Under the pieces are notes generated by a model. That model saw only the letters and a list, made by a program, of their open reading frames with translations, searched no databases and was not told where the DNA came from. DNA of 64,000 nucleotides, taken from positions 928,001 to 992,000 of the forward strand of contig CAXXMD010000003.1 of NCBI GenBank assembly GCA_963675755.2. The letters run 5' to 3'. The position numbers and the translations under genes are program-made. Below, one piece after another: positions 1 through 64,000 of this stretch (positions within the stretch are counted from its first letter, which is position 1; the number at the start of each line of letters is the position of its first letter). This stretch comes from a bacterium (lineage in GTDB: Bacteria; Zhuqueibacterota; Zhuqueibacteria; Residuimicrobiales; Krinioviventaceae).

Positions 1-123
1 CAAAACAACGACTTGACTCTATATTGTCAGTGTTGCTTTTTGGGAACAATTGTTATAAAATGTCGTCAAATACGTGGTATAATTATTGTATTACATTTTC
101 GTACTTGTAAAATAAAGAGAAAA

Positions 124-1224
124 ATGGAAATGGATGCTTTATACATTAAAACACCGCAGTATCGATACGGCCCACTAAAGACCACAGATGCCCCCTGGTT
201 TATTGAAGAAGGTCTCTCCACCGACCGGGATCTTGTCTGGACTCCAAAAACCAATGAATGGACACCCATTGGCAAGATTGAGCAATTTAAACCTTATTTC
301 GACAAGATGAAAAAGAAAACCGGGAGATCCAAAGTCTACGCGTTTGCCAGCGGCAAAGGTGGAGTAGGAAAAACCGCGATTACCGCTTCAATGGCTATTG
401 AACTGGGTGCACTTGGCAAAAAAGTGATCATCGTAGATGCTGATTTAGGTGGTCCTGATCTGCACGAATGGGTTGGCGTTAGCAGGCCTCCCATTACTTT
501 GAATACCTTTTTTCAATACAAAGGTGTTAAACTTCAACAGCTACTGGTTGAAACCCCTTATCCCAATGTACAACTGATTGGTGGAGAGATTGCAAACATT
601 GCACACTCGAATCCCAATTTCTTTAGCAGAAGCAAATTCCATAGACATCTGCACCAGCTTGAAGCGGATTTTGTTCTGGTTGACATGAGCCCAGGTGTTT
701 CTTACCAGACGATTGACTTGTTTCTGGCATGTGACAATGGAATCATTGTAACCATTCCGGATCCTACATCCTTTATGGATGCGTTCAACTTTATACGGGT
801 CAGCATAATCCGTAAATTACTTAAAGCACTTGAATTCTGTGAATTTTCCACAGCCAAGATCAAAGAATTTGAACATTGGGATTGGCAAAAATACGAAAAC
901 TCGCTCTACTCTGTGTTTGAGAAAATTCAAAATTACGATCCTCGTGCCGCGTCTTTCTTTATGGCTACCATTCAAAGTTTTAAACCTAAAATGGTGACCA
1001 ATATGGTATATAGTGAAGAAGAGGCTTCGGAAGCAGCCGCATTCAAAGAAAAGATAAAAAAATTACTCATGATCGACATCAATTATCTGGGTTATATCGA
1101 TTTCAGCAACCAATTGAGAAAATTGACCAAAGATATGCGCCCATTCGGCTTGTCTACGCCGGACGAAGGTAAAGCATATGAACCCAGCAAGATCCAGCTT
1201 TCTTTTCCACAAACTCAAAAATAA
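124..1224 (+). CDS. MinD/FlhG(FleN)-like P-loop ATPase with N-terminal GYF_2 (DUF4339)-like domain
   Basis: Deviant Walker A SGKGGVGKT, DADLGG and DMSPG motifs; N-terminal YGP...G....LVW.....W.P pattern of GYF_2. Start moved from 13 to the in-frame ATG at 124. Confidence 0.8.
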   Translation: MEMDALYIKTPQYRYGPLKTTDAPWFIEEGLSTDRDLVWTPKTNEWTPIGKIEQFKPYFDKMKKKTGRSKVYAFASGKGGVGKTAITASMAIELGALGKKVIIVDADLGGPDLHEWVGVSRPPITLNTFFQYKGVKLQQLLVETPYPNVQLIGGEIANIAHSNPNFFSRSKFHRHLHQLEADFVLVDMSPGVSYQTIDLFLACDNGIIVTIPDPTSFMDAFNFIRVSIIRKLLKALEFCEFSTAKIKEFEHWDWQKYENSLYSVFEKIQNYDPRAASFFMATIQSFKPKMVTNMVYSEEEASEAAAFKEKIKKLLMIDINYLGYIDFSNQLRKLTKDMRPFGLSTPDEGKAYEPSKIQLSFPQTQK

Positions 1225-1251
1225 AAAACCGGGTGAATTTCACCCGGTTTT
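1225..1251 (+). terminator. Intrinsic terminator-like hairpin
   Basis: AAAACCGGGTGAA-T-TTCACCCGGTTTT perfect inverted repeat directly after the stop codon. Confidence 0.75.
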
Positions 1252-1435
1252 ACATTCCCTATCTCGATGCAGCAACACCCTGACACCTTCTTTGCTCAAT
1301 ATTTTCAATGCCTTACATATAATAAATAAAATCTTCTATTTATTATAAAATTAATCATTTTGTGATCCAGATCGGAATTTGTTTTTCTAAATATTCGTTT
1401 AATGAGCAGTTCATTACTCATAAAACAGGATTTTT

Positions 1436-1906
1436 ATGCGTCTTTTGACAATATTTCGATTATTTTTGCTATTATCACCCCTGCTCTGGTTATCGTGCGA
1501 AATCGATCATGGCCTGGGTACAATGGATTCCCGTATCTCGGGAAAAATCATTCTGCTGAATCCGGATCAAAAGCCCGATTATGTTGAATCTGTACGTATT
1601 GTGGGTGTGGTGAATTTCCCGCCCGAATCCCTGGGCGATGTAGTATTTACCAATCGTTCGGTCAATTTAAGCAAAGCCGAACCCGATTATTACATTCCGG
1701 CTCCTCTTGGCACCTATCATCTGATTGTTGCTGTTTACAAGGTCAAAGGTAAAGAATGGGATTATTTGAAATGGCTGGGATATTATGGTTTTGATCCTGT
1801 TACCTGGGAAAGCAAGGAAACCACAATCACCCTTTCCAAAAACCATCCCGTTGCCACAGGTATTGACATTGTTTGCGACTGGTCACTTTTACCGGATGAG
1901 GAGTAA
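1436..1906 (+). CDS. Uncharacterised lipoprotein (TBDR partner 1)
   Basis: Signal peptide with LSC lipobox; abuts the downstream TBDR; shares the LGYY...GI[DE]I..DW C-terminal motif with 7595..8407. Confidence 0.75.
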   Translation: MRLLTIFRLFLLLSPLLWLSCEIDHGLGTMDSRISGKIILLNPDQKPDYVESVRIVGVVNFPPESLGDVVFTNRSVNLSKAEPDYYIPAPLGTYHLIVAVYKVKGKEWDYLKWLGYYGFDPVTWESKETTITLSKNHPVATGIDIVCDWSLLPDEE

Positions 1907-4051
1907 ATGATGCGGAACAGAATCTATATTGCGTTTATAATCATTTTTTTAACTGCTTGCAGCTTGTCCGCTGCAGTGACCGGCACAATCAAGGGAACCT
2001 TGCGTGCGACAGATACAAAAGGCTTTCTACCGGGAGCCAATGTGTTTATTGAAAACACCTTTATAGGGTCCGGCACAGACGAAAAAGGCAATTACACAAT
2101 CCGCATTCAACCCGGATCATACGTCATCAAAGCCAGCTTTATGGGTTATGGAACACAAACAGCAAACATCACAGTTCGTGCCAACCAGACTGTACTACAG
2201 GACTTTATTCTGACACCCACCACACTGCAAACAGAACAGATTGTGGTTACCGGTTCCAGACAGCCGGAAACACTAGCCTCTGCGGCTTCCAGCATCAATA
2301 TTCTGGGACAGCGGGACATAAAGCGGCGCAACGCGTTCCGCATTGATGATGCCCTGCTCAGCGTTCCTGGTGTAACCATTGTTGGCGAAAATGTCAACAT
2401 CCGGGGTGGTTCCGGCTACAATCGCCTGGGCGGAAGCCGCTCACTGGTGCTGCTGGATGGTGTGCCTATCCTGACCAGCGATCTGGGAACTGCTAACTGG
2501 AACATTCTGCCCGTTACCGAGATCGAGCATATGGAAGTGCTCAAAGGTGCGGCATCATCTTTATACGGTTCAGGTGCTCTTAGCGGTGTAATCAATATTT
2601 TCACAAAGATGCCGTCTAACGATCTGAGCGTATCCTTCCGACAAAGCGCCGGTATTTATGACGAGCCTTCCGTTCCCGAATGGAAATGGACTAACGAATC
2701 CCTGTATTACCAGAGAACAGATGTCAGTCTCTCAGACAGTTATGGTCCGGTGGGTTTACGCCTTGCTGTATCTCACCACAAATCGACAGGTGACAGGCAA
2801 AATGGATTTTTTGAACGCTGGTACTTTACCGGCAAGTCTCACATCCAGCTTCCGGGACAATCGACATTGACCCTGTTCTCCACCTATAGCATTGATGATC
2901 GTGAACTGTTTCTGCAATGGCTGGAGCAGGACCAGGCACTCAAGGTCCCGCCTACCGAATTGGGCAACCGATACACCATTGATGGATTTGTAGGATATGC
3001 GGTATTTAACAAACTGTTCTCCCCCACATTGTCCACCAAAGTCAGGTTATCTTATAATCAGCAGCTTGTAGGTGTACCCTTTAATATCACCAGCGCTTTT
3101 ACACCTGCACTGGGATTAAGTGGTGAAGCCCAGGTCAACTGGAAACCACATCCTGACCATAGCTTGTCCATGGGTGTAGACTACAAGTATGACGAGGTGG
3201 AATCCCAATATTACGGTCAGCGCTACGCCAATGGTATCTCACCATACCTGCAGGAGATCTGGCAGATCACCAACCTGCTGCAAATCAATACCGGAGTGCG
3301 GCTGGACACTTATACGCTGGTTGGAGATTCGACCGAATGGCAGGCATCCCCCAAGATCGGCGCCAGCTACCAACCTCTACTGGGAACAGTTTTGCATGCG
3401 TCATGGGGCATGGGATTCCGTGCCGCAACTGTAGTTGAACGATTCATCTCTGCGGGATCAAGCGATTTTAAAGCGCTGCCGAATCCGGATCTGATGCCGG
3501 AACGATCAAAACTATTTGACATAGGTATAAGGCAAAACATTGGTGAAAAAGCATATGCCGAAGTTACTTTTTTCAATAGCACATACAAGCATCTCATAGA
3601 ACCTACTTTAAAATCTGACTTGACTGCGCAATTTCTCAACTATCCCCGGGCCAGAATTACGGGTATTGAAGCAGAGATGCGCTGGGACCTGTGGCAAGAC
3701 CATATAAAACTGCAGGCTTCTGCCACCTATATGGACCCCAAAGATCTTGAAACTGACGAGCCCCTGATTTATCGTGCAAAATTTTTAGGATATGTGTCAC
3801 CGGGACTCTATTACGGTCCCTTTGCGCTTGAAGCAGATTACCGCTACATGAGTGAAATCAAAAAAGTAGCCGTGTATCCCTTAGATGAAAAAGTACCTAC
3901 AAAAATCTGGGATATTCGATTGAATTACCGCTGGAATGCACTGACATTTCAAATACAGATAAAGAATGCATTAAATTACAACTATACGGTTTCCGAACGC
4001 GTACTGGGAGAGATCCGCAATTTCATGTTCTCGGTAAGCGGAGACTTTTAA
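1907..4051 (+). CDS. TonB-dependent receptor with N-terminal carboxypeptidase-regulatory-like domain
   Basis: Signal peptide; GTIKG..GANV domain; IVVTGSR TonB-box region; plug motifs NIRG, LLDGVP, EVLKGAASSLYGSGALSGVINI; C-terminal Phe. Confidence 0.93.
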   Translation: MMRNRIYIAFIIIFLTACSLSAAVTGTIKGTLRATDTKGFLPGANVFIENTFIGSGTDEKGNYTIRIQPGSYVIKASFMGYGTQTANITVRANQTVLQDFILTPTTLQTEQIVVTGSRQPETLASAASSINILGQRDIKRRNAFRIDDALLSVPGVTIVGENVNIRGGSGYNRLGGSRSLVLLDGVPILTSDLGTANWNILPVTEIEHMEVLKGAASSLYGSGALSGVINIFTKMPSNDLSVSFRQSAGIYDEPSVPEWKWTNESLYYQRTDVSLSDSYGPVGLRLAVSHHKSTGDRQNGFFERWYFTGKSHIQLPGQSTLTLFSTYSIDDRELFLQWLEQDQALKVPPTELGNRYTIDGFVGYAVFNKLFSPTLSTKVRLSYNQQLVGVPFNITSAFTPALGLSGEAQVNWKPHPDHSLSMGVDYKYDEVESQYYGQRYANGISPYLQEIWQITNLLQINTGVRLDTYTLVGDSTEWQASPKIGASYQPLLGTVLHASWGMGFRAATVVERFISAGSSDFKALPNPDLMPERSKLFDIGIRQNIGEKAYAEVTFFNSTYKHLIEPTLKSDLTAQFLNYPRARITGIEAEMRWDLWQDHIKLQASATYMDPKDLETDEPLIYRAKFLGYVSPGLYYGPFALEADYRYMSEIKKVAVYPLDEKVPTKIWDIRLNYRWNALTFQIQIKNALNYNYTVSERVLGEIRNFMFSVSGDF

Positions 4052-4061
4052 GGAGTCTGTT

Positions 4062-5747
4062 ATGAAACGAATGATATTTATACTATTTTCAATTCTCTTA
4101 TTTTTGGGAACAGCCTATTCACAAACAAAAACCCTTGATCGTCAGTATACACCTATCGTCCTTGGCGATCTGGAGGCACCCATTGCCGGCAGCGAGCGCG
4201 CGTTGTGGAGTGCCTGGTCATACGATCAATCCACCAACTCGTGGACAAGCGTACCCTTTCAAATCGACGATATCAAGTCAAATGGCGGATACGAACATAC
4301 TGCATCATCCATCAATCCCATTATCGGAGCAGAAGACGAATTGGTATTCATGCCGGGTGACCTGGGCGATAAAGCTCCTGCATCCGAATGGCTGGTTGAT
4401 GCAAATTCTGAAACAGATACACGGCTGGAACTGGAATTCACCGACCCTCTTGACGCTTCAAAACAGGGATGGGTATATCTTTACAAAAATGTTATAGAAA
4501 TAGCATTGCATAACGGATATTTTGATTACTCTCCACCGCCAAATCCTTCCGTTTCAGCAGCGGACACGGTTTTTAGCCGTTATTACAAACTGGCGCATCA
4601 AAACAATGGTTTTTTCAATTATCTGACTTTTGACAACAATCCTGACCTTGACCTGCTTGACCGCCTGAAAATGCGTTTTGATGCAAATTCTTCGTTAATC
4701 CCCACAGACATCAAGATCAATGAGAACAGCATTACGCCTAAAACCGATACTGCCGAGGGCTCTCCGGTATCTGCATTTCCAGGAGAGGTACGGTTATTCA
4801 GAGATATTCGCGACAAGTTCAATGTTGATCTGTCTGTACTGAGTCTCGATCTGGACCTGGACCCCAAACTGCAATATTTCCCCTATTCAATCCAGGGAGA
4901 GGTGGATCTGAACATTGGCGGTGCGTTTCTGGGCCAGGTTCGTGTCAATTTCATTCGCTTGTCACTGGACATGTCTCCCAATGCTTCCAGCATGACCTAT
5001 TATAGCAATAAAAACAGGGATGGATTTACCATTGATGGTGAACCGGAAACGCCGGAAGCAATAGTTGACGAACCTTTTGCGTTAAACTGGATGATGGCAA
5101 CCGGTGAAAAGGGGACGATCATTTTAATGCTGCAAATGCCCGAGGTGGAACGCGGCAACACCACCCTGTTTTATTATGACGATAAAAATGGCGGTTCCAA
5201 AGACGGATCAGACGATACCGGCGATCTGAAATCCTATGGAGATATGGGTATGTGGAGCAAGACAAACAGCGACGGCCTTAAAGTCAGTCAGGTCTTTTTT
5301 CGCTACTCGCTCTATTTCATAAATCAGGATATAAGCCAGAATGCCGCAGACCTGGGTGATCTGCTTACAGAACAGCACCTGAATCCACTCACCTTATCTG
5401 TAGCAGAACAGGAATATTTATCTACAAATATCACTGACAACACAATACAACCATTAGATTTTGAGCTCAATGCGGCATATCCGAATCCATATCAAATTGG
5501 CAATGGAAATGTCACTTTTTCTTTTCAAAATATTAACTTGCATAAAAATGTTCAATTGAGTATATACAATATACTGGGGCAAAAGGTCATGCAATTCAAC
5601 AATATCAGCCTCATTCCCGAATCCTCTCAGGCACTTTCCTGGGATGGTAAGGATCTAAACGGACAGCCGGTCAGCCAGGGTATCTATTTTTACCGCGTAA
5701 CCGGCACAAATCAACAGTTGTCAGGCAAACTGCTGATCATGAATTAA
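4062..5747 (+). CDS. Secreted protein of unknown function with C-terminal FlgD-Ig/Por-type sorting domain
   Basis: Signal peptide; AYPNPY...IYNILGQKV...WDGKD.NG..VSQGIYFY tail; paralogous to the next gene. Confidence 0.8.
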   Translation: MKRMIFILFSILLFLGTAYSQTKTLDRQYTPIVLGDLEAPIAGSERALWSAWSYDQSTNSWTSVPFQIDDIKSNGGYEHTASSINPIIGAEDELVFMPGDLGDKAPASEWLVDANSETDTRLELEFTDPLDASKQGWVYLYKNVIEIALHNGYFDYSPPPNPSVSAADTVFSRYYKLAHQNNGFFNYLTFDNNPDLDLLDRLKMRFDANSSLIPTDIKINENSITPKTDTAEGSPVSAFPGEVRLFRDIRDKFNVDLSVLSLDLDLDPKLQYFPYSIQGEVDLNIGGAFLGQVRVNFIRLSLDMSPNASSMTYYSNKNRDGFTIDGEPETPEAIVDEPFALNWMMATGEKGTIILMLQMPEVERGNTTLFYYDDKNGGSKDGSDDTGDLKSYGDMGMWSKTNSDGLKVSQVFFRYSLYFINQDISQNAADLGDLLTEQHLNPLTLSVAEQEYLSTNITDNTIQPLDFELNAAYPNPYQIGNGNVTFSFQNINLHKNVQLSIYNILGQKVMQFNNISLIPESSQALSWDGKDLNGQPVSQGIYFYRVTGTNQQLSGKLLIMN

Positions 5748-5823
5748 ATAGTATCGTCAGGAACATATACAGAATCAATTTTGTTTTTATGAACTAGTGG
5801 TAGATTTATTTAAAGGATATATC

Positions 5824-7584
5824 ATGAAAAAAATAACACTATATCGCATATTTGCATTATTAATAGTACCTGTTCTTATGTTTGCAGGTACATTAAAAGA
5901 AGATAGAGGATACGAATATGTAATGATACAAGAAACCGGCCCAAACATAAATACGCCAGAAGAAATGCCAGTAGACAGTATTTTCATATTTGCATACAAC
6001 CAGATGGACCAATCATGGAGCATCATTCCCTTTCAAGTTGATGAAAGAATATATGGCCCGGATCCACTAAGTAAAAACATGAGCGGCAATGACTGGTTTT
6101 ACTTTGAACTGTGGGGAGACAATGCTCCAGATTCTTTAAAGTTTAATAAAATCTATGACAGGAATGATGATATTGTATTTCTAGTAAGAGATATGGGCGA
6201 TCAAGCTCCTGCTAACAGCTGGATCGATGACGAAGACTCTAAGAAATATAAACGTGTTGAAATCAAAGTATCTTCAGCTTTGGATTCCAACAAAACTGCA
6301 TTTGCTTATCTCTATCGGTCAAAAACACTGTCACAAGAAGATATACCAAGACCATATAATTTTTCCTATGATGCAACAAACGATATCATGTCAACTGAAT
6401 ATTATTCCATAGGTCTCGCCTCTCAAGGTTTAGCTGAATCAATAGCATTACCAGGAAATAAAACCCTGAATATACTAGACAGAATGAAAGCTCGCTTAGG
6501 TGGTGTTATTGATCTGCCGGCTCCCTTTGGCACTCAGGACATTACATTAACCGAAGATCAATTATTAAACAATGACATAATGATCTCAAAGAATTCCGTT
6601 GTACGATCAATCCGAATCGCAAAATATAACTTTGAATTAGCGGGCCTGGTAGAAGATGACTACTATTTTTGGGTAGACCAACAATTTTACCCTTTTCAAA
6701 TCAGAGTCTGGGGAGGAGATACGCTGGATGTAAAAGCACTTGAAGACAATATGGGTGAAGGGCTGGAACTGGACATGAAAAACCTGAGATTCTCCTGGGA
6801 TCTGAATGCAAACGCAATTGGAATGAAATATTATAATCCTTATAATCAGGGTATTTTAATTGATGGTACTATGGATAACCCTGACTATACTATTGATGTT
6901 CCACCTTTAAGCTCGCCTCAACCATTATATATTAGCAGTATGGTCAGTGGTGACTTGGGGACAATATTGTGGTTTAGCAATTTCAGAGAAAAAAACTGGG
7001 AATCCGTTCAATCATACTATTACGACAATTTTGATGGTGGCTCAATGGATTATGATGTTTTTAAATGGATCGATACCGGTGACCAAGTATCTTATGGAGA
7101 CAATGGCATCCTGTTCCAATCAACAGGAAAAGATACGATTGATTTTTATCTTGATTATAACATCTATATTGTACCGGAATATAACAAAGATTTCATATTT
7201 TATTCGAACTTTAGAAATAATATCGAAAACGATTCACTAAGAATAACAACTATTGCCAGTTCATATGATCCAACTAGCGATATTGAACACAAAGAAACAG
7301 CAATAGAATCATTTAACTTGCAACAAAACTATCCCAATCCATTCAACAACTCTACACGGATCAAATTTGAGATACCGACAAAAAGTCATGTACAATTATC
7401 GATATACGACATGAACGGACGGCTTGTTAAAACTCTGGTCAACAGCGCCATGTCAGCCGGACAGCATAATGTTCATTGGAATGGAACGAATATGAATGGT
7501 ACGTCTGTTCCTTCCGGTGTTTACATCTACAAATTGGATACAGAATCAAAATCAATTTCTAAAAAACTGATACTGGTAAAATAA
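5824..7584 (+). CDS. Secreted paralog of unknown function with C-terminal FlgD-Ig/Por-type sorting domain
   Basis: ATG at 5824 after AAGGA gives MKKITL signal peptide; QNYPNPFN...WNG...SGVYIY tail; shared motifs PFQ.D, D.GD.AP, LDR.K, DTGD..SYGD.G. Confidence 0.8.
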   Translation: MKKITLYRIFALLIVPVLMFAGTLKEDRGYEYVMIQETGPNINTPEEMPVDSIFIFAYNQMDQSWSIIPFQVDERIYGPDPLSKNMSGNDWFYFELWGDNAPDSLKFNKIYDRNDDIVFLVRDMGDQAPANSWIDDEDSKKYKRVEIKVSSALDSNKTAFAYLYRSKTLSQEDIPRPYNFSYDATNDIMSTEYYSIGLASQGLAESIALPGNKTLNILDRMKARLGGVIDLPAPFGTQDITLTEDQLLNNDIMISKNSVVRSIRIAKYNFELAGLVEDDYYFWVDQQFYPFQIRVWGGDTLDVKALEDNMGEGLELDMKNLRFSWDLNANAIGMKYYNPYNQGILIDGTMDNPDYTIDVPPLSSPQPLYISSMVSGDLGTILWFSNFREKNWESVQSYYYDNFDGGSMDYDVFKWIDTGDQVSYGDNGILFQSTGKDTIDFYLDYNIYIVPEYNKDFIFYSNFRNNIENDSLRITTIASSYDPTSDIEHKETAIESFNLQQNYPNPFNNSTRIKFEIPTKSHVQLSIYDMNGRLVKTLVNSAMSAGQHNVHWNGTNMNGTSVPSGVYIYKLDTESKSISKKLILVK

Positions 7585-7594
7585 AGACATTATT

Positions 7595-8407
7595 ATGACA
7601 AAACGATTCATCACGATTTTTTTCATTGTACTGATAACAGGATTTATATTCATATCCTGTAATAGTGATAACGGCATAGAACCTGTTCCGGGAACATTGG
7701 ACCTGGATGTTCTCTTTTATAAAGATTACATTCCTGATGACACTGAAGGTGTTTATGTGTTTGTTGCAAAAGACTTCCCGCCGCATGCCATAAATGAAAT
7801 GTTTCTCAGCCCCAACAGTATACCACTGGGTGAAGACACTGTCCATACCGAGCTTAGCCTCCCGTACGGACATTATGAGGCTATAGGTTTATGGTGGTAC
7901 AACAAAAACACCAAAACCAACCTTGCGGACGTGTTCACCCTGAAACTGGGCACAAACTTTTTGCCATACGAGTTTGATATTACAGAAGACGAACCAGTCC
8001 ATCAAACTCATATTTGGGCAAACCTGGAGCATGTCGAAAGAGATGCCTTTATTGAAGGAACTATCTACTTTAACGGACCGATCCCCTCCAATACGCTGGC
8101 AACCGCTATCGGCGCATATGCAAAAAAACCGGAGAAAAAGATTGATTATCTGATTTACCTGCAATCCATGGATTTTTCGATTGACGAAGCCCCATATCAT
8201 TTTAAACTGCCTGTAGAGGGCAAAGGAACGGTAAGATATCTTGCGGTTTTTTGGCTCTCTGACCGTTCCGGGCTTGACGATTTTAAGACTCTGGGCTATT
8301 ATGAAGATCCTGAAAATCCGGGTGTCCCCGCACAAATCAAGCTTAAATCCGGAGAAACGCTATCCGGTATTGAGATCCACGCAGACTGGGACAATATCAA
8401 TGATTAA
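7595..8407 (+). CDS. Uncharacterised two-domain lipoprotein (TBDR partner 2)
   Basis: ISC lipobox; appears to carry two copies of the domain in 1436..1906 (FPP motif in the first half, LGYY..GIEI..DW in the second). Confidence 0.75.
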   Translation: MTKRFITIFFIVLITGFIFISCNSDNGIEPVPGTLDLDVLFYKDYIPDDTEGVYVFVAKDFPPHAINEMFLSPNSIPLGEDTVHTELSLPYGHYEAIGLWWYNKNTKTNLADVFTLKLGTNFLPYEFDITEDEPVHQTHIWANLEHVERDAFIEGTIYFNGPIPSNTLATAIGAYAKKPEKKIDYLIYLQSMDFSIDEAPYHFKLPVEGKGTVRYLAVFWLSDRSGLDDFKTLGYYEDPENPGVPAQIKLKSGETLSGIEIHADWDNIND

Positions 8408-8423
8408 GCACGGAAATTCTATA

Positions 8424-10589
8424 ATGAAAAGATTATTATATATTGTAATTTTTCTATTTGCATCCAACATCTCATTTGCGGCGATTACCGGCACCATCAC
8501 CGGAACAGTCAAGGACCAGGAAACCGGCGATGTTCTGCAGGCAGTGAATGTGATTGTAGACGGAACCGTACGCGGTGCCAGTACAGATCTGGATGGCAAC
8601 TTTAAAATCGACAACCTGCCGCCGGGAACATACAAACTTCGGGCATCCATGATTGGTTACCGCACGGATTCCCATCAAAAAGTCACCGTACAGGCCAATC
8701 GTACAGTCAATGTGGATTTTATTCTCGAGCAAACCACACTGGAATTCGATCCCATTGTGGTGCTTGCCGGTAAAACCGAAATGCGATTGGACCAGGCCAG
8801 TGTATCCATGTCCGTGGTCTCGTCCAAGGAGATTGAACGCCGTAATCCCACCAGCATCATCGAAGCGCTGGAAACCGCCCCCGGCATTAACTTTATCGGT
8901 GACCAGATCAATATCCGCGGTTCAACGGGATTCACTTTCGGAGCCGGCAACAAAACCCTGCTGTTGCTTGATGGAGTACCTGTTTACGCAAGCGATACCG
9001 GCGCGTTCAACTGGGATATGCTGCCGCCGCTTGACATTGAACAGATCGAGGTTCTCAAAGGTGCGGGCTCTACCCTTTGGGGTTCTTCTGCATTAGGCGG
9101 TGTGGTTAATATTATCACTAAAGATCCTTCTCCTGAAGGGGCACTGCTCTTTTCATACTCTGCCGGTAAATACGACAAGCCCGCGTACAGCGAATGGGAA
9201 TGGACCGATCCCAACCGATTGCACTATACCCGCGAAGACGTCAGCTATAGCAAGCGTTACGGGCAACTGGGTGTGCGCGTTTCAGCGGGACGTTTCATGT
9301 CTACCGGTTATACCGAACTGGGTGATTTCCGCAAACAGAATCTGACCAGTAAAGTGGATTACCGCTTTAAAAACGGCATCAAATGGACCGGTTATGCTGC
9401 ATACAGTAAAATCAACAAGGGCTTTTTTGTACAGTGGAAAGGCCCCAACGATCCGTACCAGGTCGACCCGTCAAATCTTGACAATCGTTCAGAGGTCAAC
9501 CAACTCAGCTTGTATACCAAAGTCTCCGTGCCTTTCAATGCACGGTTTTCAATCGATATGCGTGCATCCATGAACCGTTCTCTGCTGGGTAACCAGTTTG
9601 GCAAGGATGCGGAATTTGATCCTGCAATCGGTCAGGGAGGCGAGATCCAGGCTAACTGGATTCCGGTATTCGGCCATGTGGTTACCATTGGTACCCAATA
9701 CCAGGACGATTCCGGCAGCACCAAATTCTTTGGAGAGCACAGCGGCTACTTTGTAGGGCCCTATATTCAGGACGAATGGAAGGTGCGCGAAAACCTGCGC
9801 CTCACCACAGGATTCCGTTACGATCGCTATAAACTTGTTGGTGGTAATAAAGAAGATTTATTCAGTCCCCGTTTTGGTGTCAACTGGCAGCCATGGGAGC
9901 CCACCAGTTTTCGCCTATCTGTGGGTAGCGGTTTCCGGGCCGCAACCATTACCGAGCGTTTCCTGGAAATGACTGTCATGAATTTCAAAATCAAAGCCAA
10001 TCCCGAGCTCAAATCCGAGAGTTCCTGGGCTTATGATCTGGGATGGCGGCAGTATATCAACAAGGATTGGAATTTTGACATTTCCCTGTTCCGTAACGAT
10101 TATTGGGAGCTGATTGAAGCGCATCTGGATCTGATCCGCGGACAAATCCAGTTCCGCAATATTCCCCGGGCGCGTATTCAGGGTGTGGAATTCCTGACCA
10201 AATTCAGCACTCCGGTGCGGCTGTTTGGCATCCGTATGACTCCCGGCATTGAGGGCAGCGTTACCTATATGCACCATCGTAATCTCAAATATGACGAACC
10301 CCTCACCTATCGTCCGGACTGGCTGGCTACGGCCAAAACCACGCTCCGGTCCGGCAGGTACAATTTTCAACTGGATTATCGTTACGCCAGCGAGATTGCA
10401 GAGGTCAAAATCTATCCCATTAACGACCGCGTGCCCATGCATTTCGTAGACGCGCGTTTAGATGTGGACTGGAGAATGCTGACCTTTCAGCTTGGCGTGA
10501 CCAATATGATGAATTACAACTATGCCCCACGCGAAAGCAACCTCATGCCCATGCGCGCTTTTACCCTGGGTTTACGGGGAAGATTATAA
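8424..10589 (+). CDS. TonB-dependent receptor (paralog of 1907..4051)
   Basis: ATG at 8424 gives MKRLLY signal peptide; plug motifs INIRG, LLDGVP, IEVLKGAGSTLWGSSALGGVVNIIT; beta-barrel C-terminus. Confidence 0.92.
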   Translation: MKRLLYIVIFLFASNISFAAITGTITGTVKDQETGDVLQAVNVIVDGTVRGASTDLDGNFKIDNLPPGTYKLRASMIGYRTDSHQKVTVQANRTVNVDFILEQTTLEFDPIVVLAGKTEMRLDQASVSMSVVSSKEIERRNPTSIIEALETAPGINFIGDQINIRGSTGFTFGAGNKTLLLLDGVPVYASDTGAFNWDMLPPLDIEQIEVLKGAGSTLWGSSALGGVVNIITKDPSPEGALLFSYSAGKYDKPAYSEWEWTDPNRLHYTREDVSYSKRYGQLGVRVSAGRFMSTGYTELGDFRKQNLTSKVDYRFKNGIKWTGYAAYSKINKGFFVQWKGPNDPYQVDPSNLDNRSEVNQLSLYTKVSVPFNARFSIDMRASMNRSLLGNQFGKDAEFDPAIGQGGEIQANWIPVFGHVVTIGTQYQDDSGSTKFFGEHSGYFVGPYIQDEWKVRENLRLTTGFRYDRYKLVGGNKEDLFSPRFGVNWQPWEPTSFRLSVGSGFRAATITERFLEMTVMNFKIKANPELKSESSWAYDLGWRQYINKDWNFDISLFRNDYWELIEAHLDLIRGQIQFRNIPRARIQGVEFLTKFSTPVRLFGIRMTPGIEGSVTYMHHRNLKYDEPLTYRPDWLATAKTTLRSGRYNFQLDYRYASEIAEVKIYPINDRVPMHFVDARLDVDWRMLTFQLGVTNMMNYNYAPRESNLMPMRAFTLGLRGRL

Positions 10590-10632
10590 AAAAAGAATGG
10601 TCCGCGAGTGTCCCGAATTGGATTTAACTATA

Positions 10633-10683
10633 AAACGGTTGCTGAGTAGTCCGCCGGTAAGCGGACGTATCGAAGCACCGTTT
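10633..10683. repeat. REP-like element family A, CTGAGT...GTATCGAAG orientation
   Basis: CGGTTGCTGAGT-hairpin-GTATCGAAGCACCG; the reverse complement matches copies at 10755 and 46524. Confidence 0.75.
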
Positions 10684-10754
10684 ATGAAATGTTTGCATAT
10701 CAATCAACATGTACCCCTCTTTCTGTCAACCAAGTAGTACTTGGATGATCATTA

Positions 10755-10807
10755 CCGGGCCTTCGATACACTCGTCCGCTCAATACGGACTCGCACTCAG
10801 GCACCGG
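10755..10807. repeat. REP-like element family A, CTTCGATAC...ACTCAG orientation
   Basis: CCGGGCCTTCGATACACTCGTCCG...CGGACTCGCACTCAGGCACCGG, nearly identical to 46524..46577. Confidence 0.8.
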
Positions 10808-10885
10808 CACGCTATCTACATCAATTCGGTTGCTGCATAATCCGTATCATACTTCAATCCTGGTTAAAACGAGGCAAGCTTTATA

Positions 10886-12658
10886 TCACTCCTTCACAAA
10901 CATCACAGACTGATTATCTATAACAAGCCCTAATGTTAATGGTTCATCAAAGGTATATGAAAACAAATACACATAGGGAATCCCCTCGGGATTGTCTAAT
11001 AAAAATTCAAACATTTCATCACTTCCATACACAATTTCAAAATATCTATCCCTTTCAAACCCGAATTCAAGACACTGGCTATTGTTAAAATAATAACTGA
11101 ATTCCTTGTTGTTAAACTCAAACATTTTGGCTTTTTCCTGTTGAAGACTATCGGCCTGCCATTTGAATATAACAGGTATGCCAATCCATATGTCGCTATG
11201 AACAACTTTACCTCTTTGTTTAGCAGGGGTAAAAGGGGTCCTTTTTAATACATCAACAGCTTTTGCATCTAACAAGGGATGCAGGGGTTTCAACACCTTT
11301 GTATTTACTACGCGTCCATACCGATTGATCAGGCAGTTAACCACAACTCGTCCCTGGTAATGCTTGGCAATGAAATAAGGATAATTCAAACTGTCCTGAA
11401 TAGTATGAAATCCACCAACTGGCATGGGTGGCTCATCATAGAAAACGCATAATTCAACAGAATACTCTACATCTGAGACAGTTGTAGTATTTTGAGGGGG
11501 GCTGTTCGCAGGAGGATCTTTTCTCAAAACATCCAATTGTTCCAGATCCTGCTGTTCAAGCTCTTCCCGCCAGATCCGCTGTGCGCGCCTGTCATCCTCA
11601 ATCACCAGTTTTGAAAGCCGTTCTACCAGAAAGCCTTTATCCTTTTGCTCGGCGAGTGTTGTTTTTAAAACAGCTAAATAATCCTGATATACATCAAGAA
11701 ACGGACAATAGTACTCGTCAACCGAGTTTCGTTCCAGCGGTTGTAATGTCAGTGTAAATGCCGGATCGTAATATGTCCACATTTTGTCTCTCTGTAACCA
11801 GCCGGGTGCTTCCTGGTGATATTCTAGCTCGATCATTTTTTTTCGTTCCAGGTATTCCAGAAAGGACTGAATAAAGGGATTGCCCCCGTAAACATATTTT
11901 ACCAGGTATTTGGGGAAATGATCAATATCCCAAATCAATGTTTCAAGTTGAACGGCATTGTAACAATTGTAATATTTGGGATTGACAACAATCTCGTGGT
12001 TTTTCAAAACCATATAACTACTATTATTGTAAAACGCTAGCGCGGTAAAAGGCACACCTAATACCAACCCGAATTCACGATTGTTACTGACCTTAAAGTA
12101 ATCCCCGGAATATTCAACTTTTTCACTTACACCTGATGAGACGTGAATATCAATATCAGAAGGATATTTATTAATCACATCGATTGTTTTTATTTTTGCG
12201 TCCGCGTTAAAAATCCAAACAGGATTCACACTCATGCCGCGGCTTTCAACAATACACACATACTCGATCACCACCCGCCTGCTGCTGTGCGCATTGACCG
12301 GAAAAACCCGAACCAAATAACTGCCATTACCCGACTTTGTCAATACTGCGGGATCAATATTGCGGCGGGTTATGCGGTCATAGATTTGTTCACCGGTCTT
12401 CCGTGCAAGGGTCTCGGCCCGCTCCAGTCTGCCGTCAATCTCTAACCACATGTTCGTAACAATTGCGGTCTTGTTGACATACAATCGAATAAATCCCTGC
12501 AGATTGTCCCATTCACTGTCATTCCGCAAAATAAACTCGGCCCGGGTTTTGTTCAGCACGCCATAAAATTCGGTCTCGATATTGATCTCGTCTACATACA
12601 CATTTGCAAAAACGGATGAGGAAAAAAGTAAAAATAACTGTAACAAATTTCTTCTCAA
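10886..12658 (-). CDS. Exported VIT (vault/inter-alpha-trypsin) domain + TonB C-terminal domain protein
   Basis: TTG start at 12658 after GGAGGA gives a signal peptide; VIT motif MWLEIDG...AE......GEQIY..I..R.IDPA...VFPV..S.R.V.IEY; TonB_C motif PP.PVGG...L.YP...G.V.V...I...G.V.....L.PL..LLD..A. Confidence 0.78.
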   Translation of the reverse strand: MRRNLLQLFLLFSSSVFANVYVDEINIETEFYGVLNKTRAEFILRNDSEWDNLQGFIRLYVNKTAIVTNMWLEIDGRLERAETLARKTGEQIYDRITRRNIDPAVLTKSGNGSYLVRVFPVNAHSSRRVVIEYVCIVESRGMSVNPVWIFNADAKIKTIDVINKYPSDIDIHVSSGVSEKVEYSGDYFKVSNNREFGLVLGVPFTALAFYNNSSYMVLKNHEIVVNPKYYNCYNAVQLETLIWDIDHFPKYLVKYVYGGNPFIQSFLEYLERKKMIELEYHQEAPGWLQRDKMWTYYDPAFTLTLQPLERNSVDEYYCPFLDVYQDYLAVLKTTLAEQKDKGFLVERLSKLVIEDDRRAQRIWREELEQQDLEQLDVLRKDPPANSPPQNTTTVSDVEYSVELCVFYDEPPMPVGGFHTIQDSLNYPYFIAKHYQGRVVVNCLINRYGRVVNTKVLKPLHPLLDAKAVDVLKRTPFTPAKQRGKVVHSDIWIGIPVIFKWQADSLQQEKAKMFEFNNKEFSYYFNNSQCLEFGFERDRYFEIVYGSDEMFEFLLDNPEGIPYVYLFSYTFDEPLTLGLVIDNQSVMFVKE

Positions 12659-12856
12659 GGCATTCCTCCCGGCTGTCTCATTATGTGAATAGTCCCTTTC
12701 ATAGATACGCTGGCGCGTATCCGCTGCCCCTGTAAATGTATCCGGATAAAATAGAGGAGGTTCTACTATTTTAGAACGATAGGAAATCACCATTGGTTCC
12801 CGCGAAATTGCAAACGACAATAGTAGATACCGAAATCAAGAGCAAATGACTAAAAT

Positions 12857-14635
12857 TTAATTTCTAAAAATCAACACAGACTGGCCGTTCTCAACAAATC
12901 CCAATTGATTTGTTTTAAACCTGTAAAAAAACCGGTACACCAGTTTTATGCATTCCGGATGCTCCATCAGGAATTTGAAAAAGGCATCAGATTCCAGTTC
13001 CAGTTCAATAGCTAAATCTGCGTCAAATCCCTGTTCAAACACATTACGCGGATTCGCGGTCCACAACTCGAGTGTTCGCCCCAATTGCTCAAAAACAGAG
13101 TGCTCAATCTCGTCCATCTCTACAATTTTCGTATTGTTATTAAATTCAACAACGACTGTCCCCCCCCCGTCAATGTCTTTACCATCACTATTTGTCGGTT
13201 CCCATTCAACACTCTTGACGGCCCTGATGGCTTCCTGGTCCAAAAGCGGATGTAGTGATGTTTCAATGTGGGTATGGGTTACATTTCCGAATCTATCAAC
13301 GCCACAACTAACCCGAACGGTCCCTCCCAATCCGAGTTTTTGTAAAAAAGAGGGATAGTATAATTTTTCCTGAATTTTTGCATCTCCACCAATCGGTCTG
13401 GCAGGCACATAATTATCCATTCTCAACGCAGACGCAGCATAAGACACTCTCATATCCTGATCAAGTGACGAATTGGCTTTTGTTTGAAAATCCCCCGAAG
13501 TGTTTGCATGGCGTTGATCTTGATACTGCAGCTCTTCTTGCCGGATCCGTTGTGCGCGTTTATCTTTTTCAATGACAATTTTGGAGAATCTTTTGGTCAA
13601 ATATCCTTTCAGGCGCTGCACATTTACAGGTTCCTGTAAACTAAAAAGATAGTCTTCATATACATCTAAAAAGGGGCAATAACACTTTTCAACATTACTT
13701 GTCTCTTTAAAATCAGACCGTAATTGAAAAGCATTATCCAGGTATTCATAATTTTGCTGATTGACAATCCAGTTTTTTGCTTCGGTATGATAATCATATT
13801 TTATTTTACCCGTACGGGATAAATAGCTAAAAAATGCCTTTAAAAATCTGTCATTTTTTCTATAGGTAACCAAATACCGCTGGCCTCCTTTTAAATAAAA
13901 CAGTAATTCTACAAGTTGGTCCAATTCATCTCTATCAAAATCATACCTGTTCAAAGACAGGTCCTGCTTTTCAAATAACATGTCCGAATTTGATTTAAAG
14001 AAACGGAGGGCATTGTTCTCAAGAAATAGTACCAGATCTATCCGATGGGGATTCTCAAACTCGAAATAATTTTCTTTTTGATCAATCAATTTACCGTAAG
14101 GCTGATAGCGTAGGGGAGAAATATGTACATTCATTCCTTGAGGATACTTTTCTTTGATGTTAAGACAGACATGTTGTGCATGTGTTCCAAAAGTCCAAAC
14201 CGGGTAGCCTTTGTCAGCACTTTCCACAACGCAAACATACTCTATGACCACTTTTCTGCTTTTACGTGCCTCTACCGGAAACACATTTAATTCATATGCG
14301 CCATTTTCACGCTTAATCATCAAAGCAGGATCAATTCGTCTCTCTACAATTCGACCATAGATTTGTTCCCCCGTATCACGGTCCATTGTTTCAGCTTTTT
14401 CCAGCCTGCCGTCAATTTCCAGCCACATATCCGTCACTATAGCTGATTTGTTTAATTGTAAGGTAATCGTTGCTTCATCATCGCGATCCCCTTGATTATA
14501 AATAATAAACTCGGCCCGTGTCTTGTTCAGCACACCATAAAACTCGGTTTCAATATAAATTTCTTCAACACTAGAGTATGCATGTGCAGTCATGGAAAAT
14601 GCAAACCATAACAAAACCATTACCTTGAATCTCAC
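12857..14635 (-). CDS. Exported VIT + TonB C-terminal domain protein (tandem paralog)
   Basis: GTG start at 14635 after GGAGGA; same VIT and TonB_C motifs; shares IETEFYGVLNKTRAEF and YCPFLDVY with its neighbour. Confidence 0.78.
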   Translation of the reverse strand: MRFKVMVLLWFAFSMTAHAYSSVEEIYIETEFYGVLNKTRAEFIIYNQGDRDDEATITLQLNKSAIVTDMWLEIDGRLEKAETMDRDTGEQIYGRIVERRIDPALMIKRENGAYELNVFPVEARKSRKVVIEYVCVVESADKGYPVWTFGTHAQHVCLNIKEKYPQGMNVHISPLRYQPYGKLIDQKENYFEFENPHRIDLVLFLENNALRFFKSNSDMLFEKQDLSLNRYDFDRDELDQLVELLFYLKGGQRYLVTYRKNDRFLKAFFSYLSRTGKIKYDYHTEAKNWIVNQQNYEYLDNAFQLRSDFKETSNVEKCYCPFLDVYEDYLFSLQEPVNVQRLKGYLTKRFSKIVIEKDKRAQRIRQEELQYQDQRHANTSGDFQTKANSSLDQDMRVSYAASALRMDNYVPARPIGGDAKIQEKLYYPSFLQKLGLGGTVRVSCGVDRFGNVTHTHIETSLHPLLDQEAIRAVKSVEWEPTNSDGKDIDGGGTVVVEFNNNTKIVEMDEIEHSVFEQLGRTLELWTANPRNVFEQGFDADLAIELELESDAFFKFLMEHPECIKLVYRFFYRFKTNQLGFVENGQSVLIFRN

Positions 14636-14718
14636 GATATTCCTCCCAAATGTCAGGGACCAGGCGGTTTTTCCCACCGGATGGATCACCCCTTTTTTAG
14701 TAATAGATGTTTAATTTT

Positions 14719-15507
14719 TTATTTTTTCAGATTCAAATATACCTTTGCGTATCGCTTCCCCAGCTCACGAGCAGATTGAGTGTTGAAATGGACATTATCG
14801 GATCTGCAGGAAAGTCCATCTGATTTTACAAAAGCCGCATTTACCACCTCTTTTGCTGCATCCTTATGCGCCTGGTTCACAGTCTTTTTAAAATCATCCC
14901 AGGGGTTGGTCTCAAACTGGCCCATCTGCCCTATGAGAAAAGGCAGTTCAGGGTATCCCAGATCCGTTCTAAAGCGTGAGATCAAACTGATCAGCTTTGT
15001 CTTGTATGAACCGGCAAGAAGCGGTTCACAATCGCTTTCCCCCTGGTGCCAGAGAATTCCCTCAAGGTGCCCATCCAGCATGGCAAGACGTGCGCGTTTA
15101 ATAGCATCATCATAGGGATGGCTTTTGGTTTGATCATGATATCCACCCGGCTGCCAGGTATCTATGGGAGATCCACCACATGCCGCGGGGACCAGTCCTA
15201 TGACTATCGACGTGTCCTGCTCAACCAGTGCCAGAGCAAATGACTTGCCGGGTCCTACTCCCGCTGCACTTTTATCATAATGTATGGGGTCTATTGCAGG
15301 TACCCATTTGCCTTCTTTTGTCAACATTAACACCCGCGGATGGATTTGTTTGCTCAATGAATCAACATTACCGCGCCCGGCCATGTTAGATTGACCGGCC
15401 AATAAGAAAATATGAAAATTTTGTTTTTCAGGCAGATTTATTTCTGCAGAAAAAAGCATATTGCTACTCACAAACAAAAGCAGACACAACCACAACGCTT
15501 TTTTCAT
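14719..15507 (-). CDS. Sialate O-acetylesterase/SASA (CE6-like) carbohydrate esterase
   Basis: GQSNMAG, WHQGESD and D..HF motifs; signal peptide. Confidence 0.88.
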   Translation of the reverse strand: MKKALWLCLLLFVSSNMLFSAEINLPEKQNFHIFLLAGQSNMAGRGNVDSLSKQIHPRVLMLTKEGKWVPAIDPIHYDKSAAGVGPGKSFALALVEQDTSIVIGLVPAACGGSPIDTWQPGGYHDQTKSHPYDDAIKRARLAMLDGHLEGILWHQGESDCEPLLAGSYKTKLISLISRFRTDLGYPELPFLIGQMGQFETNPWDDFKKTVNQAHKDAAKEVVNAAFVKSDGLSCRSDNVHFNTQSARELGKRYAKVYLNLKK

Positions 15508-15609
15508 TATCACCTCAATTTTTAAATTTTTTATTACAGGTTGTTTAGAATTTTCTTTTTTTAATAATACGAGTATCTTATATTATATTAAATATTATTG
15601 GGAAATCAA

Positions 15610-16401
15610 ATGCCTACTGTTCAAAAATCATTATATTCTGAAATTGCAGAGATTGAAAAACGTTCCATTCCGGCGGTGATCGTGACAGTGGTCGAGTCCA
15701 AAGGTAGTGCTCCGCAAAAATCCGGTTCCCGTATGATCGTCTATTCCAATGGTAACACCCACGGCACCGTTGGCGGCGGCGCCATAGAAAAAGAAGCTAT
15801 TCGTCAGGCAATGGATTTAATGAACAGCAAAGAGCCCTTGTTAAAAGAATATTCTCTGGAAGCAGATACGCATATGCTATGTGGCGGTAACATGACCCTG
15901 TTTTTCGAGCCGTTAAATCCGCCTTCTCCCCTCTATGTGTTCGGAGGCGGACATGTATGCAAGGCATTGAGCGGGGTCATCAAAGACGCTGGATTTGCCA
16001 TGACAGTCATAGACAATCGCCCCGAATTTACAGCACCCGAGCGTTTTCCAGATATTAACGCGGTCATTTGTAAGCCTTATGATCAGGCATTATCAGAACT
16101 GACGTTTACGGATCATACTTTTATCGTGATTGTTACACACGGACATCTGCATGACCAGGAAATACTTGAATATTGCGTACAGCAGCATTTTGCCTATCTG
16201 GGAATGATTGGCAGCAAACGCAAAGTGGGGCAGACCCGCAAGACGTTGATGGACAAAGGCATTACCGCTGAACGGATTGACCAGATTCACAGTCCCATTG
16301 GATTGCCGATTGGTGGAGATTCTCCGGCTGAAATAGCCATCTCGATAGCAGCAGAAATGATAGCAGTAAAAAACAAAATTGATACCCTAGCATGGGAATA
16401 A
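15610..16401 (+). CDS. xdhC: XdhC/CoxI-family molybdenum cofactor insertion chaperone
   Basis: GSAP..G, GTVGGG, CGG, FGGGHV, YLGMIGS..K, PIGL.IGG..P.EIA.SI.AE motifs. Confidence 0.92.
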   Translation: MPTVQKSLYSEIAEIEKRSIPAVIVTVVESKGSAPQKSGSRMIVYSNGNTHGTVGGGAIEKEAIRQAMDLMNSKEPLLKEYSLEADTHMLCGGNMTLFFEPLNPPSPLYVFGGGHVCKALSGVIKDAGFAMTVIDNRPEFTAPERFPDINAVICKPYDQALSELTFTDHTFIVIVTHGHLHDQEILEYCVQQHFAYLGMIGSKRKVGQTRKTLMDKGITAERIDQIHSPIGLPIGGDSPAEIAISIAAEMIAVKNKIDTLAWE

Positions 16402-16988
16402 ACATGATTGCCGGAATTATACTGGCCGCGGGTGAATCCCGCAGAATGGGGCAACTAAAACCCATCCTAAAAATTGATGACAAAACCTTTATACAGCATA
16501 TTCACGGCCAACTATGCGAGGCTGGAGTTGAACCCATTGTTATTGTACTGGGATTCAGACCGGAAGAGATCAAAAGTCAATGCGGCGTTCATGCCAATTT
16601 CATAATCAATACACACTATAAACGCGGTCAATTTTCTTCCCTGCAAACCGGGGTGTTGGCATTGCCCGATCAGTGCAAGGGAGCCATTGTCTGCCTTGGC
16701 GATCAGCCCCAAATCCGTGCGGTTTGGATCAATGAATTGATCTCAGCATACAACCGTACCGGTAAAGACATAATCATTCCGGAATTTAATGGCCAGGGAG
16801 GTCACCCGGTCTTTTATTCATCCAAAGTATTAAAAGAAATACCCAACATGTCACCCAATCAAACAGCCAGAGATTTGGGTAAAACATTTCAAGATTCTGT
16901 GTACAAAATTTCAATCCAATCAGATGGTATTCTTTTTGACGCAGACACCCCCACAGAATTAAAAGATATACAATCCCGCTTTATGTAA
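16392..16988 (+). CDS. mocA: Molybdenum cofactor cytidylyltransferase-like nucleotidyltransferase
   Basis: ILAAG.SRRMG..K, G..SSL..G, GDQP, GHPV and D.DTP motifs; coupled to xdhC. Confidence 0.82.
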   Translation: MGINMIAGIILAAGESRRMGQLKPILKIDDKTFIQHIHGQLCEAGVEPIVIVLGFRPEEIKSQCGVHANFIINTHYKRGQFSSLQTGVLALPDQCKGAIVCLGDQPQIRAVWINELISAYNRTGKDIIIPEFNGQGGHPVFYSSKVLKEIPNMSPNQTARDLGKTFQDSVYKISIQSDGILFDADTPTELKDIQSRFM

Positions 16989-17101
16989 CATCCAAACATC
17001 CCGTAAAACCAGACACTGAACGGCTCTTCAGTCTGCATATTGGAATATTGCATTAACGTCCTCTGTTTTTAAAGTCAGATAGAATATTTTATGGAGGATA
17101 C

Positions 17102-17596
17102 TTGAGCTCTACTGACTATAAATTTTTACAACAACAGGGATTCAGCAGATTTTCTGAAAACGATGCGAATTACCGGGTCCTTTCATTACAATTTCAACCT
17201 ACAATTGTGGGTTCATTGGTATTTATTGCAACCATTTTTCAAGGGTGGCAATTGTTTCTAGCCATTTCAGCAGTATTGTGGATAAATGTGCTAATACCCA
17301 AAGCAAATCCTTTTGAAACCTTTTACAACCGGTTTCTCATTCGTGAAAAAGATAAACCCAGAATACAATCTGCACCGGGTCCCCGGCGTTTTGCCCAGGG
17401 GATGGCGGCTGTATTTTCATTGGGAGCTGCAATCAGCATTATCATGTCATGGAATATTGCAGCCTATATTTTTGAAGGTTTTCTGGTAATAGCCTTTTCC
17501 GCGCTATTATTTTTAAAATTTTGTCTGGGATCTTATTTATACCATCTAATAAAGGGTGAAAAAGATTTTGCAAATGCTACCTGTCCATGGAGTTAA
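17102..17596 (+). CDS. DUF4395-like membrane protein
   Basis: Four hydrophobic segments; P.RFAQG and FCLG..LY motifs; GGAGG RBS before TTG. Confidence 0.75.
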   Translation: MSSTDYKFLQQQGFSRFSENDANYRVLSLQFQPTIVGSLVFIATIFQGWQLFLAISAVLWINVLIPKANPFETFYNRFLIREKDKPRIQSAPGPRRFAQGMAAVFSLGAAISIIMSWNIAAYIFEGFLVIAFSALLFLKFCLGSYLYHLIKGEKDFANATCPWS

Positions 17597-17711
17597 TAAA
17601 TACATTTAAAGGACAGTAAAATAAACTTTAGAAAAGTAAAAGGGGCGTCACAACTTTAGCAGCATTCTCTTGATATTTACGAATATTAGCATTCTAATTC
17701 CGGATCACAAC

Positions 17712-17756
17712 GTGTACATGTACACATTTGCATTTAATCAAATTGTGCTTTATATT
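17712..17756 (+). promoter_or_regulatory. Sigma70-like promoter for moeA with an upstream 14-bp palindrome
   Basis: TTGCAT(17728)-17 nt-TATATT(17751); GTGTACATGTACAC at 17712-17725. Confidence 0.45.
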
Positions 17757-17889
17757 AATAATATATTCTCTTAAATCCTTTGGGATGAAAATAATTGTGT
17801 GCTGGAAAATATCCAGTCACCTGCTCCCAAAAGTAATCATACCCATTTCGCATTAAACGGCTAGGGTATTAAAAAACAAGATTTTTAAC

Positions 17890-19110
17890 ATGGACTTGAT
17901 CTCATTGAATGATGCTGTTCAGATTATTCAACAGCATATTCCCCCGCAAGATATAGAACAACTACCGCTTGAAGAAGCGTCCGGCAAAGTGCTGGTAAAA
18001 AATACAACCGCTCGTGAAGCGCACCCCGCATTCAGCCACAGTACGGTAAATGGCTTTGCTGTAAAATGGACCGATATAGCTAAAGCAAATGAAAACTCGT
18101 CTGTCATGCTTGATATCTGCGGCAATAGCAAGGCCGGAACTCCCTATAAAGAACCTGTTGAAAAGGGACACGCTGTACGAATCGAAACAGGCGCAATGCT
18201 GCCCAAAGGTACGGATAGCATTGTTCCCATTGAAAATACTTTTGTAAATGGCAACGAGCTGCTCATCAAACAGGTAACTGTAAAAGGGGACTGTATTCGA
18301 TCAGCCGGCTCAGATTTTAAACGCGGTGAAATCCTTTGCAAAGCAGGGACGTTTCTGACACCCGGCTGCATTGGTTTGCTGGCGTCCCAGGGATATACCG
18401 AAACCGATGTCATTGCTTCACCCAAAGTATCTCTAGTGGTTACGGGCAGTGAACTGGTACCCTTTGACCTGAAACCCGAACCCGGTCAAATGCGAGATGC
18501 CAATTCAAGCATGTTAAAAACAGCCGTCTTTTCTTCGGGTGCAGAGCTGGCCTTTCATACCCGAACGGGTGATAATATTAACGCGGTAAGACAGGCTATA
18601 AACAAAGCCGCTGAATCTGCAAACATCATTATTGTTAGCGGAGGTATCTCTGACAGTCCTCAGGATATTGTCAAAGAAGCCGCCAAAGAAGCCGGATTTG
18701 CTAATCTGTTTTGGGGTGTAAAACAAAAACCGGGACAATCATTCTATCTCGCTAAAAAGGACCAGACCCTGTTATTCGGATTACCGGAAAATCTGGTTTC
18801 GGCATTAAACTGTTATGCCTATTACATTCATCCGGTGTTGCAGCACATGCAGGGAAAGCCGCAAACACACCAGATCCGTTCTTTAATTATGGGCAGTTCA
18901 ATAAAAAATACCGAGGACCTCTCTTTATTTTTACGGCTGCAAATATCTACAGCAGGAGGCAAACCGATTGCCATACCTTACCTAAATCAGGATCCTTACA
19001 AGATGACAACCATAGGCAAAGCAGAAGGATATGTATTGTTAAACAAGGGGCAATCTCTCACAAAAGGCAGAAAAACAGATATGCTTTTGTATCCGTGGGC
19101 GTTGTATTAA
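17890..19110 (+). CDS. moeA: MoeA/gephyrin-E family molybdopterin molybdenumtransferase homolog with degenerate motifs
   Basis: Full-length fold motifs RIETGA.LP.G.D, G.D, TGSEL, D.N, SGG, KPG; several canonical residues altered (see findings). Confidence 0.85.
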   Translation: MDLISLNDAVQIIQQHIPPQDIEQLPLEEASGKVLVKNTTAREAHPAFSHSTVNGFAVKWTDIAKANENSSVMLDICGNSKAGTPYKEPVEKGHAVRIETGAMLPKGTDSIVPIENTFVNGNELLIKQVTVKGDCIRSAGSDFKRGEILCKAGTFLTPGCIGLLASQGYTETDVIASPKVSLVVTGSELVPFDLKPEPGQMRDANSSMLKTAVFSSGAELAFHTRTGDNINAVRQAINKAAESANIIIVSGGISDSPQDIVKEAAKEAGFANLFWGVKQKPGQSFYLAKKDQTLLFGLPENLVSALNCYAYYIHPVLQHMQGKPQTHQIRSLIMGSSIKNTEDLSLFLRLQISTAGGKPIAIPYLNQDPYKMTTIGKAEGYVLLNKGQSLTKGRKTDMLLYPWALY

Positions 19111-19137
19111 TTACCATAAATTTAAATCTATATGAAC

Positions 19138-19171
19138 AAAAAAAGGGACGGTCAATGATCGCCCCTTTTTT
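19138..19171. terminator. Bidirectional intrinsic terminator
   Basis: A-run-GGGACG...CGCCCC-T-run between convergent genes. Confidence 0.75.
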
Positions 19172-19180
19172 ATTATCAAC

Positions 19181-19384
19181 TCAGGTTTCTTTATAACAGG
19201 GTCGTTCGGATGTGCACTCGTGCGGGACGGCAATATTATTATCGGGCCCCACAGGAGTTGCGGTCTTTAAACAGGAGAATTGCGAAGTCAGCATTTTATC
19301 TTCACCTTCGGATTCATCTGAAAAACCGGGATAACTCGGACCGACACGCATCAACATGGTACATACGCGTTTTTTTTCACTCAT
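19181..19384 (-). CDS. Small 4-Cys protein, last gene of the molybdoenzyme operon
   Basis: Starts 18 nt after the FAD-subunit stop; purine-rich RBS AAGGGTAGGTG; ends just before the terminator; C..C.KT...GPD.......C...R.CY pattern. Confidence 0.65.
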   Translation of the reverse strand: MSEKKRVCTMLMRVGPSYPGFSDESEGEDKMLTSQFSCLKTATPVGPDNNIAVPHECTSERPCYKET

Positions 19385-19402
19385 AATAACACCTACCCTT
19401 TT

Positions 19403-20380
19403 TTATTCGGCTAACAATTCACCAACTGCCCGCTTGAGCAGGTTTTTCGTCAACGTGATTTTATATTCATTCTGTTCAAGCGGTTCGGCATCTTTTAATT
19501 CCGCTTCTCCTGCCCGTTTCAACAGGTCATCGGTAATGGTTTTGCCGTCCAGTACTTTTTCCGCTTTGAATGCACGCCAGGGTTTAGGTGCCACTCCTCC
19601 CATGGCGATTTTCAGATCAGATATCTTGTTTCCGGAAACCTTGCCCGCAACCGCAACACTCACCATGGCAAAGTCGAACGAATCACGTTCCTTAAATTTC
19701 AGGTAATGACTCTTGAGCTGCTTTGCCTTTTTGGGGATGATCACTTTGGTTACGATCTCATCGGGATTCAATATATTTTCCCGGGTTGCGTCTTTTTCCG
19801 GTAAAATGTAAAAGTCTTCCAGCGGCACTCTTTTGGTGCCTTGAGGTCCAAGAATCTCTATCTCTGCACCCAGCGTTATAAGAATAGGCGCCACATCCGA
19901 AGGATAGACAATATAACAGGGAAATCCTCCCAATATAGCATGGTATTTATTGTCACCACTAATGGCAAAACAAACATCTCCGCCTTTGCGCACACAATCA
20001 AAATGGCGACTGCGATAATACCAGCAGCGCGGACGCTGACACAAATTTCCGCCCAAAGTGCCCATATTCCGCAACTGTATTGTACCTACAGTTTCTACCG
20101 CTTTGGCCAGACCGCCATACTGTTTAACCACATCGCTGTTTGCAATAGTTGACAGTAACGTCCCTGCGCCAATTTGCAAACCGTCTTTATCATCCCAGAT
20201 AGAGTTCAGTTCATCCAGTCCTTTTAAATTCACAACATGTTCAGGACGATCAATGCCTTCTTTTATGCGAGCCAGGGCATCGGTCCCGCCAGCATATAAC
20301 AAGGCCTTACCCTCATATTCGCCCAGTACAGCAGGTACAGATTTTACATCTTTGGGGTATATATATTCAAAAGCTTTCAT
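19403..20380 (-). CDS. Xanthine oxidase-family FAD subunit, PaoB/YagS type with extra [4Fe-4S] insertion
   Basis: AGGTD, RNMGTLGGNLCQRPRCWYYR, C..KGG..C and C...PSD motifs. Confidence 0.9.
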   Translation of the reverse strand: MKAFEYIYPKDVKSVPAVLGEYEGKALLYAGGTDALARIKEGIDRPEHVVNLKGLDELNSIWDDKDGLQIGAGTLLSTIANSDVVKQYGGLAKAVETVGTIQLRNMGTLGGNLCQRPRCWYYRSRHFDCVRKGGDVCFAISGDNKYHAILGGFPCYIVYPSDVAPILITLGAEIEILGPQGTKRVPLEDFYILPEKDATRENILNPDEIVTKVIIPKKAKQLKSHYLKFKERDSFDFAMVSVAVAGKVSGNKISDLKIAMGGVAPKPWRAFKAEKVLDGKTITDDLLKRAGEAELKDAEPLEQNEYKITLTKNLLKRAVGELLAE

Positions 20381-22485
20381 CAGTTGCCCTCCTTTCCTTG
20401 CAGCGCCATGAGGACTTTATCAGGCGTTATCGGCAGTTCATAAATCCGGGTTCCAATGGCGTTGGCAATTGCATTGGCAATTGCACCCACACCGGGTATT
20501 GCCGGCGGTTCACCCAATCCGATGACACCCCGTTCAGACTCATCATACATGGTTACGTTAAAATCAGGCATTTCTTTAGCACCCGGTATTTTATAATTTT
20601 CCATATCCGCGTTTGGCATTACACCGGTTTCATAATCCAGCAGCCGGTTTTCCAGGGTAACGTACCCAATCTCTCCAATCATTGCACCCTGCACCTGGTT
20701 AACGGCTGTCAGCATATTTACAACCAATCCGCAATCCTGCACACCCAGCATGCGGGTGACCTTGATCTGACCGGTTTCGGTATCTACCTCTACTTCGGCA
20801 AACTGACAACCCGCGGTACCACTGTCAGACAATCCTTCCTGCCATTGTACCTGCTCAGACACAGGCTGACCGTCTAAAAGCGCACAAGCTTCTTTCCATG
20901 AAAGGGATTGTGAACTTTCATTGCCGCTAAATTTCATCTTTTGGTATTTCACCTGCTCGGCAGGAATACCCCATTCTTCCGCGACATGGCCTTTCAAGGT
21001 TTCCATCGCTTTAGTTGCGGCCAGCTTGACCGTTGTCGTCACAGAAGGTGCGGTTACACTGCCGCCGCTGCCCGGTGCCCAGGGATAGTCGGATTTACCA
21101 ATAAAAGGCTGTACCATTTCCGGTTTCAATTCCAGTTCTTCTGCCACAACCGCCTGTATGATTGTTCTTGTTCCGGTTCCAATATCCTGAGTACCGATCT
21201 TGATATCCACCGAGCTGTCGGGATAAATATTGATAATGGCTTTGGTATTCTTGTTGCCACCGCCGCCCCATCTGCCAGAACCAACGCCCATACCTTTAAC
21301 AACACGGCCCTTTTGACTGCCGGTTTTGGGTCGATTCTTCCAGCCAAACTGCTCCGCGCCAAGCTCGTATTCTTTTTGACGTGTGGTATTGGGATCATTT
21401 TTCTTGCGCATCTCTAACGCATCTAAGCCCAGTTTGTCTGCCAGTTCATCAATTGCCGATTCCATAGCAAAGTTGGCCTGGGGATGTCCCGGCGCACGCA
21501 TGGGTGCGCTGCCACCCGCGTTGATATGTACATCCTGATGGTCTATTTTGTAATTGGGAAATTCATAAACATATGGTTGAGGTACGCCGGCGCCTGTTCC
21601 TACGCCAGCAGACCCATAGGATTCCAGTTGAAACGCGGTAAAGGTACCGTCTTTTTTAGCGCCGATCTTGATTTTCTGGAATGAAGAGGGACGGTTACCC
21701 ACTGCCAGTAATTGCTCTTCGCGGTCCAGCATCATTTTTACCGGAGCGTTGGCCTTTTTAGCGAGTCTGGCACAAATGGGATGAAAGCTCTTGATTCCCA
21801 GCTTGCTGCCGAATCCACCACCCATGTGATGGGCTACAACATGCACCTTGTTCTCGGGGATCTCGAAATGCCTTGCCATACCGGCCCGTTCACTGTGAAC
21901 AGCCTGGGAAGAGCTCCACATATAGAGGTCGTCTCCCTCCCAATTCACAATACAGCCGTGGGTTTCAAGGGAATTGTGGACCTGCACATTCATATGATAG
22001 GTATGCTCTACAATGGCATCAGCTTCTGCAAATCCTTTTTCTACATCTCCTTCTTCCCGATTTTGCACACGGCCAATATTATCTTCTTTATTGCTGAATA
22101 CTTTGATATCGCCTTTTAACGCTTCCTGTTCACGTACGGTAAAGGGAAGCACCTCGTATTTGACTTTGAATTTCAGCAGCGCTTCCGCGGCACATTCTTC
22201 ACTTACTGCCGCCACTGCGGCTACATCATCGCCAACAAAAAACACTTCATCTTTGATATCGGTAATGACGGTTTTTACACCAGGCATTTTCAATACGTCT
22301 GATGCATCAATGGATACAATTTTTGCATGCGGGTGCGGACTGCGCAGTATGCGTCCGTAAAGCATACCGGGGAATTTCAGGTCATAGGTATATTTTGCGC
22401 GTCCGGTAACTTTATCCGGGCCATCAACTCGGGAGTAGGATTTACCCACAATGGTCATTTCTTCAGGTTTTTTCCATCCGGCCAT
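20380..22485 (-). CDS. Xanthine oxidase-family molybdopterin-binding subunit (PaoC/YagR type)
   Basis: KVTG.A.Y, GGGFGSK, MRAPG, Q..G.G, GGS and GLGEP motifs; ATG at 22485 after GGAGG. Confidence 0.92.
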   Translation of the reverse strand: MAGWKKPEEMTIVGKSYSRVDGPDKVTGRAKYTYDLKFPGMLYGRILRSPHPHAKIVSIDASDVLKMPGVKTVITDIKDEVFFVGDDVAAVAAVSEECAAEALLKFKVKYEVLPFTVREQEALKGDIKVFSNKEDNIGRVQNREEGDVEKGFAEADAIVEHTYHMNVQVHNSLETHGCIVNWEGDDLYMWSSSQAVHSERAGMARHFEIPENKVHVVAHHMGGGFGSKLGIKSFHPICARLAKKANAPVKMMLDREEQLLAVGNRPSSFQKIKIGAKKDGTFTAFQLESYGSAGVGTGAGVPQPYVYEFPNYKIDHQDVHINAGGSAPMRAPGHPQANFAMESAIDELADKLGLDALEMRKKNDPNTTRQKEYELGAEQFGWKNRPKTGSQKGRVVKGMGVGSGRWGGGGNKNTKAIINIYPDSSVDIKIGTQDIGTGTRTIIQAVVAEELELKPEMVQPFIGKSDYPWAPGSGGSVTAPSVTTTVKLAATKAMETLKGHVAEEWGIPAEQVKYQKMKFSGNESSQSLSWKEACALLDGQPVSEQVQWQEGLSDSGTAGCQFAEVEVDTETGQIKVTRMLGVQDCGLVVNMLTAVNQVQGAMIGEIGYVTLENRLLDYETGVMPNADMENYKIPGAKEMPDFNVTMYDESERGVIGLGEPPAIPGVGAIANAIANAIGTRIYELPITPDKVLMALQGKEGN

Positions 22486-22487
22486 AA

Positions 22488-23111
22488 TCAACCTCCCTTC
22501 TTGATCGTGTCAGCCGCATCAGCAACGGCTTTGAAAATATTGGGATACGTTCCGCAACGGCACAAGTTGCCCGAAACGCCGGTTTTGATTTCTTCCAATG
22601 TAGGCTGATCATTTTCTCGCAACAAGGAGACACAAGACATGATAAATCCGGGTGTGCAAAATCCACATTGCAGGGCATCATGCTTGACAAAGGCTTCCTG
22701 CACGGGATGCAGCTTGTCGCCATCTGCAAGGCCTTCCACAGTCTCTAATGACGCGCCATCGGCATCCAGGGCGAGTATACTGCACGCCAATACGGTTTTC
22801 CCATCCATAATGATAGTACAGGCACCGCACTGTCCACGATTACAAACCCGCTTGGTACCGGTGTAATCCAGATCATTTCGCAGCGCATCCAGCAGTGTTA
22901 TGCGCGGATCGATCTCGAGCTCATGCTTTTTTCCGTTTACAGTGAATGCGATCTTGACAGCTCCGGGGCCCACAACTTTGGCGCCATGCGGACCTTCCGG
23001 GGCCGCTTCCACCGCAGTTGCAGTTATAACGGTTGCTCCGGCTACACCACCGCCTAATCCTTTAATAAAATTACGGCGTGACATACCGGAAGTTTGTTTT
23101 AGATCACCCAT
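22488..23111 (-). CDS. 2x[2Fe-2S] subunit with Tat signal (PaoA/YagT type)
   Basis: SRRNFIK twin-arginine leader; C..GQCGAC and QCGFCTPG...GNLCRC motifs. Confidence 0.93.
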   Translation of the reverse strand: MGDLKQTSGMSRRNFIKGLGGGVAGATVITATAVEAAPEGPHGAKVVGPGAVKIAFTVNGKKHELEIDPRITLLDALRNDLDYTGTKRVCNRGQCGACTIIMDGKTVLACSILALDADGASLETVEGLADGDKLHPVQEAFVKHDALQCGFCTPGFIMSCVSLLRENDQPTLEEIKTGVSGNLCRCGTYPNIFKAVADAADTIKKGG

Positions 23112-23230
23112 TTGAAAACTCCATTTATTATTAAATTTACTGCTTTCCGGGTAATATTTTTTTATTTGGTAATTGGTTTCGTTCCCAGGTGTTCCCTACC
23201 AGTTATCATCCACAGAATCCATAGAGATAC

Positions 23231-23266
23231 TGTATATAATATATACAAGAGCTGTAATCAAAGCAA
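23231..23266 (-). promoter_or_regulatory. Sigma70-like promoter of the paoABC-like operon overlapped by a 17-bp palindrome
   Basis: Minus strand TTGCTT-17 nt-TATATT; TGTATATA-A-TATATACA at 23231-23247 covers the -10 element. Confidence 0.5.
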
Positions 23267-23479
23267 GTATTTTCGAAAAATTCATTTTGAAATTGTTCGA
23301 TCATTGGCAGTTTACGACAAGGAGGGAAAACCGGCGCGTTACGATCGCGACACAGATACCTGTGTTTCGAAAAATGAGACATGAGCATCCATGCCGAAAC
23401 ATGCGCAGGTATTTTATTCGCTGGTTCGCATTGGCAGACCCGCACTCGGCATCCAGGCCTTGTGCTTGAATCTGTACAT

Positions 23480-23869
23480 TCATAAATCCGCCGGCGGGTA
23501 CAGTATCAATAATAATAAAGGAAATATTACAAAAAAGGAAATCACTCCCAAACCGAATTTTAATCCCCCCTTTTTCCCTTTTGTTGTGTTGTACTCGCAT
23601 GCTTTAACATAATTAATTGATTTTATATGAATTTTCATTCCTTTTTTACCCACTGACCGTGTATAATCCTCAAGATACAGGGTATCATTATCAACATGAA
23701 AATTTCGGGTAATATAAACATTTCCATCAAGCGTATGAATCTCGAGCCGAATGTCCTCTTTATCTTCAAGAGTTTGGCAAGAATCATTAGAAATATTGTA
23801 ACAATACGAGCAAGACAAAGCGCTTGAAATGAGTATCAAATACAACAATAGTAATTTTTTTGAATCCAT
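23480..23869 (-). CDS. Hypothetical AT-rich membrane or lipoprotein
   Basis: N-terminal hydrophobic leader with LSC; C-terminal TM segment; no family recognised. Confidence 0.6.
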   Translation of the reverse strand: MDSKKLLLLYLILISSALSCSYCYNISNDSCQTLEDKEDIRLEIHTLDGNVYITRNFHVDNDTLYLEDYTRSVGKKGMKIHIKSINYVKACEYNTTKGKKGGLKFGLGVISFFVIFPLLLLILYPPADL

Positions 23870-24113
23870 ATTCTACCCCATGACTCACATAGTTATTGAC
23901 AGCGATTGTGGATCGCGTGAAAATCTTCCCCGGTTTTAATCCATACCGTTTTTCAAGATTATAAAAAAATTAACAAAAGTCAAGAACATAAGAGAATAAT
24001 TCGGTCTCCTTTTAATGAGATTACCTGTTACTCAAGTCCGTAGTGGATAGGCATTTAATAGCCCATCATCTCGGAGGTGCCATATATTTTTTCCATTTTC
24101 ATCCCCAAAGATA

Positions 24114-24869
24114 TTAGTGAAAAAGTTTAATTTGGACTCCGTATCGATTATTATGTCTTTCAAAATCTGAACCTTTTGTGTATAAATCATTATCATCGTA
24201 TAAAATATTGTAAAAAAATGATAATGAAATAAATTTGTAATCCCACCTGATTCCAGCTAAATTCATATACCCGGATTTGACCCTACCATCATTTTTATGT
24301 GATTTGAATTCATTAAATAACCAAAAATGATCAATAGGCCTATATGCAACACTAATCATGTCAGGTTTATGAATGATTCCAAAAAACATTATATGTTTTT
24401 GATAACCTAATGAATAATAAAAATCATTTATCCTTTTACTAAATGTAATTCCTAACATCCAGTCGAAGGAAAGAAATGATAAATTGATATTAGTATATTT
24501 TGTTTCTTTAAGACGTATTATAGATTTTATATAATTTACATTTACTTTCCTTGTTAAAAACTCATCACCTCTTTGATTGTGAATTCTGGGTATAACTGCT
24601 CTACCAAACTCCAAATACATTCTATTATAGACCATCAAACCTCTTTTGGTATTATATTGAACATTATTGTGGAATGATGGTGTGTGTTCACCATGATGTT
24701 CCATTAAAAACCAATAAAAAACAAAGTTTTCTGTGTAATCAAGTGATAAATCCAAATTTTTAGTTTGAAATAGCCCAGGAAAATTAATGAATTCAAAATT
24801 TGATTCTTTTGCATTCGTATTTACTGAAACCAGTAAAAAAGGAATTATAAACAAATAAAATAATTTCAT
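24114..24869 (-). CDS. Hypothetical AT-rich exported protein, possibly an outer-membrane beta-barrel
   Basis: GGAG RBS before ATG 24869; signal peptide; aromatic amphipathic strands ending YGVQIKLFH. Confidence 0.6.
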   Translation of the reverse strand: MKLFYLFIIPFLLVSVNTNAKESNFEFINFPGLFQTKNLDLSLDYTENFVFYWFLMEHHGEHTPSFHNNVQYNTKRGLMVYNRMYLEFGRAVIPRIHNQRGDEFLTRKVNVNYIKSIIRLKETKYTNINLSFLSFDWMLGITFSKRINDFYYSLGYQKHIMFFGIIHKPDMISVAYRPIDHFWLFNEFKSHKNDGRVKSGYMNLAGIRWDYKFISLSFFYNILYDDNDLYTKGSDFERHNNRYGVQIKLFH

Positions 24870-25241
24870 AATTTTCTCCAAAAGTTATAAATGTTATTCA
24901 ATCAAGAAAACTATGGCGATCTAAAAGCATTTCCCCTTGATTTCATATTGTACCCCACAGTACATGAGCATCTCTTTGCAAATTGGATTACAGTATTCAC
25001 GTGTAGTACGACCCCGTGAAGCGCTGAATTACAAGTGAGTTCCCTCGTCACTCGATTATAATTACGCATCCAGCACTCTTGTTTTTTATGATAAGTAAAA
25101 TTTCTGACTTGATCAAGAGGAACCATAATAAATAGACTTTTTTATTTCTCTTCCAAAATATTGGGCTATTCTCCCATTCCAATCACCCTGTAATCTCACC
25201 AATCCTACTCTTCCTTTCTCATATCGTTCTGTCTCCCGTCT

Positions 25242-25293
25242 TTTTCACTTGATTATTTGTCAAAAAATGTCTAAGTATTAAAAATTTGCAATT
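25242..25293 (+). repeat. 52-bp direct repeat, left copy
   Basis: TTTTCACTTGATTATTTGTCAAAAAATGTCTAAGTATTAAAAATTTGCAATT; 51/52 identical to 27131..27182. Confidence 0.95.
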
Positions 25294-25297
25294 ACTA

Positions 25298-25511
25298 GAT
25301 CGTGACGGAGATAATCTCCGTCACGATCATAAAATGCAAAGACCGCTGAGAACGCAGAGATTTCAGAGAAAACAAAATAAATTGCCTCGGCGATCTCCGC
25401 ATGCTCTGCGTTAAAAAATGAATGGTGAGCCGGTCACCATGATCTCGTATCCGAGACAATAAAAGGTGGGTTGAAAAAATGCCAGACATCAAGTCAGGGT
25501 TACAAACTATA
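25298..25511 (+). repeat. ~210-bp palindrome-headed repeat, unit 1
   Basis: GATCGTGACGGAGAT-A-ATCTCCGTCACGATC, then ACGCAGAGATTTCAGA, AATTGCCTCGGCGATCTCCGC and a tail colinear with unit 2. Confidence 0.9.
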
Positions 25512-25536
25512 ATGCAAAAATTGTGATTATTTTACG

Positions 25537-26103
25537 ATGAAAAAAAAATTAATTATCATTATTATTGTATATTTTTTAAGCATAAATTTTCTAAATTTTT
25601 CAAAAAATTTATACTTATTTTCAACTTATAATTTTTCAATTAGTTGTTTTGAACCCAATCGACATATATCAAATCAATACCGTCAATGGGAAAGAGTTAT
25701 AGATAGTTATCAGCATGTTTCAGATGCAAGATATATTGAGAATATAATAATTTTTTCAGATAATACAGGATTTTATCGATTGAGATGTTATTCATTAAAA
25801 ATTTTTAATATTGATTCTGAACCTTATTCATGGTCACCTCTATTACCATATGATCAAAATTATTTTATAGATTATTTTGCAGAAATCCAAATTGACTCTC
25901 AATATGTTAAATTTTTACCAAATCCTAACTCGATGGTTAATAATGGTACAAGATATTCAAAATTTAAAATTAAAGAGAACAAGTTTTACCTTGATTCATA
26001 TCGAGAGCTCGAAAAATATAAAATGGATCCAATCTGGATTGTACCTCAAACAGAAAAAATCAAGTTTTCAAATTATTTATATTTTTCTTACTTTTTTGAA
26101 TAG
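25537..26103 (+). CDS. AT-rich orphan protein with N-terminal signal/anchor (cassette 1)
   Basis: 188-aa open frame in very AT-rich DNA; MKKKLIIIII leader; no family recognised. Confidence 0.65.
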   Translation: MKKKLIIIIIVYFLSINFLNFSKNLYLFSTYNFSISCFEPNRHISNQYRQWERVIDSYQHVSDARYIENIIIFSDNTGFYRLRCYSLKIFNIDSEPYSWSPLLPYDQNYFIDYFAEIQIDSQYVKFLPNPNSMVNNGTRYSKFKIKENKFYLDSYRELEKYKMDPIWIVPQTEKIKFSNYLYFSYFFE

Positions 26104-26163
26104 CCGGTTGCTGAGTATTGTCTGAATTAAGATTTTTAGGATGAAAGGATTTTAGGAAAGTCA

Positions 26164-26198
26164 ATTTGCCCGGCACTTGAAAAAAGTGCCAGGCAAAT
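26164..26198. repeat. REP-like hairpin family B
   Basis: ATTTGCCCGGCACTT...AAGTGCCAGGCAAAT; related hairpins at 43108-43140 and 48141-48168. Confidence 0.7.
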
Positions 26199-26206
26199 CT
26201 TTTCAA

Positions 26207-26420
26207 GATCGTGACGGAGATAATCTCCGTCACGATCATAAAACGCTGAATCCGCCGAGGACGCAGAGATTTCAGAAGAATTAAAAGAATTGCCTCGGCG
26301 ATCTCCGCGTGCTCTACGTTTAAACATTGGATGGTGCGCTGGTCGCCCGGGCTTTGTATTCGGGATAAATAAGGCGGAGTGAAAAAACCAGGACATTAAA
26401 TCAGAGGATTGCAAACTGTA
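26207..26420 (+). repeat. ~210-bp palindrome-headed repeat, unit 2
   Basis: Identical 31-bp palindrome; colinear with unit 1 through ...CAAACT[AG]TA. Confidence 0.9.
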
Positions 26421-26463
26421 AACAATCCTAATAAAAAATCACAATTAAAATGATTTGTACATT

Positions 26464-26652
26464 ATGGATGATTTCATTCTTATTTGTATCATTATTCCTT
26501 TAGTCCCTATAATTGTAATTTTACGTGCTATATTTAAAGATTTCCTTTGGGGAAGAAAAATAAAGAATATTAAATACTATATTAAATATTTTGTAGTGTA
26601 TATTTCAATAATCTCTTTAATTTTTATCCTGGATTATATAGGTGTATTATAA
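26464..26652 (+). CDS. Small AT-rich two-TM orphan protein (cassette 2)
   Basis: Two hydrophobic helices separated by a Lys-rich loop; lies between repeat units 2 and 3. Confidence 0.5.
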   Translation: MDDFILICIIIPLVPIIVILRAIFKDFLWGRKIKNIKYYIKYFVVYISIISLIFILDYIGVL

Positions 26653-26718
26653 TAAAGCAACTATTATTATATATAATTTTTCTTGTCCGCTCAGTTGCAC
26701 CGGATTGACTCTTTTCAA

Positions 26719-27050
26719 GATCGTGACGGAGATAATCTCCATCACGATCATAAAACGCCAGAGCCGCCAAAGACGCAGAGATTTACGATCATATCTGGCA
26801 GATTATCTATCGTTTAATTTTTTTCACTGCTTTTACTATCACGAAATCCTTGTTTTTCTCTGTGCCCTCTGTGTCTCTGTGGTTATTGTCTTTACAGTCA
26901 ATTATAAGGTCATCTGCTGATAAAAGAACAGATAATCTCCAATCCTGTTCATCCTTTAATCTTCTACATCCTAATTTAGACAAAAAAATGAATTGCCCTG
27001 GCGCACTCTTAAAAAAGAATAATGAACTGGTCACCCGGAACTCGTGTCCT
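26719..27050 (+). repeat. Palindrome-headed repeat, unit 3 (degenerate and interrupted)
   Basis: Palindrome with one mismatch; homology runs to 26784 and resumes at 26991 (AATTGCC...TTAAAAAA.GAAT..TGA.C.GGTCACC...CTCGT.TCC). Confidence 0.8.
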
Positions 27051-27130
27051 GCAAACTTTTAAGATATAACGAAAATTGTAAAATGAATAAATCACATCTC
27101 GTCGTCGCTCCGATACGTACATCCCCCCAA

Positions 27131-27182
27131 TTTTCACTTGATTATTTGTCAAAAAATGTCTAAGTAATAAAAATTTGCAATT
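27131..27182 (+). repeat. 52-bp direct repeat, right copy (upstream region of the epimerase gene)
   Basis: 51/52 identity to 25242..25293; ends 22 nt before ATG 27205. Confidence 0.95.
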
Positions 27183-27204
27183 TCCCACAAACCAGAGGTC
27201 AATC

Positions 27205-28191
27205 ATGAAACGTATTCTTGTTGTATTGTTGCTATTTTTCACAGTAATGGGATACGCGCAGAAAACACCCACGGGCAATCCCAAAGATTTTAAAGTCAAA
27301 ACCTGTCTGCACTCGGTCAGCTATGCCGGAGTGTGGCGCGGTCAGACACAGTTAACTGTTGACGAGTTTCTGGTCAAAGCCAAAGAACTGGGTTACGACG
27401 GTGTCATGCTGGTGGCCAAACGCCCCCATGTATCCATTATTGATTATGATCAAGCGGCCCGCAAAAAACTCAAAGCCCGTATAGAAGAACTGGGCCTTGA
27501 ACTGGTTGCCCTTGCCGGTTATACCGATTACACAGCCGGCATCGACAAGCCCGGCATCCCCCATACCGAGATCCAGGCCGCATACGTAGGTGAACTGGCA
27601 AAACTGGCCAAAGATCTGGGCACCAATATGGTCCGCATCTTTACCGGATACGAAAGACCCGGTATCCCCTACGACAAGCAATACGCCATGGTATTGGAAG
27701 GATTAAGAGAATCAGGCAAACGCGCGGCAGAGTACGGCGTAACCCTGGTGGTGCAAAACCATCACGATATTGCCCTGCATCACGATGCCATGTACTGGCT
27801 GCTCAAAGAGGTCAATATGCCCAACGTCATGTCCGGCTGGGATGCCTGGTCGCCCACACTGGAAGGCTTGAGCAAAGAAGAAATCCGCGAATCCATCCTG
27901 AAAATGAAACCGTTTATCGTCAATACCATTGCCGCGGATTATATCACCATGCCCCGCTACCATTACGAAAACCACCTCACCAATTATATTGCCGAAAAAC
28001 CGGTCATGCGTGCGGTCCCCATGGGCACCGGCGTTATCGATTATGAGAACTTTATCGGTACTTTGAAGGAAATCGGCTACCAGGGCTATATTGTCTATGA
28101 AATGTGCGAAGTTTTGGATGGCGGCGGTTCTATGGAAAATCTCGACAAAACCGCCAAGGCTTTTTTGGATTATGTCAAAAAATTTGAATAA
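27205..28191 (+). CDS. Exported sugar-phosphate isomerase/epimerase (AP-endonuclease-2 TIM barrel)
   Basis: LGYDGV, RIFTG, QNHHD, PMG.G.IDY, GY.G....E motifs; signal peptide; GAGG RBS. Confidence 0.85.
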   Translation: MKRILVVLLLFFTVMGYAQKTPTGNPKDFKVKTCLHSVSYAGVWRGQTQLTVDEFLVKAKELGYDGVMLVAKRPHVSIIDYDQAARKKLKARIEELGLELVALAGYTDYTAGIDKPGIPHTEIQAAYVGELAKLAKDLGTNMVRIFTGYERPGIPYDKQYAMVLEGLRESGKRAAEYGVTLVVQNHHDIALHHDAMYWLLKEVNMPNVMSGWDAWSPTLEGLSKEEIRESILKMKPFIVNTIAADYITMPRYHYENHLTNYIAEKPVMRAVPMGTGVIDYENFIGTLKEIGYQGYIVYEMCEVLDGGGSMENLDKTAKAFLDYVKKFE

Positions 28192-28202
28192 CAGCGACTG
28201 AT

Positions 28203-28253
28203 TTGAAAATCCTGCCGTTACATATCACTTTTTACGGCAGGATTTTCAATTTT
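28203..28253 (+). terminator. Intrinsic terminator
   Basis: TTGAAAATCCTGCCGT...ACGGCAGGATTTTCAA followed by Ts. Confidence 0.7.
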
Positions 28254-28542
28254 ACAACGTTCTTTACCCCTAAACAACCCCATTTTCTCAATTCCCGTTT
28301 TGCAATAAACAATGATTTTACGTATATTAACCCGAATTTTTCAGCGAAACATCTGTTTGGAGATCTGCCGCCTCTGGTTCCTGTTTTTCCAAGAATCTGC
28401 GTTTTCTGCACAATGACGGTATTGATATATTCAATTTCATGGGAAACAGGCCAACATAAAACAATTCCACATCCGGAGCAGTTTAATCCCAAATAAAGGT
28501 TAATCAACAACATATTTTGTTGTACCTATAAAGGAAATTGAT

Positions 28543-30900
28543 ATTAAAAAATTATATATATACATATTTCTCATCTTTTCTCATTCACTTTTTGCAGGTA
28601 CGCAAAAGCTGGACACCCGGCTGCAATACCTGTTATGGGCGTCTGAGCAAACCCAATCCGCATTGCAAAAAGCGGGTCATAACAAAATCGCCATTTCCAT
28701 CCGCACTTGCTCCAATGTACCTGCCGATTTTGTACAGCAATGGGAAAGCCGGGGTGTGTTTTTTGAAAAGATAAACCAGTCACCCCTGCATTTGGGTGGT
28801 ATTTATAAAGCTTATACACCTGTTGACCTGCTTGCTGCATTACAAATGGATGAAAATATCCTCTCCATCGAGTATGCAGGGCTAGAAGACCGTCATAAAT
28901 GCCTGAATAAAAGTGCGGCAATCATTCAAGCTGACCAGTGCTGGGTACAATACGACAGCAATTCAAACCCAATCACCGGTAAAAGCATTACTATTGGTGT
29001 TGCCGATGATCCCCCGGATATATTTCATCCCCTGTTTTTCCGCGCAGATGACGACACCCTGGATTGGACCGATGTCAATCAAAACGGACAATTTGACGGC
29101 GGAACAGACGGCATTGATCTGGATGACAACGGAACGATTGATGCGGATGAAGTTCTGCAATATATCAATGCCCCGGTTCTGGATTACTGGGAACTGTTTG
29201 AGGAAACACAGGATGCGTACGAACCTCAATATGACTGGCTGTTTATTGACAGCAACAACAATGGAATACGTGATTATGGTACATCCGCAGGATTTACAGA
29301 AACCGATCCGGCTTATGGTGAACCACTCTTAATCTGTATCGATACAAATCAAAACAACCGGTTAAATACCAATGAACCGCTGGTACAATTGGGCACCTCA
29401 AAAATCAAGGCCATCCGGGTCTATCTTGGATTGGATGAAAATAGCAATCCTGTATACAGAGTTCTTGAGCGCGGTGTGGACCTGATAGAGCTGAGCACCT
29501 TTAATTCGCATGGCACTTCCGTTGGCGGTATTCTTGCCGGAGGCTGGCCGGGTGTTAATGCGTTAACCGGTATAGCGCCCGATGCGGATCTGGTTTACGG
29601 TACGCTTGAATATCTGGCGGAAACGGATGTAGACCTGGTTATGTATGAACAAGGCTGGTACTCGCAGGAATTTCTGGACGGCTCTTCACATGAAGAGATC
29701 ATGATGGATTCGCTTGCGGCCAGGGGTGTCATTCCGGTAGTGCCTTCCGGGAATATGAACCTGGCTGATGTTCACATGGAAGCAGATATCCCGCCAAATG
29801 ATTCCATCTCCTTCACCGTTACCTGGCCCATCATTCAGGACAATAATGGAATCCCTTTCTTTTTGTCATTCCTGTTCACAGATCAGGATTCCCTGTTTGA
29901 TTTCAGCCTTTTATCTCCTGACGGACAGTATTTCAAACTCGATGCATCCTCACAGATAACTCCTTCCATGCTCTTTAATATCTGGACCACGCATCAACAA
30001 TCTGAGCGCGGCACAGACCGGTACGATATTGTTTTGTACAGACTCAACCGGGTGGGAAGTGACTGGACAATAACCATAAAAAATCCTTCCAACCTCACAA
30101 GACATCTGGATGGTTACGTTTATGATCCACGTTTTAGCTGGGCACATGGTGCATTTTTTAATGACTATGCAACAAAAAACGCCACAGTCACACTACCTGC
30201 CACAGCAGACAGCGCGTTGACCGTTGGCTCTTTTAACATCCGGACCACCAATCAACCTGACGGCGAGTTGTCAAATTTCAGTGGCATAGGGCCAAGAATC
30301 AATGGTATGGAATGTGTAGATATCACCGCACCGGGCAAGCTGATTTTTACCCCAGACATAAACACCCGTTATCCACAATTCAGCGGAGGTTACAGAAGCG
30401 TTGAAGGCACCAGTTTTTCCGGCCCGCATGCAGCAGGAGCAATTGCGTTAATGCTGCAAATAGATTCTACACTCTCTGTCGCCCAAATCAGATCATATCT
30501 GGCACAAGGCGCCTTGCAGGATGAATTCACCGGCTCAACACCCAACATTGCCTGGGGTGGTGGTAAGCTGCAAATATTCAACACGTTAAAGGCCATGCCG
30601 CAAACCATAACAGGTATTGAGCCCGGGAAAGCACCCAAAACCACTCTGTTGGTTCAGAATTACCCCAATCCTTTCAATAATGGTACTACAATAGCCTACC
30701 AACTCGTAAAACCTTCCCACGTCAACATTGAAATCTATAATATTGCGGGTCAACGGATTGATCATTTGTATAATGGCACCCAAACCGCAGGCAATTATGA
30801 ATTGATATGGCAGGCCGCAGCCCATCCATCCGGAATCTATTTTATACGTCTCGAAACAAACAGCAATATTATTATTAAAAAATGTACTTTGCTCCGTTAA
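28543..30900 (+). CDS. Secreted S8 (subtilisin-like) serine peptidase with Ca-loop insertion and C-terminal sorting domain
   Basis: Triad motifs IGVADD, HGTSVGGILAG, GTSFSGPHAAG; QNYPNPFN tail. The frame is open upstream of TTG 28663 to an ATT at 28543 that yields a signal peptide. Confidence 0.85.
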   Translation: MKKLYIYIFLIFSHSLFAGTQKLDTRLQYLLWASEQTQSALQKAGHNKIAISIRTCSNVPADFVQQWESRGVFFEKINQSPLHLGGIYKAYTPVDLLAALQMDENILSIEYAGLEDRHKCLNKSAAIIQADQCWVQYDSNSNPITGKSITIGVADDPPDIFHPLFFRADDDTLDWTDVNQNGQFDGGTDGIDLDDNGTIDADEVLQYINAPVLDYWELFEETQDAYEPQYDWLFIDSNNNGIRDYGTSAGFTETDPAYGEPLLICIDTNQNNRLNTNEPLVQLGTSKIKAIRVYLGLDENSNPVYRVLERGVDLIELSTFNSHGTSVGGILAGGWPGVNALTGIAPDADLVYGTLEYLAETDVDLVMYEQGWYSQEFLDGSSHEEIMMDSLAARGVIPVVPSGNMNLADVHMEADIPPNDSISFTVTWPIIQDNNGIPFFLSFLFTDQDSLFDFSLLSPDGQYFKLDASSQITPSMLFNIWTTHQQSERGTDRYDIVLYRLNRVGSDWTITIKNPSNLTRHLDGYVYDPRFSWAHGAFFNDYATKNATVTLPATADSALTVGSFNIRTTNQPDGELSNFSGIGPRINGMECVDITAPGKLIFTPDINTRYPQFSGGYRSVEGTSFSGPHAAGAIALMLQIDSTLSVAQIRSYLAQGALQDEFTGSTPNIAWGGGKLQIFNTLKAMPQTITGIEPGKAPKTTLLVQNYPNPFNNGTTIAYQLVKPSHVNIEIYNIAGQRIDHLYNGTQTAGNYELIWQAAAHPSGIYFIRLETNSNIIIKKCTLLR

Positions 30901-31104
30901 TATTGAATAACATTCATTATTTTGAAACCCACCTTCTTTTTTCTCCGTATATAAAATAAATCAACAAACCTTTCTGACATTGTAACCTTTTATCGGGATC
31001 ACGGTTTATATAAAAGACAATGCACTTGTAATGGTTCTCTTGCAAACCATTTTCACTCCGGATTGTCTAAAATTATAACCATATCCTAATATACGGAGAA
31101 TTTC

Positions 31105-33342
31105 ATGCATTTGGTCAGACCGGTTATACGGGCCATTCTGCTTTTACTGATCCCATTTTCTTGTTCTTTTGCCCTGTTTAATACAAATGATACCACCAAA
31201 ACAGCCTTGATAGTACCCAGAATCAACTCGGATATAAAAATAGACGCAGTACTGGACGAACCCTATTGGCAGGATGCACTGGTTATTGAGGCCAATATTG
31301 AAGTGCGTCCCGGTGAGAACATTCCTGCCCCGGTTCAGACAGAAGCATTAATCATGTACGATGATGAAAATCTCTATTGCGGTTTTCGATGTTATGATCC
31401 CGAGCCGGAAAAGATCCGAGCTCATTTTTGTGACCGTGACGATATTTGGGATGATGACTGGATTCTGATATTGTTTGACACCTTTAACGACAATCAACGG
31501 AGTTATGATTTTTTCAGCAATCCGTATGGCATTCAGGCAGACGAAATAGAGAGTTCTGCCGGTGGAGGCGGTTCGTGGGATGCAATCTGGAATTCACACG
31601 GAAGAATTACAGACGAAGGCTATATTGTAGAAATGTCCATACCTTTCAGTTCATTGGGTTTCCAGCGCAGTCCGGAAGACCAGATATGGGGTGTGGATAT
31701 TGTTCGAAGTTATCCCAGGAATGTACGTCACCATATTGGCGCGTTTCCGCGCGACCGCGATAATAACTGTTATTTGTGCCAGGCCATAAAGCTGGTTGGG
31801 TTCAAAGGCGCCAAACCGGGACGGGATATAGAACTGGCCCCTACCCTATCCGGCATTCACAGTTCCGAACGTGAAGACGGTATCCATACACCCATGCAGT
31901 TAAAATCCCGAGAAATGGAAGCGGGTTTAACCGCAAGGTTCGGTCTGACTCCAAATCTGATTATGAACGGCACAATTAATCCCGATTTTTCGCAGGTTGA
32001 AGCCGACATCAAACAACTGGATATAAACCGACAATTTGCCATATACTATAATGAAAAACGCCCCTTTTTTCTGGAAGGCAATGACTTTTTCAGCACCCTG
32101 TCCAACGGGGTTTACACCCGCTCCCTTGCCGATCCTGTTGGGGGAATTAAACTCACCGGCAAAGAAGGCAACCACACCATTGGCTTTTTCAGCGTTCAGG
32201 ATAAAATCACAAACTTTATTTTCCCGGGACCGGAAGGCTCAGACAGCGGCTCCCTTGAACAGCAAAACACCAGCAGCGTAATGCGCTATAAATATGATGT
32301 TGGTGAATCTTCCAACATTGGTATGCTGGTCACAGACCGGGAAGGCAAAGACTATTACAGCCGTCTGGGTTCCATTGATGCCACATTAAAATTGACCCAA
32401 AAAGATGAACTGGTGTTTCAGGTCTTGAATTCAAGTACACAATATCCGGATTCTATAATCAACGAATATGACCAGAAGCAAGGCACCATAAGTGGTACTT
32501 CTATAACATCTTATTATGAGCACGATACACGAAAATACAATGTATATGGATATTACTCACAGGTTTCTCCTGATTATCGTGCCGACCTGGGGTTTACCAC
32601 CCGCTCGGGTTACCATTACACCGAAGCAGGCGGTACCTGGAAATGGCGGCGCGATCCGGGAAGCTGGTTCACCCAAATTACCTGGTATGGCAGTTATGAT
32701 CTGAGACGCGACTGGCAGTATAGACCCATGCATAAAGCATTTACCTCGCGGATTTACTATGAAGGCCCCTGGCAGATCTATGCCGGTGCCTACTTTGAGC
32801 ATGGTCGGGATATTTTTGAAGGTGACAGTTATCGGATGAACAATGTACAATTCTGGACCGGCTCCAGACCCTCGGGATTTATCCGTCTAAGTTTATGGGG
32901 TGAATACGGTGACGATATTGACTATTGCAATAACCGTCCGGGTACCAGCTTGAATCTATCCCCCACCATTGAACTTCGTCCCGGTAAACATTTAAACCTG
33001 GAAATGGGGCACACCTGGGAAAAACTGGATGTAGCTCCGGGAAGATTGTACACCGCCAATTCCAGCAAATTTAAAGTCATATACCAATTTTCAAAACGCA
33101 TCTTTGTGCGGGCAATACTACAAAAAATGGTATACGACTGCAATGTCTCGCTTTACAAAGACGATGATGTAGATCCAAAAGAAAAAACTTTTTTCAGCCA
33201 GCTCCTGTTTTCTTACAAAATCAATCCCCAAACGGTACTGTTTCTGGGCTATTCAGACAATTATTGGGGTGATCATGTGGATCCATTAACCCGTACAGAC
33301 CGTGTATTCTTTGCCAAAATGGGTTATGCCTGGAGAATATAA
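31105..33342 (+). CDS. CBM9-like + DUF5916 outer-membrane protein
   Basis: IDA.LDE..W, DTFND, VEM.IPF.SL, INPDFSQVEAD, EKRPFFLEG motifs; barrel C-terminus. Confidence 0.88.
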   Translation: MHLVRPVIRAILLLLIPFSCSFALFNTNDTTKTALIVPRINSDIKIDAVLDEPYWQDALVIEANIEVRPGENIPAPVQTEALIMYDDENLYCGFRCYDPEPEKIRAHFCDRDDIWDDDWILILFDTFNDNQRSYDFFSNPYGIQADEIESSAGGGGSWDAIWNSHGRITDEGYIVEMSIPFSSLGFQRSPEDQIWGVDIVRSYPRNVRHHIGAFPRDRDNNCYLCQAIKLVGFKGAKPGRDIELAPTLSGIHSSEREDGIHTPMQLKSREMEAGLTARFGLTPNLIMNGTINPDFSQVEADIKQLDINRQFAIYYNEKRPFFLEGNDFFSTLSNGVYTRSLADPVGGIKLTGKEGNHTIGFFSVQDKITNFIFPGPEGSDSGSLEQQNTSSVMRYKYDVGESSNIGMLVTDREGKDYYSRLGSIDATLKLTQKDELVFQVLNSSTQYPDSIINEYDQKQGTISGTSITSYYEHDTRKYNVYGYYSQVSPDYRADLGFTTRSGYHYTEAGGTWKWRRDPGSWFTQITWYGSYDLRRDWQYRPMHKAFTSRIYYEGPWQIYAGAYFEHGRDIFEGDSYRMNNVQFWTGSRPSGFIRLSLWGEYGDDIDYCNNRPGTSLNLSPTIELRPGKHLNLEMGHTWEKLDVAPGRLYTANSSKFKVIYQFSKRIFVRAILQKMVYDCNVSLYKDDDVDPKEKTFFSQLLFSYKINPQTVLFLGYSDNYWGDHVDPLTRTDRVFFAKMGYAWRI

Positions 33343-33456
33343 AAAAACCTTACCTTGAAAAAATGTGACCCGAATTACATTCATTTACGGAATATAACCG
33401 TATAATTTACTTGTTATTCAACCTATAAACTATAGTTAAAGGGAAGGATATAAAGT

Positions 33457-33885
33457 ATGAGGGTCACAGTTATTATGTTGTCCGTATTAATGCTGTTCTC
33501 ATGTGCAGGCAGTAAATCCGGTAAATCCGGGCCTTATAAAATCACAATTTCTGAAGGCGGTGGTATTACAGGTCAACGCCTTGGATTTCACATGGATGAT
33601 ACGGGGCTCGTACAAAAATGGACTCAAATGCCGGGACAAGAAGAACAAATAGAGTGGGAAAAATCCGGTAATTCAAAAAAAATCTATAAATTCAAAAAAA
33701 CCATCGAATCATCACTCACCGATATAAATATCGATCAATCTTCCAATATGTCAAGATTGCTGACAATACAACAGCAGGATACAACACGGCAATGGAGATT
33801 TCCGGCTACACTCACCTCACAGGAAATACCACTGGTGTTAACATCGCTGTATCAGGATATTTACGAGTATTGCTCAGGTCTTTAA
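33457..33885 (+). CDS. Lipoprotein, possibly an emfourin-like M4 protease inhibitor
   Basis: FSC lipobox; I.ISEGGGITG motif; directly upstream of an M4 peptidase. Confidence 0.6.
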   Translation: MRVTVIMLSVLMLFSCAGSKSGKSGPYKITISEGGGITGQRLGFHMDDTGLVQKWTQMPGQEEQIEWEKSGNSKKIYKFKKTIESSLTDINIDQSSNMSRLLTIQQQDTTRQWRFPATLTSQEIPLVLTSLYQDIYEYCSGL

Positions 33886-33927
33886 AAATTTCGCAGTTGG
33901 CAAATTCAATCATCTCAGGAGTTAAAC

Positions 33928-36900
33928 ATGAAACATGTTACGATTATATTACTTTTATGCGCGTTTCTCTCAGGGACGGCATTTTCATCCACAAATGCAT
34001 TAACGGACAAAAAAAACGCCCGTCCGGTTGCTAACGACAAAACAACCGGTATCGAACAGGCAAAATTAAAAACAATCAGCGAAAAAATCAGTCAGTTTAG
34101 AAACGCCCCCAAAGCGGCTAAACGTCAAAAAAATACAATCAATTATCAATTACCTACTGCCCAAAAACAGGCATTGATTGAACTCATAAGAGACCCGAAC
34201 CGTAACATTCAGATTGAATGGTCACAGGACGGCAGCAGTCCCATATTTATCGAGGCAGAAAATCTGTTATCTGATGAAATGTCAGGTAACACCATCAACC
34301 AATCTCTTAACGCTTTTGCTCCCAGGGCAAAACGATTGCTGGGTTTGGAAAACCAGGATGACAAGTTGGTTTTTGTTAAACAACAAACCGACGCGCTGGG
34401 CATGACCCATGTACGTATGCATCAGTCTTTTGCCAATGTTCCGGTATATGGCCGTGACCTTTATTACCATTTTGATAAAGATAACAAACTGGTAGGTATA
34501 AACGGTCGCACAACGCCTTTGCCTAAATCTCTTGATATTCAACCCTCTGTTACTGCCCGTAATGCAGAGATCCAGGCAATTCAATACCTGGGATTAAAAG
34601 ATACTGACTCTGTACCGGTACAAAGCAGGCTGGTTATTTATCCCATGCAGGACGAATTTCCCCTGACCTATATTGTAAATGTAAAACCAACTCTGGCTGA
34701 AAACTGGGATATTGTAATTGATGCCCATTCAGGTAATGTATTAAAGAAAATTAACCGCATCTGTTATGATGGCGCAGTAAACGCAAGTGGTATGGATCTG
34801 CAAGGCAATACCCGTAATTTTAGTTCCTATCAACTCGGCAGCGATCACTATTTAATTGACACCTCTAAACCCATGTTTAATGCCGGTCAATCCCAAATAC
34901 CAGACAATGTGGTAGGCGGAATTGTTGTCCTTGACGCTCAAAATGGCGACGGCAGCCAACTGTATTACAACACATCAACCAATGCAAATTCATGGAGCGT
35001 GCCAAATGCTATCAGTGCAATTGCAAACGGTGGTGTAGTTTATGATTATTATCGCAATATCCACAACCGTAACAGCATTGACGGCAATGGCGGTACCATG
35101 TATATTGTAGTCAATTTTGACAATAATTATAATAATGCTTTCTGGAATGGCCAGTTTATGGTATTTGGCAATGGGGACAACCAGCAATTCAGCGATCTTG
35201 CCGGTGCGTTGGATGTAACCGCTCACGAAATGAGCCACGGTGTTATTGAACATACCGCAAACCTGATCTATGAAGAACAGTCAGGTGCCTTGAACGAATC
35301 TTTTGCCGATGTTTTTGGCGTTGCCGCAGAATTTTATCATGAAGGCGCTAACGGTGACTGGCTGGTAGGCGAGGATGTAACGACTCCCTCTGTTGCCAAT
35401 GACGCACTTCGCGATATGATCCAACCGGATGGTCCCAATGTGGGTGGCGGTCTTCAACCGGGGCACATGAACCAATATCAGACTCTTCCCAACACCGAAG
35501 ATGGCGACAATGGCGGTGTTCATGTGAACAGCGGTATACCCAACAGGGCTTTTTATCTTGTTGCCAACACCGTTGGTGTTGAAAAAGCAGAACAGATCTA
35601 TTATCGTGCTCTTTCAGTGTATTTAACCCGCAGCTCTCAATTTATTGATGCCAGAATAGCAATTCTCAAATCAGCTTCTGATCTCTATGGAGAAAATTCT
35701 ACAGAATATCAGGCGGTTCAAAGTGCATTTAATACAGTAGGAATTTTGGATGGTGAAGGCTCTACATTACCTGATATTGAACCTCAGGTACAAGGTGTTG
35801 ACTGGATCCTGGCTGTAGATTCCGGGACCCGTGCGCTCTATCGCATCAGCCTTGATGCGGAAACCATTGAAATGATTTCTGCTTCTCCCGTGCTGAACAA
35901 GCCTTCAGTAACAGACGATGGTGAATTTGTATTGTTTGTGGATTATGATTACAATCCCAGAATCGTAGCTATTGATGGCAGTGCGGAACAGCAACTGGAC
36001 GATTCAGGTACATTTTGGAACCTGGCATACTCACCCAATGGTAATTATATTGCGGCAACTTCAAACGTTGCGGATGGCCTGATCTATCTTTTTGATATGG
36101 TCAATACAGACAACGTCTACCAGTATCCGCTTTATGCACAGACATATACCGAAGGCGCACAATCCTCTACGGTATTGTATGCCGATGCAATGGACTGGAC
36201 CCTTGACAGTCAGTATCTGGTTTATGATGCTTATAATATTGCGGCTACCGCAACCGGTGATACCCTGGATTATTGGGATATCAACTTTTTGCGTATTGCA
36301 GACGGCACAGTGATCCGTGCTTTTCCTCCACAGGATATTGGTGTGAACCTTGGCAATCCCGTTCTGGCATCCAACAATGATTATATTATGGCATTTGATT
36401 TTGTAGACGCAAACGGAGAGGTTACCGCTTATGGCGCCAACCTGGAGACCGGTGATGTTGGTGTGATCACAAGAAATGGTTACGCCATCTCTAGGCCTGA
36501 TTTTTCTTCAGATGACTCGGCAGTAATTTATGAATATACCGATGGTAATAATTATGGTGTATTTGTAACCAGCTTGCTTGATGATGGTATAACCGGTGCA
36601 GGTGATGATTTTCAATTTTTGTCCGGTGCAATTTATCCATTATGGGTAACAAGAGGCACTCGTCCCGAAACTGCAGTTGAAGAAAATGATATTAAAATAC
36701 CAAGTGCATTAACATTGCATCAGAATTATCCCAATCCCTTTAATCCGGAAACAACCATACGTTTTGATCTGCCTGAGAACATGAATGTACGTTTGGATGT
36801 TTACAATGTTCTGGGTAGAAATGTCATGTCCGTTGCAGATGGATTTTATACCGCTGGATCGCATCAAATCAAATTCAACGGTCAGGATTTACCAAGCGGT

Positions 36901-36966
36901 ATTTATTACTATCGTTTGACAACCCCAATGGGGACTGAAACACAAAAAATGTTATTATTGAAATAA
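33928..36966 (+). CDS. Secreted M4 (thermolysin/bacillolysin) metallopeptidase with FTP/PepSY propeptide, beta-propeller region and sorting domain
   Basis: NNAFWNG, HEMSH, GALNESFAD, GVHVNSGIPN motifs; QNYPNPFN tail. Confidence 0.93.
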   Translation: MKHVTIILLLCAFLSGTAFSSTNALTDKKNARPVANDKTTGIEQAKLKTISEKISQFRNAPKAAKRQKNTINYQLPTAQKQALIELIRDPNRNIQIEWSQDGSSPIFIEAENLLSDEMSGNTINQSLNAFAPRAKRLLGLENQDDKLVFVKQQTDALGMTHVRMHQSFANVPVYGRDLYYHFDKDNKLVGINGRTTPLPKSLDIQPSVTARNAEIQAIQYLGLKDTDSVPVQSRLVIYPMQDEFPLTYIVNVKPTLAENWDIVIDAHSGNVLKKINRICYDGAVNASGMDLQGNTRNFSSYQLGSDHYLIDTSKPMFNAGQSQIPDNVVGGIVVLDAQNGDGSQLYYNTSTNANSWSVPNAISAIANGGVVYDYYRNIHNRNSIDGNGGTMYIVVNFDNNYNNAFWNGQFMVFGNGDNQQFSDLAGALDVTAHEMSHGVIEHTANLIYEEQSGALNESFADVFGVAAEFYHEGANGDWLVGEDVTTPSVANDALRDMIQPDGPNVGGGLQPGHMNQYQTLPNTEDGDNGGVHVNSGIPNRAFYLVANTVGVEKAEQIYYRALSVYLTRSSQFIDARIAILKSASDLYGENSTEYQAVQSAFNTVGILDGEGSTLPDIEPQVQGVDWILAVDSGTRALYRISLDAETIEMISASPVLNKPSVTDDGEFVLFVDYDYNPRIVAIDGSAEQQLDDSGTFWNLAYSPNGNYIAATSNVADGLIYLFDMVNTDNVYQYPLYAQTYTEGAQSSTVLYADAMDWTLDSQYLVYDAYNIAATATGDTLDYWDINFLRIADGTVIRAFPPQDIGVNLGNPVLASNNDYIMAFDFVDANGEVTAYGANLETGDVGVITRNGYAISRPDFSSDDSAVIYEYTDGNNYGVFVTSLLDDGITGAGDDFQFLSGAIYPLWVTRGTRPETAVEENDIKIPSALTLHQNYPNPFNPETTIRFDLPENMNVRLDVYNVLGRNVMSVADGFYTAGSHQIKFNGQDLPSGIYYYRLTTPMGTETQKMLLLK

Positions 36967-36973
36967 TTTACTA

Positions 36974-37001
36974 TTTCCGGGAGGTTCACACCTCCCGGAA
37001 A
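36974..37001. terminator. Intergenic hairpin (terminator or mRNA stabiliser)
   Basis: TTTCCGGGAGGT-TCAC-ACCTCCCGGAAA; no U-tract. Confidence 0.45.
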
Positions 37002-37056
37002 AGTTGTAGAAATATTTTTCAGATATAAATTGTATAGAATATATTACAGGTGATTT

Positions 37057-38280
37057 ATGAACAGTTCTATTAAACATATATCGCTTATTTTAACAGTCAT
37101 GACAATCAGCATCCTGCTGATCATCAACTGCGGCGGAGATTCCTCAAACAACCCTACATCACCAGCAGCCGAAATAACCGTTACAATAAGCCCAACCACA
37201 GTAACGCTTGAACCGGGTGGAACACAGCAATTTTCAGTCACCATATCCGGGACCGAAGACACTGCCGTTACCTGGATTGTAGAAAATGATATTGGTACCA
37301 TAACCCAAAATGGATTATACACAGCACCGGTAATGATTTCCGGTCAATCTGTAACCGCTACTGTCAAAGTCATTTCAAATGCAGACGCTACCAAGGAAGG
37401 GACGAGTACCGTTACCATCGCAAAACCTCCGGTTGAATTGTCAACAATCGCTCAAGACGGATACAACGCCCCGCAATATATGAAATCAACAGGTGAAGAA
37501 GCTCTTGCTTTGGGAGCCGAGGCGGTTTGGCAGGCCAGTTTGATCAATGGCGGCCAGACCCTGATCACAACAGGCACATTAACGCAAACCGCTGTCAATA
37601 GCGATAATTTCACCTACTCTGCATCACCCAATGACAAACTGGTGGTAAAATTTGCAAACGGCACAACTGTTAGTTTCCTGGTCACTAAAATGGATGGCGA
37701 TTTTAGCAGCAATAGCGAAAACTTTATACAGCAGCCGCACGAATTTCAAATTACCATGCAGATCAGTGATGGAACGGACATTGAGATCTATTCCTATCAG
37801 AACAACGGTCAAAAACTGGGTTCCTTAAAGGGAGCCGTGGTTTATGAAAACAAAACCTGGCAGGTCGACATTGACTTGCAGGGCAGCTACAGCTTTGATG
37901 TAGGCTCTGGCAGTTCTTATGAAAATGAAGAACAGATATCCGGAACTCTCTCCAGTACTGACTTTTCCATGACCATGAATGAATATTATCATTATCAAAG
38001 CATTTATGTAGACAATTTTGTTGAAAATGTAGAGCGTCGTTCCAACAGTACATGGGTACAAAACAATACCACATACGCGCTCAAGGATGTGGTTATCCGC
38101 AAGGCATTTTTCAACTCTAAACCCTCAGAGCTGGACTCTTATTGGATCGTCCAGGGAAGTCTTTTGGAAAACAATGTGCAGATTGGACAAATCATAGCCG
38201 GTACAGAAACCGGATACCTGAAAATCTGGATGCAGCTTGCCGATGAAAATGTATTGCTTGAACAATATTTGTTGAATTAA
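37057..38280 (+). CDS. Lipoprotein with N-terminal bacterial Ig-like (Big_2) domain
   Basis: INC lipobox; VTISP..VTL..G.TQQF....G.....VTW...G.I..NGLYTAP. Confidence 0.75.
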   Translation: MNSSIKHISLILTVMTISILLIINCGGDSSNNPTSPAAEITVTISPTTVTLEPGGTQQFSVTISGTEDTAVTWIVENDIGTITQNGLYTAPVMISGQSVTATVKVISNADATKEGTSTVTIAKPPVELSTIAQDGYNAPQYMKSTGEEALALGAEAVWQASLINGGQTLITTGTLTQTAVNSDNFTYSASPNDKLVVKFANGTTVSFLVTKMDGDFSSNSENFIQQPHEFQITMQISDGTDIEIYSYQNNGQKLGSLKGAVVYENKTWQVDIDLQGSYSFDVGSGSSYENEEQISGTLSSTDFSMTMNEYYHYQSIYVDNFVENVERRSNSTWVQNNTTYALKDVVIRKAFFNSKPSELDSYWIVQGSLLENNVQIGQIIAGTETGYLKIWMQLADENVLLEQYLLN

Positions 38281-38305
38281 ATCCTAAACTCTTACTGTTT
38301 TATTT

Positions 38306-38339
38306 ACCGTAAGCTGTTCAATACAGCTTGCGGTTTTTT
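38306..38339 (+). terminator. Intrinsic terminator
   Basis: ACCGTAAGCTGT...ACAGCTTGCGGT followed by TTTTT. Confidence 0.75.
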
Positions 38340-38390
38340 ATTGAATAAAAAGTACGAATCTATTATACTATTGCCAACAAGGAGGATACA

Positions 38391-39116
38391 ATGAAACAAC
38401 TATTTATAATACTTTTGGCGGCCACAACCATGATGTTTGCAGCAAACGATTTTGAATCCGATACCTTTTCCACATCTAAAGGGGACTTGAAAATCACATT
38501 CATCGGTCACGGTACGTTGATGATGGAATTTGACGGCAAGGTTATCCATATCGATCCATGGACCCGTCTGGCAGATTACACTACCCTGCCCAAAGCCGAT
38601 ATAATCCTGATTACCCATGAGCATGGAGACCATCTCGACGCCAATGCCATTGATCAGGCCAGCAAAGAAAGCACAAAAATTCTGCTCACGCAAATTTGTT
38701 ATGACAAACTCGGCAAAGGCACGGTTATAAATAATGGTGATACAAAAGAGTTGTTGGGACTAACTATTAATGCAGTACCGGCTTATAATATTGTCAATAT
38801 GCGCGGAGAAGGCAATCCCTATCACCCCAAAGGCAATGGTAACGGATATGTCATCTCCTTTGGTGACAAACGCGTATATGTCGCAGGAGATACGGAAAAC
38901 ATACCTGAAATGACTAACCTGGGCAAAATCGATATTGCATTTGTTCCCATGAATCTGCCCTACACCATGACTCCGGAAATGGCAGCAGACGCGGCCCGCA
39001 AAATCAAACCGGCGGTACTGTATCCCTATCATTTTGGCGAAACCGATACAAACCAATTGCTGGAATTGTTTAAAGACAACCAGAATATAGACATAAGAAT
39101 CAGGAAATTACAATAA
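38391..39116 (+). CDS. Exported MBL-fold metallo-hydrolase
   Basis: IDP, THEHGDHLD, AGDT and YPYH motifs. Confidence 0.88.
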   Translation: MKQLFIILLAATTMMFAANDFESDTFSTSKGDLKITFIGHGTLMMEFDGKVIHIDPWTRLADYTTLPKADIILITHEHGDHLDANAIDQASKESTKILLTQICYDKLGKGTVINNGDTKELLGLTINAVPAYNIVNMRGEGNPYHPKGNGNGYVISFGDKRVYVAGDTENIPEMTNLGKIDIAFVPMNLPYTMTPEMAADAARKIKPAVLYPYHFGETDTNQLLELFKDNQNIDIRIRKLQ

Positions 39117-39255
39117 AGGATATTTTATAAAGCGATTACTATTATTCCTGTAGCTGTATACGTCTATATGTTTCGTCATCCAATCTCAGTAAAATGGAAA
39201 GACGGTAACGTACTCGATCTTTTCTCAGAACAAACACCAAAGGCATAAAAATTAT

Positions 39256-39289
39256 AAAGCCCTTGCGAGATCTCGTAAGGGCTTTTTTT
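39256..39289 (+). terminator. Intrinsic terminator
   Basis: AAAGCCCTTGCGAGA..TCGTAAGGGCTTTTTTT. Confidence 0.8.
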
Positions 39290-39290
39290 A

Positions 39291-39306
39291 CGGCACACAT
39301 CTTGCA
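39291..39306 (+). promoter_or_regulatory. Putative sigma54 (-24/-12) promoter
   Basis: CGGCACACATCTTGCA has GG-N10-GC spacing, upstream of 39427. Confidence 0.5.
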
Positions 39307-39426
39307 TTTAACTGCACACTCCAACATTCCACAATCTGACCGGGATGAAGAGGTGGTGGAAGGGACAACAATCAAAATCAAAGCATAGTGTGTACTGTGT
39401 ATTCATGAATTATGGAGGAATGAACC

Positions 39427-40152
39427 ATGAAAAAAATGAGTACAATCCTAATCATTACCATCCTGGCAGGAATGTGGTTAATGGGTTGTGAAAAATCACC
39501 AATGGGTCCTGATGCATCCAGCCTCTCCCAGAGTGACATTGCAAAAAAACCGGTCAAATTCATCAAAATTAATGATGGTATATTATTATACCCTGCGGGA
39601 CATTCCCTGCAAGATCAACCCTTGAAAACAGGTGTAGATATTTTTGGGTACAACTTTCAGGGCAAAAATTTCAATGGGTTTTTTATTAATGCCTATCTGG
39701 GCGCGGAAGGTTACCCTCCTTACGACGGAAATGACCAGGCCTATCTTGAACAAAATCCAGAGGTTGCGTTGCATTGGGCATGGCCATTCAAAGATGCAAT
39801 CTTGGAAATGCACTGGAACGATAGCTGGTTGTCCAACAAGGATAAAAATCTTGACGGATTTCTTGACAGACATTATAATTACTTTTCTTACCTGGGCTCA
39901 GGAGCACAATTGACCAATCTGATTACCTGGAGTGATGATTGGGGTGACCATTCTTATTATGCTGTAATTCAGGCTGCACCATTAACTGCGGTCAGCAATG
40001 GATTTGAATGGTTCAATGAAGATGGTACTAATTTAGGCAGAGCAATATGGGAATCCTTTATCATTGTTGAAGAAGCGGGTGACCCCTTTATCAGTCCCGC
40101 AGCACCAGGTGTAGGTGTATGGATTGGTTCGCCAGTTAGTATCATTATGTAA
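39427..40152 (+). CDS. Hypothetical lipoprotein
   Basis: LMGC lipobox; GGAGGA RBS; Trp/Asp-rich core with a D.N.DG loop. Confidence 0.75.
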   Translation: MKKMSTILIITILAGMWLMGCEKSPMGPDASSLSQSDIAKKPVKFIKINDGILLYPAGHSLQDQPLKTGVDIFGYNFQGKNFNGFFINAYLGAEGYPPYDGNDQAYLEQNPEVALHWAWPFKDAILEMHWNDSWLSNKDKNLDGFLDRHYNYFSYLGSGAQLTNLITWSDDWGDHSYYAVIQAAPLTAVSNGFEWFNEDGTNLGRAIWESFIIVEEAGDPFISPAAPGVGVWIGSPVSIIM

Positions 40153-40406
40153 GACTGTAGCAGAAATATTTTTACTATATACTTTTCACAACTGGTGGGA
40201 CAATCTTGTCTCATCAGTTTAGTGAATTGGCACATGTCTGCCACATTTCTTCAATCCAATTCTATCTCTTGAAAATCATTATTTAAACCTATGATTCAGT
40301 TTTCACTTTTTGTGACACTATTGCTACACACCCAATTCTCCTTGGATATATCCGTTCAATAGATTATATTGTTACGCTTTTCCGAACAAACAATCAAAGA
40401 GAGAAT

Positions 40407-40958
40407 ATGAACCGAACATTTTTTAGCGTATTGCCCGTATTTATAATCATGTCAATTCCTGCATTTTTAACAGCACAGGTTAACAGCTCAGTTTTAAACC
40501 GATCAAACAATCTTGTTTTTGTGAATCCGGATAACAATCTTTCCTATCTACAATCCGTATCTATTGAAAACACAACGTCCGGTAGCACCGCTCCAACAAA
40601 ACCAGTCAATTCAATTGTAGCAAAACAACTCGTATACAGCCCTCTGGTTGGATTATTATTTGGATTTGCGGGGGCTGCTGCTGGTTACGCAATTGACATG
40701 TCTGGTTCACACGATGACTTTGATGGATTGGTTGGTATCGTCTTTGGCGGAAGTTTGGGATTAATAACCGGAACAAGCTTGGGGGTTTATAAAATCGGTC
40801 AACGTAATGGTCTGGATGGTTCGCTCACTGTGACCTTTTTATCCTCTTTCGTAGGGACTGTCGCTGGTTTAGCCGCAAGTGTTGCTGGTGAGAATGTTAT
40901 TCCACTTTTATTTATTCCACAAGCCTGTGCAACCATAGGTTATCATATTTCTCTCTAA
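40407..40958 (+). CDS. Hypothetical exported/membrane protein with Gly-rich helices
   Basis: Signal peptide followed by GxxxG-rich hydrophobic segments. Confidence 0.7.
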   Translation: MNRTFFSVLPVFIIMSIPAFLTAQVNSSVLNRSNNLVFVNPDNNLSYLQSVSIENTTSGSTAPTKPVNSIVAKQLVYSPLVGLLFGFAGAAAGYAIDMSGSHDDFDGLVGIVFGGSLGLITGTSLGVYKIGQRNGLDGSLTVTFLSSFVGTVAGLAASVAGENVIPLLFIPQACATIGYHISL

Positions 40959-41083
40959 CCTGATAACACTAAAAAACAGCTCCATTTAACAATGAGTATA
41001 AACAGAATAACTATTTTTCTGTTTCATCCAATGGATTTAATTACTATCTTTTTTTATAAAATTGAATCAAAATGGAGTACACA

Positions 41084-41764
41084 ATGAACAAGATCAAACT
41101 CTTTACTGTTTTAATCGTTATATTTCTGGCACTTTACTCTTTTGCGCTTACTCCCGTTGAAAATCCGGATCCCCACCGGTTTGATGATGCCATACAAACC
41201 TTTATCAAATTCGATCAAAAAAACGCATTCCCCGAGAATCCCATCCTGTTCGCGGGCAGCTCCAGTATCCGCATGTGGATGAGTCACGATGCCTTTCCAG
41301 ACTTGCCCATCATAAATCGTGGATTTGGCGGCGCGCATATCTCTGATGTCAATTTTTTCATCAACGATGTTGTAATGAAATACAGTCCTAAAATCATTGT
41401 GTTTTATTGCGGAGACAATGACATCGCCGGTAAAAAGCCACCGGAACAGGTAGTTAATGATTACAAAACCTTGGTGGAAACCGTACACAAACAGTTCCCC
41501 AAAACAAAATTTGTATATGTCCCCATAAAACCCAGCATTAAACGATGGGACATGTGGCCAACAATGGAAACCACCAACAACATGATCAAAGAATATTCTG
41601 AAACATCCAAAACTTTATTTTATGTAGATATTGCTACCCCTATGTTTGGCAAAGACGGCAAACCCATGCAGGACCTGTTTCTGGATGACGGATTGCACCT
41701 GAATGAAAAGGGATATGAGCTTTGGAACAGCATTGTGGGACCCTTGCTGAAAAAAATAGATTAA
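41084..41764 (+). CDS. SGNH/GDSL esterase
   Basis: GSSSIR, NRGFGG, G.ND and DGLH motifs; signal peptide. Confidence 0.9.
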   Translation: MNKIKLFTVLIVIFLALYSFALTPVENPDPHRFDDAIQTFIKFDQKNAFPENPILFAGSSSIRMWMSHDAFPDLPIINRGFGGAHISDVNFFINDVVMKYSPKIIVFYCGDNDIAGKKPPEQVVNDYKTLVETVHKQFPKTKFVYVPIKPSIKRWDMWPTMETTNNMIKEYSETSKTLFYVDIATPMFGKDGKPMQDLFLDDGLHLNEKGYELWNSIVGPLLKKID

Positions 41765-41777
41765 CACGGAGCCAGAT

Positions 41778-43028
41778 ATGAAAAGACGCCGGTTCATCCA
41801 AACTACAGCCATGGCTGCATTGTCGGGAGGAGTTATGCGTTGTACATCACCTGAAACTGAAACAGGACTCAGGTATGCCATATCTACACTCACCTCGGGT
41901 CCGCAGAACCATTTTTTCGGGTATTATGGCATCTGTCCCTGGAACGGCAAAGAGACAAAAATACTGTCATTACAGAGTCCTTTTCAGGACCATATGCCCG
42001 AGCCAAACGAACCGGCAGTGATTGGACTGGTGGATGCCAAGACCGGTGGGTTTTCACCCATAACCCAAACCCGCGCCTGGAACTTTCAACAGGGCGCCAT
42101 GCTGCACTGGCATCCCGCACATCTCAATTCAAAAATCCTCTTCAACGACCGTGAAAAGGATGAACTGGTCTCTGTGATTTATGATCTAAAAACATCCAAT
42201 CGTCGTGTATTACCCCGCCCCGTTAACGCAATGGGGCATCAGGGCAAACACGCCCTTTGCCTCACTTATGGACGTATGGGTCGTTTGCGTAAAGTTGTGG
42301 GTTACGCGGGCACAGTAGATCCAAATCCTAACGATCCGCACCCGGACAATGACGGTGTTTTTCTGATGGACCTTGAAACCGGTGAAACCAGACTGATTGT
42401 TTCCATCAAACAGGTGTACGAGATGCTGGTGCCTAAACATCCAGAGCTGAAAGAAAAACACATGTGGTTCAATCATGTGGTTTTTAATCCCTCCGACACC
42501 CGCTTCTTTTTTCTGGCGCGCATCCGACAAGACAATGGCAGGCTTGAGACCGGTATGTTTGCTGCGGATACGGATGGCGGAAACCTCACCGAGGTAGTGC
42601 CTTATGGCTCTAGCGTTTCCCATTTTGACTGGCGTAGTGATACCGAAATTGTAGCTACGTTTATTCACAATACCCCGGGAAGGGCACATTTTCTTTTAAC
42701 AGACGGAGATAACCATTTTGAGCATCTAGGTGGTGGTATGCTGGACTTTGACGGGCACTGCTCCTTTGGTCCCGATAAAAACTGGATGGTAACAGACCGC
42801 AATCTGGATGAAACTCTGGAAAAGTCTATAATTCTCTACAATCTCGCAACCCGTGAATACATTGAAATGGGCCGCATTAACATGCGTGATCGTCGTTTTT
42901 TCAGAGGAGACCTGCGCTGTGATCTGCATCCCCGTTGGAACCGCAGCGGCAACCAGATCTGCTTTGACGGTATTGCCAACGACGGTACCCGTCAACTGCA
43001 TCTTGTGAATTTAAATTTGGTGGCGTAA
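41778..43028 (+). CDS. Tat-exported beta-propeller protein (oligogalacturonate-lyase/TolB-like)
   Basis: KRRRFIQ leader; FFGYY, WN.QQG, NH..F.P and RCDLHPRW motifs. Confidence 0.7.
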   Translation: MKRRRFIQTTAMAALSGGVMRCTSPETETGLRYAISTLTSGPQNHFFGYYGICPWNGKETKILSLQSPFQDHMPEPNEPAVIGLVDAKTGGFSPITQTRAWNFQQGAMLHWHPAHLNSKILFNDREKDELVSVIYDLKTSNRRVLPRPVNAMGHQGKHALCLTYGRMGRLRKVVGYAGTVDPNPNDPHPDNDGVFLMDLETGETRLIVSIKQVYEMLVPKHPELKEKHMWFNHVVFNPSDTRFFFLARIRQDNGRLETGMFAADTDGGNLTEVVPYGSSVSHFDWRSDTEIVATFIHNTPGRAHFLLTDGDNHFEHLGGGMLDFDGHCSFGPDKNWMVTDRNLDETLEKSIILYNLATREYIEMGRINMRDRRFFRGDLRCDLHPRWNRSGNQICFDGIANDGTRQLHLVNLNLVA

Positions 43029-43040
43029 AGCAAAAAATTA

Positions 43041-43344
43041 ACCGCTCGCTTTGCTCGATGAACACAGATAAACGCGGATAAATAAACACATTCCGGTCCT
43101 TTGATACATTTGCCCGGTACCATCAAGGTGCCGGGCAAATCACTATCTTTCATTCTTGATACAAGGCTCTGCCTTGTAACCCATGTCAACAAAAATCCCT
43201 TGATAACTAACTGGTTATGTGACAAACGTCCCAATCCAATATCCTGTGATACTCAAATATGTATCAAGATCAAAAATTCACATTCCGGTTCCTGAGTTCA
43301 AAGGATTGTACCGAGGTGCAATCCTTTGAGTATCGAAGGACTGG
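43041..43344. repeat. Composite intergenic repeat cluster
   Basis: Modules shared with 52059..52265, plus two inverted family-A elements (43093-43146 and 43285-43344). Confidence 0.75.
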
Positions 43345-43387
43345 ATATTCACTATCTTAACCCCATCCATCTTGATTCAGACAAAAA

Positions 43388-44155
43388 TCACTCATACCAT
43401 TCGTCAAACTTGCATGCATCCAGTTCGATAAAATATTCAGCGATCTTGGGCAGCAGGTCGTTCAGGTAGCGCTGGCCTTTTTCAAGCGTGGCTTTTTTCG
43501 GATTGCCGATACCCGTGTCCTCGGTTACCTCTGACCACTCCCGTTGTGCCCAGGCCCAGCCCTCTTGCATTGCTTTGAACTTGAACTGTTTGGCATTGCC
43601 GTCTCCGGCTTCTTCCAATGGCAAAATCAGATCCGGCGCCATCTCCATCATGATGCTGGTCTCCAGTTCTGAACCGTGATCTCCGGTATCTTCAAAGTAT
43701 TCGGATTCATCCAGTATCTTGTACCAGCTCAACATGGTAATAAACATTTCGGGTAGACGCGGCTGCAGTTCACGTAGCATCTGCTTAAAATCATTGCCGC
43801 CATGACTATTCACAATCACCACCTTGGGGATCTGCTGGTTCGCCAGTGATACGAGGATATCATAAAGTACGGCCATCTGTGTAGAGGGATTCATATTGAT
43901 GTCAAAGGGGATATCAAGTTGACCGGTATTCACCCCAAAGGGCACAGCCGGAAGCACCATCACTTTGGCACCCGCATCCCAGGCGATGCGTGCGGCCTCG
44001 GCGCAAATGTACTCGCTTTCAATCACATCGGTACCATAGGGTAAATGGAGATTGTGCGCTTCGGTGGCGCCCCACGGTAAAATAGCAACATTGTAATCCG
44101 TTGCTTTCACAGTCTTGTACTGCACTTCTTTGAGTATATATGGACGCGATTTCAA
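43388..44155 (-). CDS. Creatininase/creatinine amidohydrolase family protein
   Basis: LP.GATEAH..HLP.GTD, N.HGGN and H....ETS motifs. Confidence 0.9.
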   Translation of the reverse strand: MKSRPYILKEVQYKTVKATDYNVAILPWGATEAHNLHLPYGTDVIESEYICAEAARIAWDAGAKVMVLPAVPFGVNTGQLDIPFDINMNPSTQMAVLYDILVSLANQQIPKVVIVNSHGGNDFKQMLRELQPRLPEMFITMLSWYKILDESEYFEDTGDHGSELETSIMMEMAPDLILPLEEAGDGNAKQFKFKAMQEGWAWAQREWSEVTEDTGIGNPKKATLEKGQRYLNDLLPKIAEYFIELDACKFDEWYE

Positions 44156-44250
44156 ATCAGGCTCCTTTTTTTCACTATTTCATTGCATTTTAGATTGTGA
44201 AACAATATGTTAATATATCCAATTCGATATTATAATATAAGGATTTTACC

Positions 44251-45702
44251 ATGCCAAATGCAATCACTTCCCGCAGATCGTTTCTCAAATCCCTAAGTGC
44301 CGGATGTATTGGTGCGTCTCTGTTATCCATGCACTGTACAACAAAATCATCCAAACTCCCAAATTTTATCATTATTTTTTGTGACGATCTGGGTTACGGG
44401 GACGTGGGCTGCTTTGGCTCAAAACTGCATCGCACCCCCAATCTCGATGCCATGGCACAGGCCGGCACCAAATTCACCAGTTTTTATGTCTCCAGCGGTG
44501 TGTGTTCACCCTCCCGCTCCAGTCTAATGACCGGCTGCTATTCACAAAGAGTGGACATGAATATGAACGCCGAACCAGTGGGGAAAAATAAAATGCGCCA
44601 GGTTCTTTTCCCGGTTGCGAAAAAGGGACTGAATCCCAACGAGATCACCATCGCCGAGCTGCTTAAACCCAAGGGATACGCTACTGCATGCATCGGCAAG
44701 TGGCACTTGGGAGACCAGCCCGAGTTCCTGCCCACAAAACAGGGATTCGATCTCTATTATGGCATCCCCTACAGCAATGACATGGGTGCTAAACAGTTTA
44801 ATATCAATCCGCCACTCCCCCTCATGCTGAATGAAAAGGTTATAGAGGCACCGGTGGACCAAAACACCATCACCAAACGTTATACGGAAAAGGCCATAGA
44901 ATTCATTACCGAAAATAAAGATAACCCCTTTTTCCTGTACTTTCCGCACGCCATGCCGCATAATCCCGTACATGCCAGTAAAGCCTTTCAGGGAAAATCC
45001 GCCAACAATGGATACGGTGATGCCGTTGAAGAAATTGACTGGTCAACCGGCCAGATCCTAAACACTTTGAAAGAATTTGGGCTGGATGAAAACACCCTGG
45101 TAATCTTTACTTCAGACAATGGTGCGTCTCCCAGTTATGGCGGTAACAATCTACCGCTAAAAGGCTGGAAAGGCAGTACCCTGGAGGGAGGCATGCGCGT
45201 TCCCTGTATTATGAAATGGACCGGTAAAATCCCACAAAACCACGAGTGCAATGAATTGACCTCCACCATGGACCTGTTACCGACTTTATGTACATTAGCC
45301 GGAACCACACCACCGCAGGACAGGATCATTGATGGTAAAGACATCCATCCCCTTATCTTTGGCAATCCGGGAGCAAGAACTCCGCATCAGGTCTTTTATT
45401 ATTATCAAAAGGATCAACTTCAGGCCCTGCGTTCCGGTCCCTGGAAACTGCACCTGCCCCTTGAAAACAAATACAAAGCAGTGCACCTTCTTGATACCGT
45501 CCCGTCGGAACTGGAACTTTATAATCTGGAAGAGGACATTGCCGAAAGCAATAATATTGCGGATCAGCACCCCGATGTTGTTGAAATACTATTAGACATT
45601 GCTGAAAGAGCCAGACGCGAATTGGGCGACAAGGACCGACCCGGCGAACAGGTCCGCCCCGCCGGCATTGTGGTCAGCCCCAAACCCATTGTAATGGATT
45701 GA
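44251..45702 (+). CDS. Cys-type arylsulfatase-like sulfatase with Tat leader
   Basis: SRRSFLK leader; DDLGYGD, CSPSR, GKWHLG and SDNG motifs. Confidence 0.93.
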   Translation: MPNAITSRRSFLKSLSAGCIGASLLSMHCTTKSSKLPNFIIIFCDDLGYGDVGCFGSKLHRTPNLDAMAQAGTKFTSFYVSSGVCSPSRSSLMTGCYSQRVDMNMNAEPVGKNKMRQVLFPVAKKGLNPNEITIAELLKPKGYATACIGKWHLGDQPEFLPTKQGFDLYYGIPYSNDMGAKQFNINPPLPLMLNEKVIEAPVDQNTITKRYTEKAIEFITENKDNPFFLYFPHAMPHNPVHASKAFQGKSANNGYGDAVEEIDWSTGQILNTLKEFGLDENTLVIFTSDNGASPSYGGNNLPLKGWKGSTLEGGMRVPCIMKWTGKIPQNHECNELTSTMDLLPTLCTLAGTTPPQDRIIDGKDIHPLIFGNPGARTPHQVFYYYQKDQLQALRSGPWKLHLPLENKYKAVHLLDTVPSELELYNLEEDIAESNNIADQHPDVVEILLDIAERARRELGDKDRPGEQVRPAGIVVSPKPIVMD

Positions 45703-45727
45703 TAAATTATTTTATCGAAAATGTATT

Positions 45728-45753
45728 GTAAGGGCGGACCTGTGTGTCCGCCC
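45728..45753 (+). repeat. GTAG-type REP-like hairpin (single copy in the window)
   Basis: GTAAGGGCGGAC-CTGTGT-GTCCGCCC resembles GTAGGGGC-type REPs. Confidence 0.5.
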
Positions 45754-45778
45754 ATTATTCTAAAAAAAGAGACCGATT

Positions 45779-46411
45779 ATGAAAAATAAACACTTCTCAA
45801 AAAAATCCTTTCTGTACATTCATCCAATTCTCTTATTTTTTTTACTATTCGCTTGTCAAAACTCGCCAAAAGAAGAACCTATTTCAAAAAATGACCACTC
45901 TCTTGAAAAGATACTATCATCTGATACTGTTATTGCAGAGCAAACAAATCTCGTTGAAAACAAAATCCCTAAAGAGGTCACTACTTTTATCCAAGAGCAA
46001 ATGAAGGAATTTAGAATCCCTGATTTGGATGATTATATTCCAGACTGGCAACAAATCACCTTAATTCAAACATCAACACCATTTCTTGAAAAAAGTGACT
46101 TTAATGGAGACGGAATAGTTGACTATATCATATTATTACTCAACAATCAAAACGAACTGGTTCTTTTTGCGTTACATACAAAACCTGAATCCCCCGGTAC
46201 TAACTTTGATCAAATTTTGATAGCCAATTATGGAAAACTCTCCGGCAAAATACAATCCGTTCTTGAAATAGAAGAAAAAGGAGTTTGGGAAACACCATTT
46301 GAAACAATAAAAATTGATAATGATGGAATAGCGGTTAATCTTATTGACGATAGTTTTACCATGCTTTATTATTGGAATGGAGATAAATATATTAGAGTAT
46401 TTATTGACTAA
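45779..46411 (+). CDS. AT-rich hypothetical lipoprotein
   Basis: FAC lipobox; DFNGDG..DY Ca-loop; YYW.G.KY C-terminus. Confidence 0.7.
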   Translation: MKNKHFSKKSFLYIHPILLFFLLFACQNSPKEEPISKNDHSLEKILSSDTVIAEQTNLVENKIPKEVTTFIQEQMKEFRIPDLDDYIPDWQQITLIQTSTPFLEKSDFNGDGIVDYIILLLNNQNELVLFALHTKPESPGTNFDQILIANYGKLSGKIQSVLEIEEKGVWETPFETIKIDNDGIAVNLIDDSFTMLYYWNGDKYIRVFID

Positions 46412-46523
46412 CAAATAAAAAGCAAAGAGAATAGTTCATTACAAATAAATTCCTTGTCCACAGAATAATATTGATATAGAACAAAATTGACGTCCTTTGT
46501 CCGCTGCAGGCGGCCCAGATGAC

Positions 46524-46577
46524 GCCGGTGCTTCGATACACTCGTCCGAAAAAATGGACTCGCACTCAGCAACCGGC
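46524..46577. repeat. REP-like element family A
   Basis: GCCGGTGCTTCGATACACTCGTCCG...GGACTCGCACTCAGCAACCGGC. Confidence 0.8.
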
Positions 46578-46679
46578 TTGTAATTATTATCAATTTAATA
46601 TATAGTCAATAACAATTAATCCACTTAATTAGTATAAAACATTGAATTACCAGTCATATGTATTTGAAGGAGGAATAAA

Positions 46680-48119
46680 ATGATTGGATATATTTTCCAC
46701 AAAAGAACACTCTTTTTATTTATCACTTTATTAGCATTTTGCACCCTTGCAACCGCCTCAGAAAAACCGCGGGTGTTTGTGCTAACCGATATTGAAAACG
46801 AACCCGATGATGCCATGTCCATGGTGCGGTTTCTCACATATGCCAACCATTTCGACATTGAAGGATTGATTGCCACCACATCCATTCACCAGCAGAATCG
46901 TACCGCACCGCAACGCATCCGCAGGATTGTTGAGGCATACGGCAAGGTCCGTGACAACCTGGAACTGCACGAGCCCGGTTACCCCACGGGTGAACAGCTC
47001 TTGTCCGTGGTTAGCGAAGGATTACCGGAATATGGCATTGACGCTGTGGGTAAAGGCAAAGACTCGCCCGGTTCCGAAATGCTGATCAAAGCCGTGGACC
47101 GTGACGATCCGCGTCCCCTCTGGGTGACAGTCTGGGGCGGACCCAATGTGCTGGCCCAGGCATTATGGAAAGTGCGGGAAACCCGCTCCGCAAAAGAACT
47201 GGAAAAATTTGTTGCCAAATTAAGAGTATATACCATATCCGATCAGGACAATAGCGGTCCCTGGCTGCGCAAAGAGTTCCCCAACCTGTTTTACATTGCA
47301 AGCCCCGGGTTCAACGCCGGCGGCGCGTACCATCACGCAACCTGGAGCGGTATCAGCGGCGATTATTTTCACGGTCGTTTCACAGGTGCAGACTTTATGC
47401 TGGTGACCAACGAATGGCTGGACCGCAACATCCGGCGTAAAGGCCCCCTGGGCGCCGAGTATCCTTTATGGGAGTTCCTGATGGAAGGCGATACGCCGTC
47501 ATTTCTCAATCTTGTCAACAATGGCCTGAGCAATCCCGAACATCCCAATTGGGGCGGCTGGGGCGGTCGCTACGAGCTCTATACCCCGCGCATGCAAAAA
47601 TGGTTTCTTTATCCCGAAACGCGTCCCTTTTGGACTGACGCGGATGACGAAGTATTGGGCATTGACAACCGCTGGCACACCGACAATCACGCCACCATCT
47701 GGCGCTGGCGTGAAGCGTATCAGAACGATTTTTCGGCAAGAATGGACTGGACCATCAAGCCTTATGCTGAGGCCAATCATCCCCCAATCGTAAAACTGGA
47801 CCATCCCGCGCAAATAACCGCCCAAAAGGGTGATGTCATTAAACTCGCTGCCACAAACTGCAGCGACCCTGATGGCGACGCGCTGTCGTACAACTGGTTT
47901 TACTATAACGAAGCGGGTACCTTTCCGGCATCCAGCGCGCGTACAGGACAGCCGGTAGCAATTCAAAATTTTGACCAGCCGCAGGCCTGGTTTACCGTGC
48001 CCTCAAGCAGGGTCATGCCGCCGGGCACAGGCACCATGCATATCATCCTGGCTGTCACCGACCATGGCACCCCAAGGTTAACGCGCTATCAGCGGGTGAT
48101 AGTTGATGTAAAGGAATAA
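46680..48119 (+). CDS. DUF1593 nucleoside-hydrolase-like protein with C-terminal Ig-like domain
   Basis: [43 protein letters not shown] and DPDGD motifs. Confidence 0.88.
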
Positions 48120-48140
48120 AAATTATTTCAACTTTTGCAA

Positions 48141-48168
48141 TTGCCAGGCACCTTATGATGCCTGGCAA
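48141..48168. repeat. REP-like hairpin family B
   Basis: TTGCCAGGCA-CCTTATGA-TGCCTGGCAA. Confidence 0.6.
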
Positions 48169-48190
48169 AAAACACTGAAAGGACAATACC

Positions 48191-50557
48191 GTGAAACGCT
48201 ATATCCTAATATTCCTCCTCTTTGCTGCATTTCTTTCTGCCTACGGATCAGAAACGATCCTGTGGTATGAACAACCGGCAAACCAGTGGGTAAATGCCCT
48301 GCCTCTTGGTAATGGGCGGATGGGAGCGATGGTTTTTGGCGGTGTATTGAATGAGCGCCTTCAGTTAAATGAAGAAAGCCTATGGGCTGGAGAGCCGTTC
48401 GATACATATCCCGATAATTTCAAAGAGAACCTTGTACAATTACAGGATATGGTCCTTGAAGGAAAAATTGCTGAGGCCAGCGCCTTTGGTCACAAAACGA
48501 TGTTTAAAAAACCGACATCGTTCAGATCATATGAACCTCTTGCCGACCTGCAACTGGAATTTCAACACGCCCCGGAAATCACAGAATATAGACGCGATCT
48601 GGATCTGATCAGCGGCATTGCCACAGTACAGTACAAGGCCGGGGGCATTTCCTATAGACGTGAAATTCTCATATCTGCTGTTGATGATGTAATTGCTGTA
48701 CGACTCACAGCAGACAAACCGGGAGCTATCAGTACGTCGGTGACGTTGACACGAAAGAAGGATATGCTGTTGAGTACTGAAAACAATATACTCAAGATGG
48801 ACGGCCAGATAATAGATATTGAAGCACCAGAGGCATATGATGACAATGCGGGCGGATCAGGACCAGGTGGACCACACATGAAATTCGCCGGCCGGTTGAT
48901 TGTAAAAACAACAGGAGGTACTGTCAGGGCAGAAAACGACAGGCTGGTTATAGATAAAGCAGATGAAGCGCTGTTGTTGTTTACCGGAACAACGGATTAT
49001 AACCTCAAAAAAATGAATTTCGACCGATCAATAGACCCTGGTAAAACAGCAGACATTATACTAAAGAAAGCAGTAAAAAAAACGTGGAAAGAAATAAAAA
49101 CCGATCACGAAAAAGAACATCGTCCGATTATGGAACGGGTGCAACTCGATCTCGGAAAATCAGCAAACAATAATCTTTCTACGGACAAACGACTCGCTGC
49201 GTTAAAAGAAGGAACCAATGATCCCGGATTGGTGACATTGTACTTTCAATACGGACGTTATCTGCTGATGAGCGGATCACGCCGTCCTGGCTGCCTGCCT
49301 CTAAATCTACAGGGGATCTGGAACGAAGAAATGTGGGCCCCATGGGAGTCAGACTATCATCTCAACATCAATCTCCAAATGAACTATTGGCCGGTAGATA
49401 TCTGTAATCTTTCCGAAACGATCGATCCACTGGTGGACTGGTTTGAGCTTTTGATGGAGAAAGGAAAGGTTTCGGCAAGAATATTGTATGACTCGGATGG
49501 CTGGATATCCTATACAGCGACAAATCCTTTTGGAAGAACAACAGGAAGTGGATCAAATCCGGGTTCTCAGTTTCAAAATGGTTTCCTGGATCCGCTTGCA
49601 GGTGCATGGATGGCAATGACTTTGTGGCGTCATTACGAATTCACACAAGATGAAGCATTCCTGAAACAAAAGGCCTACCCAATACTCAAGGGGGCCGCCA
49701 GGTTCCTTTTGGATTACATGCGAACAGATAAAGACGGTTATCTTTTAATTGTGCCTTCCACATCACCAGAAAACGAATATATCCACCCGGAAACGAAAAA
49801 GCCCGTAAGGATAACACGAGGATCAACGTATCATATGACCCTGGTCAAGGTTGTATTTAATGCCGTAATCAGTGGATCAACAATCCTGGATACTGACCAA
49901 ACATTCAGGAGTGAGCTGGAAGCTGCTTTAAAAAAACTGCCGCCAATGATGATTAGTGCGGACGGTACGATCCAGGAATGGATAAAAGACTATCAAGAAC
50001 AAGATCCAAAGCATCGGCATGTCTCGCATCTGTTGGGGTTATATCCGTTCTCTACCATACAACCAAAACAGGAAAAGCTGTTTGCCGCAGCCCGCAAAAC
50101 ACTGGAGCGTCGTGGATTTGGCGGAGATGTTGGCTGGAGCAATGCATGGAAGACAAGTTTTTTTGCGCGACTTGGTGATCCGGAACAGGCACATTTCTAC
50201 ATCAACAGACTGATAAGCCGCAACGGATTTCCGAATCTGATGGATGCGTGCTGGCCGGGCAGGGTATTTCAGATTGATGGCAATTTCGGCGGCTCGGCAG
50301 GAATAGCCGAGATGCTGCTCCAAAGCCACGCAAACGAAATACATCTGCTGCCGGCATTACCACAGGAATGGGCAACAGGTTCAGTTCATGGTTTAAAAGC
50401 ACGCGGAGGGTTTATTGTAGATATAGAATGGAGAGATGGAATACTTTTGAAAGCAGTCATCCATTCACTTGCAGACAAACCCTGCATAGTGAGATACGGC
50501 AATAAAGTGAAGCAATTGGACCTCACAACAGGTAAAAGCACTATTGTCAAATTATGA
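48191..50557 (+). CDS. GH95 alpha-L-fucosidase-like glycoside hydrolase
   Basis: ALPLGNGR, YGRYLL, NLQGIWN, YH.NINLQMNYW, SPEN, HRHVSHL and FQIDGNFG motifs. Confidence 0.94.
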   Translation: MKRYILIFLLFAAFLSAYGSETILWYEQPANQWVNALPLGNGRMGAMVFGGVLNERLQLNEESLWAGEPFDTYPDNFKENLVQLQDMVLEGKIAEASAFGHKTMFKKPTSFRSYEPLADLQLEFQHAPEITEYRRDLDLISGIATVQYKAGGISYRREILISAVDDVIAVRLTADKPGAISTSVTLTRKKDMLLSTENNILKMDGQIIDIEAPEAYDDNAGGSGPGGPHMKFAGRLIVKTTGGTVRAENDRLVIDKADEALLLFTGTTDYNLKKMNFDRSIDPGKTADIILKKAVKKTWKEIKTDHEKEHRPIMERVQLDLGKSANNNLSTDKRLAALKEGTNDPGLVTLYFQYGRYLLMSGSRRPGCLPLNLQGIWNEEMWAPWESDYHLNINLQMNYWPVDICNLSETIDPLVDWFELLMEKGKVSARILYDSDGWISYTATNPFGRTTGSGSNPGSQFQNGFLDPLAGAWMAMTLWRHYEFTQDEAFLKQKAYPILKGAARFLLDYMRTDKDGYLLIVPSTSPENEYIHPETKKPVRITRGSTYHMTLVKVVFNAVISGSTILDTDQTFRSELEAALKKLPPMMISADGTIQEWIKDYQEQDPKHRHVSHLLGLYPFSTIQPKQEKLFAAARKTLERRGFGGDVGWSNAWKTSFFARLGDPEQAHFYINRLISRNGFPNLMDACWPGRVFQIDGNFGGSAGIAEMLLQSHANEIHLLPALPQEWATGSVHGLKARGGFIVDIEWRDGILLKAVIHSLADKPCIVRYGNKVKQLDLTTGKSTIVKL

Positions 50558-50590
50558 CAAGCCGCTTGAATGTTATCCACGGAGAATTGA

Positions 50591-51994
50591 ATGACAATTA
50601 GAAACCTTTTCTACTTGACTATACTAATCACTTTGATGTCAAAACCCGTAATGGCGGAAACCCGTGTCATAAAAATTGACAACTCGCTTGTTGATGGAAA
50701 TGCACTAAACCTTGGCGACAAAATGTTCGGAGAAGCAAGGTATGGGAATGCAATTAACGGGTGCTCTTTTCAGCAGGATGCAATTGTTTCGCACAGGGAT
50801 TACCAATACATAGGTTTCTATGATGGCAATCGGCAGGTCTGTATCGCCAGACGTAAACTGCCGGGTGGTCCCTGGGAGACGATACGTTTCAATGATTATC
50901 AATTCAAGAGCAATGACGCCCACAATACGATCTCTATTGGCATTTGCCCCAAAGACGGAACGATCCATATGGCATTTGACCACCATGGAGATTCACTACA
51001 CTACCGGGTTTCCCACAAGGGGATTGCCAACAAACCTGAAACAACCCAATGGAAGGCCTCTCTTTTTGGTCCGATCCTGTCAGAACTGGAAAAAGACAAA
51101 AAAATCAAAATAACCTATCCCCGTTTCTGGCAGACTCCCGATGGTGATTTGCAATTCTGTTACCGTTTACGAGGGTCCGGCAATGGTGATCGGATGTTGG
51201 TGGATTATAATCCAGAAACCGGATTGTGGGAAAATACACACCAAATCGATTCTTCAAAAGGGACTTTTACAGATACTCTGGGGTCCAGCGACTCCCGTTG
51301 CTCCTACCCAAACGGCTACACCTATGGCCCAAACGGAAATTTGCATGCGACCTGGGTCTGGCGGGAAAGCAGCCAGGGCTCAAACCATGACCTTATCTAT
51401 GTATATAGTAAAGACCGGGGTAATATATGGTTGAACAATGCCGGTAACCCCATAGACGGTCCTCCCAGAGTTGATTCCCCGGGTATAACCGTTATCAATA
51501 TTGATCGCAGATATGCGCTGATGAATACCCATGGCCAGGCTGTAGATTCACAAGGACGCACCCATGTAGTAATGTGGCATTGTACTAAAGCTTCACTGAA
51601 AGCGGCTGACAGCAAACCGGGTGAATATATATGGGGTAAACCGGAAGCCCGCCGCTACTTTCATTACTGGCGGATGGCAGATGGGACATGGAAACAAACA
51701 GAGCTGCCCGGAATTGCGGGTAACCGTCCCAAACTGTTCATGGACAAGGCCGACAATGCATATTTAATCTTTGAAAAAGAGGGTAACCTCGTCATCATGA
51801 GTGCACAAGCCACAAACAAATGGTCGGACTGGAAAGAAGTTCATTCCGAAGAGGGCCCATTTCACAATGAGATGCTGGGGGATTATTATCGATGGAAAAA
51901 GAGTGGTATACTTTCTGTTATGGTGCAGGAAAGCCCAAAGCAGAATCACGAGCCGACCGCACTACGTATTATCGATTTTAAATTTAATCAGTAA
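50591..51994 (+). CDS. BNR_4-family beta-propeller protein (possible polysaccharide lyase)
   Basis: DAHN.IS.G...DG.IH..FDHH, TYPRF, NHDL.Y.YS.D.G..W motifs. Confidence 0.8.
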   Translation: MTIRNLFYLTILITLMSKPVMAETRVIKIDNSLVDGNALNLGDKMFGEARYGNAINGCSFQQDAIVSHRDYQYIGFYDGNRQVCIARRKLPGGPWETIRFNDYQFKSNDAHNTISIGICPKDGTIHMAFDHHGDSLHYRVSHKGIANKPETTQWKASLFGPILSELEKDKKIKITYPRFWQTPDGDLQFCYRLRGSGNGDRMLVDYNPETGLWENTHQIDSSKGTFTDTLGSSDSRCSYPNGYTYGPNGNLHATWVWRESSQGSNHDLIYVYSKDRGNIWLNNAGNPIDGPPRVDSPGITVINIDRRYALMNTHGQAVDSQGRTHVVMWHCTKASLKAADSKPGEYIWGKPEARRYFHYWRMADGTWKQTELPGIAGNRPKLFMDKADNAYLIFEKEGNLVIMSAQATNKWSDWKEVHSEEGPFHNEMLGDYYRWKKSGILSVMVQESPKQNHEPTALRIIDFKFNQ

Positions 51995-52058
51995 TTAAGA
52001 GAATTCAGGTTACAACTTTTTAAAAGGGTGGCTCTCCGGAGCCGCCCTTAAATAAACT

Positions 52059-52265
52059 ACCCGCTCCGCTCGATGAACGCAGATTAACGCTAGTAATCTT
52101 CACCTGTTTTGTCTGCTTTCATCCGCGATTCCCTACTGGTTACAAGGTTCTGCCTTGTAACCTATTCCAATATATTTCAAAAAGGCCAAGACTGCAATTT
52201 AAAAGAAACCAACATTGCTGATCATCAGCTATGGGACGAACGTCCCAATCCAATATCCCGCGATT
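52059..52265. repeat. Composite intergenic repeat, second copy
   Basis: GCTCGATGAAC.CAGAT.AACGC, TACAAGG.TCTGCCTTGTAACC and ATG.GAC.AACGTCCCAATCCAATATCC in the same order as 43041-43250. Confidence 0.75.
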
Positions 52266-52312
52266 CTTGTACTATAAAGATTTGCTTCCCTAAGCGATAA
52301 TAACTAAAAAAA

Positions 52313-52969
52313 TCAATAAAACCACTCAACCAGGAAACCAAAGCTAATAAAGGGCTGATTGATCTTGATCCCTTTAATCTCACTTATATTGGTAAAATCG
52401 ATATGAGAAAACAATTTATATGTCAAATTTTCACTCTTTGCGCCAATACCCAGTTCAAAGCCAAAAGATGAACTCTTTTGAGGATAAAACAATTGCTCAC
52501 CATATGTATCATAATAATCATATTTATAGTTTGGAGGTGCGGAAGAAAATAGCAGTTCTTTTTTGGTCTTTTCACTAAAATCAGCTAAACACAAAGATAA
52601 AACCGGTCCCACAGAAACAAATACGGGATGCTGATTCATTGAAAACTGATAATTATACAAAATGGGCACTTGCAGATAAAGCAGTTGAATATCAATGTCC
52701 CATAAATAAATAGAATTCGCCCAGCCTCCCACTGACTTGTTGGTTACTAATGTTCGTTTACTGGAAAAGATCAATCCATAACTGGTAAAAGCTCCTGTAT
52801 CCAAACTGTTTTCTCGTATGAATCCCAAATGAAAGCCCGGCTCCATTTCTGTATATATATCATAAAAACGTGATACATTCACACCAGCAGTTAGCCCCCA
52901 GCGCGTATTGCCAAACGCACATTGAGAAACAGCTAGCAATAATAGTAAAAGAATCTGGATTTTTTTCAT
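52313..52969 (-). CDS. Outer-membrane beta-barrel (PorT/OMP_b-brl_2-like) protein
   Basis: Signal peptide from ATG 52969; WG..AG.N.S, YLQVP and VGP motifs; aromatic C-terminus. Confidence 0.72.
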   Translation of the reverse strand: MKKIQILLLLLLAVSQCAFGNTRWGLTAGVNVSRFYDIYTEMEPGFHLGFIRENSLDTGAFTSYGLIFSSKRTLVTNKSVGGWANSIYLWDIDIQLLYLQVPILYNYQFSMNQHPVFVSVGPVLSLCLADFSEKTKKELLFSSAPPNYKYDYYDTYGEQLFYPQKSSSFGFELGIGAKSENLTYKLFSHIDFTNISEIKGIKINQPFISFGFLVEWFY

Positions 52970-53106
52970 GGTTCTCCCCTTTATTAAATATGAACCACCC
53001 GTACTTTTTAATGAAAGCAAATAATGTTTAAATCTGTGTTCCGCTGTGCTTGCCCGCCTGCTGGCGGATTCATTTGTGGTTAATATTTATTCTTTATCAA
53101 ACACAG

Positions 53107-53868
53107 CTATAACACAATTTCCCCATCATCAACATACGCTTTAGTTGCCGTATCAAAAGGCAGATCATGTCCACCCATAATGATCCCCTCAAAGTCTTCA
53201 ATGCGGGCTTTGCTGGCCACATACGAATCCGAGTTGTACCGCGGCACGGTCTCGCGCAGGTTGCGCTTCCAGAACAGTTTGCTGGGCATGGCATCTCCGG
53301 CCAGCAGCATATTTCGGGTTTCCCCTTTTACCAGAACCGAATGGTGCCCCGGCGTGTGACCGGGTGTGGACCAAAATTCTAAATACCCTGGTAAATCGGG
53401 CTTGTCTTCAATCCACTCTACTTTTTCAACAGGACCAATCCCCTGAATGTTCCAGAACCGTTCTGCCGTACGCTGTGCGGAAACCGCATGGCGCTCCGCC
53501 TGTTTAGAGGTATACTCGGGGAAATATTTTAAAAATACGGATAACGGATCGTTCGTCTCTAAAATTGCGGCAGAAAACTCGCGCGTAAAATCATAATCGG
53601 TTTTGCTAAGCACTATGCGCGCGTTTTTAAACGCCGGATTATTGCCCGCATGGTCCGGGTGCACATGGGTATTGAGAACAATATCTATATCCTCAACCCC
53701 AAGTCCTACCGAATCCAATTGTTTGAAAATATCATCATGCCCCACATATCCGGTATCCACCAGAATGGTTGTTTGCGGAGATTTGATAACAGCGGCCATC
53801 AGCCACATATTGACTTTACGGCCGCCAAAGTTGGGCATTTTCATTGCAAGGGGAATTACGGAAACCAT
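53107..53868 (-). CDS. MBL-fold hydrolase (AHL-lactonase-like)
   Basis: VDTG, THVHPDHAG, TPGHTPGH, GDA and GHD motifs. Confidence 0.85.
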   Translation of the reverse strand: MVSVIPLAMKMPNFGGRKVNMWLMAAVIKSPQTTILVDTGYVGHDDIFKQLDSVGLGVEDIDIVLNTHVHPDHAGNNPAFKNARIVLSKTDYDFTREFSAAILETNDPLSVFLKYFPEYTSKQAERHAVSAQRTAERFWNIQGIGPVEKVEWIEDKPDLPGYLEFWSTPGHTPGHHSVLVKGETRNMLLAGDAMPSKLFWKRNLRETVPRYNSDSYVASKARIEDFEGIIMGGHDLPFDTATKAYVDDGEIVL

Positions 53869-55118
53869 TATTCACCCAACATGTGTGTAACCATTCCGCT
53901 CAGCAGCTTGGGTTCAAACCAGGTGGACTTGGGTGGCATTACCATGCCAGCGTCCGCAACATCCATTACCTGCCCCATCTGGGTAGGACACAGTGCAAAT
54001 GCTACTGCAAAATCTCCACTGTTGACCAGCTTTTCAAGCGTCTGAATACAGTCCAGCCCACCCACAAATTTAATTCGGGTATCGGTACGGGGATCCTGAA
54101 TGTTTAGCATGGGGTTCAAAACCAGATCCTGCAGTAGCGCCACATCCAAACGGCCCACTTCATCTCTGCCGGTCATCATGGACTCGTTTGCTGAAATCAA
54201 GTGCCATTTGCCTTCAAGGTAAACACCAAAGCTGTTTTTATTTTCAGGACCTTTAAACGATCCGCTGACAGGTTCAAGAGAGAACCCAGCGGATTTAATT
54301 TTCTCCAACAATTCAGATGCAGTATTGCCATTCAGGTCCTTAACAACCCGGTTATAGGGCAATATCAACAATTCATCCTCAGGAAAACTCACCGTGAGAA
54401 AAAAGTTAAATTCTTCATTTCCTGTATAATCGGGATTCTCTGCGCGCATTCGCTTGCAATACTCGGCTGCACCTTCGGAACGATGGTGTCCATCCGCAAT
54501 ATACAATGCAGGTATAGCGTCAAATTCGTCTTTGATTTCACTGACCTGCTTTTCATCATCAACCAGATAAAAGATGTGTCGAATATCAAAATGACTCACA
54601 AAATCATAAACCGGTTCGGTTTCCATTGCTGCCCGAATTAAAGCCTTAACCTTGTCATTTTGTTTATAAGCTAAAAATATGGGGCCTGTTTGTGCTTCAA
54701 GCGCAAGCATAAGATTCACACGATCATTCACTTTATCAGGTCGTGTATGTTCGTGCTTTTTCACAATATTGTTCATATACTCATCTACAGATGCACAGGC
54801 AACAAGACCGGTTTGTTCATGATCTCCCATAATTTGTTTATAAATATAATAACAGGGCTTTTCATCATGAACCAGGGTGCCGTCATTAATAAACGCGGTC
54901 AGGTTACTTTTGCCCTTGTCATAAACAACCTGATCATACTGGGAAATACCGGGGTCCAGATCAATTTCAGGTTTAATTACATGCAAAAAACTTTTCGGAT
55001 TATCCTGTGCCATAATCCGAGCTTCTTTCGAGTCCAATACATCATAAGGTAGTGAAGCCACTTTTGCTGCTATTTCCTGCGCGGGTCTTAATCCTTTAAA
55101 CGGAATCAGTTTTGCCAT
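53868..55118 (-). CDS. DUF1015 family protein
   Basis: PYDV, KHE.TR..K, YIADGHHR, YNRV and MPPKSTWFEPKL motifs. Confidence 0.92.
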   Translation of the reverse strand: MAKLIPFKGLRPAQEIAAKVASLPYDVLDSKEARIMAQDNPKSFLHVIKPEIDLDPGISQYDQVVYDKGKSNLTAFINDGTLVHDEKPCYYIYKQIMGDHEQTGLVACASVDEYMNNIVKKHEHTRPDKVNDRVNLMLALEAQTGPIFLAYKQNDKVKALIRAAMETEPVYDFVSHFDIRHIFYLVDDEKQVSEIKDEFDAIPALYIADGHHRSEGAAEYCKRMRAENPDYTGNEEFNFFLTVSFPEDELLILPYNRVVKDLNGNTASELLEKIKSAGFSLEPVSGSFKGPENKNSFGVYLEGKWHLISANESMMTGRDEVGRLDVALLQDLVLNPMLNIQDPRTDTRIKFVGGLDCIQTLEKLVNSGDFAVAFALCPTQMGQVMDVADAGMVMPPKSTWFEPKLLSGMVTHMLGE

Positions 55119-55324
55119 AACTTTTCTTCCTTATGTTAAATTCATTAAATAAAAGACAAATTTCGCTGAAATTGATTACACTTTTCAAGAAAATCACTTG
55201 ATTTGTACACATACTTTTCATTACTTTATGTACTTGATCTGAATGAATATAGTATTTTCAATATAAACATTCCAGCACTATTGCAAATTCTTGCATTTAT
55301 GAAGCGAAAAATTTTGAGGAGTAG

Positions 55325-57634
55325 ATGACAGAACCGGTCCGCATACTGATACTGGACGATTCCGAAACCGATACTGAATTGATGGTCCGCGAGTTGAACA
55401 AAGACGACATGCCGTTCACCTCCTTTGCGGTTGATAATAAAATTGATTATGTTAATGCATTAAAAGAATTCAAACCCGATCTGGTTTTGTCTGATTTTAA
55501 CTTGCCGCATTTCACAGGTCTGGATGCTATTGACCTGGTACAATCTCTTCAACCTTCAATTCCATTAATTATTGTAACGGGTGATCTAGACGAACAAACC
55601 GCAACCCAATGCATACAAAACGGTGCCTGGGATTATGTTTTAAAAGACAATCTGGCCCGCTTGCCCCGAATTGTTCGCAGTGCATTAATCCACAAACATA
55701 CTCTTTCTCACAAAGAACGCGAACAAACAGTACATAAAGAGTATATTCAACAATTTGAATGCATATTGGGTTCCATGCAAAATGCAATGACAGTGGTATA
55801 TGATTATGATGGTGTTTACAAACAGGCATGGGCAAGTCCGCAAATATATGAGCATTATGGAATCAACACCGAAATGCTGGTAGGAAGATCGCTGTCAAAC
55901 TTTTATTCACCCAAAGATGCCATCAACAGAATTACCCAGATCCGAAATATATTTGAAACAGGCGAAACATTTAGCGATACTTCATTAATTAAACTGCCCA
56001 AGGGTGAATTCTGGCTGGATATTACTTTATCACCCCTTAGAAACGAAACCAATAAAATCACGGGTGTAATTGGATTCCTGCTTGACGTTACCGAAAGAAC
56101 CAAAGCTGAGAATGAACTGATTCGTCTTGCAACAGCCTTTGAACAGGTTGCAGAATGTATTGTAATAACAGATACCAATGCCAACATACAATATGTCAAT
56201 CCAGTTGTTGAACGTATTACCGGATTTTCAAGAGATGAGCTTTTAAACCAAAATTGCAGAATTTTCAACAGTCAAAAACATGACAAAACCTTTTTCACAG
56301 ACATGTGGAAAACTATACTCAGCGGTGACATTTGGAACGGTCACATCTTTAACAAGAAAAAAGATGGTACCGTTTACGAAGAAGAAGTAACCATATCTCC
56401 TATCAGAAACACCAGGGGCTCTATTACTAATTATGTAGCAGTTAAACGTGATGTCACCAATGAAGTAAAAATGGAAAAACAACTGCGTCAGGCCCAGAAA
56501 ATGGAAGCTATTGGTACATTGGCCGGTGGTATTGCTCACGACTTTAATAATATTCTTGCCGCTATTCTCGGTTATACCGAACTATCTCTAAGAGACCTCA
56601 AGGAAGACTCTAAACTCTATAAACACTTGCAGCAGGTATTGCAGGCCGGTTATCGCGCCAAAGATCTGATCAAACAGATCCTGGCATTCAGCCGTCAGGG
56701 TCAGCAGGAAGTTAAACCATTACAAATCAGCCTGATCATAAAAGAAGTATTGAAACTTCTGCGCGCGTCACTTCCCACAACCATAGAGATACGTCAAAAC
56801 ATCAGAACACATAAAAGCCTGGTATTTGCAGATCCCACACAGATTCATCAATTGATCATGAATTTATGTACCAATGCAGCCCACGCAATGCGTCACAGTG
56901 GGGGAATCCTTGAAGTTAGCATGTCTGAAATAGAAATCACCCCCAAAGATGCAAACCATTATCATGGTCTATCCGCTGGTCCCTTTATCAAACTATCGGT
57001 TACAGATAGCGGTCATGGTATGGCGCCTGAAATTTCAGAAAGAATTTTTGAACCCTATTTTACAACTAAAAAACCCGGTGAAGGTACCGGTATGGGATTG
57101 TCAGTGGTACATGGTATTGTAAAAAGTCATAATGGAGATATTTCCGTTTACAGTGAAATTGGCAAAGGCACAACGTTTAATATATTCCTTCCACGAATTG
57201 AAGAAGCCACTGAAGAAAAAGAAGAGCACGACTCTATCCTTCCCCATGGTTCAGAGAATATATTGTTTGTTGACGATGAAGTGACGCTTGTTGAAATTGG
57301 TCAGGAAATGCTTGAACAATTGGGTTATAATGTAATTGCCAAATCAAACAGTACCGAAGCTCTGGAGCTGTTTGAACAACACCCCTATGATTTTGATCTA
57401 ATCATAACCGACCAAACCATGCCCACATTAACCGGTGCGGAACTGGCAAAAAAAATATTGGAAATCAGACCAGAAATACCTATAGTATTATGTACAGGGT
57501 TTAGTGAAGTTATTTCCGAAGAAAAAGCCAAAGAAATTGGTATTCATGAATTTATCATGAAGCCTATATTTATGAAAGAAATTGCTTTTGTAATTCGTAA
57601 ATTGTTAGATCATGAAACCGTAGAGGGGAAATAA
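55325..57634 (+). CDS. Hybrid sensor histidine kinase (REC-PAS-PAS-HisKA-HATPase-REC)
   Basis: AGGIAHDFNN H-box, NL..NA, D.G.G, FTTK and GTGMGLS motifs; terminal receiver domains. Confidence 0.95.
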   Translation: MTEPVRILILDDSETDTELMVRELNKDDMPFTSFAVDNKIDYVNALKEFKPDLVLSDFNLPHFTGLDAIDLVQSLQPSIPLIIVTGDLDEQTATQCIQNGAWDYVLKDNLARLPRIVRSALIHKHTLSHKEREQTVHKEYIQQFECILGSMQNAMTVVYDYDGVYKQAWASPQIYEHYGINTEMLVGRSLSNFYSPKDAINRITQIRNIFETGETFSDTSLIKLPKGEFWLDITLSPLRNETNKITGVIGFLLDVTERTKAENELIRLATAFEQVAECIVITDTNANIQYVNPVVERITGFSRDELLNQNCRIFNSQKHDKTFFTDMWKTILSGDIWNGHIFNKKKDGTVYEEEVTISPIRNTRGSITNYVAVKRDVTNEVKMEKQLRQAQKMEAIGTLAGGIAHDFNNILAAILGYTELSLRDLKEDSKLYKHLQQVLQAGYRAKDLIKQILAFSRQGQQEVKPLQISLIIKEVLKLLRASLPTTIEIRQNIRTHKSLVFADPTQIHQLIMNLCTNAAHAMRHSGGILEVSMSEIEITPKDANHYHGLSAGPFIKLSVTDSGHGMAPEISERIFEPYFTTKKPGEGTGMGLSVVHGIVKSHNGDISVYSEIGKGTTFNIFLPRIEEATEEKEEHDSILPHGSENILFVDDEVTLVEIGQEMLEQLGYNVIAKSNSTEALELFEQHPYDFDLIITDQTMPTLTGAELAKKILEIRPEIPIVLCTGFSEVISEEKAKEIGIHEFIMKPIFMKEIAFVIRKLLDHETVEGK

Positions 57635-57635
57635 T

Positions 57636-59349
<1,714 letters not shown>

Positions 59350-59367
59350 GTTAACAATTTAATCAAA

Positions 59368-59709
59368 CTATTTATTAAAGCTGGCGATTGCCTCGCCTGT
59401 GTTTTCATAAACATTAAACACGGACAGGAGTTTTGTTATCTTGAGCAGACTCTTGACTCGTTCCGTAACAGATGCAAGTTTCAAATCTCCACCTGCATTT
59501 CGGATTGTGGTTAAAGCGCTGATTAAAATCCCAAGACCGCTGCTGTTCATCCAATTCACTTCGGATAAATCAGCAACAACTCTGGTTTTACCGGCTTCAA
59601 TCAACTCATGAAGCTTGTCGTTCAAAGCAGCAGCATCCGGTCCACCCATGATCTTGCCAGACAGATCTAAAATAATAATATCGTTTTCTAAATGTTCAAT
59701 AATTTCCAT
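59368..59709 (-). CDS. STAS-domain anti-sigma factor antagonist
   Basis: DLS.V.WMNSSGLG.L motif. Confidence 0.92.
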   Translation of the reverse strand: MEIIEHLENDIIILDLSGKIMGGPDAAALNDKLHELIEAGKTRVVADLSEVNWMNSSGLGILISALTTIRNAGGDLKLASVTERVKSLLKITKLLSVFNVYENTGEAIASFNK

Positions 59710-59747
59710 AATACTCTCCCAATCCGTTAATACTGCATGGAAGGTTC

Positions 59748-60659
59748 TTATTTTCTCTTTTTGTCAGCAGTACGCATTTGCCATTCTACAACAATAGGGC
59801 TTGCTACAAACAGAGAAGAATACGTACCAATGAGCACACCAATTATTAATGCAAAGGCAAAACTGTGTATTACTTCACCACCCATAATATAGAGTACAAG
59901 TACTACAATCAAAGTAGTTAGTGAAGTAATGATGGTACGGCTCAATGTCTGGTTCAAACTGATATTAACCAGATTATCAAAATTTTCGCGACGCAGAATT
60001 TTCAAATTCTCACGAATTCTGTCAAATACAACAATGGTATCATTCAATGAATAACCCACAATTGTCAAAAACGCCGCAACAACAGCAAGTGATATTTCAA
60101 AATTCAACAGTGAAAAAATTCCTAGTGTGATAAACACATCATGGAAGAGTGCGGCAACCGCGGCAACCGCGTATTTGAATTCGAAACGGAAACTGATATA
60201 AACCAAAATACCTGCCAGTGAAAACAAAATTGCCAAAATGGCTGCTGTACGCAACTCGCTACCAATCTTGGGACCAATTTCCGTCACTGCACGGATATCA
60301 TAGGTGTTATCCGGAAAATCTTTGGTTAATTCGGTTTCCATAACGGTGGCAGCTTCTGCACCTTCTTCAAGCTGTTCCACACGGATAATAAATTCGTTAT
60401 CTTTGGGTAAACCAATCCGCTTAATTTCCGCTCTGCCAAACCCGATATCGCTTAACGATTCACGAAGTTCGCCGGGGGCAACTGTTTTTTCAAATTTCAA
60501 CTGTAATGATGTACCACCTGTAAAGTCGATACCATACTGGGGGCCTTTATGTAAAAACAATGAAAAAAAGCTGATCAGGATCAATACCCCTGAGAAAATA
60601 TAAGCATATTTTCGATTGGGGATAATTTTCAGGTTTTGTAATTCTTTAAAAAATTGCAT
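59748..60659 (-). CDS. secF: Protein translocase subunit SecF
   Basis: GIDFTGG, HDV and GYSLNDTIVVFDRIRE motifs. Confidence 0.97.
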   Translation of the reverse strand: MQFFKELQNLKIIPNRKYAYIFSGVLILISFFSLFLHKGPQYGIDFTGGTSLQLKFEKTVAPGELRESLSDIGFGRAEIKRIGLPKDNEFIIRVEQLEEGAEAATVMETELTKDFPDNTYDIRAVTEIGPKIGSELRTAAILAILFSLAGILVYISFRFEFKYAVAAVAALFHDVFITLGIFSLLNFEISLAVVAAFLTIVGYSLNDTIVVFDRIRENLKILRRENFDNLVNISLNQTLSRTIITSLTTLIVVLVLYIMGGEVIHSFAFALIIGVLIGTYSSLFVASPIVVEWQMRTADKKRK

Positions 60660-60683
60660 TCTGCTTCCATCTCCTCAGAATTA

Positions 60684-62738
60684 TTAAATACTCAACTTTT
60701 TGATAGCATAACGTGACGTAATTAAATCAAAAATCAACCGGGTAACAACAATGGCGGTAAACATACTTGCCAAAATACCGATAGACAACGTCAATGCAAA
60801 TCCCTTAATGGGACCGGTACCAAAACTATACAACGCAACCGCGGTGATCAATGTTGTAATATTGGCATCTAAAATGGTAGAAAATGCACGGTTATAACCA
60901 CTGTCTATGGAAGCCCTGATGGTTTTACCGGTCTTGATTTCTTCTCTAATTCTTTCAAAAATCAATACATTTGCGTCAACCGCCATACCTACTGTCAAGA
61001 TAATTCCGGCGATACCCGGCAGGGTCAACGTAGCATGAAAACTTGCAATTACTGCCATAACAAATACAATGTTTAATAAAAGTGCAAAATCCGCAATGAT
61101 ACCGGATGCACGATAATAAAAAATCATAAAAAGAATTACCAGCAGTATTCCGATTAATGCTGAATTCTGACCTTTTTTAATGGAATCATGTCCCAAAGAA
61201 GGTCCAACTGTATTTTCAGTAATAACATGAATAGGAGCAGGTAAAGCACCGGCACGCAATGTCAATGCTAAATCTTTAGCTTCATCCATATTACCAACTT
61301 CAATTCTTGCACTTCCTGAAGGAATTTTTTCTTTAATTCTGGGAGCTGATGCAACTTTATTATCCAGTACAATTGCCAGGAATTTGCCAACATTCATACC
61401 GGTAACACGTGCAAAAGTTTTGGTACCTTCATTGTTCAGTTCCATATGAACTTCGGCCTCACCAGCGTTAAAACTGTTTTGACCGCCGCCGCCTACTTGA
61501 ACCTGGGCATCGGTAAGTGTAGAACCCAACAATTCTGCTTCTTTTTTAATAAGATGCAATTCCGAATATACCTGTTCATTCAGCACTGTATTTTCCATAC
61601 CCCACAAAAATTCAGCATCCGCAGGTACTACATCCTGAACTTCGGGCATTTGCAAAATACGTTGTACTGCACGTTCGTTCTGAACAGGAACGAAAATTTC
61701 ACTACGGTTTGGCAAACGACGCATTAAAGAAGAGAACGGTTTGTCTGCAAATGTTTTTTCATCAACAACAATGTCACCATTTTCATCTTTGCTTTCAGTT
61801 GCTACTTCTTCATCGTCTCCAAACAATTCATTAATAGACATATTTTTATCTTCTGCGGTTTCACCAACTTCAGATGAATCCACTTTAGACTGGTCCAGTT
61901 CACTCACATCAAATTCTTCACCAAGACGTAACTTTCTAACAACACGATCAATATCATTAATAGTAGAAACGACAATGTCGGTATCTTTAACAAGCTTGAA
62001 TTCAAGCAACGCTGTTTTACCAATAACTTCTTTTGCGCGTTGAATGTTCTGAATACCCGCAAGTTCGATAACAATCCGGCGAGTTCCTTCTTTTTGAATA
62101 GAAGGCTCAGAAACACCAAACTGGTCAATACGGTTACGAATATTTTCCAAAGTACGATCAATTGAATCTTCGGCTTCTCTTTTCAGATCCTCAACGATTT
62201 CATCATCGCTTTGCCCTTTACGGCCATAATAACGATTCAATTGGATATTGCGGCTTTTAAAGTTTCCCGTTAATACATCGAAAAACTCTTTATTTTCCTC
62301 TTCAACTTGTTGCTGGGTTGCAACAACCACATCTTCAAGGCGATCATCTTTGATCTTGGCTTTTTCTCTCATTAATTGAGGCAAGTCTACTTCATACACC
62401 AGATAGGTACCACCCTGAAGGTCAAGTCCCTGTCTTATTGCATTGCCTTCAACTTTGACAATCTTGGTATTTAATTTAATCAACTCATTGGCAACTTCCA
62501 AAGTTTGATCAAGCGTATCACCGCTTACAGCATCGCGCACCAGGGTTTCAAGATCTCCCTGAGTAACGCCGGATTCAATTTCGGCAACTTCAAGGCCGGT
62601 TAAATCATTAATTTGTCCAACCAGCGCGGCCTCTTTATCCTGAAGATCACCCAGTTGAAATGTTGGATATAGTGATAATATCGATAGTACAATAAATGTC
62701 ACTATGAGTATCAGTCGAAACAGATGGCCTCTTTGCAT
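60684..62738 (-). CDS. secD: Protein translocase subunit SecD
   Basis: GLDLQGG, R.D..GVSEP, LRAGALPAP, GPSLG and GMAVDANVLIFERIREE motifs. Confidence 0.97.
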   Translation of the reverse strand: MQRGHLFRLILIVTFIVLSILSLYPTFQLGDLQDKEAALVGQINDLTGLEVAEIESGVTQGDLETLVRDAVSGDTLDQTLEVANELIKLNTKIVKVEGNAIRQGLDLQGGTYLVYEVDLPQLMREKAKIKDDRLEDVVVATQQQVEEENKEFFDVLTGNFKSRNIQLNRYYGRKGQSDDEIVEDLKREAEDSIDRTLENIRNRIDQFGVSEPSIQKEGTRRIVIELAGIQNIQRAKEVIGKTALLEFKLVKDTDIVVSTINDIDRVVRKLRLGEEFDVSELDQSKVDSSEVGETAEDKNMSINELFGDDEEVATESKDENGDIVVDEKTFADKPFSSLMRRLPNRSEIFVPVQNERAVQRILQMPEVQDVVPADAEFLWGMENTVLNEQVYSELHLIKKEAELLGSTLTDAQVQVGGGGQNSFNAGEAEVHMELNNEGTKTFARVTGMNVGKFLAIVLDNKVASAPRIKEKIPSGSARIEVGNMDEAKDLALTLRAGALPAPIHVITENTVGPSLGHDSIKKGQNSALIGILLVILFMIFYYRASGIIADFALLLNIVFVMAVIASFHATLTLPGIAGIILTVGMAVDANVLIFERIREEIKTGKTIRASIDSGYNRAFSTILDANITTLITAVALYSFGTGPIKGFALTLSIGILASMFTAIVVTRLIFDLITSRYAIKKLSI

Positions 62739-62927
62739 AGATGTAGAACCTCCAAACGATTAATAACAAAAAACGAAAAGACAGACAATATACAAATTTT
62801 TACACATAAAAGTCAAACAAAAATCAACTCTTATCAGTCAATCAAAAATACAATTAGAAATTTATGAAATATGAAACAAAAATCCAAATTTTTCGTAACC
62901 TATAGTGAAATAAACCGGAGTTTTTTT

Positions 62928-63563
62928 ATGAAAAAACTGCTTTCTACAGCAATATTTATCATTCTTTCTGTTCAATTATATGCCATGAATATATCGGTAA
63001 ACAAGTCTATCTATATCGATGATGGCGACAATAGCGGCAGCTGTTCTACTGTAAATGGCAGCATTCACGTTGGTAATGATTGCAAAGTATCCGGCACATG
63101 CCGGTCAGTTAACGGATCCATACGCATCGGGAAAAATGGCCAAATCCGCAGTCTGCAATCCGTTAATGGATCAATAAAAATTGCCGAAGATACGCATGTA
63201 CGCGGCAGCATATCTTCTGTAAACGGATCCATAAACTGTAAATTTGGAACTAAAATTGAAGACAATATTGAAACAGTTAACGGATCCATAACTCTTTATG
63301 GAACAACTGTAAATGAAAATATTACTACTTATAACGGCAATATATCATTGCGAAAAGGCTCAACTGTAAAAAACGATATTATTGTCAAAGACAACAAGAG
63401 CGATACAAACCGTGAAAAGCCCCTTTATATCATTATCGGTAAAAATTGTCGCGTCAAAGGCGACATCATCAACAAGGAAAAAGATATAGAGGTTGTAGTT
63501 AAAATTGCCAAACATGCAAAAGTAGAGGGTGAAATGAAAAACGTTATCATAGAGAGCAATTAA
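62928..63563 (+). CDS. Exported beta-strand-repeat protein (DUF4097-like)
   Basis: Signal peptide from ATG 62928; six ~17-aa repeats [ST][VY]NG[SN]I. Confidence 0.75.
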   Translation: MKKLLSTAIFIILSVQLYAMNISVNKSIYIDDGDNSGSCSTVNGSIHVGNDCKVSGTCRSVNGSIRIGKNGQIRSLQSVNGSIKIAEDTHVRGSISSVNGSINCKFGTKIEDNIETVNGSITLYGTTVNENITTYNGNISLRKGSTVKNDIIVKDNKSDTNREKPLYIIIGKNCRVKGDIINKEKDIEVVVKIAKHAKVEGEMKNVIIESN

Positions 63564-64000
63564 CCACCCAATACCTCAACCAGAATTTTTTCCAACATTT
63601 CTGCTTCTTTATCTGTAACCGTGCGCATATCCAGATACAATGCATCATTTTTAACATATCCCATAACGGGTTGTTCATAGGTTCTAAAAATTTTGCCAAG
63701 TTTTTCAATGGACTGCTTTTGAGACGTAATTTCAAGCGCAGCACTTTTGATTTTTTCAAGAGGTAAAGCACCGCTGCCAGCCTGGGCAAAGCTTTCTTTC
63801 AACTCGACTTTATAATCTGTAATCTCGCTTTTCTTTAAAGCATTATATATTTTTTCTGCCCGTTTATAAACATTTTCAGATGACTCTGTAAACATGCTCA
63901 ACACCCGGTGACCATCGGATATTGGATCTTTATGAAAAAACAGTTCCAATGTTGCTTCCAGTGCAGCATAGATAAGCTTATCACACCGTACTGCCCGCAT
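63560..64000 (-). CDS. selA: L-seryl-tRNA(Sec) selenium transferase, 3' part (gene runs off the window)
   Basis: RA.R.DK (PLP lysine), AALEATL, GSGALP and LD.RT motifs. Confidence 0.9.
   Translation of the reverse strand: MRAVRCDKLIYAALEATLELFFHKDPISDGHRVLSMFTESSENVYKRAEKIYNALKKSEITDYKVELKESFAQAGSGALPLEKIKSAALEITSQKQSIEKLGKIFRTYEQPVMGYVKNDALYLDMRTVTDKEAEMLEKILVEVLGG

Follow-up and report, generated by a model that had tools for sequence, protein, structure and literature searches.

Six close-set genes, all on the plus strand in the order LP1-TBDR1-S1-S2-LP2-TBDR2, raise the question of what two lipoproteins (LP), two TonB-dependent receptors (TBDR) and two secreted proteins (S) encoded side by side do together, and whether they serve one assembly or two. 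To our knowledge, what is understood of TonB-dependent uptake that involves lipoprotein partners at the surface comes almost entirely from Bacteroidota (SusCD, BtuBG) and Proteobacteria. The locus described here (Table 1), which lies in a window of 64,000 nucleotides (the whole stretch of DNA that was analysed), would bring the same uptake logic to an uncultured phylum, and neither of its two partner families has a Pfam or functional name. It consists of two tandem copies of one recurring unit, which is made up of a non-SusC TBDR, a Pfam-less beta-sandwich lipoprotein and a cargo protein of the type IX secretion system (T9SS). The two copies are referred to as module A (LP1-TBDR1-S1) and module B (S2-LP2-TBDR2).

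Table 1. Coordinates of the features of the locus (positions in the window unless residues are given)
Feature	Position	Strand	Description
Hairpin	1225-1251	.	G+C-rich, A/T runs at both sides; 3' of upstream ParA-like gene; terminator-like
LP1	1436-1906	+	156 aa; predicted single-domain member of new LP family
TBDR1	1907-4051	+	714 aa; putative TonB-dependent transporter; CarbopepD_reg N-terminal domain, Plug, 22-strand-type barrel
S1	4062-5747	+	561 aa; predicted T9SS cargo: signal peptide, S head of ~450 aa, type A C-terminal sorting domain
S2	5824-7584	+	586 aa; predicted T9SS cargo; alternative GTG start at 5797
S2 domains	residues ~25-480; ~495-586		N-terminal beta-sandwich + galactose-mutarotase-like supersandwich (predicted); sorting domain
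S2-LP2 cassette	5770-8410	+	replaced between this genome and congener
LP2	7595-8407	+	270 aa; predicted lipoprotein; two tandem beta-sandwich domains
TBDR2	8424-10589	+	721 aa; putative TonB-dependent transporter, paralogue of TBDR1

The six genes are separated, in order, by gaps of 0, 10, 49-76, 10 and 16 nt, and the open reading frame coordinates bear out the packed, co-oriented set that an initial annotation had described. For TBDR2, a TTG reading frame that starts at 8241 was rejected as an over-extension and the start at 8424 was taken instead. The two receptors are clear paralogues, as had been proposed from shared motifs: they are 38% identical over 718 columns (E 4e-165), and Y..P...EW.WT, GFRAAT..ERF and YP....VP are visible in the alignment. 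The homologies claimed for the other two pairs also hold, with 25% identity over 607 columns between S1 and S2 (E 8e-42) and 27% identity between LP1 and LP2 (E 3e-9). Furthermore, another match of LP1 falls on the second half of LP2 (E 0.001). Since LP1 matches both halves, LP2 is a tandem two-domain form, as its AlphaFold2 (AF2) model likewise indicates. The hairpin listed in Table 1, which is conserved in the congener, marks the 5' boundary of the six-gene unit. Promoter and terminator scans were no richer than shuffled sequences (27 vs 23.1 and 10 vs 9.6, respectively). An upstream block, ATTTTGTGATCCAGATCGG, at approximately 1357-1375, is common to two related loci and absent from a third.

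By their Plug and C-terminal beta-barrel domains, TBDR1 and TBDR2 are classed as putative TonB-dependent transporters. Both contain CarbopepD_reg (PF13715), Plug and barrel matches in Pfam, with scores of 78.3 and 86.4 bits against PF07715 (cut-off 23.9) and of 122.4 and 138.4 bits against PF00593 (cut-off 27) for TBDR1 and TBDR2, respectively. Ahead of the plug, TBDR2 carries EFDPIVVLAG at 107-116 and TBDR1 carries TEQIVVTGS; by eye, these stretches look TonB-box-like, with DPIVV and EQIVV resembling the consensus of that box. Unlike the receptors of SusCD systems, the two proteins fall below the SusC/RagA cut-off (TIGR04056; 115.7 and 120.9 vs 368.25 bits), and their matches cover model positions 2-242 of 981 only.

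LP1 and LP2 are predicted to be bacterial lipoproteins, as their signal peptides, read from the sequence, end in a lipobox cysteine (LLWLSC at 16-21 in LP1 and IFISC at 18-22 in LP2). Cys22 is invariant in 37 of 37 LP sequences, and the motif that follows the cysteine in LP2, C-x-x-D-H/N-G-I-x-P-x-P-G, is conserved. Neither protein matches any Pfam or NCBIfam model at E<=0.01, including those of BtuG, HmuY, XusB/DUF4374, DUF4249, DUF4625 and DUF4876. SusD-type lids have a helical TPR-like fold. LP1 and LP2 have no SusD/RagB match in Pfam, and the AF2 model of LP2 (pLDDT 89.9) is all-beta with two sandwich domains. The earlier impression that these lipoproteins are unlike SusD, BtuG and HmuY was therefore correct in that there is no Pfam match to any of them. 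A profile of the 37 LP sequences found no chain in the PDB that is related by sequence, the best match being an unrelated binding protein (E 0.18), and structure searches with the LP2 model returned generic beta-sandwiches only (all Z<=7.0). For example, the DUF4876 structure 4q1z (Z 6.8, rmsd 3.5, 86 aligned) matches the first LP2 domain only and ties with unrelated Ig, FnIII and CBM20 sandwiches. A database search with LP1 gives 24 proteins at E<=0.001, counting those of the window itself, and none has a functional name; LP2 has 126 homologues at the same threshold, with no Pfam domain or informative name among the 120 matches listed.

Modelling of the complex, which had been suggested as a check, supports a predicted docking of LP2 on TBDR2. 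Three runs gave ipSAE values of 0.69, 0.67 and 0.70, compared to 0.01 for the best of three controls. The ipSAE mark used is reached by 116 of 157 solved complexes and by 2 of 215 mismatched pairs, a calibration that is only rough for this score because custom alignments were used in the prediction. At least 79% of the contacts are common to the runs, and the partner pLDDT is at least 75. On TBDR2, the predicted contacts fall at residues 254-258, 337-351, 517-520, 569-573, 623, 668-673 and 696-707, segments that we infer to be extracellular loops, and they coincide with the shared receptor motifs flagged in the initial annotation. The LP2 side includes residues 24-31, directly after Cys22. Conservation at the predicted interface is higher than average in both partners (0.74 vs 0.64 in TBDR2 and 0.73 vs 0.56 in LP2). 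From the loop assignment and by analogy with the surface lipoproteins of Bacteroidota, LP would face outward at the cell surface.

S1 and S2 are predicted to be T9SS type A cargo from their sorting domains and from the PorU sortase of the host. The sorting tail scores 39.5 bits in S1 and 52.0 bits in S2 against TIGR04183 (cut-off 23), which confirms the tails read earlier from the sequence, and 32.7 and 45.6 against PF18962 in Pfam (cut-off 27). The genome has two matches to the PorU model NF033707 (884 and 877 bits; cut-off 420). When S1 was searched against the genome, 148 matches were found at E<=0.001, all but three to the sorting tail alone.

The S heads have no informative Pfam match in 28 of 28 members. 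The AF2 model of S2 (pLDDT 91.6, pTM 0.81) predicts a galactose-mutarotase-like supersandwich for the head, whose nearest solved structures (VIA matches) are the PL26 exo-rhamnogalacturonan lyase 5xq3_B (Z 15.5, 326 aligned, rmsd 4.9), the GH174 endo-1,3-fucanase 9k1g_B (Z 13.3, 247 aligned) and the PL4 rhamnogalacturonan lyase 1nkg_A (Z 12.5, 202 aligned). With PL26, the modelled head shares both the beta-supersandwich and the preceding N-terminal domain (model 23-480 vs chain 35-513); with GH174 (8jd7 as well as 9k1g), PL4 and galactose mutarotases, it shares the supersandwich. Thus the head appears, in its predicted model, to have the fold of the PL26, PL4 and GH174 supersandwich enzymes. 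Unlike these enzymes, S has a T9SS tail and a gene beside a TBDR; sequence identity to them is 7-11%, and a profile of the S family found no PL26, GH174, PL4 or mutarotase-type chain in the PDB by sequence. The supersandwich alone shows no function for S; it also occurs in non-enzymes among the S2 structure matches, such as the YidC periplasmic domain and OpgG. The statement in the initial annotation that no CAZyme is present is therefore true at the sequence level (no Pfam match) and fails by fold, because the predicted head is a polysaccharide-lyase/glycosidase-like supersandwich. Among 28 sequences with a mean identity of 34%, the head has 22 invariant columns, mostly polar and Asp-rich, which include Q71, D73, D115, R144, Y162, D219, K222, R261, R322, S324, D326, D401 and D426. 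On the basis of these columns, of the nearest folds and of its place N-terminal to spacer domains in longer family members, the head looks like a putative functional site.

The relations among the three families were surveyed with 42 LP genes, taken from 39 related loci and the window. A TBDR gene lies directly 3' of LP on the same strand in 40 of the 42, one of the two exceptions being at a contig end. An S gene lies beside 29 of the 42 LP modules and directly upstream of LP in 24, while neither S nor FadL is found beside nine LP-TBDR pairs. In LP1-type modules, the LP1-type gene precedes the TBDR1-type gene and S directly follows the TBDR in five of five. S is directly upstream of the LP2 orthologue in 19 of 20 loci; among the LP2-type places listed, a listed S match lies no more than 1.5 kb upstream in 58 of 71, and at least seven of the 13 without one are within 2.6 kb of a contig start. 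The S and TBDR trees resolve the same module types (t1 and t2 each with a support of 100, and five of six tb rows together), and S1 groups with S proteins from other modules of the LP1-TBDR1 type. S is thus linked to the LP-TBDR pair by adjacency and by matching trees, and S-LP-TBDR adjacency persists across classes of the phylum. Collectively, these results support the earlier view of TBDR-lipoprotein pairs with accompanying secreted proteins, and the gene-neighbourhood check suggested at that time found a syntenic set in related genomes; as LP, S and TBDR are syntenic elsewhere, the lack of synteny that had been named as grounds for rejection was not observed. S is not obligatory, given the nine pairs without S or FadL and a third S paralogue in this genome, which lies away from any TBDR and among other T9SS surface proteins.

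The same survey bears on the model of the initial annotation, in which the two receptors assemble into a single heteromeric complex that encloses and uses both secreted proteins. The six genes are contiguous and co-oriented not only here but also in the congener and one same-family genome (L011 and L016), and other genomes of the order likewise have module A 5' of module B, an arrangement that speaks for such a complex. However, module B occurs with no LP1- or TBDR1-type gene in the approximately 20 kb fetched at 10 of 20 loci, which include all seven from other families of the class or phylum (L012-L015, L019, L020 and L025). Within the same order, the two modules may be separated by genes for D-Ser-dehydratase-like, transglutaminase-like, AMP-binding and MscS proteins. 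Furthermore, the trees pair every S type with its own type of TBDR, and additional paralogous LP-TBDR modules lie elsewhere in these genomes; in the present genome, such modules stand by themselves. A heteromeric complex is accordingly very improbable; because modules also occur singly and have paralogues elsewhere, the window is better described as holding two juxtaposed paralogous modules.

Comparison with the congener showed that the S2-LP2 cassette has been replaced as a block. Nucleotide identity is 0.45-0.68 within it and 0.85-0.96 in its flanks, and amino-acid identity is 38% for S2 and 62% for LP2, compared to 94% for S1, 97% for LP1 and 98% for TBDR1 and TBDR2 (97-98% for TBDR2). Such a pattern is typical of exposed targets and could mean that S acts outside transport, as an adhesin, coat or decoy protein at the surface whose gene is merely co-transcribed with those of an LP-TBDR importer; phage or predator selection on exposed proteins, and not substrate specificity, would then account for the swap. 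The third S paralogue, with no TBDR near, would fit this, as would longer members of the family, in which the head is N-terminal to adhesin-like spacers (cohesin, InlB-B or cadherin-like) or to fn3 spacers. We nevertheless hold a role outside transport to be quite improbable, as the adjacency across classes and the parallel trees tie S to the importer, and as 22 columns of the head, most of them polar, stay invariant in sequences that average 34% identity, which would suit a defined site for binding or catalysis more than it would a coat. Of 15 comparisons made within genera, only one showed the block replacement; it is thus an event rather than a rule, and hypervariability of S2 and LP2 as a general pattern was rejected.

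The locus therefore probably encodes a three-part outer-membrane nutrient-acquisition module in two tandem paralogous copies. The TBDR (approximately 715 aa, non-SusC) would carry out energised import. LP, with one or two beta-sandwich domains, would be anchored in the outer leaflet and dock on the extracellular loops of the receptor via the conserved peptide after its lipidated cysteine, serving as a lid or as a ligand-presenting partner. S would be exported by the T9SS and either tied to the surface by PorU or released, and its supersandwich head may capture a complex substrate or cut it to receptor-sized pieces; its role in uptake is one that we infer.

No substrate-specific enzyme, regulator or riboswitch is kept beside the module across classes, so any assignment of the substrate is a guess. 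Our best one, offered tentatively, is an acidic glycan or another polymer-derived oligomer, and the numbers of paralogues per genome are as in substrate-diversified uptake loci. Three sets of neighbours were rejected as clues or parts. The D-Ser-dehydratase-like, transglutaminase-like and AMP-binding genes are limited to families f1, f3 and f4 of one order; M49 and M3 peptidase genes lie 3' of a FadL-linked paralogous module in family f1 only; and the downstream VIT-TonB_C genes were left out of the system, as they adjoin the locus only here and in the congener.

Alternatively, the module may scavenge a micronutrient, importing a metal chelate, heme or vitamin, with S as a 'phore'-type binder that passes the ligand to LP-TBDR in the manner of hemophores and BtuG-type proteins. 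The receptors are of ordinary small-ligand size; their best NCBIfam matches, all sub-threshold, are heme/hemoglobin and B12 receptor models, and their best PDB sequence matches, mostly over the plug, are PhuR, CirA, ShuA and BtuB. Conservation is good among LP2-type orthologues (46-72% identity) and their receptors (59-98% for TBDR2, 19 loci), and the Asp-rich invariant residues of S are consistent with cation binding. Yet the scores of TBDR1 and TBDR2 lie far under the cut-offs of all substrate-specific NCBIfam models, for example those for heme/hemoglobin receptors (TIGR01785; 162.4 and 154.1 vs 316.85 bits) and for BtuB (NF007926, 121.2 and 88.9 vs 836 bits; TIGR01779, 115.6 and 99.8 vs 599.7 bits), and no His, Cys or Met is found among the invariant S columns. 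A cobalamin riboswitch is a frequent feature upstream of BtuB genes, whereas positions 1-13000 of the window have no Rfam match to a riboswitch or other RNA regulator at E<=1. Siderophore, heme and cobalamin genes are not conserved beside the module, and up to seven S and five LP matches per genome fit diversified substrates better than a single cofactor. Micronutrient scavenging is, on this evidence, unlikely.

Compared to known systems, the locus may be read as a variation on the theme of a TonB-dependent transporter (TBDT) plus a surface lipoprotein. SusCD loci co-encode a TBDT, a surface lipoprotein and a surface or secreted polymer-handling protein and are multiplied as paralogous loci; some of these polysaccharide utilisation loci or 'utilisomes' of Bacteroidota use T9SS-secreted enzymes. 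The S-LP-TBDR units share this logic of three roles and this paralogous multiplication. They differ in that LP is all-beta (by the LP2 model), 156-270 aa long and without a SusD match in Pfam, in that S belongs to no annotated CAZyme-related Pfam family, and in that neither a hybrid two-component nor an ECF/anti-sigma regulator is found among the neighbours scanned.

In Bacteroides, non-SusC TBDTs have alternative lipoprotein 'lids', such as those of BtuB-BtuG, XusA-XusB/DUF4374 and HmuR-HmuY and partners of the DUF4249, DUF4625 and DUF4876 families, as described in a preprint (Price, Deutschbauer and Arkin, bioRxiv 10.1101/2023.03.17.533168). There, as at this locus, the lipoprotein gene adjoins a co-oriented non-SusC TBDT, adjacency is kept across many genera, and the lipoprotein is placed on the transporter by prediction with negative controls (AlphaFold-Multimer in the preprint). 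Four differences stand out. First, LP1 and LP2 belong to none of those Pfam families, and the resemblance to 4q1z is generic. Second, the host is KSB1-type and not Bacteroidota. Third, the unit regularly includes one more gene, which encodes a T9SS cargo protein. Fourth, the peptide that directly follows the lipid anchor accounts for most of the predicted docking of LP. The S-LP-TBDR trio was described nowhere that our literature search found, and the main text of the Zhuqueibacterota paper (PMC11683472) mentions neither TonB nor type IX nor T9SS.

A bolder proposal, which we consider rather doubtful, is that the trio is a SusCD-independent polysaccharide-utilisation system of uncultured FCB-group phyla, in which the S head founds a new family of T9SS-displayed lyase/hydrolase-like enzymes or glycan binders, LP is a new class of TBDT lid that docks via a lipid-proximal peptide, and S and LP jointly set specificity. 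If this were true, S2 and LP2 would be swapped as a cassette on an unchanged receptor because together they set substrate specificity. Should enzymatic activity or specific binding be demonstrated for S, many T9SS cargo proteins now called "hypothetical" would gain a name, and a handle would be provided on the diet of KSB1-type bacteria in sediments and hot springs. In addition, the predicted docking peptide of LP and the matching receptor motifs could serve as a simple sequence signature to find such pairs elsewhere.

Both partner families are widespread within the phylum. LP is present in 147 of 167 genomes, with up to five matches per genome, and S in 151 of 167, with up to seven; these tallies include two unpublished genomes, G158 and G162. 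In a library of 1.8 billion proteins, S has up to 731 representatives at E<=1e-30, which is an upper bound, as multi-copy tail domains inflate the count. For 10 representatives, the cluster names were limited to 'hypothetical', 'T9SS type A sorting domain' and 'flagellar basal body rod modification protein', the last of which is mistaken. Every genome with the module is an uncultured metagenome-assembled genome (MAG), and as far as searched, the unit is confined to uncultured KSB1/Zhuqueibacterota-type genomes. An alignment search with LP found 59 loci, all in MAGs, with candidate division KSB1 as the commonest informative label; the other labels are Calditrichota/Calditrichaeota, Cytophagia, Deferribacteres, Actinomycetota and 'bacterium'. 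In the ESM Atlas, the S2 head matched unnamed clusters only, at 0.85-0.86, which is under the lead level. An LP2 homologue matched unnamed clusters at 0.95-0.97; the few members that have a taxon label belong to Latescibacterota, Calditrichota and Ignavibacteriota, and this provides a lead that the LP family may be more widely spread.

Six co-oriented genes encode a lipoprotein (LP1), a TonB-dependent receptor (TBDR1), two secreted cargo proteins of type IX secretion (T9SS; S1 and S2), a second lipoprotein (LP2) and a second receptor (TBDR2). The ORF listing agrees with the initial annotation that these genes are tightly packed, with intergenic gaps of 0, 10, 49-76, 10 and 16 nt. The TTG start listed for TBDR2 at 8241 was rejected as an over-extension that overlaps LP2. 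Pairwise comparisons confirmed the three paralogies as that annotation had described them: TBDR1 and TBDR2 are 38% identical (E 4e-165), S1 and S2 25% (E 8e-42), and LP1 and LP2 27% (E 3e-9), with a further LP1 match in the second half of LP2 (E 0.001). By Pfam and NCBIfam, each receptor combines a CarbopepD_reg domain with a Plug and a TonB-dependent barrel. The sorting-domain tails proposed for S1 and S2 were recovered as their sole domain, the C-terminal T9SS type A sorting domain (TIGR04183, 39.5 and 52.0 bits vs a cut-off of 23). LP1, LP2 and the ~470-aa heads of the S proteins (the protein minus its sorting tail) gave zero Pfam or NCBIfam matches.

Features of the six-gene locus in window coordinates, with amino-acid identity to the copies in G085, a genome of the same genus
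Feature	Coordinates	Strand	Length or remark	Identity to G085 copy
Hairpin	1225-1251		3' of the preceding ParA/MinD-like gene	
LP1	1436-1906	+	156 aa, ORF listing	97%
TBDR1	1907-4051	+	714 aa, ORF listing	98%
S1	4062-5747	+	561 aa, ORF listing	94%
S2	5824-7584	+	586 aa from ATG; GTG at 5797	38%
LP2	7595-8407	+	270 aa, ORF listing	62%
TBDR2	8424-10589	+	721 aa from ATG after LP2	98%
Replaced S2-LP2 block	5770-8410		window vs L011, the G085 locus	

The source genome, G000, is an assembly of 6.48 Mb in three contigs, in which the window is G000:C3:928001-992000. The named homologues and related records are MAGs. Where their labels are informative, candidate division KSB1 and Candidatus Zhuqueibacterota are the commonest, and a minority read Calditrichota, Bacteroidetes, Cytophagia and others. 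S1 has 148 matches in G000 at E<=0.001, all but three of them to the sorting tail alone, and two PorU sortase genes score above the family cut-off; together these matches indicate that type IX secretion is a major export route of this bacterium. The two sortase genes are full-length and in tandem (G000:C3:1311408-1318919; 884 and 877 bits).

The combination of LP, TBDR and S recurs across the phylum. A profile of the LP2 family (37 sequences) matched 147 of 167 phylum genomes at E<=1e-10, and a profile of 28 S heads, trimmed of their sorting tails, matched 151 of the 167 at E<=1e-15, both tallies counting two unpublished genomes (G158 and G162). About 20 kb was fetched around each of 20 LP2-type orthologues, and all ORFs were scored with HMMs of the window proteins. 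An S gene lay directly upstream of the LP2 orthologue in 19 of these loci (the exception is L014) and a TBDR2-type gene directly downstream in 19 (the exception is L030); the overlap filter removed the LP ORF itself in L022, L024 and the window. Among the matches listed, 58 of 71 LP2-type places have an S match no more than 1.5 kb upstream on the same strand, and at least 7 of the remaining 13 lie 2.6 kb or less from the start of a contig. LP was again followed by TBDR in a second set of 20 loci, drawn from around more distant LP paralogues. Both samples pooled with the window comprise 42 LP genes, of which 40 have a same-strand TBDR directly 3'; of the two others, one is at a contig end. The position immediately upstream of LP is held by an S gene in 24 of the 42 and by a FadL-type gene in 4, and 9 have neither gene beside the LP-TBDR pair; in LP1-type modules the S gene comes after the TBDR (5/5).

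The synteny of LP and S with these receptors, on which the initial annotation had made its proposal depend, is thus found elsewhere, and the S-LP-TBDR unit is a real, recurrent feature of this uncultured phylum, more general than that annotation knew. No description of it was found in the literature searched. The unit is a variation on a known kind, a TonB-dependent transporter (TBDT) with a surface lipoprotein partner and PUL-like logic, and not a new principle. Its value is that it gives names to two large "hypothetical" families and opens a testable way of learning what these bacteria import.

The comparison also bears on how the six genes relate to one another. They had been proposed to form a heteromeric two-receptor complex for an unknown substrate, a reading that finds no support in the loci compared. 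Genes of module A (LP1-TBDR1-S1) lie upstream of module B (S2-LP2-TBDR2) in 10 of the 20 LP2-type loci: module A is complete in L011, L016, L023 and L029, partial, at or close to where the stretch ends, in L017, L018, L021, L022 and L024, and represented by a second S gene only in L019, counted as a sixth partial module. Nine of these ten loci are from families f1, f3 and f4 of one order, in which A and B often have D-Ser-dehydratase-like, transglutaminase-like and AMP-binding genes between them, joined in one locus by an MscS channel gene. Loci of other families (L012-L015, L020 and L025) have module B alone. We conclude that the window contains two juxtaposed paralogous trios. One tree was built for the TBDRs (quick IQ-TREE) and one for the S heads (FastTree) from only the 28 modules having both S and TBDR, with the unlinked S protein S3 added to the S tree. 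They recovered the same three module types, t1 and t2 with support of 100 each and tb with five of its six rows together. What these parallel trees show is that S and its own type of receptor are inherited together, not strict co-evolution, because kin share labels.

Other arrangements were noted among these genomes. G000 has a third LP-TBDR pair (C2:1393680-1396674), beside which a FadL/TodX-type channel gene holds the usual S position and after which M49 and M3 peptidase genes follow (G000:C2:1392079-1400347; L009 2080-10348); this five-gene order recurs in two other genomes of the family (L031 and L042). G000 also has a third S paralogue (781 aa; G000:C3:179352-181697, minus strand; L010 9353-11698), which contains an fn3 spacer. 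It sits among large FG-GAP/ASPIC T9SS proteins, adjoins a STAS-domain gene and is away from any TBDR. In one order, a gene with Ala_racemase_N and D-ser_dehydrat domains is found directly upstream of the S2-type gene. It lies between or just upstream of S genes in L017, L018, L021-L024, L026, L028 and L029, often accompanied by transglutaminase-like and AMP-binding (acyl-CoA-ligase-like) genes; the window is without all three.

The LP2 model (37-row alignment; pLDDT 89.9, pTM 0.74) consists of two beta-sandwich domains, ~33-142 and 151-263. The SusD fold is helical and that of BtuG is a propeller, so the LP2 model upholds, for that lipoprotein, the earlier impression of no resemblance to either. 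Foldseek and VIA-align of the model returned generic sandwiches only, all at Z<=7.0, including pilins, FnIII domains, CBM20 and CBM41 modules, PL4 domain II, the carboxypeptidase D transthyretin-like domain and the first domain of the DUF4876 protein BT_1938. Cys22, Gly27 and Pro30 are invariant in the LP family alignment within a post-cysteine motif, C-x-x-D-H-G-I-A-P-L-P-G, of which LP1 retains C-E-I-D-H-G-L. Six families of non-SusD lipoprotein "lids" for TBDTs outside the SusC family were reported from Bacteroides by Price et al. (bioRxiv 10.1101/2023.03.17.533168), with support from AlphaFold-Multimer, cofitness and conserved proximity. LP fits the TBDT-lid concept but matches none of the six families by Pfam.

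Complex prediction, named as a check in the initial annotation, was carried out with TBDR2 100-721 (22-row alignment) and LP2 22-270 (37-row alignment). The ipSAE was 0.69, 0.67 and 0.70 in three runs vs 0.01 for the best of three controls; in calibration, 116 of 157 solved complexes reach the ipSAE mark, as do 2 of 215 mismatched pairs, a standard that is only rough for this pair because our own alignments were supplied. The runs share at least 79% of contacts, with a partner pLDDT of at least 75. In the model, confident contacts on LP2 fall at 24-31, right after the lipidated Cys, and in parts of domain 1. Those on TBDR2 fall at 254-258 (YSEWEW), 337-351 (QWKGPNDPYQVDPSN), 569-573, 668-673 (INDRVPMH) and 696-707 (MNYNYAPRESNL), segments that are the very motifs first seen to be common to TBDR1 and TBDR2. 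By a count of the strand/loop pattern that starts at the plug on one side and at the C-terminal strand on the other, they would correspond to extracellular loops L1, L10 and L11. Residues at the interface exceed the average in conservation for both partners, with 0.74 vs 0.64 for TBDR2 and 0.73 vs 0.56 for LP2. These predictions support binding of LP2 to TBDR2.

The S family has at most 731 representatives at E<=1e-30 in an exhaustive profile search, a count that is an upper bound, since proteins rich in FlgD_ig or sorting-like repeats score too; most of the best 150 matches are full-length, at 530-660 aa. Public records (clusters of P0199) name some of these proteins "flagellar basal body rod modification protein," a mis-annotation due to the FlgD_ig-like sorting tail. 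The S2 model (81-row alignment; pLDDT 91.6, pTM 0.81) begins with an N-terminal sandwich, continues as a large supersandwich to ~480 and ends, after a short linker of low confidence, in the sorting domain. When 48,161 chains were compared with it by VIA-align, the best match was 5xq3_B, an exo-rhamnogalacturonan lyase of PL26 (Z 15.5, 326 aligned, rmsd 4.9; model 23-480 vs chain 35-513). Other matches were the GH174 endo-1,3-fucanase 9k1g_B (Z 13.3), the GH129-type NagBb (Z 13.2), PL4 1nkg_A (Z 12.5), galactose mutarotases (Z 11-13), GH38 and GH2 C-terminal domains, and non-enzymes that include OpgG and the periplasmic domain of YidC (Z about 11). These supersandwich matches are 4-11% identical to S2 in sequence. 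Pfam matched none of the 28 heads even at E<=1, and the family profile found only sorting-domain and FlgD relatives in the PDB. The initial statement that no CAZyme is present is therefore true by sequence, as judged by Pfam, and untrue by fold, since the fold of S2 is like those of PL26, GH174 and PL4.

Within the S head, 22 columns are invariant in 28 sequences at 34% mean identity, and 14 in 81 sequences at 25%. The former include Q71, D73, D115, R144, Y162, D219, K222, R261, R322, S324, D326, D401 and D426 as well as a D-T-G-D-x-x-S-Y-G-D-x-G loop. This pattern suggests one defined site, catalytic or ligand-/metal-binding, rather than a loose binding surface. In 15 of 16 long S forms scanned, the head is N-terminal, with cohesin, InlB-B-repeat, fn3 or cadherin-like modules between it and the sorting tail; in the sixteenth, P0220, it is at the C-terminal end. 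None of the 16 has a catalytic Pfam domain. Such an arrangement would suit a head held out from the cell surface on a stalk.

Several features speak for a polymer-derived ligand. First, there is the fold of S. Second, the modules are multiplied within genomes, with up to five LP and seven S matches in each. Third, a FadL-type channel takes the S position in one module type, and this replacement suggests that substrate specificity lies with the third component. The substrate is tentatively proposed to be an acidic glycan or an oligomer of that sort. SusC-type glycan import is disfavored: both receptors fail the SusC model and are ordinary in size. A micronutrient is an unlikely substrate; against heme or B12 in particular, every specific NCBIfam model is far under its cut-off for TBDR1 and TBDR2, Rfam gave zero matches, and the invariant columns of S are without His, Cys or Met. 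Among the loci compared, no metabolic neighbor is conserved beyond one order.

Comparison with the G085 locus revealed an unexpected replacement. Nucleotide identity is 0.85-0.96 over 1-5700 and 8400-10500, vs 0.45-0.60 across S2 and 0.63-0.68 across LP2. These breaks coincide with gene boundaries, which indicates that S2 and LP2 were exchanged as one cassette with the receptor unchanged. A contrast of this type is absent in fourteen other within-genus comparisons, and the swap is thus an event and not a general property. It fits a model in which S and LP jointly set specificity, and it also fits one in which both are exposed and pressed by phages or predators. On either reading, S2 and LP2 would work as a pair, and the docking motif of LP2 would be enough to fit the conserved TBDR2.

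Further observations concern the surroundings of the locus. The block ATTTTGTGATCCAGATCGG at ~1357-1375, upstream of LP1, is conserved in the congener, largely so in a same-family genome, and missing in the fourth locus compared; it is possibly a regulator site. The gene just upstream of the locus (13-1224) encodes a P-loop ATPase of the ParA/MinD type, whose N terminus matches GYF_2 weakly (22.5 bits, under the cut-off of 25.8). Converging on the TBDR2 end are two minus-strand genes (10886-12820 and 12857-14689) for paralogous proteins of 644 and 610 aa, 39% identical, each with an N-terminal VIT domain and a TonB_C domain. They adjoin the LP-TBDR-S locus in the window and the congener only, and the 3' part of the first (~10500-11500, including the TonB_C region) is highly divergent between the two genomes. 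Beyond these genes, 14719-19110 holds a SASA-type carbohydrate esterase gene (minus strand) and then the molybdenum-cofactor-related genes XdhC, MobA-like, DUF4395 and MoeA.

Follow-up and report, generated by a model that had tools for sequence, protein, structure and literature searches.

A palindrome-headed repeat array between AT-rich orphan genes: probably a mosaic of REP hairpins in a variable intergenic island

Three co-oriented copies of a palindrome-headed non-coding repeat, which alternate with short and very AT-rich orphan genes, raise the question whether genes are captured at this locus in the manner of cassettes or whether repeats have accumulated between genes. The array comprises positions 25242 to 27182 of the window, i.e. 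the complete analyzed stretch of 64,000 nucleotides from a bacterium of the Krinioviventaceae (contig CAXXMD010000003.1, positions 928,001 to 992,000). In the reading that we prefer (probability about 0.75), the array is built on hairpin repeats of one family, here called REP-A, that would have been spread by the enzyme RAYT-A and that lie as a mosaic in a fast-changing intergenic island, and it does not represent a set of gene cassettes. Bare positions refer to the window, C1 to C3 are contigs of this genome (G000), and G001 is the sister genome from the same genus.

Layout of the array and its composite unit

The three co-oriented palindrome-headed copies with unrelated AT-rich open reading frames (ORFs) between them, as given in the preliminary description, were confirmed by their coordinates and by the comparison of the two co-oriented ORF products (BLASTP E = 1.0). 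The palindrome GATCGTGACGGAGATAATCTCCGTCACGATC was found exactly at 25298-25328 and 26207-26237 and with one mismatch at 26719-26749, which gives six matches when both strands are counted, compared to 0.00 expected from 100 shuffles. These copies belong to the short symmetric form of REP-A, a 31-bp sequence with a 13-bp stem and a 5-nt loop that carries, in copy 1, GATC at both ends. Units 1 and 2 are 79.1% identical over 220 nt (25297-25512 and 26206-26421), but only the first ~70 nt are shared by unit 3, with 90.5% identity to unit 2 (74 nt) and 85.1% to unit 1 (67 nt). A weak distal remnant at 26982-27051 (nhmmer E = 6.1e-05) indicates that unit 3 is a copy broken by about 200 nt of other repeats.

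The unit of about 210 bp is not a single element, but a local composite of REP-A with two further modules, termed H and T. All modules and ORFs described here are located on the forward strand, and the REP-A and REP-B hairpins are given without strand. CGCAGAG-type words form the imperfect inverted repeat of the H module, which is located in unit 1 at 25333-25412 with the arms AATGCAAAG..CGCTGAG..ACGCAGAG / CCTCGGCG..CTCCGC..CTCTGCGTT, and in unit 2 at 26242-26321; in unit 3 the copy is broken after its left arm (26750-26785), and the degenerate distal remnant comprises the right arm and the start of T. About 8 copies of H are present in the genome. The T module, a tail with small hairpins, follows at 25413-25512 and 26322-26421, and partial relatives were found at C1:344514, C3:555084 and C3:3386616.

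Further repeats lie between and within these units. Upstream of REP-A copy 2, an M-left module (26116-26157), which belongs in diverged form to the TGTCTGAATTAAG..GGATT family (19 further loci), is followed by a hairpin ATTTGCCCGGCAC..GTGCCAGGCAAAT of a second family, REP-B (26163-26198, corresponding to C3:954166). The interruption of unit 3 contains a CTCTGTG-doublet motif (26850-26893, 8 loci elsewhere), and M-right, the inverted partner of M-left, is located at 26922-26988. At C2:1927000-1927108 the two M arms are adjacent, and a contig joins them with 17 nt between. Outside the array, BLAST gave 47 loci for REP-A, 19 for M-left, 8 for the CTCTGTG motif and 5 for M-right, and no second copy in the genome for the 52-bp repeat described below, both ORFs or the spacers. 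The CTCTGTG motif occurs together with long-loop REP-A at C3:743 kb, 1833 kb, 2215 kb and 2221 kb, and six further genomes of the order contain matches to it. By eye, M-left also resembles words of the most abundant 16-mer family of the genome.

The presence of a second-family REP hairpin and of two arms of a third repeat family in the same block indicates a mosaic of interspersed repeats. Since the rest of the unit is assembled from other dispersed modules, the block can be likened to the BIMEs, the mosaic REP clusters of E. coli. A search of Rfam 15 with positions 24500-27600 (E up to 10) gave no family at its gathering score; the two best matches (27.4 bits, gathering 88; 25.2 bits, gathering 97) cover the palindrome alone, and the sub-threshold matches are hairpin look-alikes, e.g. 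microRNA precursors.

The edges of the array are marked by 52-bp direct repeats at 25242-25293 and 27131-27182 (98% identical), to which homologues are present at the corresponding locus of G001. Since the right copy is located directly upstream of a xylose-isomerase-like TIM-barrel gene (ATG at 27205), the left one may be a duplicated promoter-proximal segment. Between the edges, the first gene, ORF188 (25537-26103), begins 24 nt after the end of the homology of unit 1; the second, a small candidate gene at 26455-26652, codes for 65 aa from a TTG or 62 aa from the ATG at 26464 and begins 33-42 nt after that of unit 2. REP-A copies 2 and 3 follow the stop codons of ORF188 and of the small ORF at 104 nt and 67 nt, respectively.

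REP-A as a dispersed repeat and its relation to RAYT-A

A search of the genome for GTGACRGAG-N5-CTCYGTCAC with at most 2 mismatches resulted in 46 sites of the short-loop form, and 41 exact copies of a long-loop form were found in addition, giving a total of 87 copies. The 13-mer GATCGTGACGGAG occurs 42 and 26 times on the two strands compared to about 0.1 expected per strand, and 16-mers of REP-A, with up to 25 occurrences, stand near the top of the genome ranking. Among the short-loop copies, 18 of 46 have a perfect 13-bp stem and 35 have at most one non-Watson-Crick pair. The loop is variable among these 46 copies, and the stem covaries, with CGGAG/CTCCG changed to CAGAG/CTCTG, and GATC/GATC to GATG/CATC, AACC/GGTT or GAAC/GTTC. 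Of the 41 long-loop copies, 37 carry the GATC tag at one side only, whereas most of the short-loop copies have it at both.

All 46 short-loop copies are intergenic, setting aside five short ORF calls that were judged spurious. For 35 of them the closest gene boundary is a 3' end, compared to 44% for 20,000 positions drawn at random from intergenic space (binomial p = 1.8e-5). Tandem or convergent gaps hold 39 of the 46 copies (convergent 14, tandem 25, divergent 7; null fractions 0.12, 0.63 and 0.24), and a similar gap preference is reported for REPs in PMC3733652. The alternation of repeats and genes in the array can be explained by repeats that become established and are retained downstream of genes, and not by gene capture. 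With respect to the strand of a possible RNA hairpin, taken as the one on which mismatches become G-T wobbles, no signal was observed (sense strand of the ending gene 8, opposite strand 6).

A tie of REP-A to AT-rich orphan genes was considered and rejected, as the neighboring genes are neither AT-rich nor short: their median GC is 0.438 compared to 0.399 for all ORF calls, and their median length 1000 nt compared to 1023 nt. The scatter test, which had been set beforehand, likewise found the palindrome dispersed and not enriched upstream of orphan genes. The proposal of a gene-capture or cassette system is not supported, in view of these 46 dispersed intergenic sites, the ordinary genes next to them and the position of the copies after genes rather than before them.

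It appears extremely improbable that the palindrome is the site of a dimeric regulator or an intrinsic terminator, the copies of which are selected individually and not spread as a repeat. Such a function would agree with the perfect dyad symmetry and with the T-rich tract (at least 5 of 8) that follows the hairpin on one or both strands in 26 of 46 copies (random 8-mers: 8% per strand), but the T-rich side ignores the direction of the genes (16/53 facing compared to 12/39 non-facing, odds ratio 0.97), a T tract is lacking at all three window copies, and none of these appears in the terminator scan. The conserved half-site of 13 nt is also far longer than the half-sites of regulators. The avoidance of divergent promoter regions (7/46) and the occurrence of the same arm in the arrays around a transposase gene also argue against a regulator.

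This transposase gene, RAYT-A, is located at G000:C3:340671-341204, 613 kb from the array, and codes for a protein of 177 aa. The protein reaches 116.4 bits on the NCBIfam model NF047646 'REP-associated tyrosine transposase' (cut-off 80) and 31.2 bits on an IS200 model, which is below the cut-off of 55. Its only match of solved structure is E. coli TnpAREP (4ER8, E = 0.0088), with an alignment that spans the histidine motif (NHFHMI compared to EHMHCI), an HFH motif being present, and the DYIHYNPV stretch. The gene has no second copy, and its 3.3-kb locus showed no tnpB-like gene. On both sides it is surrounded by hairpins, 19 of which have the exact stem GATC-GTGACGGAG-N15-CTCCGTCRC, with more at one mismatch; many are spaced at about 79 nt, all are in direct orientation, and no flanking REP pair in inverted orientation was found for RAYT-A. 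The most abundant 16-mer in its flanks has 19 occurrences in the genome, compared to 9-11, 10, 2 and 4 for the other RAYT loci; the genome-wide abundance of rayt-flanking words is the diagnostic used in PMC5581495.

The stem and the GATC head of the window palindrome are those of these hairpin arrays. Since RAYT-A is flanked by the long-loop (N15) form only and the short symmetric form is absent there, the link of the window palindrome to RAYT-A rests on the shared 13-nt arm and the head. The palindrome had been proposed as a site for an HUH or tyrosine recombinase acting in trans; as judged from the shared stem and GATC, it is very probably the substrate of an HUH (Y1) enzyme acting in trans. 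No tyrosine recombinase is encoded within 349 kb. RAYT-A would act on the hairpins in single-stranded DNA, and would bind and cut REP-A.

RAYT-A is not the only gene of its kind. Each of three further RAYT-like genes is flanked by a separate family of hairpins, i.e. at least three more pairs are present in the genome. One is REP-B with 17 copies, which flanks the gene at C3:2392795-2393238, and the pair at C2:1813559 shows the classical inverted REP arrangement. No RAYT flanked by arms of H or M was found in the genome. Among 41 genomes, 26 have a RAYT match. In the readable part of the N-masked output, hairpins lie on both sides of the homologous gene in the relative G018 and only downstream of it in G017, and in G004 a hairpin CGCAGAGGATT..AATCCTCTGCG adjoins the homologue. 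As a lead from these sequences, the CGCAGAG words of the H module may derive from a REP.

The AT-rich ORFs, the sister genome and the question of gene capture

With a GC of about 0.23-0.27, the two array ORFs are clearly below the genome mean of 0.40. ORF188 (GC 0.23, with a hydrophobic N-terminus) has a full-length homologue in another genus (29% identical), which indicates that it is a real gene. It has no Pfam or NCBIfam family; a search of 5.8 billion proteins (lengths of 103-329 aa only) gave the self-match alone, and the ESM Atlas gave matches of 0.79 or less, none with a family. The small ORF product contains two hydrophobic stretches and had no Pfam or NCBIfam match either, and neither ORF matched an immunity or toxin family.

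Based on the position of the units in front of these ORFs, the H and T modules could provide the next orphan ORF with a promoter or with a structured 5' leader, the recurrence being maintained by selection. Three H+T copies lie 22-42 nt upstream of an AT-rich ORF with a hydrophobic N-terminus, namely window units 1 and 2 and the copy at C1:99804, which precedes a 187-aa ORF; an H-only copy at C3:2340756 precedes a short frame with hydrophobic runs (by eye), and at one alignment position close to the 3' end a -10-like hexamer can be seen by eye (TATAAT for unit 1, in others TGTAAA and TAATAT). However, no such ORF follows unit 3, C1:348646 or G001:C1:1975731, the copy at C3:2346699 precedes an ordinary gene, and the two window units are not independent cases. 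For the structured RNA leader, which had also been suggested before, no covariation support was obtained: in seven sequences of the H module, compensated changes were present in 2 of 21 pairs and the RNAalifold covariation term was penalizing (+1.92). In addition, units 1 and 2 have different minimum-energy folds except for the hairpins of REP-A and H. A selected expression module is considered unlikely. The H+T copy at C1:99804, 22 nt upstream of its ORF, is missing from G001.

In our preferred reading of a REP mosaic, the composite of REP-A, H and T would have been copied two or three times inside one AT-rich intergenic island, the local spread probably resulting from duplication or recombination, and an effect on the expression of the neighboring ORFs is conceivable. 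Repeat accumulation alone leaves unexplained why the similar units 1 and 2 are combined with unrelated ORFs, and why C1:99804 shows a parallel situation.

The comparison with the relatives places REP-A in this genus only. The range search gave 35 copies in G000, 21 in G001 and none in 39 other relatives, and among 185,579 species genomes a single other record contains REP-A. A related hairpin was found at the same place in G001 for 7 of 14 compared REP-A sites, which indicates that many copies are old. An orthologue of RAYT-A was not found in G001, where the RAYT-like genes are split and the best match shows 40% identity across 50 residues; REP-A and RAYT-A therefore co-occur in one of the two repeat-bearing genomes. 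In the preferred reading, REP-A is a genus-specific, hairpin-forming extragenic repeat that RAYT-A probably spread through the genome, at least formerly. At the locus itself, the 52-bp repeat of G001 immediately precedes the TIM-barrel gene and the 1.9-kb array is lacking, and the slot of the nearby ORF255 is occupied there by unrelated genes. The array is thus located in a variable island that differs between close species.

Two forms of gene capture have to be weighed against this background. In one, which appears very unlikely, a RAYT would cut the segments from REP to REP (909 and 512 nt, one ORF each) out of single-stranded DNA and paste them elsewhere, in the way in which IS200/IS605 transposases treat the DNA between their end hairpins, and the array would be a genuine gene-capture site driven by an HUH enzyme. 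In the other, which is highly improbable, stretches bounded by REP-A and equipped with H+T would be units mobilized by a RAYT, i.e. an integron-like capture of genes without an integrase. If this were true, a domesticated HUH transposase would shuttle AT-rich orphan genes with their own expression modules into intergenic hot spots. Several observations are in line with capture: the RAYT family is related to the IS200/IS605 transposases according to PMC2817692, RAYT-A itself lies between directly oriented hairpins, G000 carries the array, with direct repeats at its edges, and G001 lacks it, and the ORFs are much more AT-rich than the surrounding repeats. On the other hand, there is no second genome copy of either ORF or of any spacer, ORF188 has no match in G001, and the neighbors of REP-A show, genome-wide, the usual GC and length of genes. 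The symmetry of the short form leaves no left or right end. The contigs of three sequencing runs contain no convincing excised or alternative form of the array, and metagenome contigs gave no match to the REP-A pattern or to the REP-A+H junction pattern.

Comparison with known systems

REP-A and RAYT-A probably form a new member of the already known REP/RAYT kind. The REPtrons of gamma-proteobacteria, i.e. REP sequences with their RAYT, are described for E. coli (yafM/TnpAREP), Stenotrophomonas and Pseudomonas (PMC2817692, PMC3733652, PMC3479197). As in these, REP-A is a short extragenic palindrome of many copies with a stem kept by paired changes, favors tandem and convergent gaps and is confined to a narrow taxon; the same hairpin surrounds a single-copy Y1/HUH gene that scores as RAYT, and several REP/RAYT pairs are present per genome. 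Differences were found in the head, which is GATC and not GTAG or CGTC, the tags of two REP super-families described in PMC3733652, and in the RAYT-A gene, which is located in a direct hairpin array and not between two inverted REPs. REP-A furthermore has, among its dispersed copies, a perfectly symmetric short-loop derivative that carries the head at each end, and about 87 copies and not hundreds, which is below the more than 100 copies per genome that PMC2817692 calls usual.

With the BIMEs of E. coli, the array shares the combination of REPs with other short conserved motifs in varying order and the recurrence of the same modules together at several loci, but it contains whole genes between the repeats. 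BIMEs are defined by a regular alternation of REP orientation, which is unreadable here since short REP-A is symmetric. A certain similarity also exists to REPINs, REP doublets that form a long hairpin (PMC3116915, PMC3337134): the H module and the M-left/M-right pair consist of two inverted arms with a short spacer, and short REP-A resembles two heads joined head to head. Unlike REPINs, H has only about 8 copies, and no RAYT between H or M arms was found in this genome.

Integron cassette arrays resemble the locus in their co-oriented small ORFs, the recurring imperfect palindrome between them and a content that varies among close relatives. In agreement with the preliminary description, no IntI was found; of four Phage_integrase matches in the genome, the nearest is at C3:604557, 349 kb off. 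In contrast to an attC that travels with its cassette, the palindrome recurs throughout the genome next to ordinary genes, and it is specific for the host genus, whereas the ORFs look compositionally foreign. The lack of CRISPR hallmarks stated before was corroborated as well by the spacing of 909 and 512 nt and the ORFs in these intervals. In 28 of the proteins encoded by the window between 13 and 45702, no recombinase, transposase or Cas family was detected. As indicated by T9SS sorting domains and CarboxypepD_reg-TonB receptors, the host is probably not a proteobacterium.

IS200/IS605 elements and their non-autonomous palindrome-associated derivatives are similar with respect to a Y1/HUH enzyme predicted for single-stranded hairpins and to the direct orientation of the RAYT-A hairpins, but RAYT-A matches the RAYT model and stays below the cut-off for IS200, and it is single-copy without a tnpB-like gene in the 3.3-kb locus. 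The orphan immunity gene arrays of Bacteroidales likewise show runs of small AT-rich genes without assigned function and conserved intergenic sequences. These recombinase-associated arrays reportedly start with a tyrosine recombinase, which is not present near the array described here.

Reading the locus as a REP mosaic removes a false lead, that of a new gene-capture system, and adds a clear REP/RAYT set from an uncultured lineage. This lineage probably does not belong to the proteobacteria, from which most studies of these systems come. This set also has a bearing on the dependence of REPs on their transposase, as at least four hairpin families are each found beside their own RAYT-like gene; REP-A itself combines a GATC head, a RAYT nested in a direct array and a symmetric short-loop derivative spread genome-wide. 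The same holds true for G001, which keeps 21 REP-A copies, with split RAYT-like genes and no RAYT-A orthologue found.

Repeats of the REP-A type furthermore mark intergenic spots at which the gene content changes between close species, and they break short-read assemblies. In the three sequencing runs that contain the locus, all from one study, contigs end at the three REP-A copies. Contig joints were likewise located at palindromes, and a joint from 26144 to 26922 with 17 letters between stems from another copy of the M element, at a likeness threshold of 85%.

Architecture of the array

The window covers C3:928001-992000 of the source genome. The array lies in a 4-kb AT-rich gap, flanked on the left by a minus-strand operon of the xanthine-dehydrogenase type ending at 23111 and on the right by a xylose-isomerase-like TIM-barrel gene (ATG at 27205). 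In the right half of this gap, the 31-bp palindrome GATCGTGACGGAGATAATCTCCGTCACGATC, termed REP-A, was found at 25298, 26207 and 26719 (the last with one mismatch), against a chance expectation of no copies in the window. Units 1 and 2, comprising the first two palindromes with the downstream stretch they share, are 79.1% identical across 220 nt. The homology of unit 3 is limited to about 70 nt (90.5% identity to unit 2), and its degenerate distal piece follows at 26982-27051, beyond about 200 nt of other repeats. ORF188 (25537-26103, GC content of 0.23) lies downstream of unit 1 and a 65-aa ORF (26455-26652) downstream of unit 2; these two ORFs showed no relationship to each other. A 52-bp direct repeat delimits the array on either side (25242-25293 and 27131-27182; 98% identity between the copies), and the genome contains no further copy of it. 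Altogether, the repeat structure of the array is real and statistically robust, and the palindromes, shared downstream stretches and interposed ORFs of the preliminary description were all recovered.

ORF188 is a real gene. A homologous ORF of 206 aa is present in G004, a member of the same family but of another genus, with 29% identity over the full length (E = 7e-20). It is one of seven small AT-rich ORFs that follow each other in the same orientation (locus L030, G004:C26:70000-89999, at 4206-8830), for which no Pfam or other family matches were obtained. Some ORFs of this run are followed by a short hairpin repeat (AATGGTGCGGTAGAACCACA..). About 10 kb away lie an IS and a gene resembling REP-associated tyrosine transposases (RAYT-like), which has an internal TAG.

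REP-A as a dispersed extragenic hairpin

In the whole source genome (6.48 Mb, contigs C1-C3), 46 sites fit GTGACRGAG-N5-CTCYGTCAC with up to two mismatches. The 13-mer GATCGTGACGGAG occurs 68 times compared to about 0.2 expected occurrences, and 16-mers of REP-A, with up to 25 occurrences, are close to the top of the genomic 16-mer ranking. The stem is conserved via paired changes and the 5-nt centre is variable. All 46 sites are located between real genes, five of them within short ORF calls judged spurious. Based on greedy longest-ORF calls rather than a proper annotation, a 3' end was the closest gene end at 35 of 46 sites, while this was the case for 44% of random intergenic positions (p = 1.8e-5). 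Gaps between convergent genes were enriched (14/46 versus 12% at random) and those between divergent genes depleted (7/46 versus 24%). For copies 2 and 3 in the window, this pattern favours the view that they trail ORF188 (104 nt past the stop codon) and the small ORF (67 nt past the stop codon), respectively, over one in which each heads the following unit. The GTGACRGAG hairpin family is distributed very unevenly: of its 69 exact copies, C3 carries 65 (from 339 kb to 2.53 Mb), C2 four (2.45 Mb) and C1 none.

A function as terminator is not supported. Over half of the REP-A copies carry a T-rich flank, but the T-rich side is independent of gene direction and the copies in the window have no such flank. 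The genes flanking REP-A showed a median GC content of 0.438 compared to 0.399 and a median length of 1000 nt compared to 1023 nt. They are thus neither AT-rich nor short, which is the outcome that the preliminary description itself had named as contradicting its cassette system. Membership among integron-like systems is excluded: no tyrosine recombinase lies closer than 349 kb, and the palindrome is not limited to cassettes.

RAYT genes and their hairpin families

A search of the source genome for transposases, first for Y1 transposases and then with the RAYT model, revealed five genes. One of them, RAYT-A (C3:340671-341204), encodes 177 aa. With the model NF047646 ('REP-associated tyrosine transposase'), it reached 116.4 bits at a cut-off of 80, and it remained below the cut-off of the IS200 model (31.2 bits, cut-off 55). 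Its sole match among solved structures was TnpAREP of E. coli (4ER8, E = 0.0088), in an alignment spanning the histidine motif and the DYIHYNPV stretch. RAYT-A is flanked on both sides by 19 exact-stem copies of GATC-GTGACGGAG-N15-CTCCGTCRC (more at one mismatch), many of them about 79 nt apart, whose head and stem are identical to those of the window palindrome. A form with a 14-nt loop occurs in 22 exact copies, dispersed and in both orientations. Of the 41 long-loop copies, 37 carry GATC at one end only. The short form reads as a long form in which a single loop base is left and each end has the head. RAYT-A is the probable cognate transposase of REP-A. At the RAYT-A locus (C3:339357-342252; L008 1-3252), the direct long-loop hairpins are interleaved with a second hairpin, CGCAACGGAGA..TCTCCGTTGCG.

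Three more RAYT-like genes are each flanked by a hairpin family of their own: ATTTGCCCGGCAC..GTGCCGGGCAAAT at C3:2392795, CGTGATGCAG..CTGCATCACG at C2:1359717 and TCCGTCCCAAAC..GTTTGGGACGGA at C2:1813559. REP-B, the family at C3:2392795, comprises 17 copies, one of which lies inside the array (26163-26198). A second hairpin of the REP-B type (TTGCCCGGTACCATCAAGGTGCCGGGCAA) was noticed at about 43110 (C3:971110).

This set of hairpins and genes fits the REP/RAYT picture of PMC2817692, PMC3733652 and PMC5581495. Two differences concern the head, which is GATC in REP-A and neither GTAG nor CGTC, and the hairpins at RAYT-A, whose arrangement is direct and not inverted. The array is best explained by an element kind already known, namely REP hairpins with their RAYT, which here are grouped with further interspersed repeats in an intergenic island of variable content. 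The boldest reading left is a movement of REP-bounded segments by the RAYT; the architecture would agree with it, and nothing else was found in its support.

Modular composition and comparison with related genomes

The stretch after the palindrome consists of two modules. H is an imperfect inverted repeat of about 80 nt built of CGCAGAG-type words, and T forms a tail that contains small hairpins. Copies of H or H+T lacking REP-A are located at C1:99804, C1:348646, C3:2340756, C3:2346699 and, in the sister species G001, at C1:1975731; T pieces were found at three additional loci. At C3:1103847, the H architecture (two words, loop, two inverted words) is built of CACAGAG words. Four loci carry, beside long-loop REP-A, the CTCTGTG motif that lies in the interruption of unit 3, and six further genomes of the order contain this motif as well. 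Copies of the CTCTGTG doublet lie about 100 nt apart at G040:C16:312699-313450, in a different genus of this order. A further hairpin element is represented by its two arms, M-left (26116-26157) and M-right (26922-26988), which are adjacent at C2:1927 kb. By eye, the M words resemble the TTAAAGGGATTGGGATAATTCTG-type repeat, whose 16-mers (27 copies) outnumber all others in the genome; no enzyme could be connected with this repeat. In G004, a RAYT-like gene is bracketed by inverted repeats with CGCAGAGGATT..AATCCTCTGCG hairpins (L026 2122-2146; L030 about 15015-15063 and 18573-18621), which share a word with the H module of the window.

RNAalifold predicted a long nested hairpin for seven H copies, in which compensated changes were almost absent, and the predicted folds of units 1 and 2 agreed in the REP-A and H hairpins only. 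Together with the recurrence of the modules at other loci, this favours a BIME-like combination of several DNA repeats over a single RNA as the nature of the unit. It is possible that the H+T part acts as a portable promoter or leader, as three H+T copies stop 22-42 nt ahead of AT-rich ORFs. However, these cases are few and partly interdependent, and other H or H+T copies have no such ORF.

G001 is the only other genome of the same genus among 40 relatives. The genes flanking the array are 88-94% identical in G001, but the 1.9-kb array is missing and the 52-bp repeat runs directly into the TIM-barrel gene. A second copy of this repeat (85% identical) lies 110 nt upstream, and the locus carries its own insertion of about 490 nt with other hairpins. 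In this two-genome comparison, the array may either have been gained by the source genome or lost by G001 via recombination between the 52-bp repeats. The slot of ORF255, left of the array, is occupied by two unrelated ORFs in G001, and a different small gene is found instead of the H+T copy at C1:99804 and its 187-aa AT-rich ORF.

With up to two mismatches, the REP-A pattern gave 35 copies in the source genome and 21 in G001, and none in the 39 other relatives. In a set of 185,579 species genomes, REP-A was present in just one additional record, and two scans of metagenome contigs resulted in zero matches. At 14 REP-A sites compared with G001, a related hairpin was present at the same place in seven, and in one G001 lacked the hairpin along with about 250 nt. 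Three sites adjoin replacements of 1.8-3 kb, one lies at a synteny break and two could not be placed. An orthologue of RAYT-A was not found in G001 (best match 40% identity over 50 residues). Together with the related hairpins at half of the sites, this marks many REP-A copies as old. The RAYT-like genes of G001 are each split into two pieces in separate frames (C1:6442346-6442799 and 6210872-6211284), and three other genes occupy the slot syntenic to RAYT-A, two of which show TIR-like N-terminal motifs by eye (ISFAGEDRE; FYSFHY..DNWRASQVRN). The hairpin at the synteny break is located at C3:1469137, and its flanks map to about 6.118 Mb and 6.067 Mb in G001.
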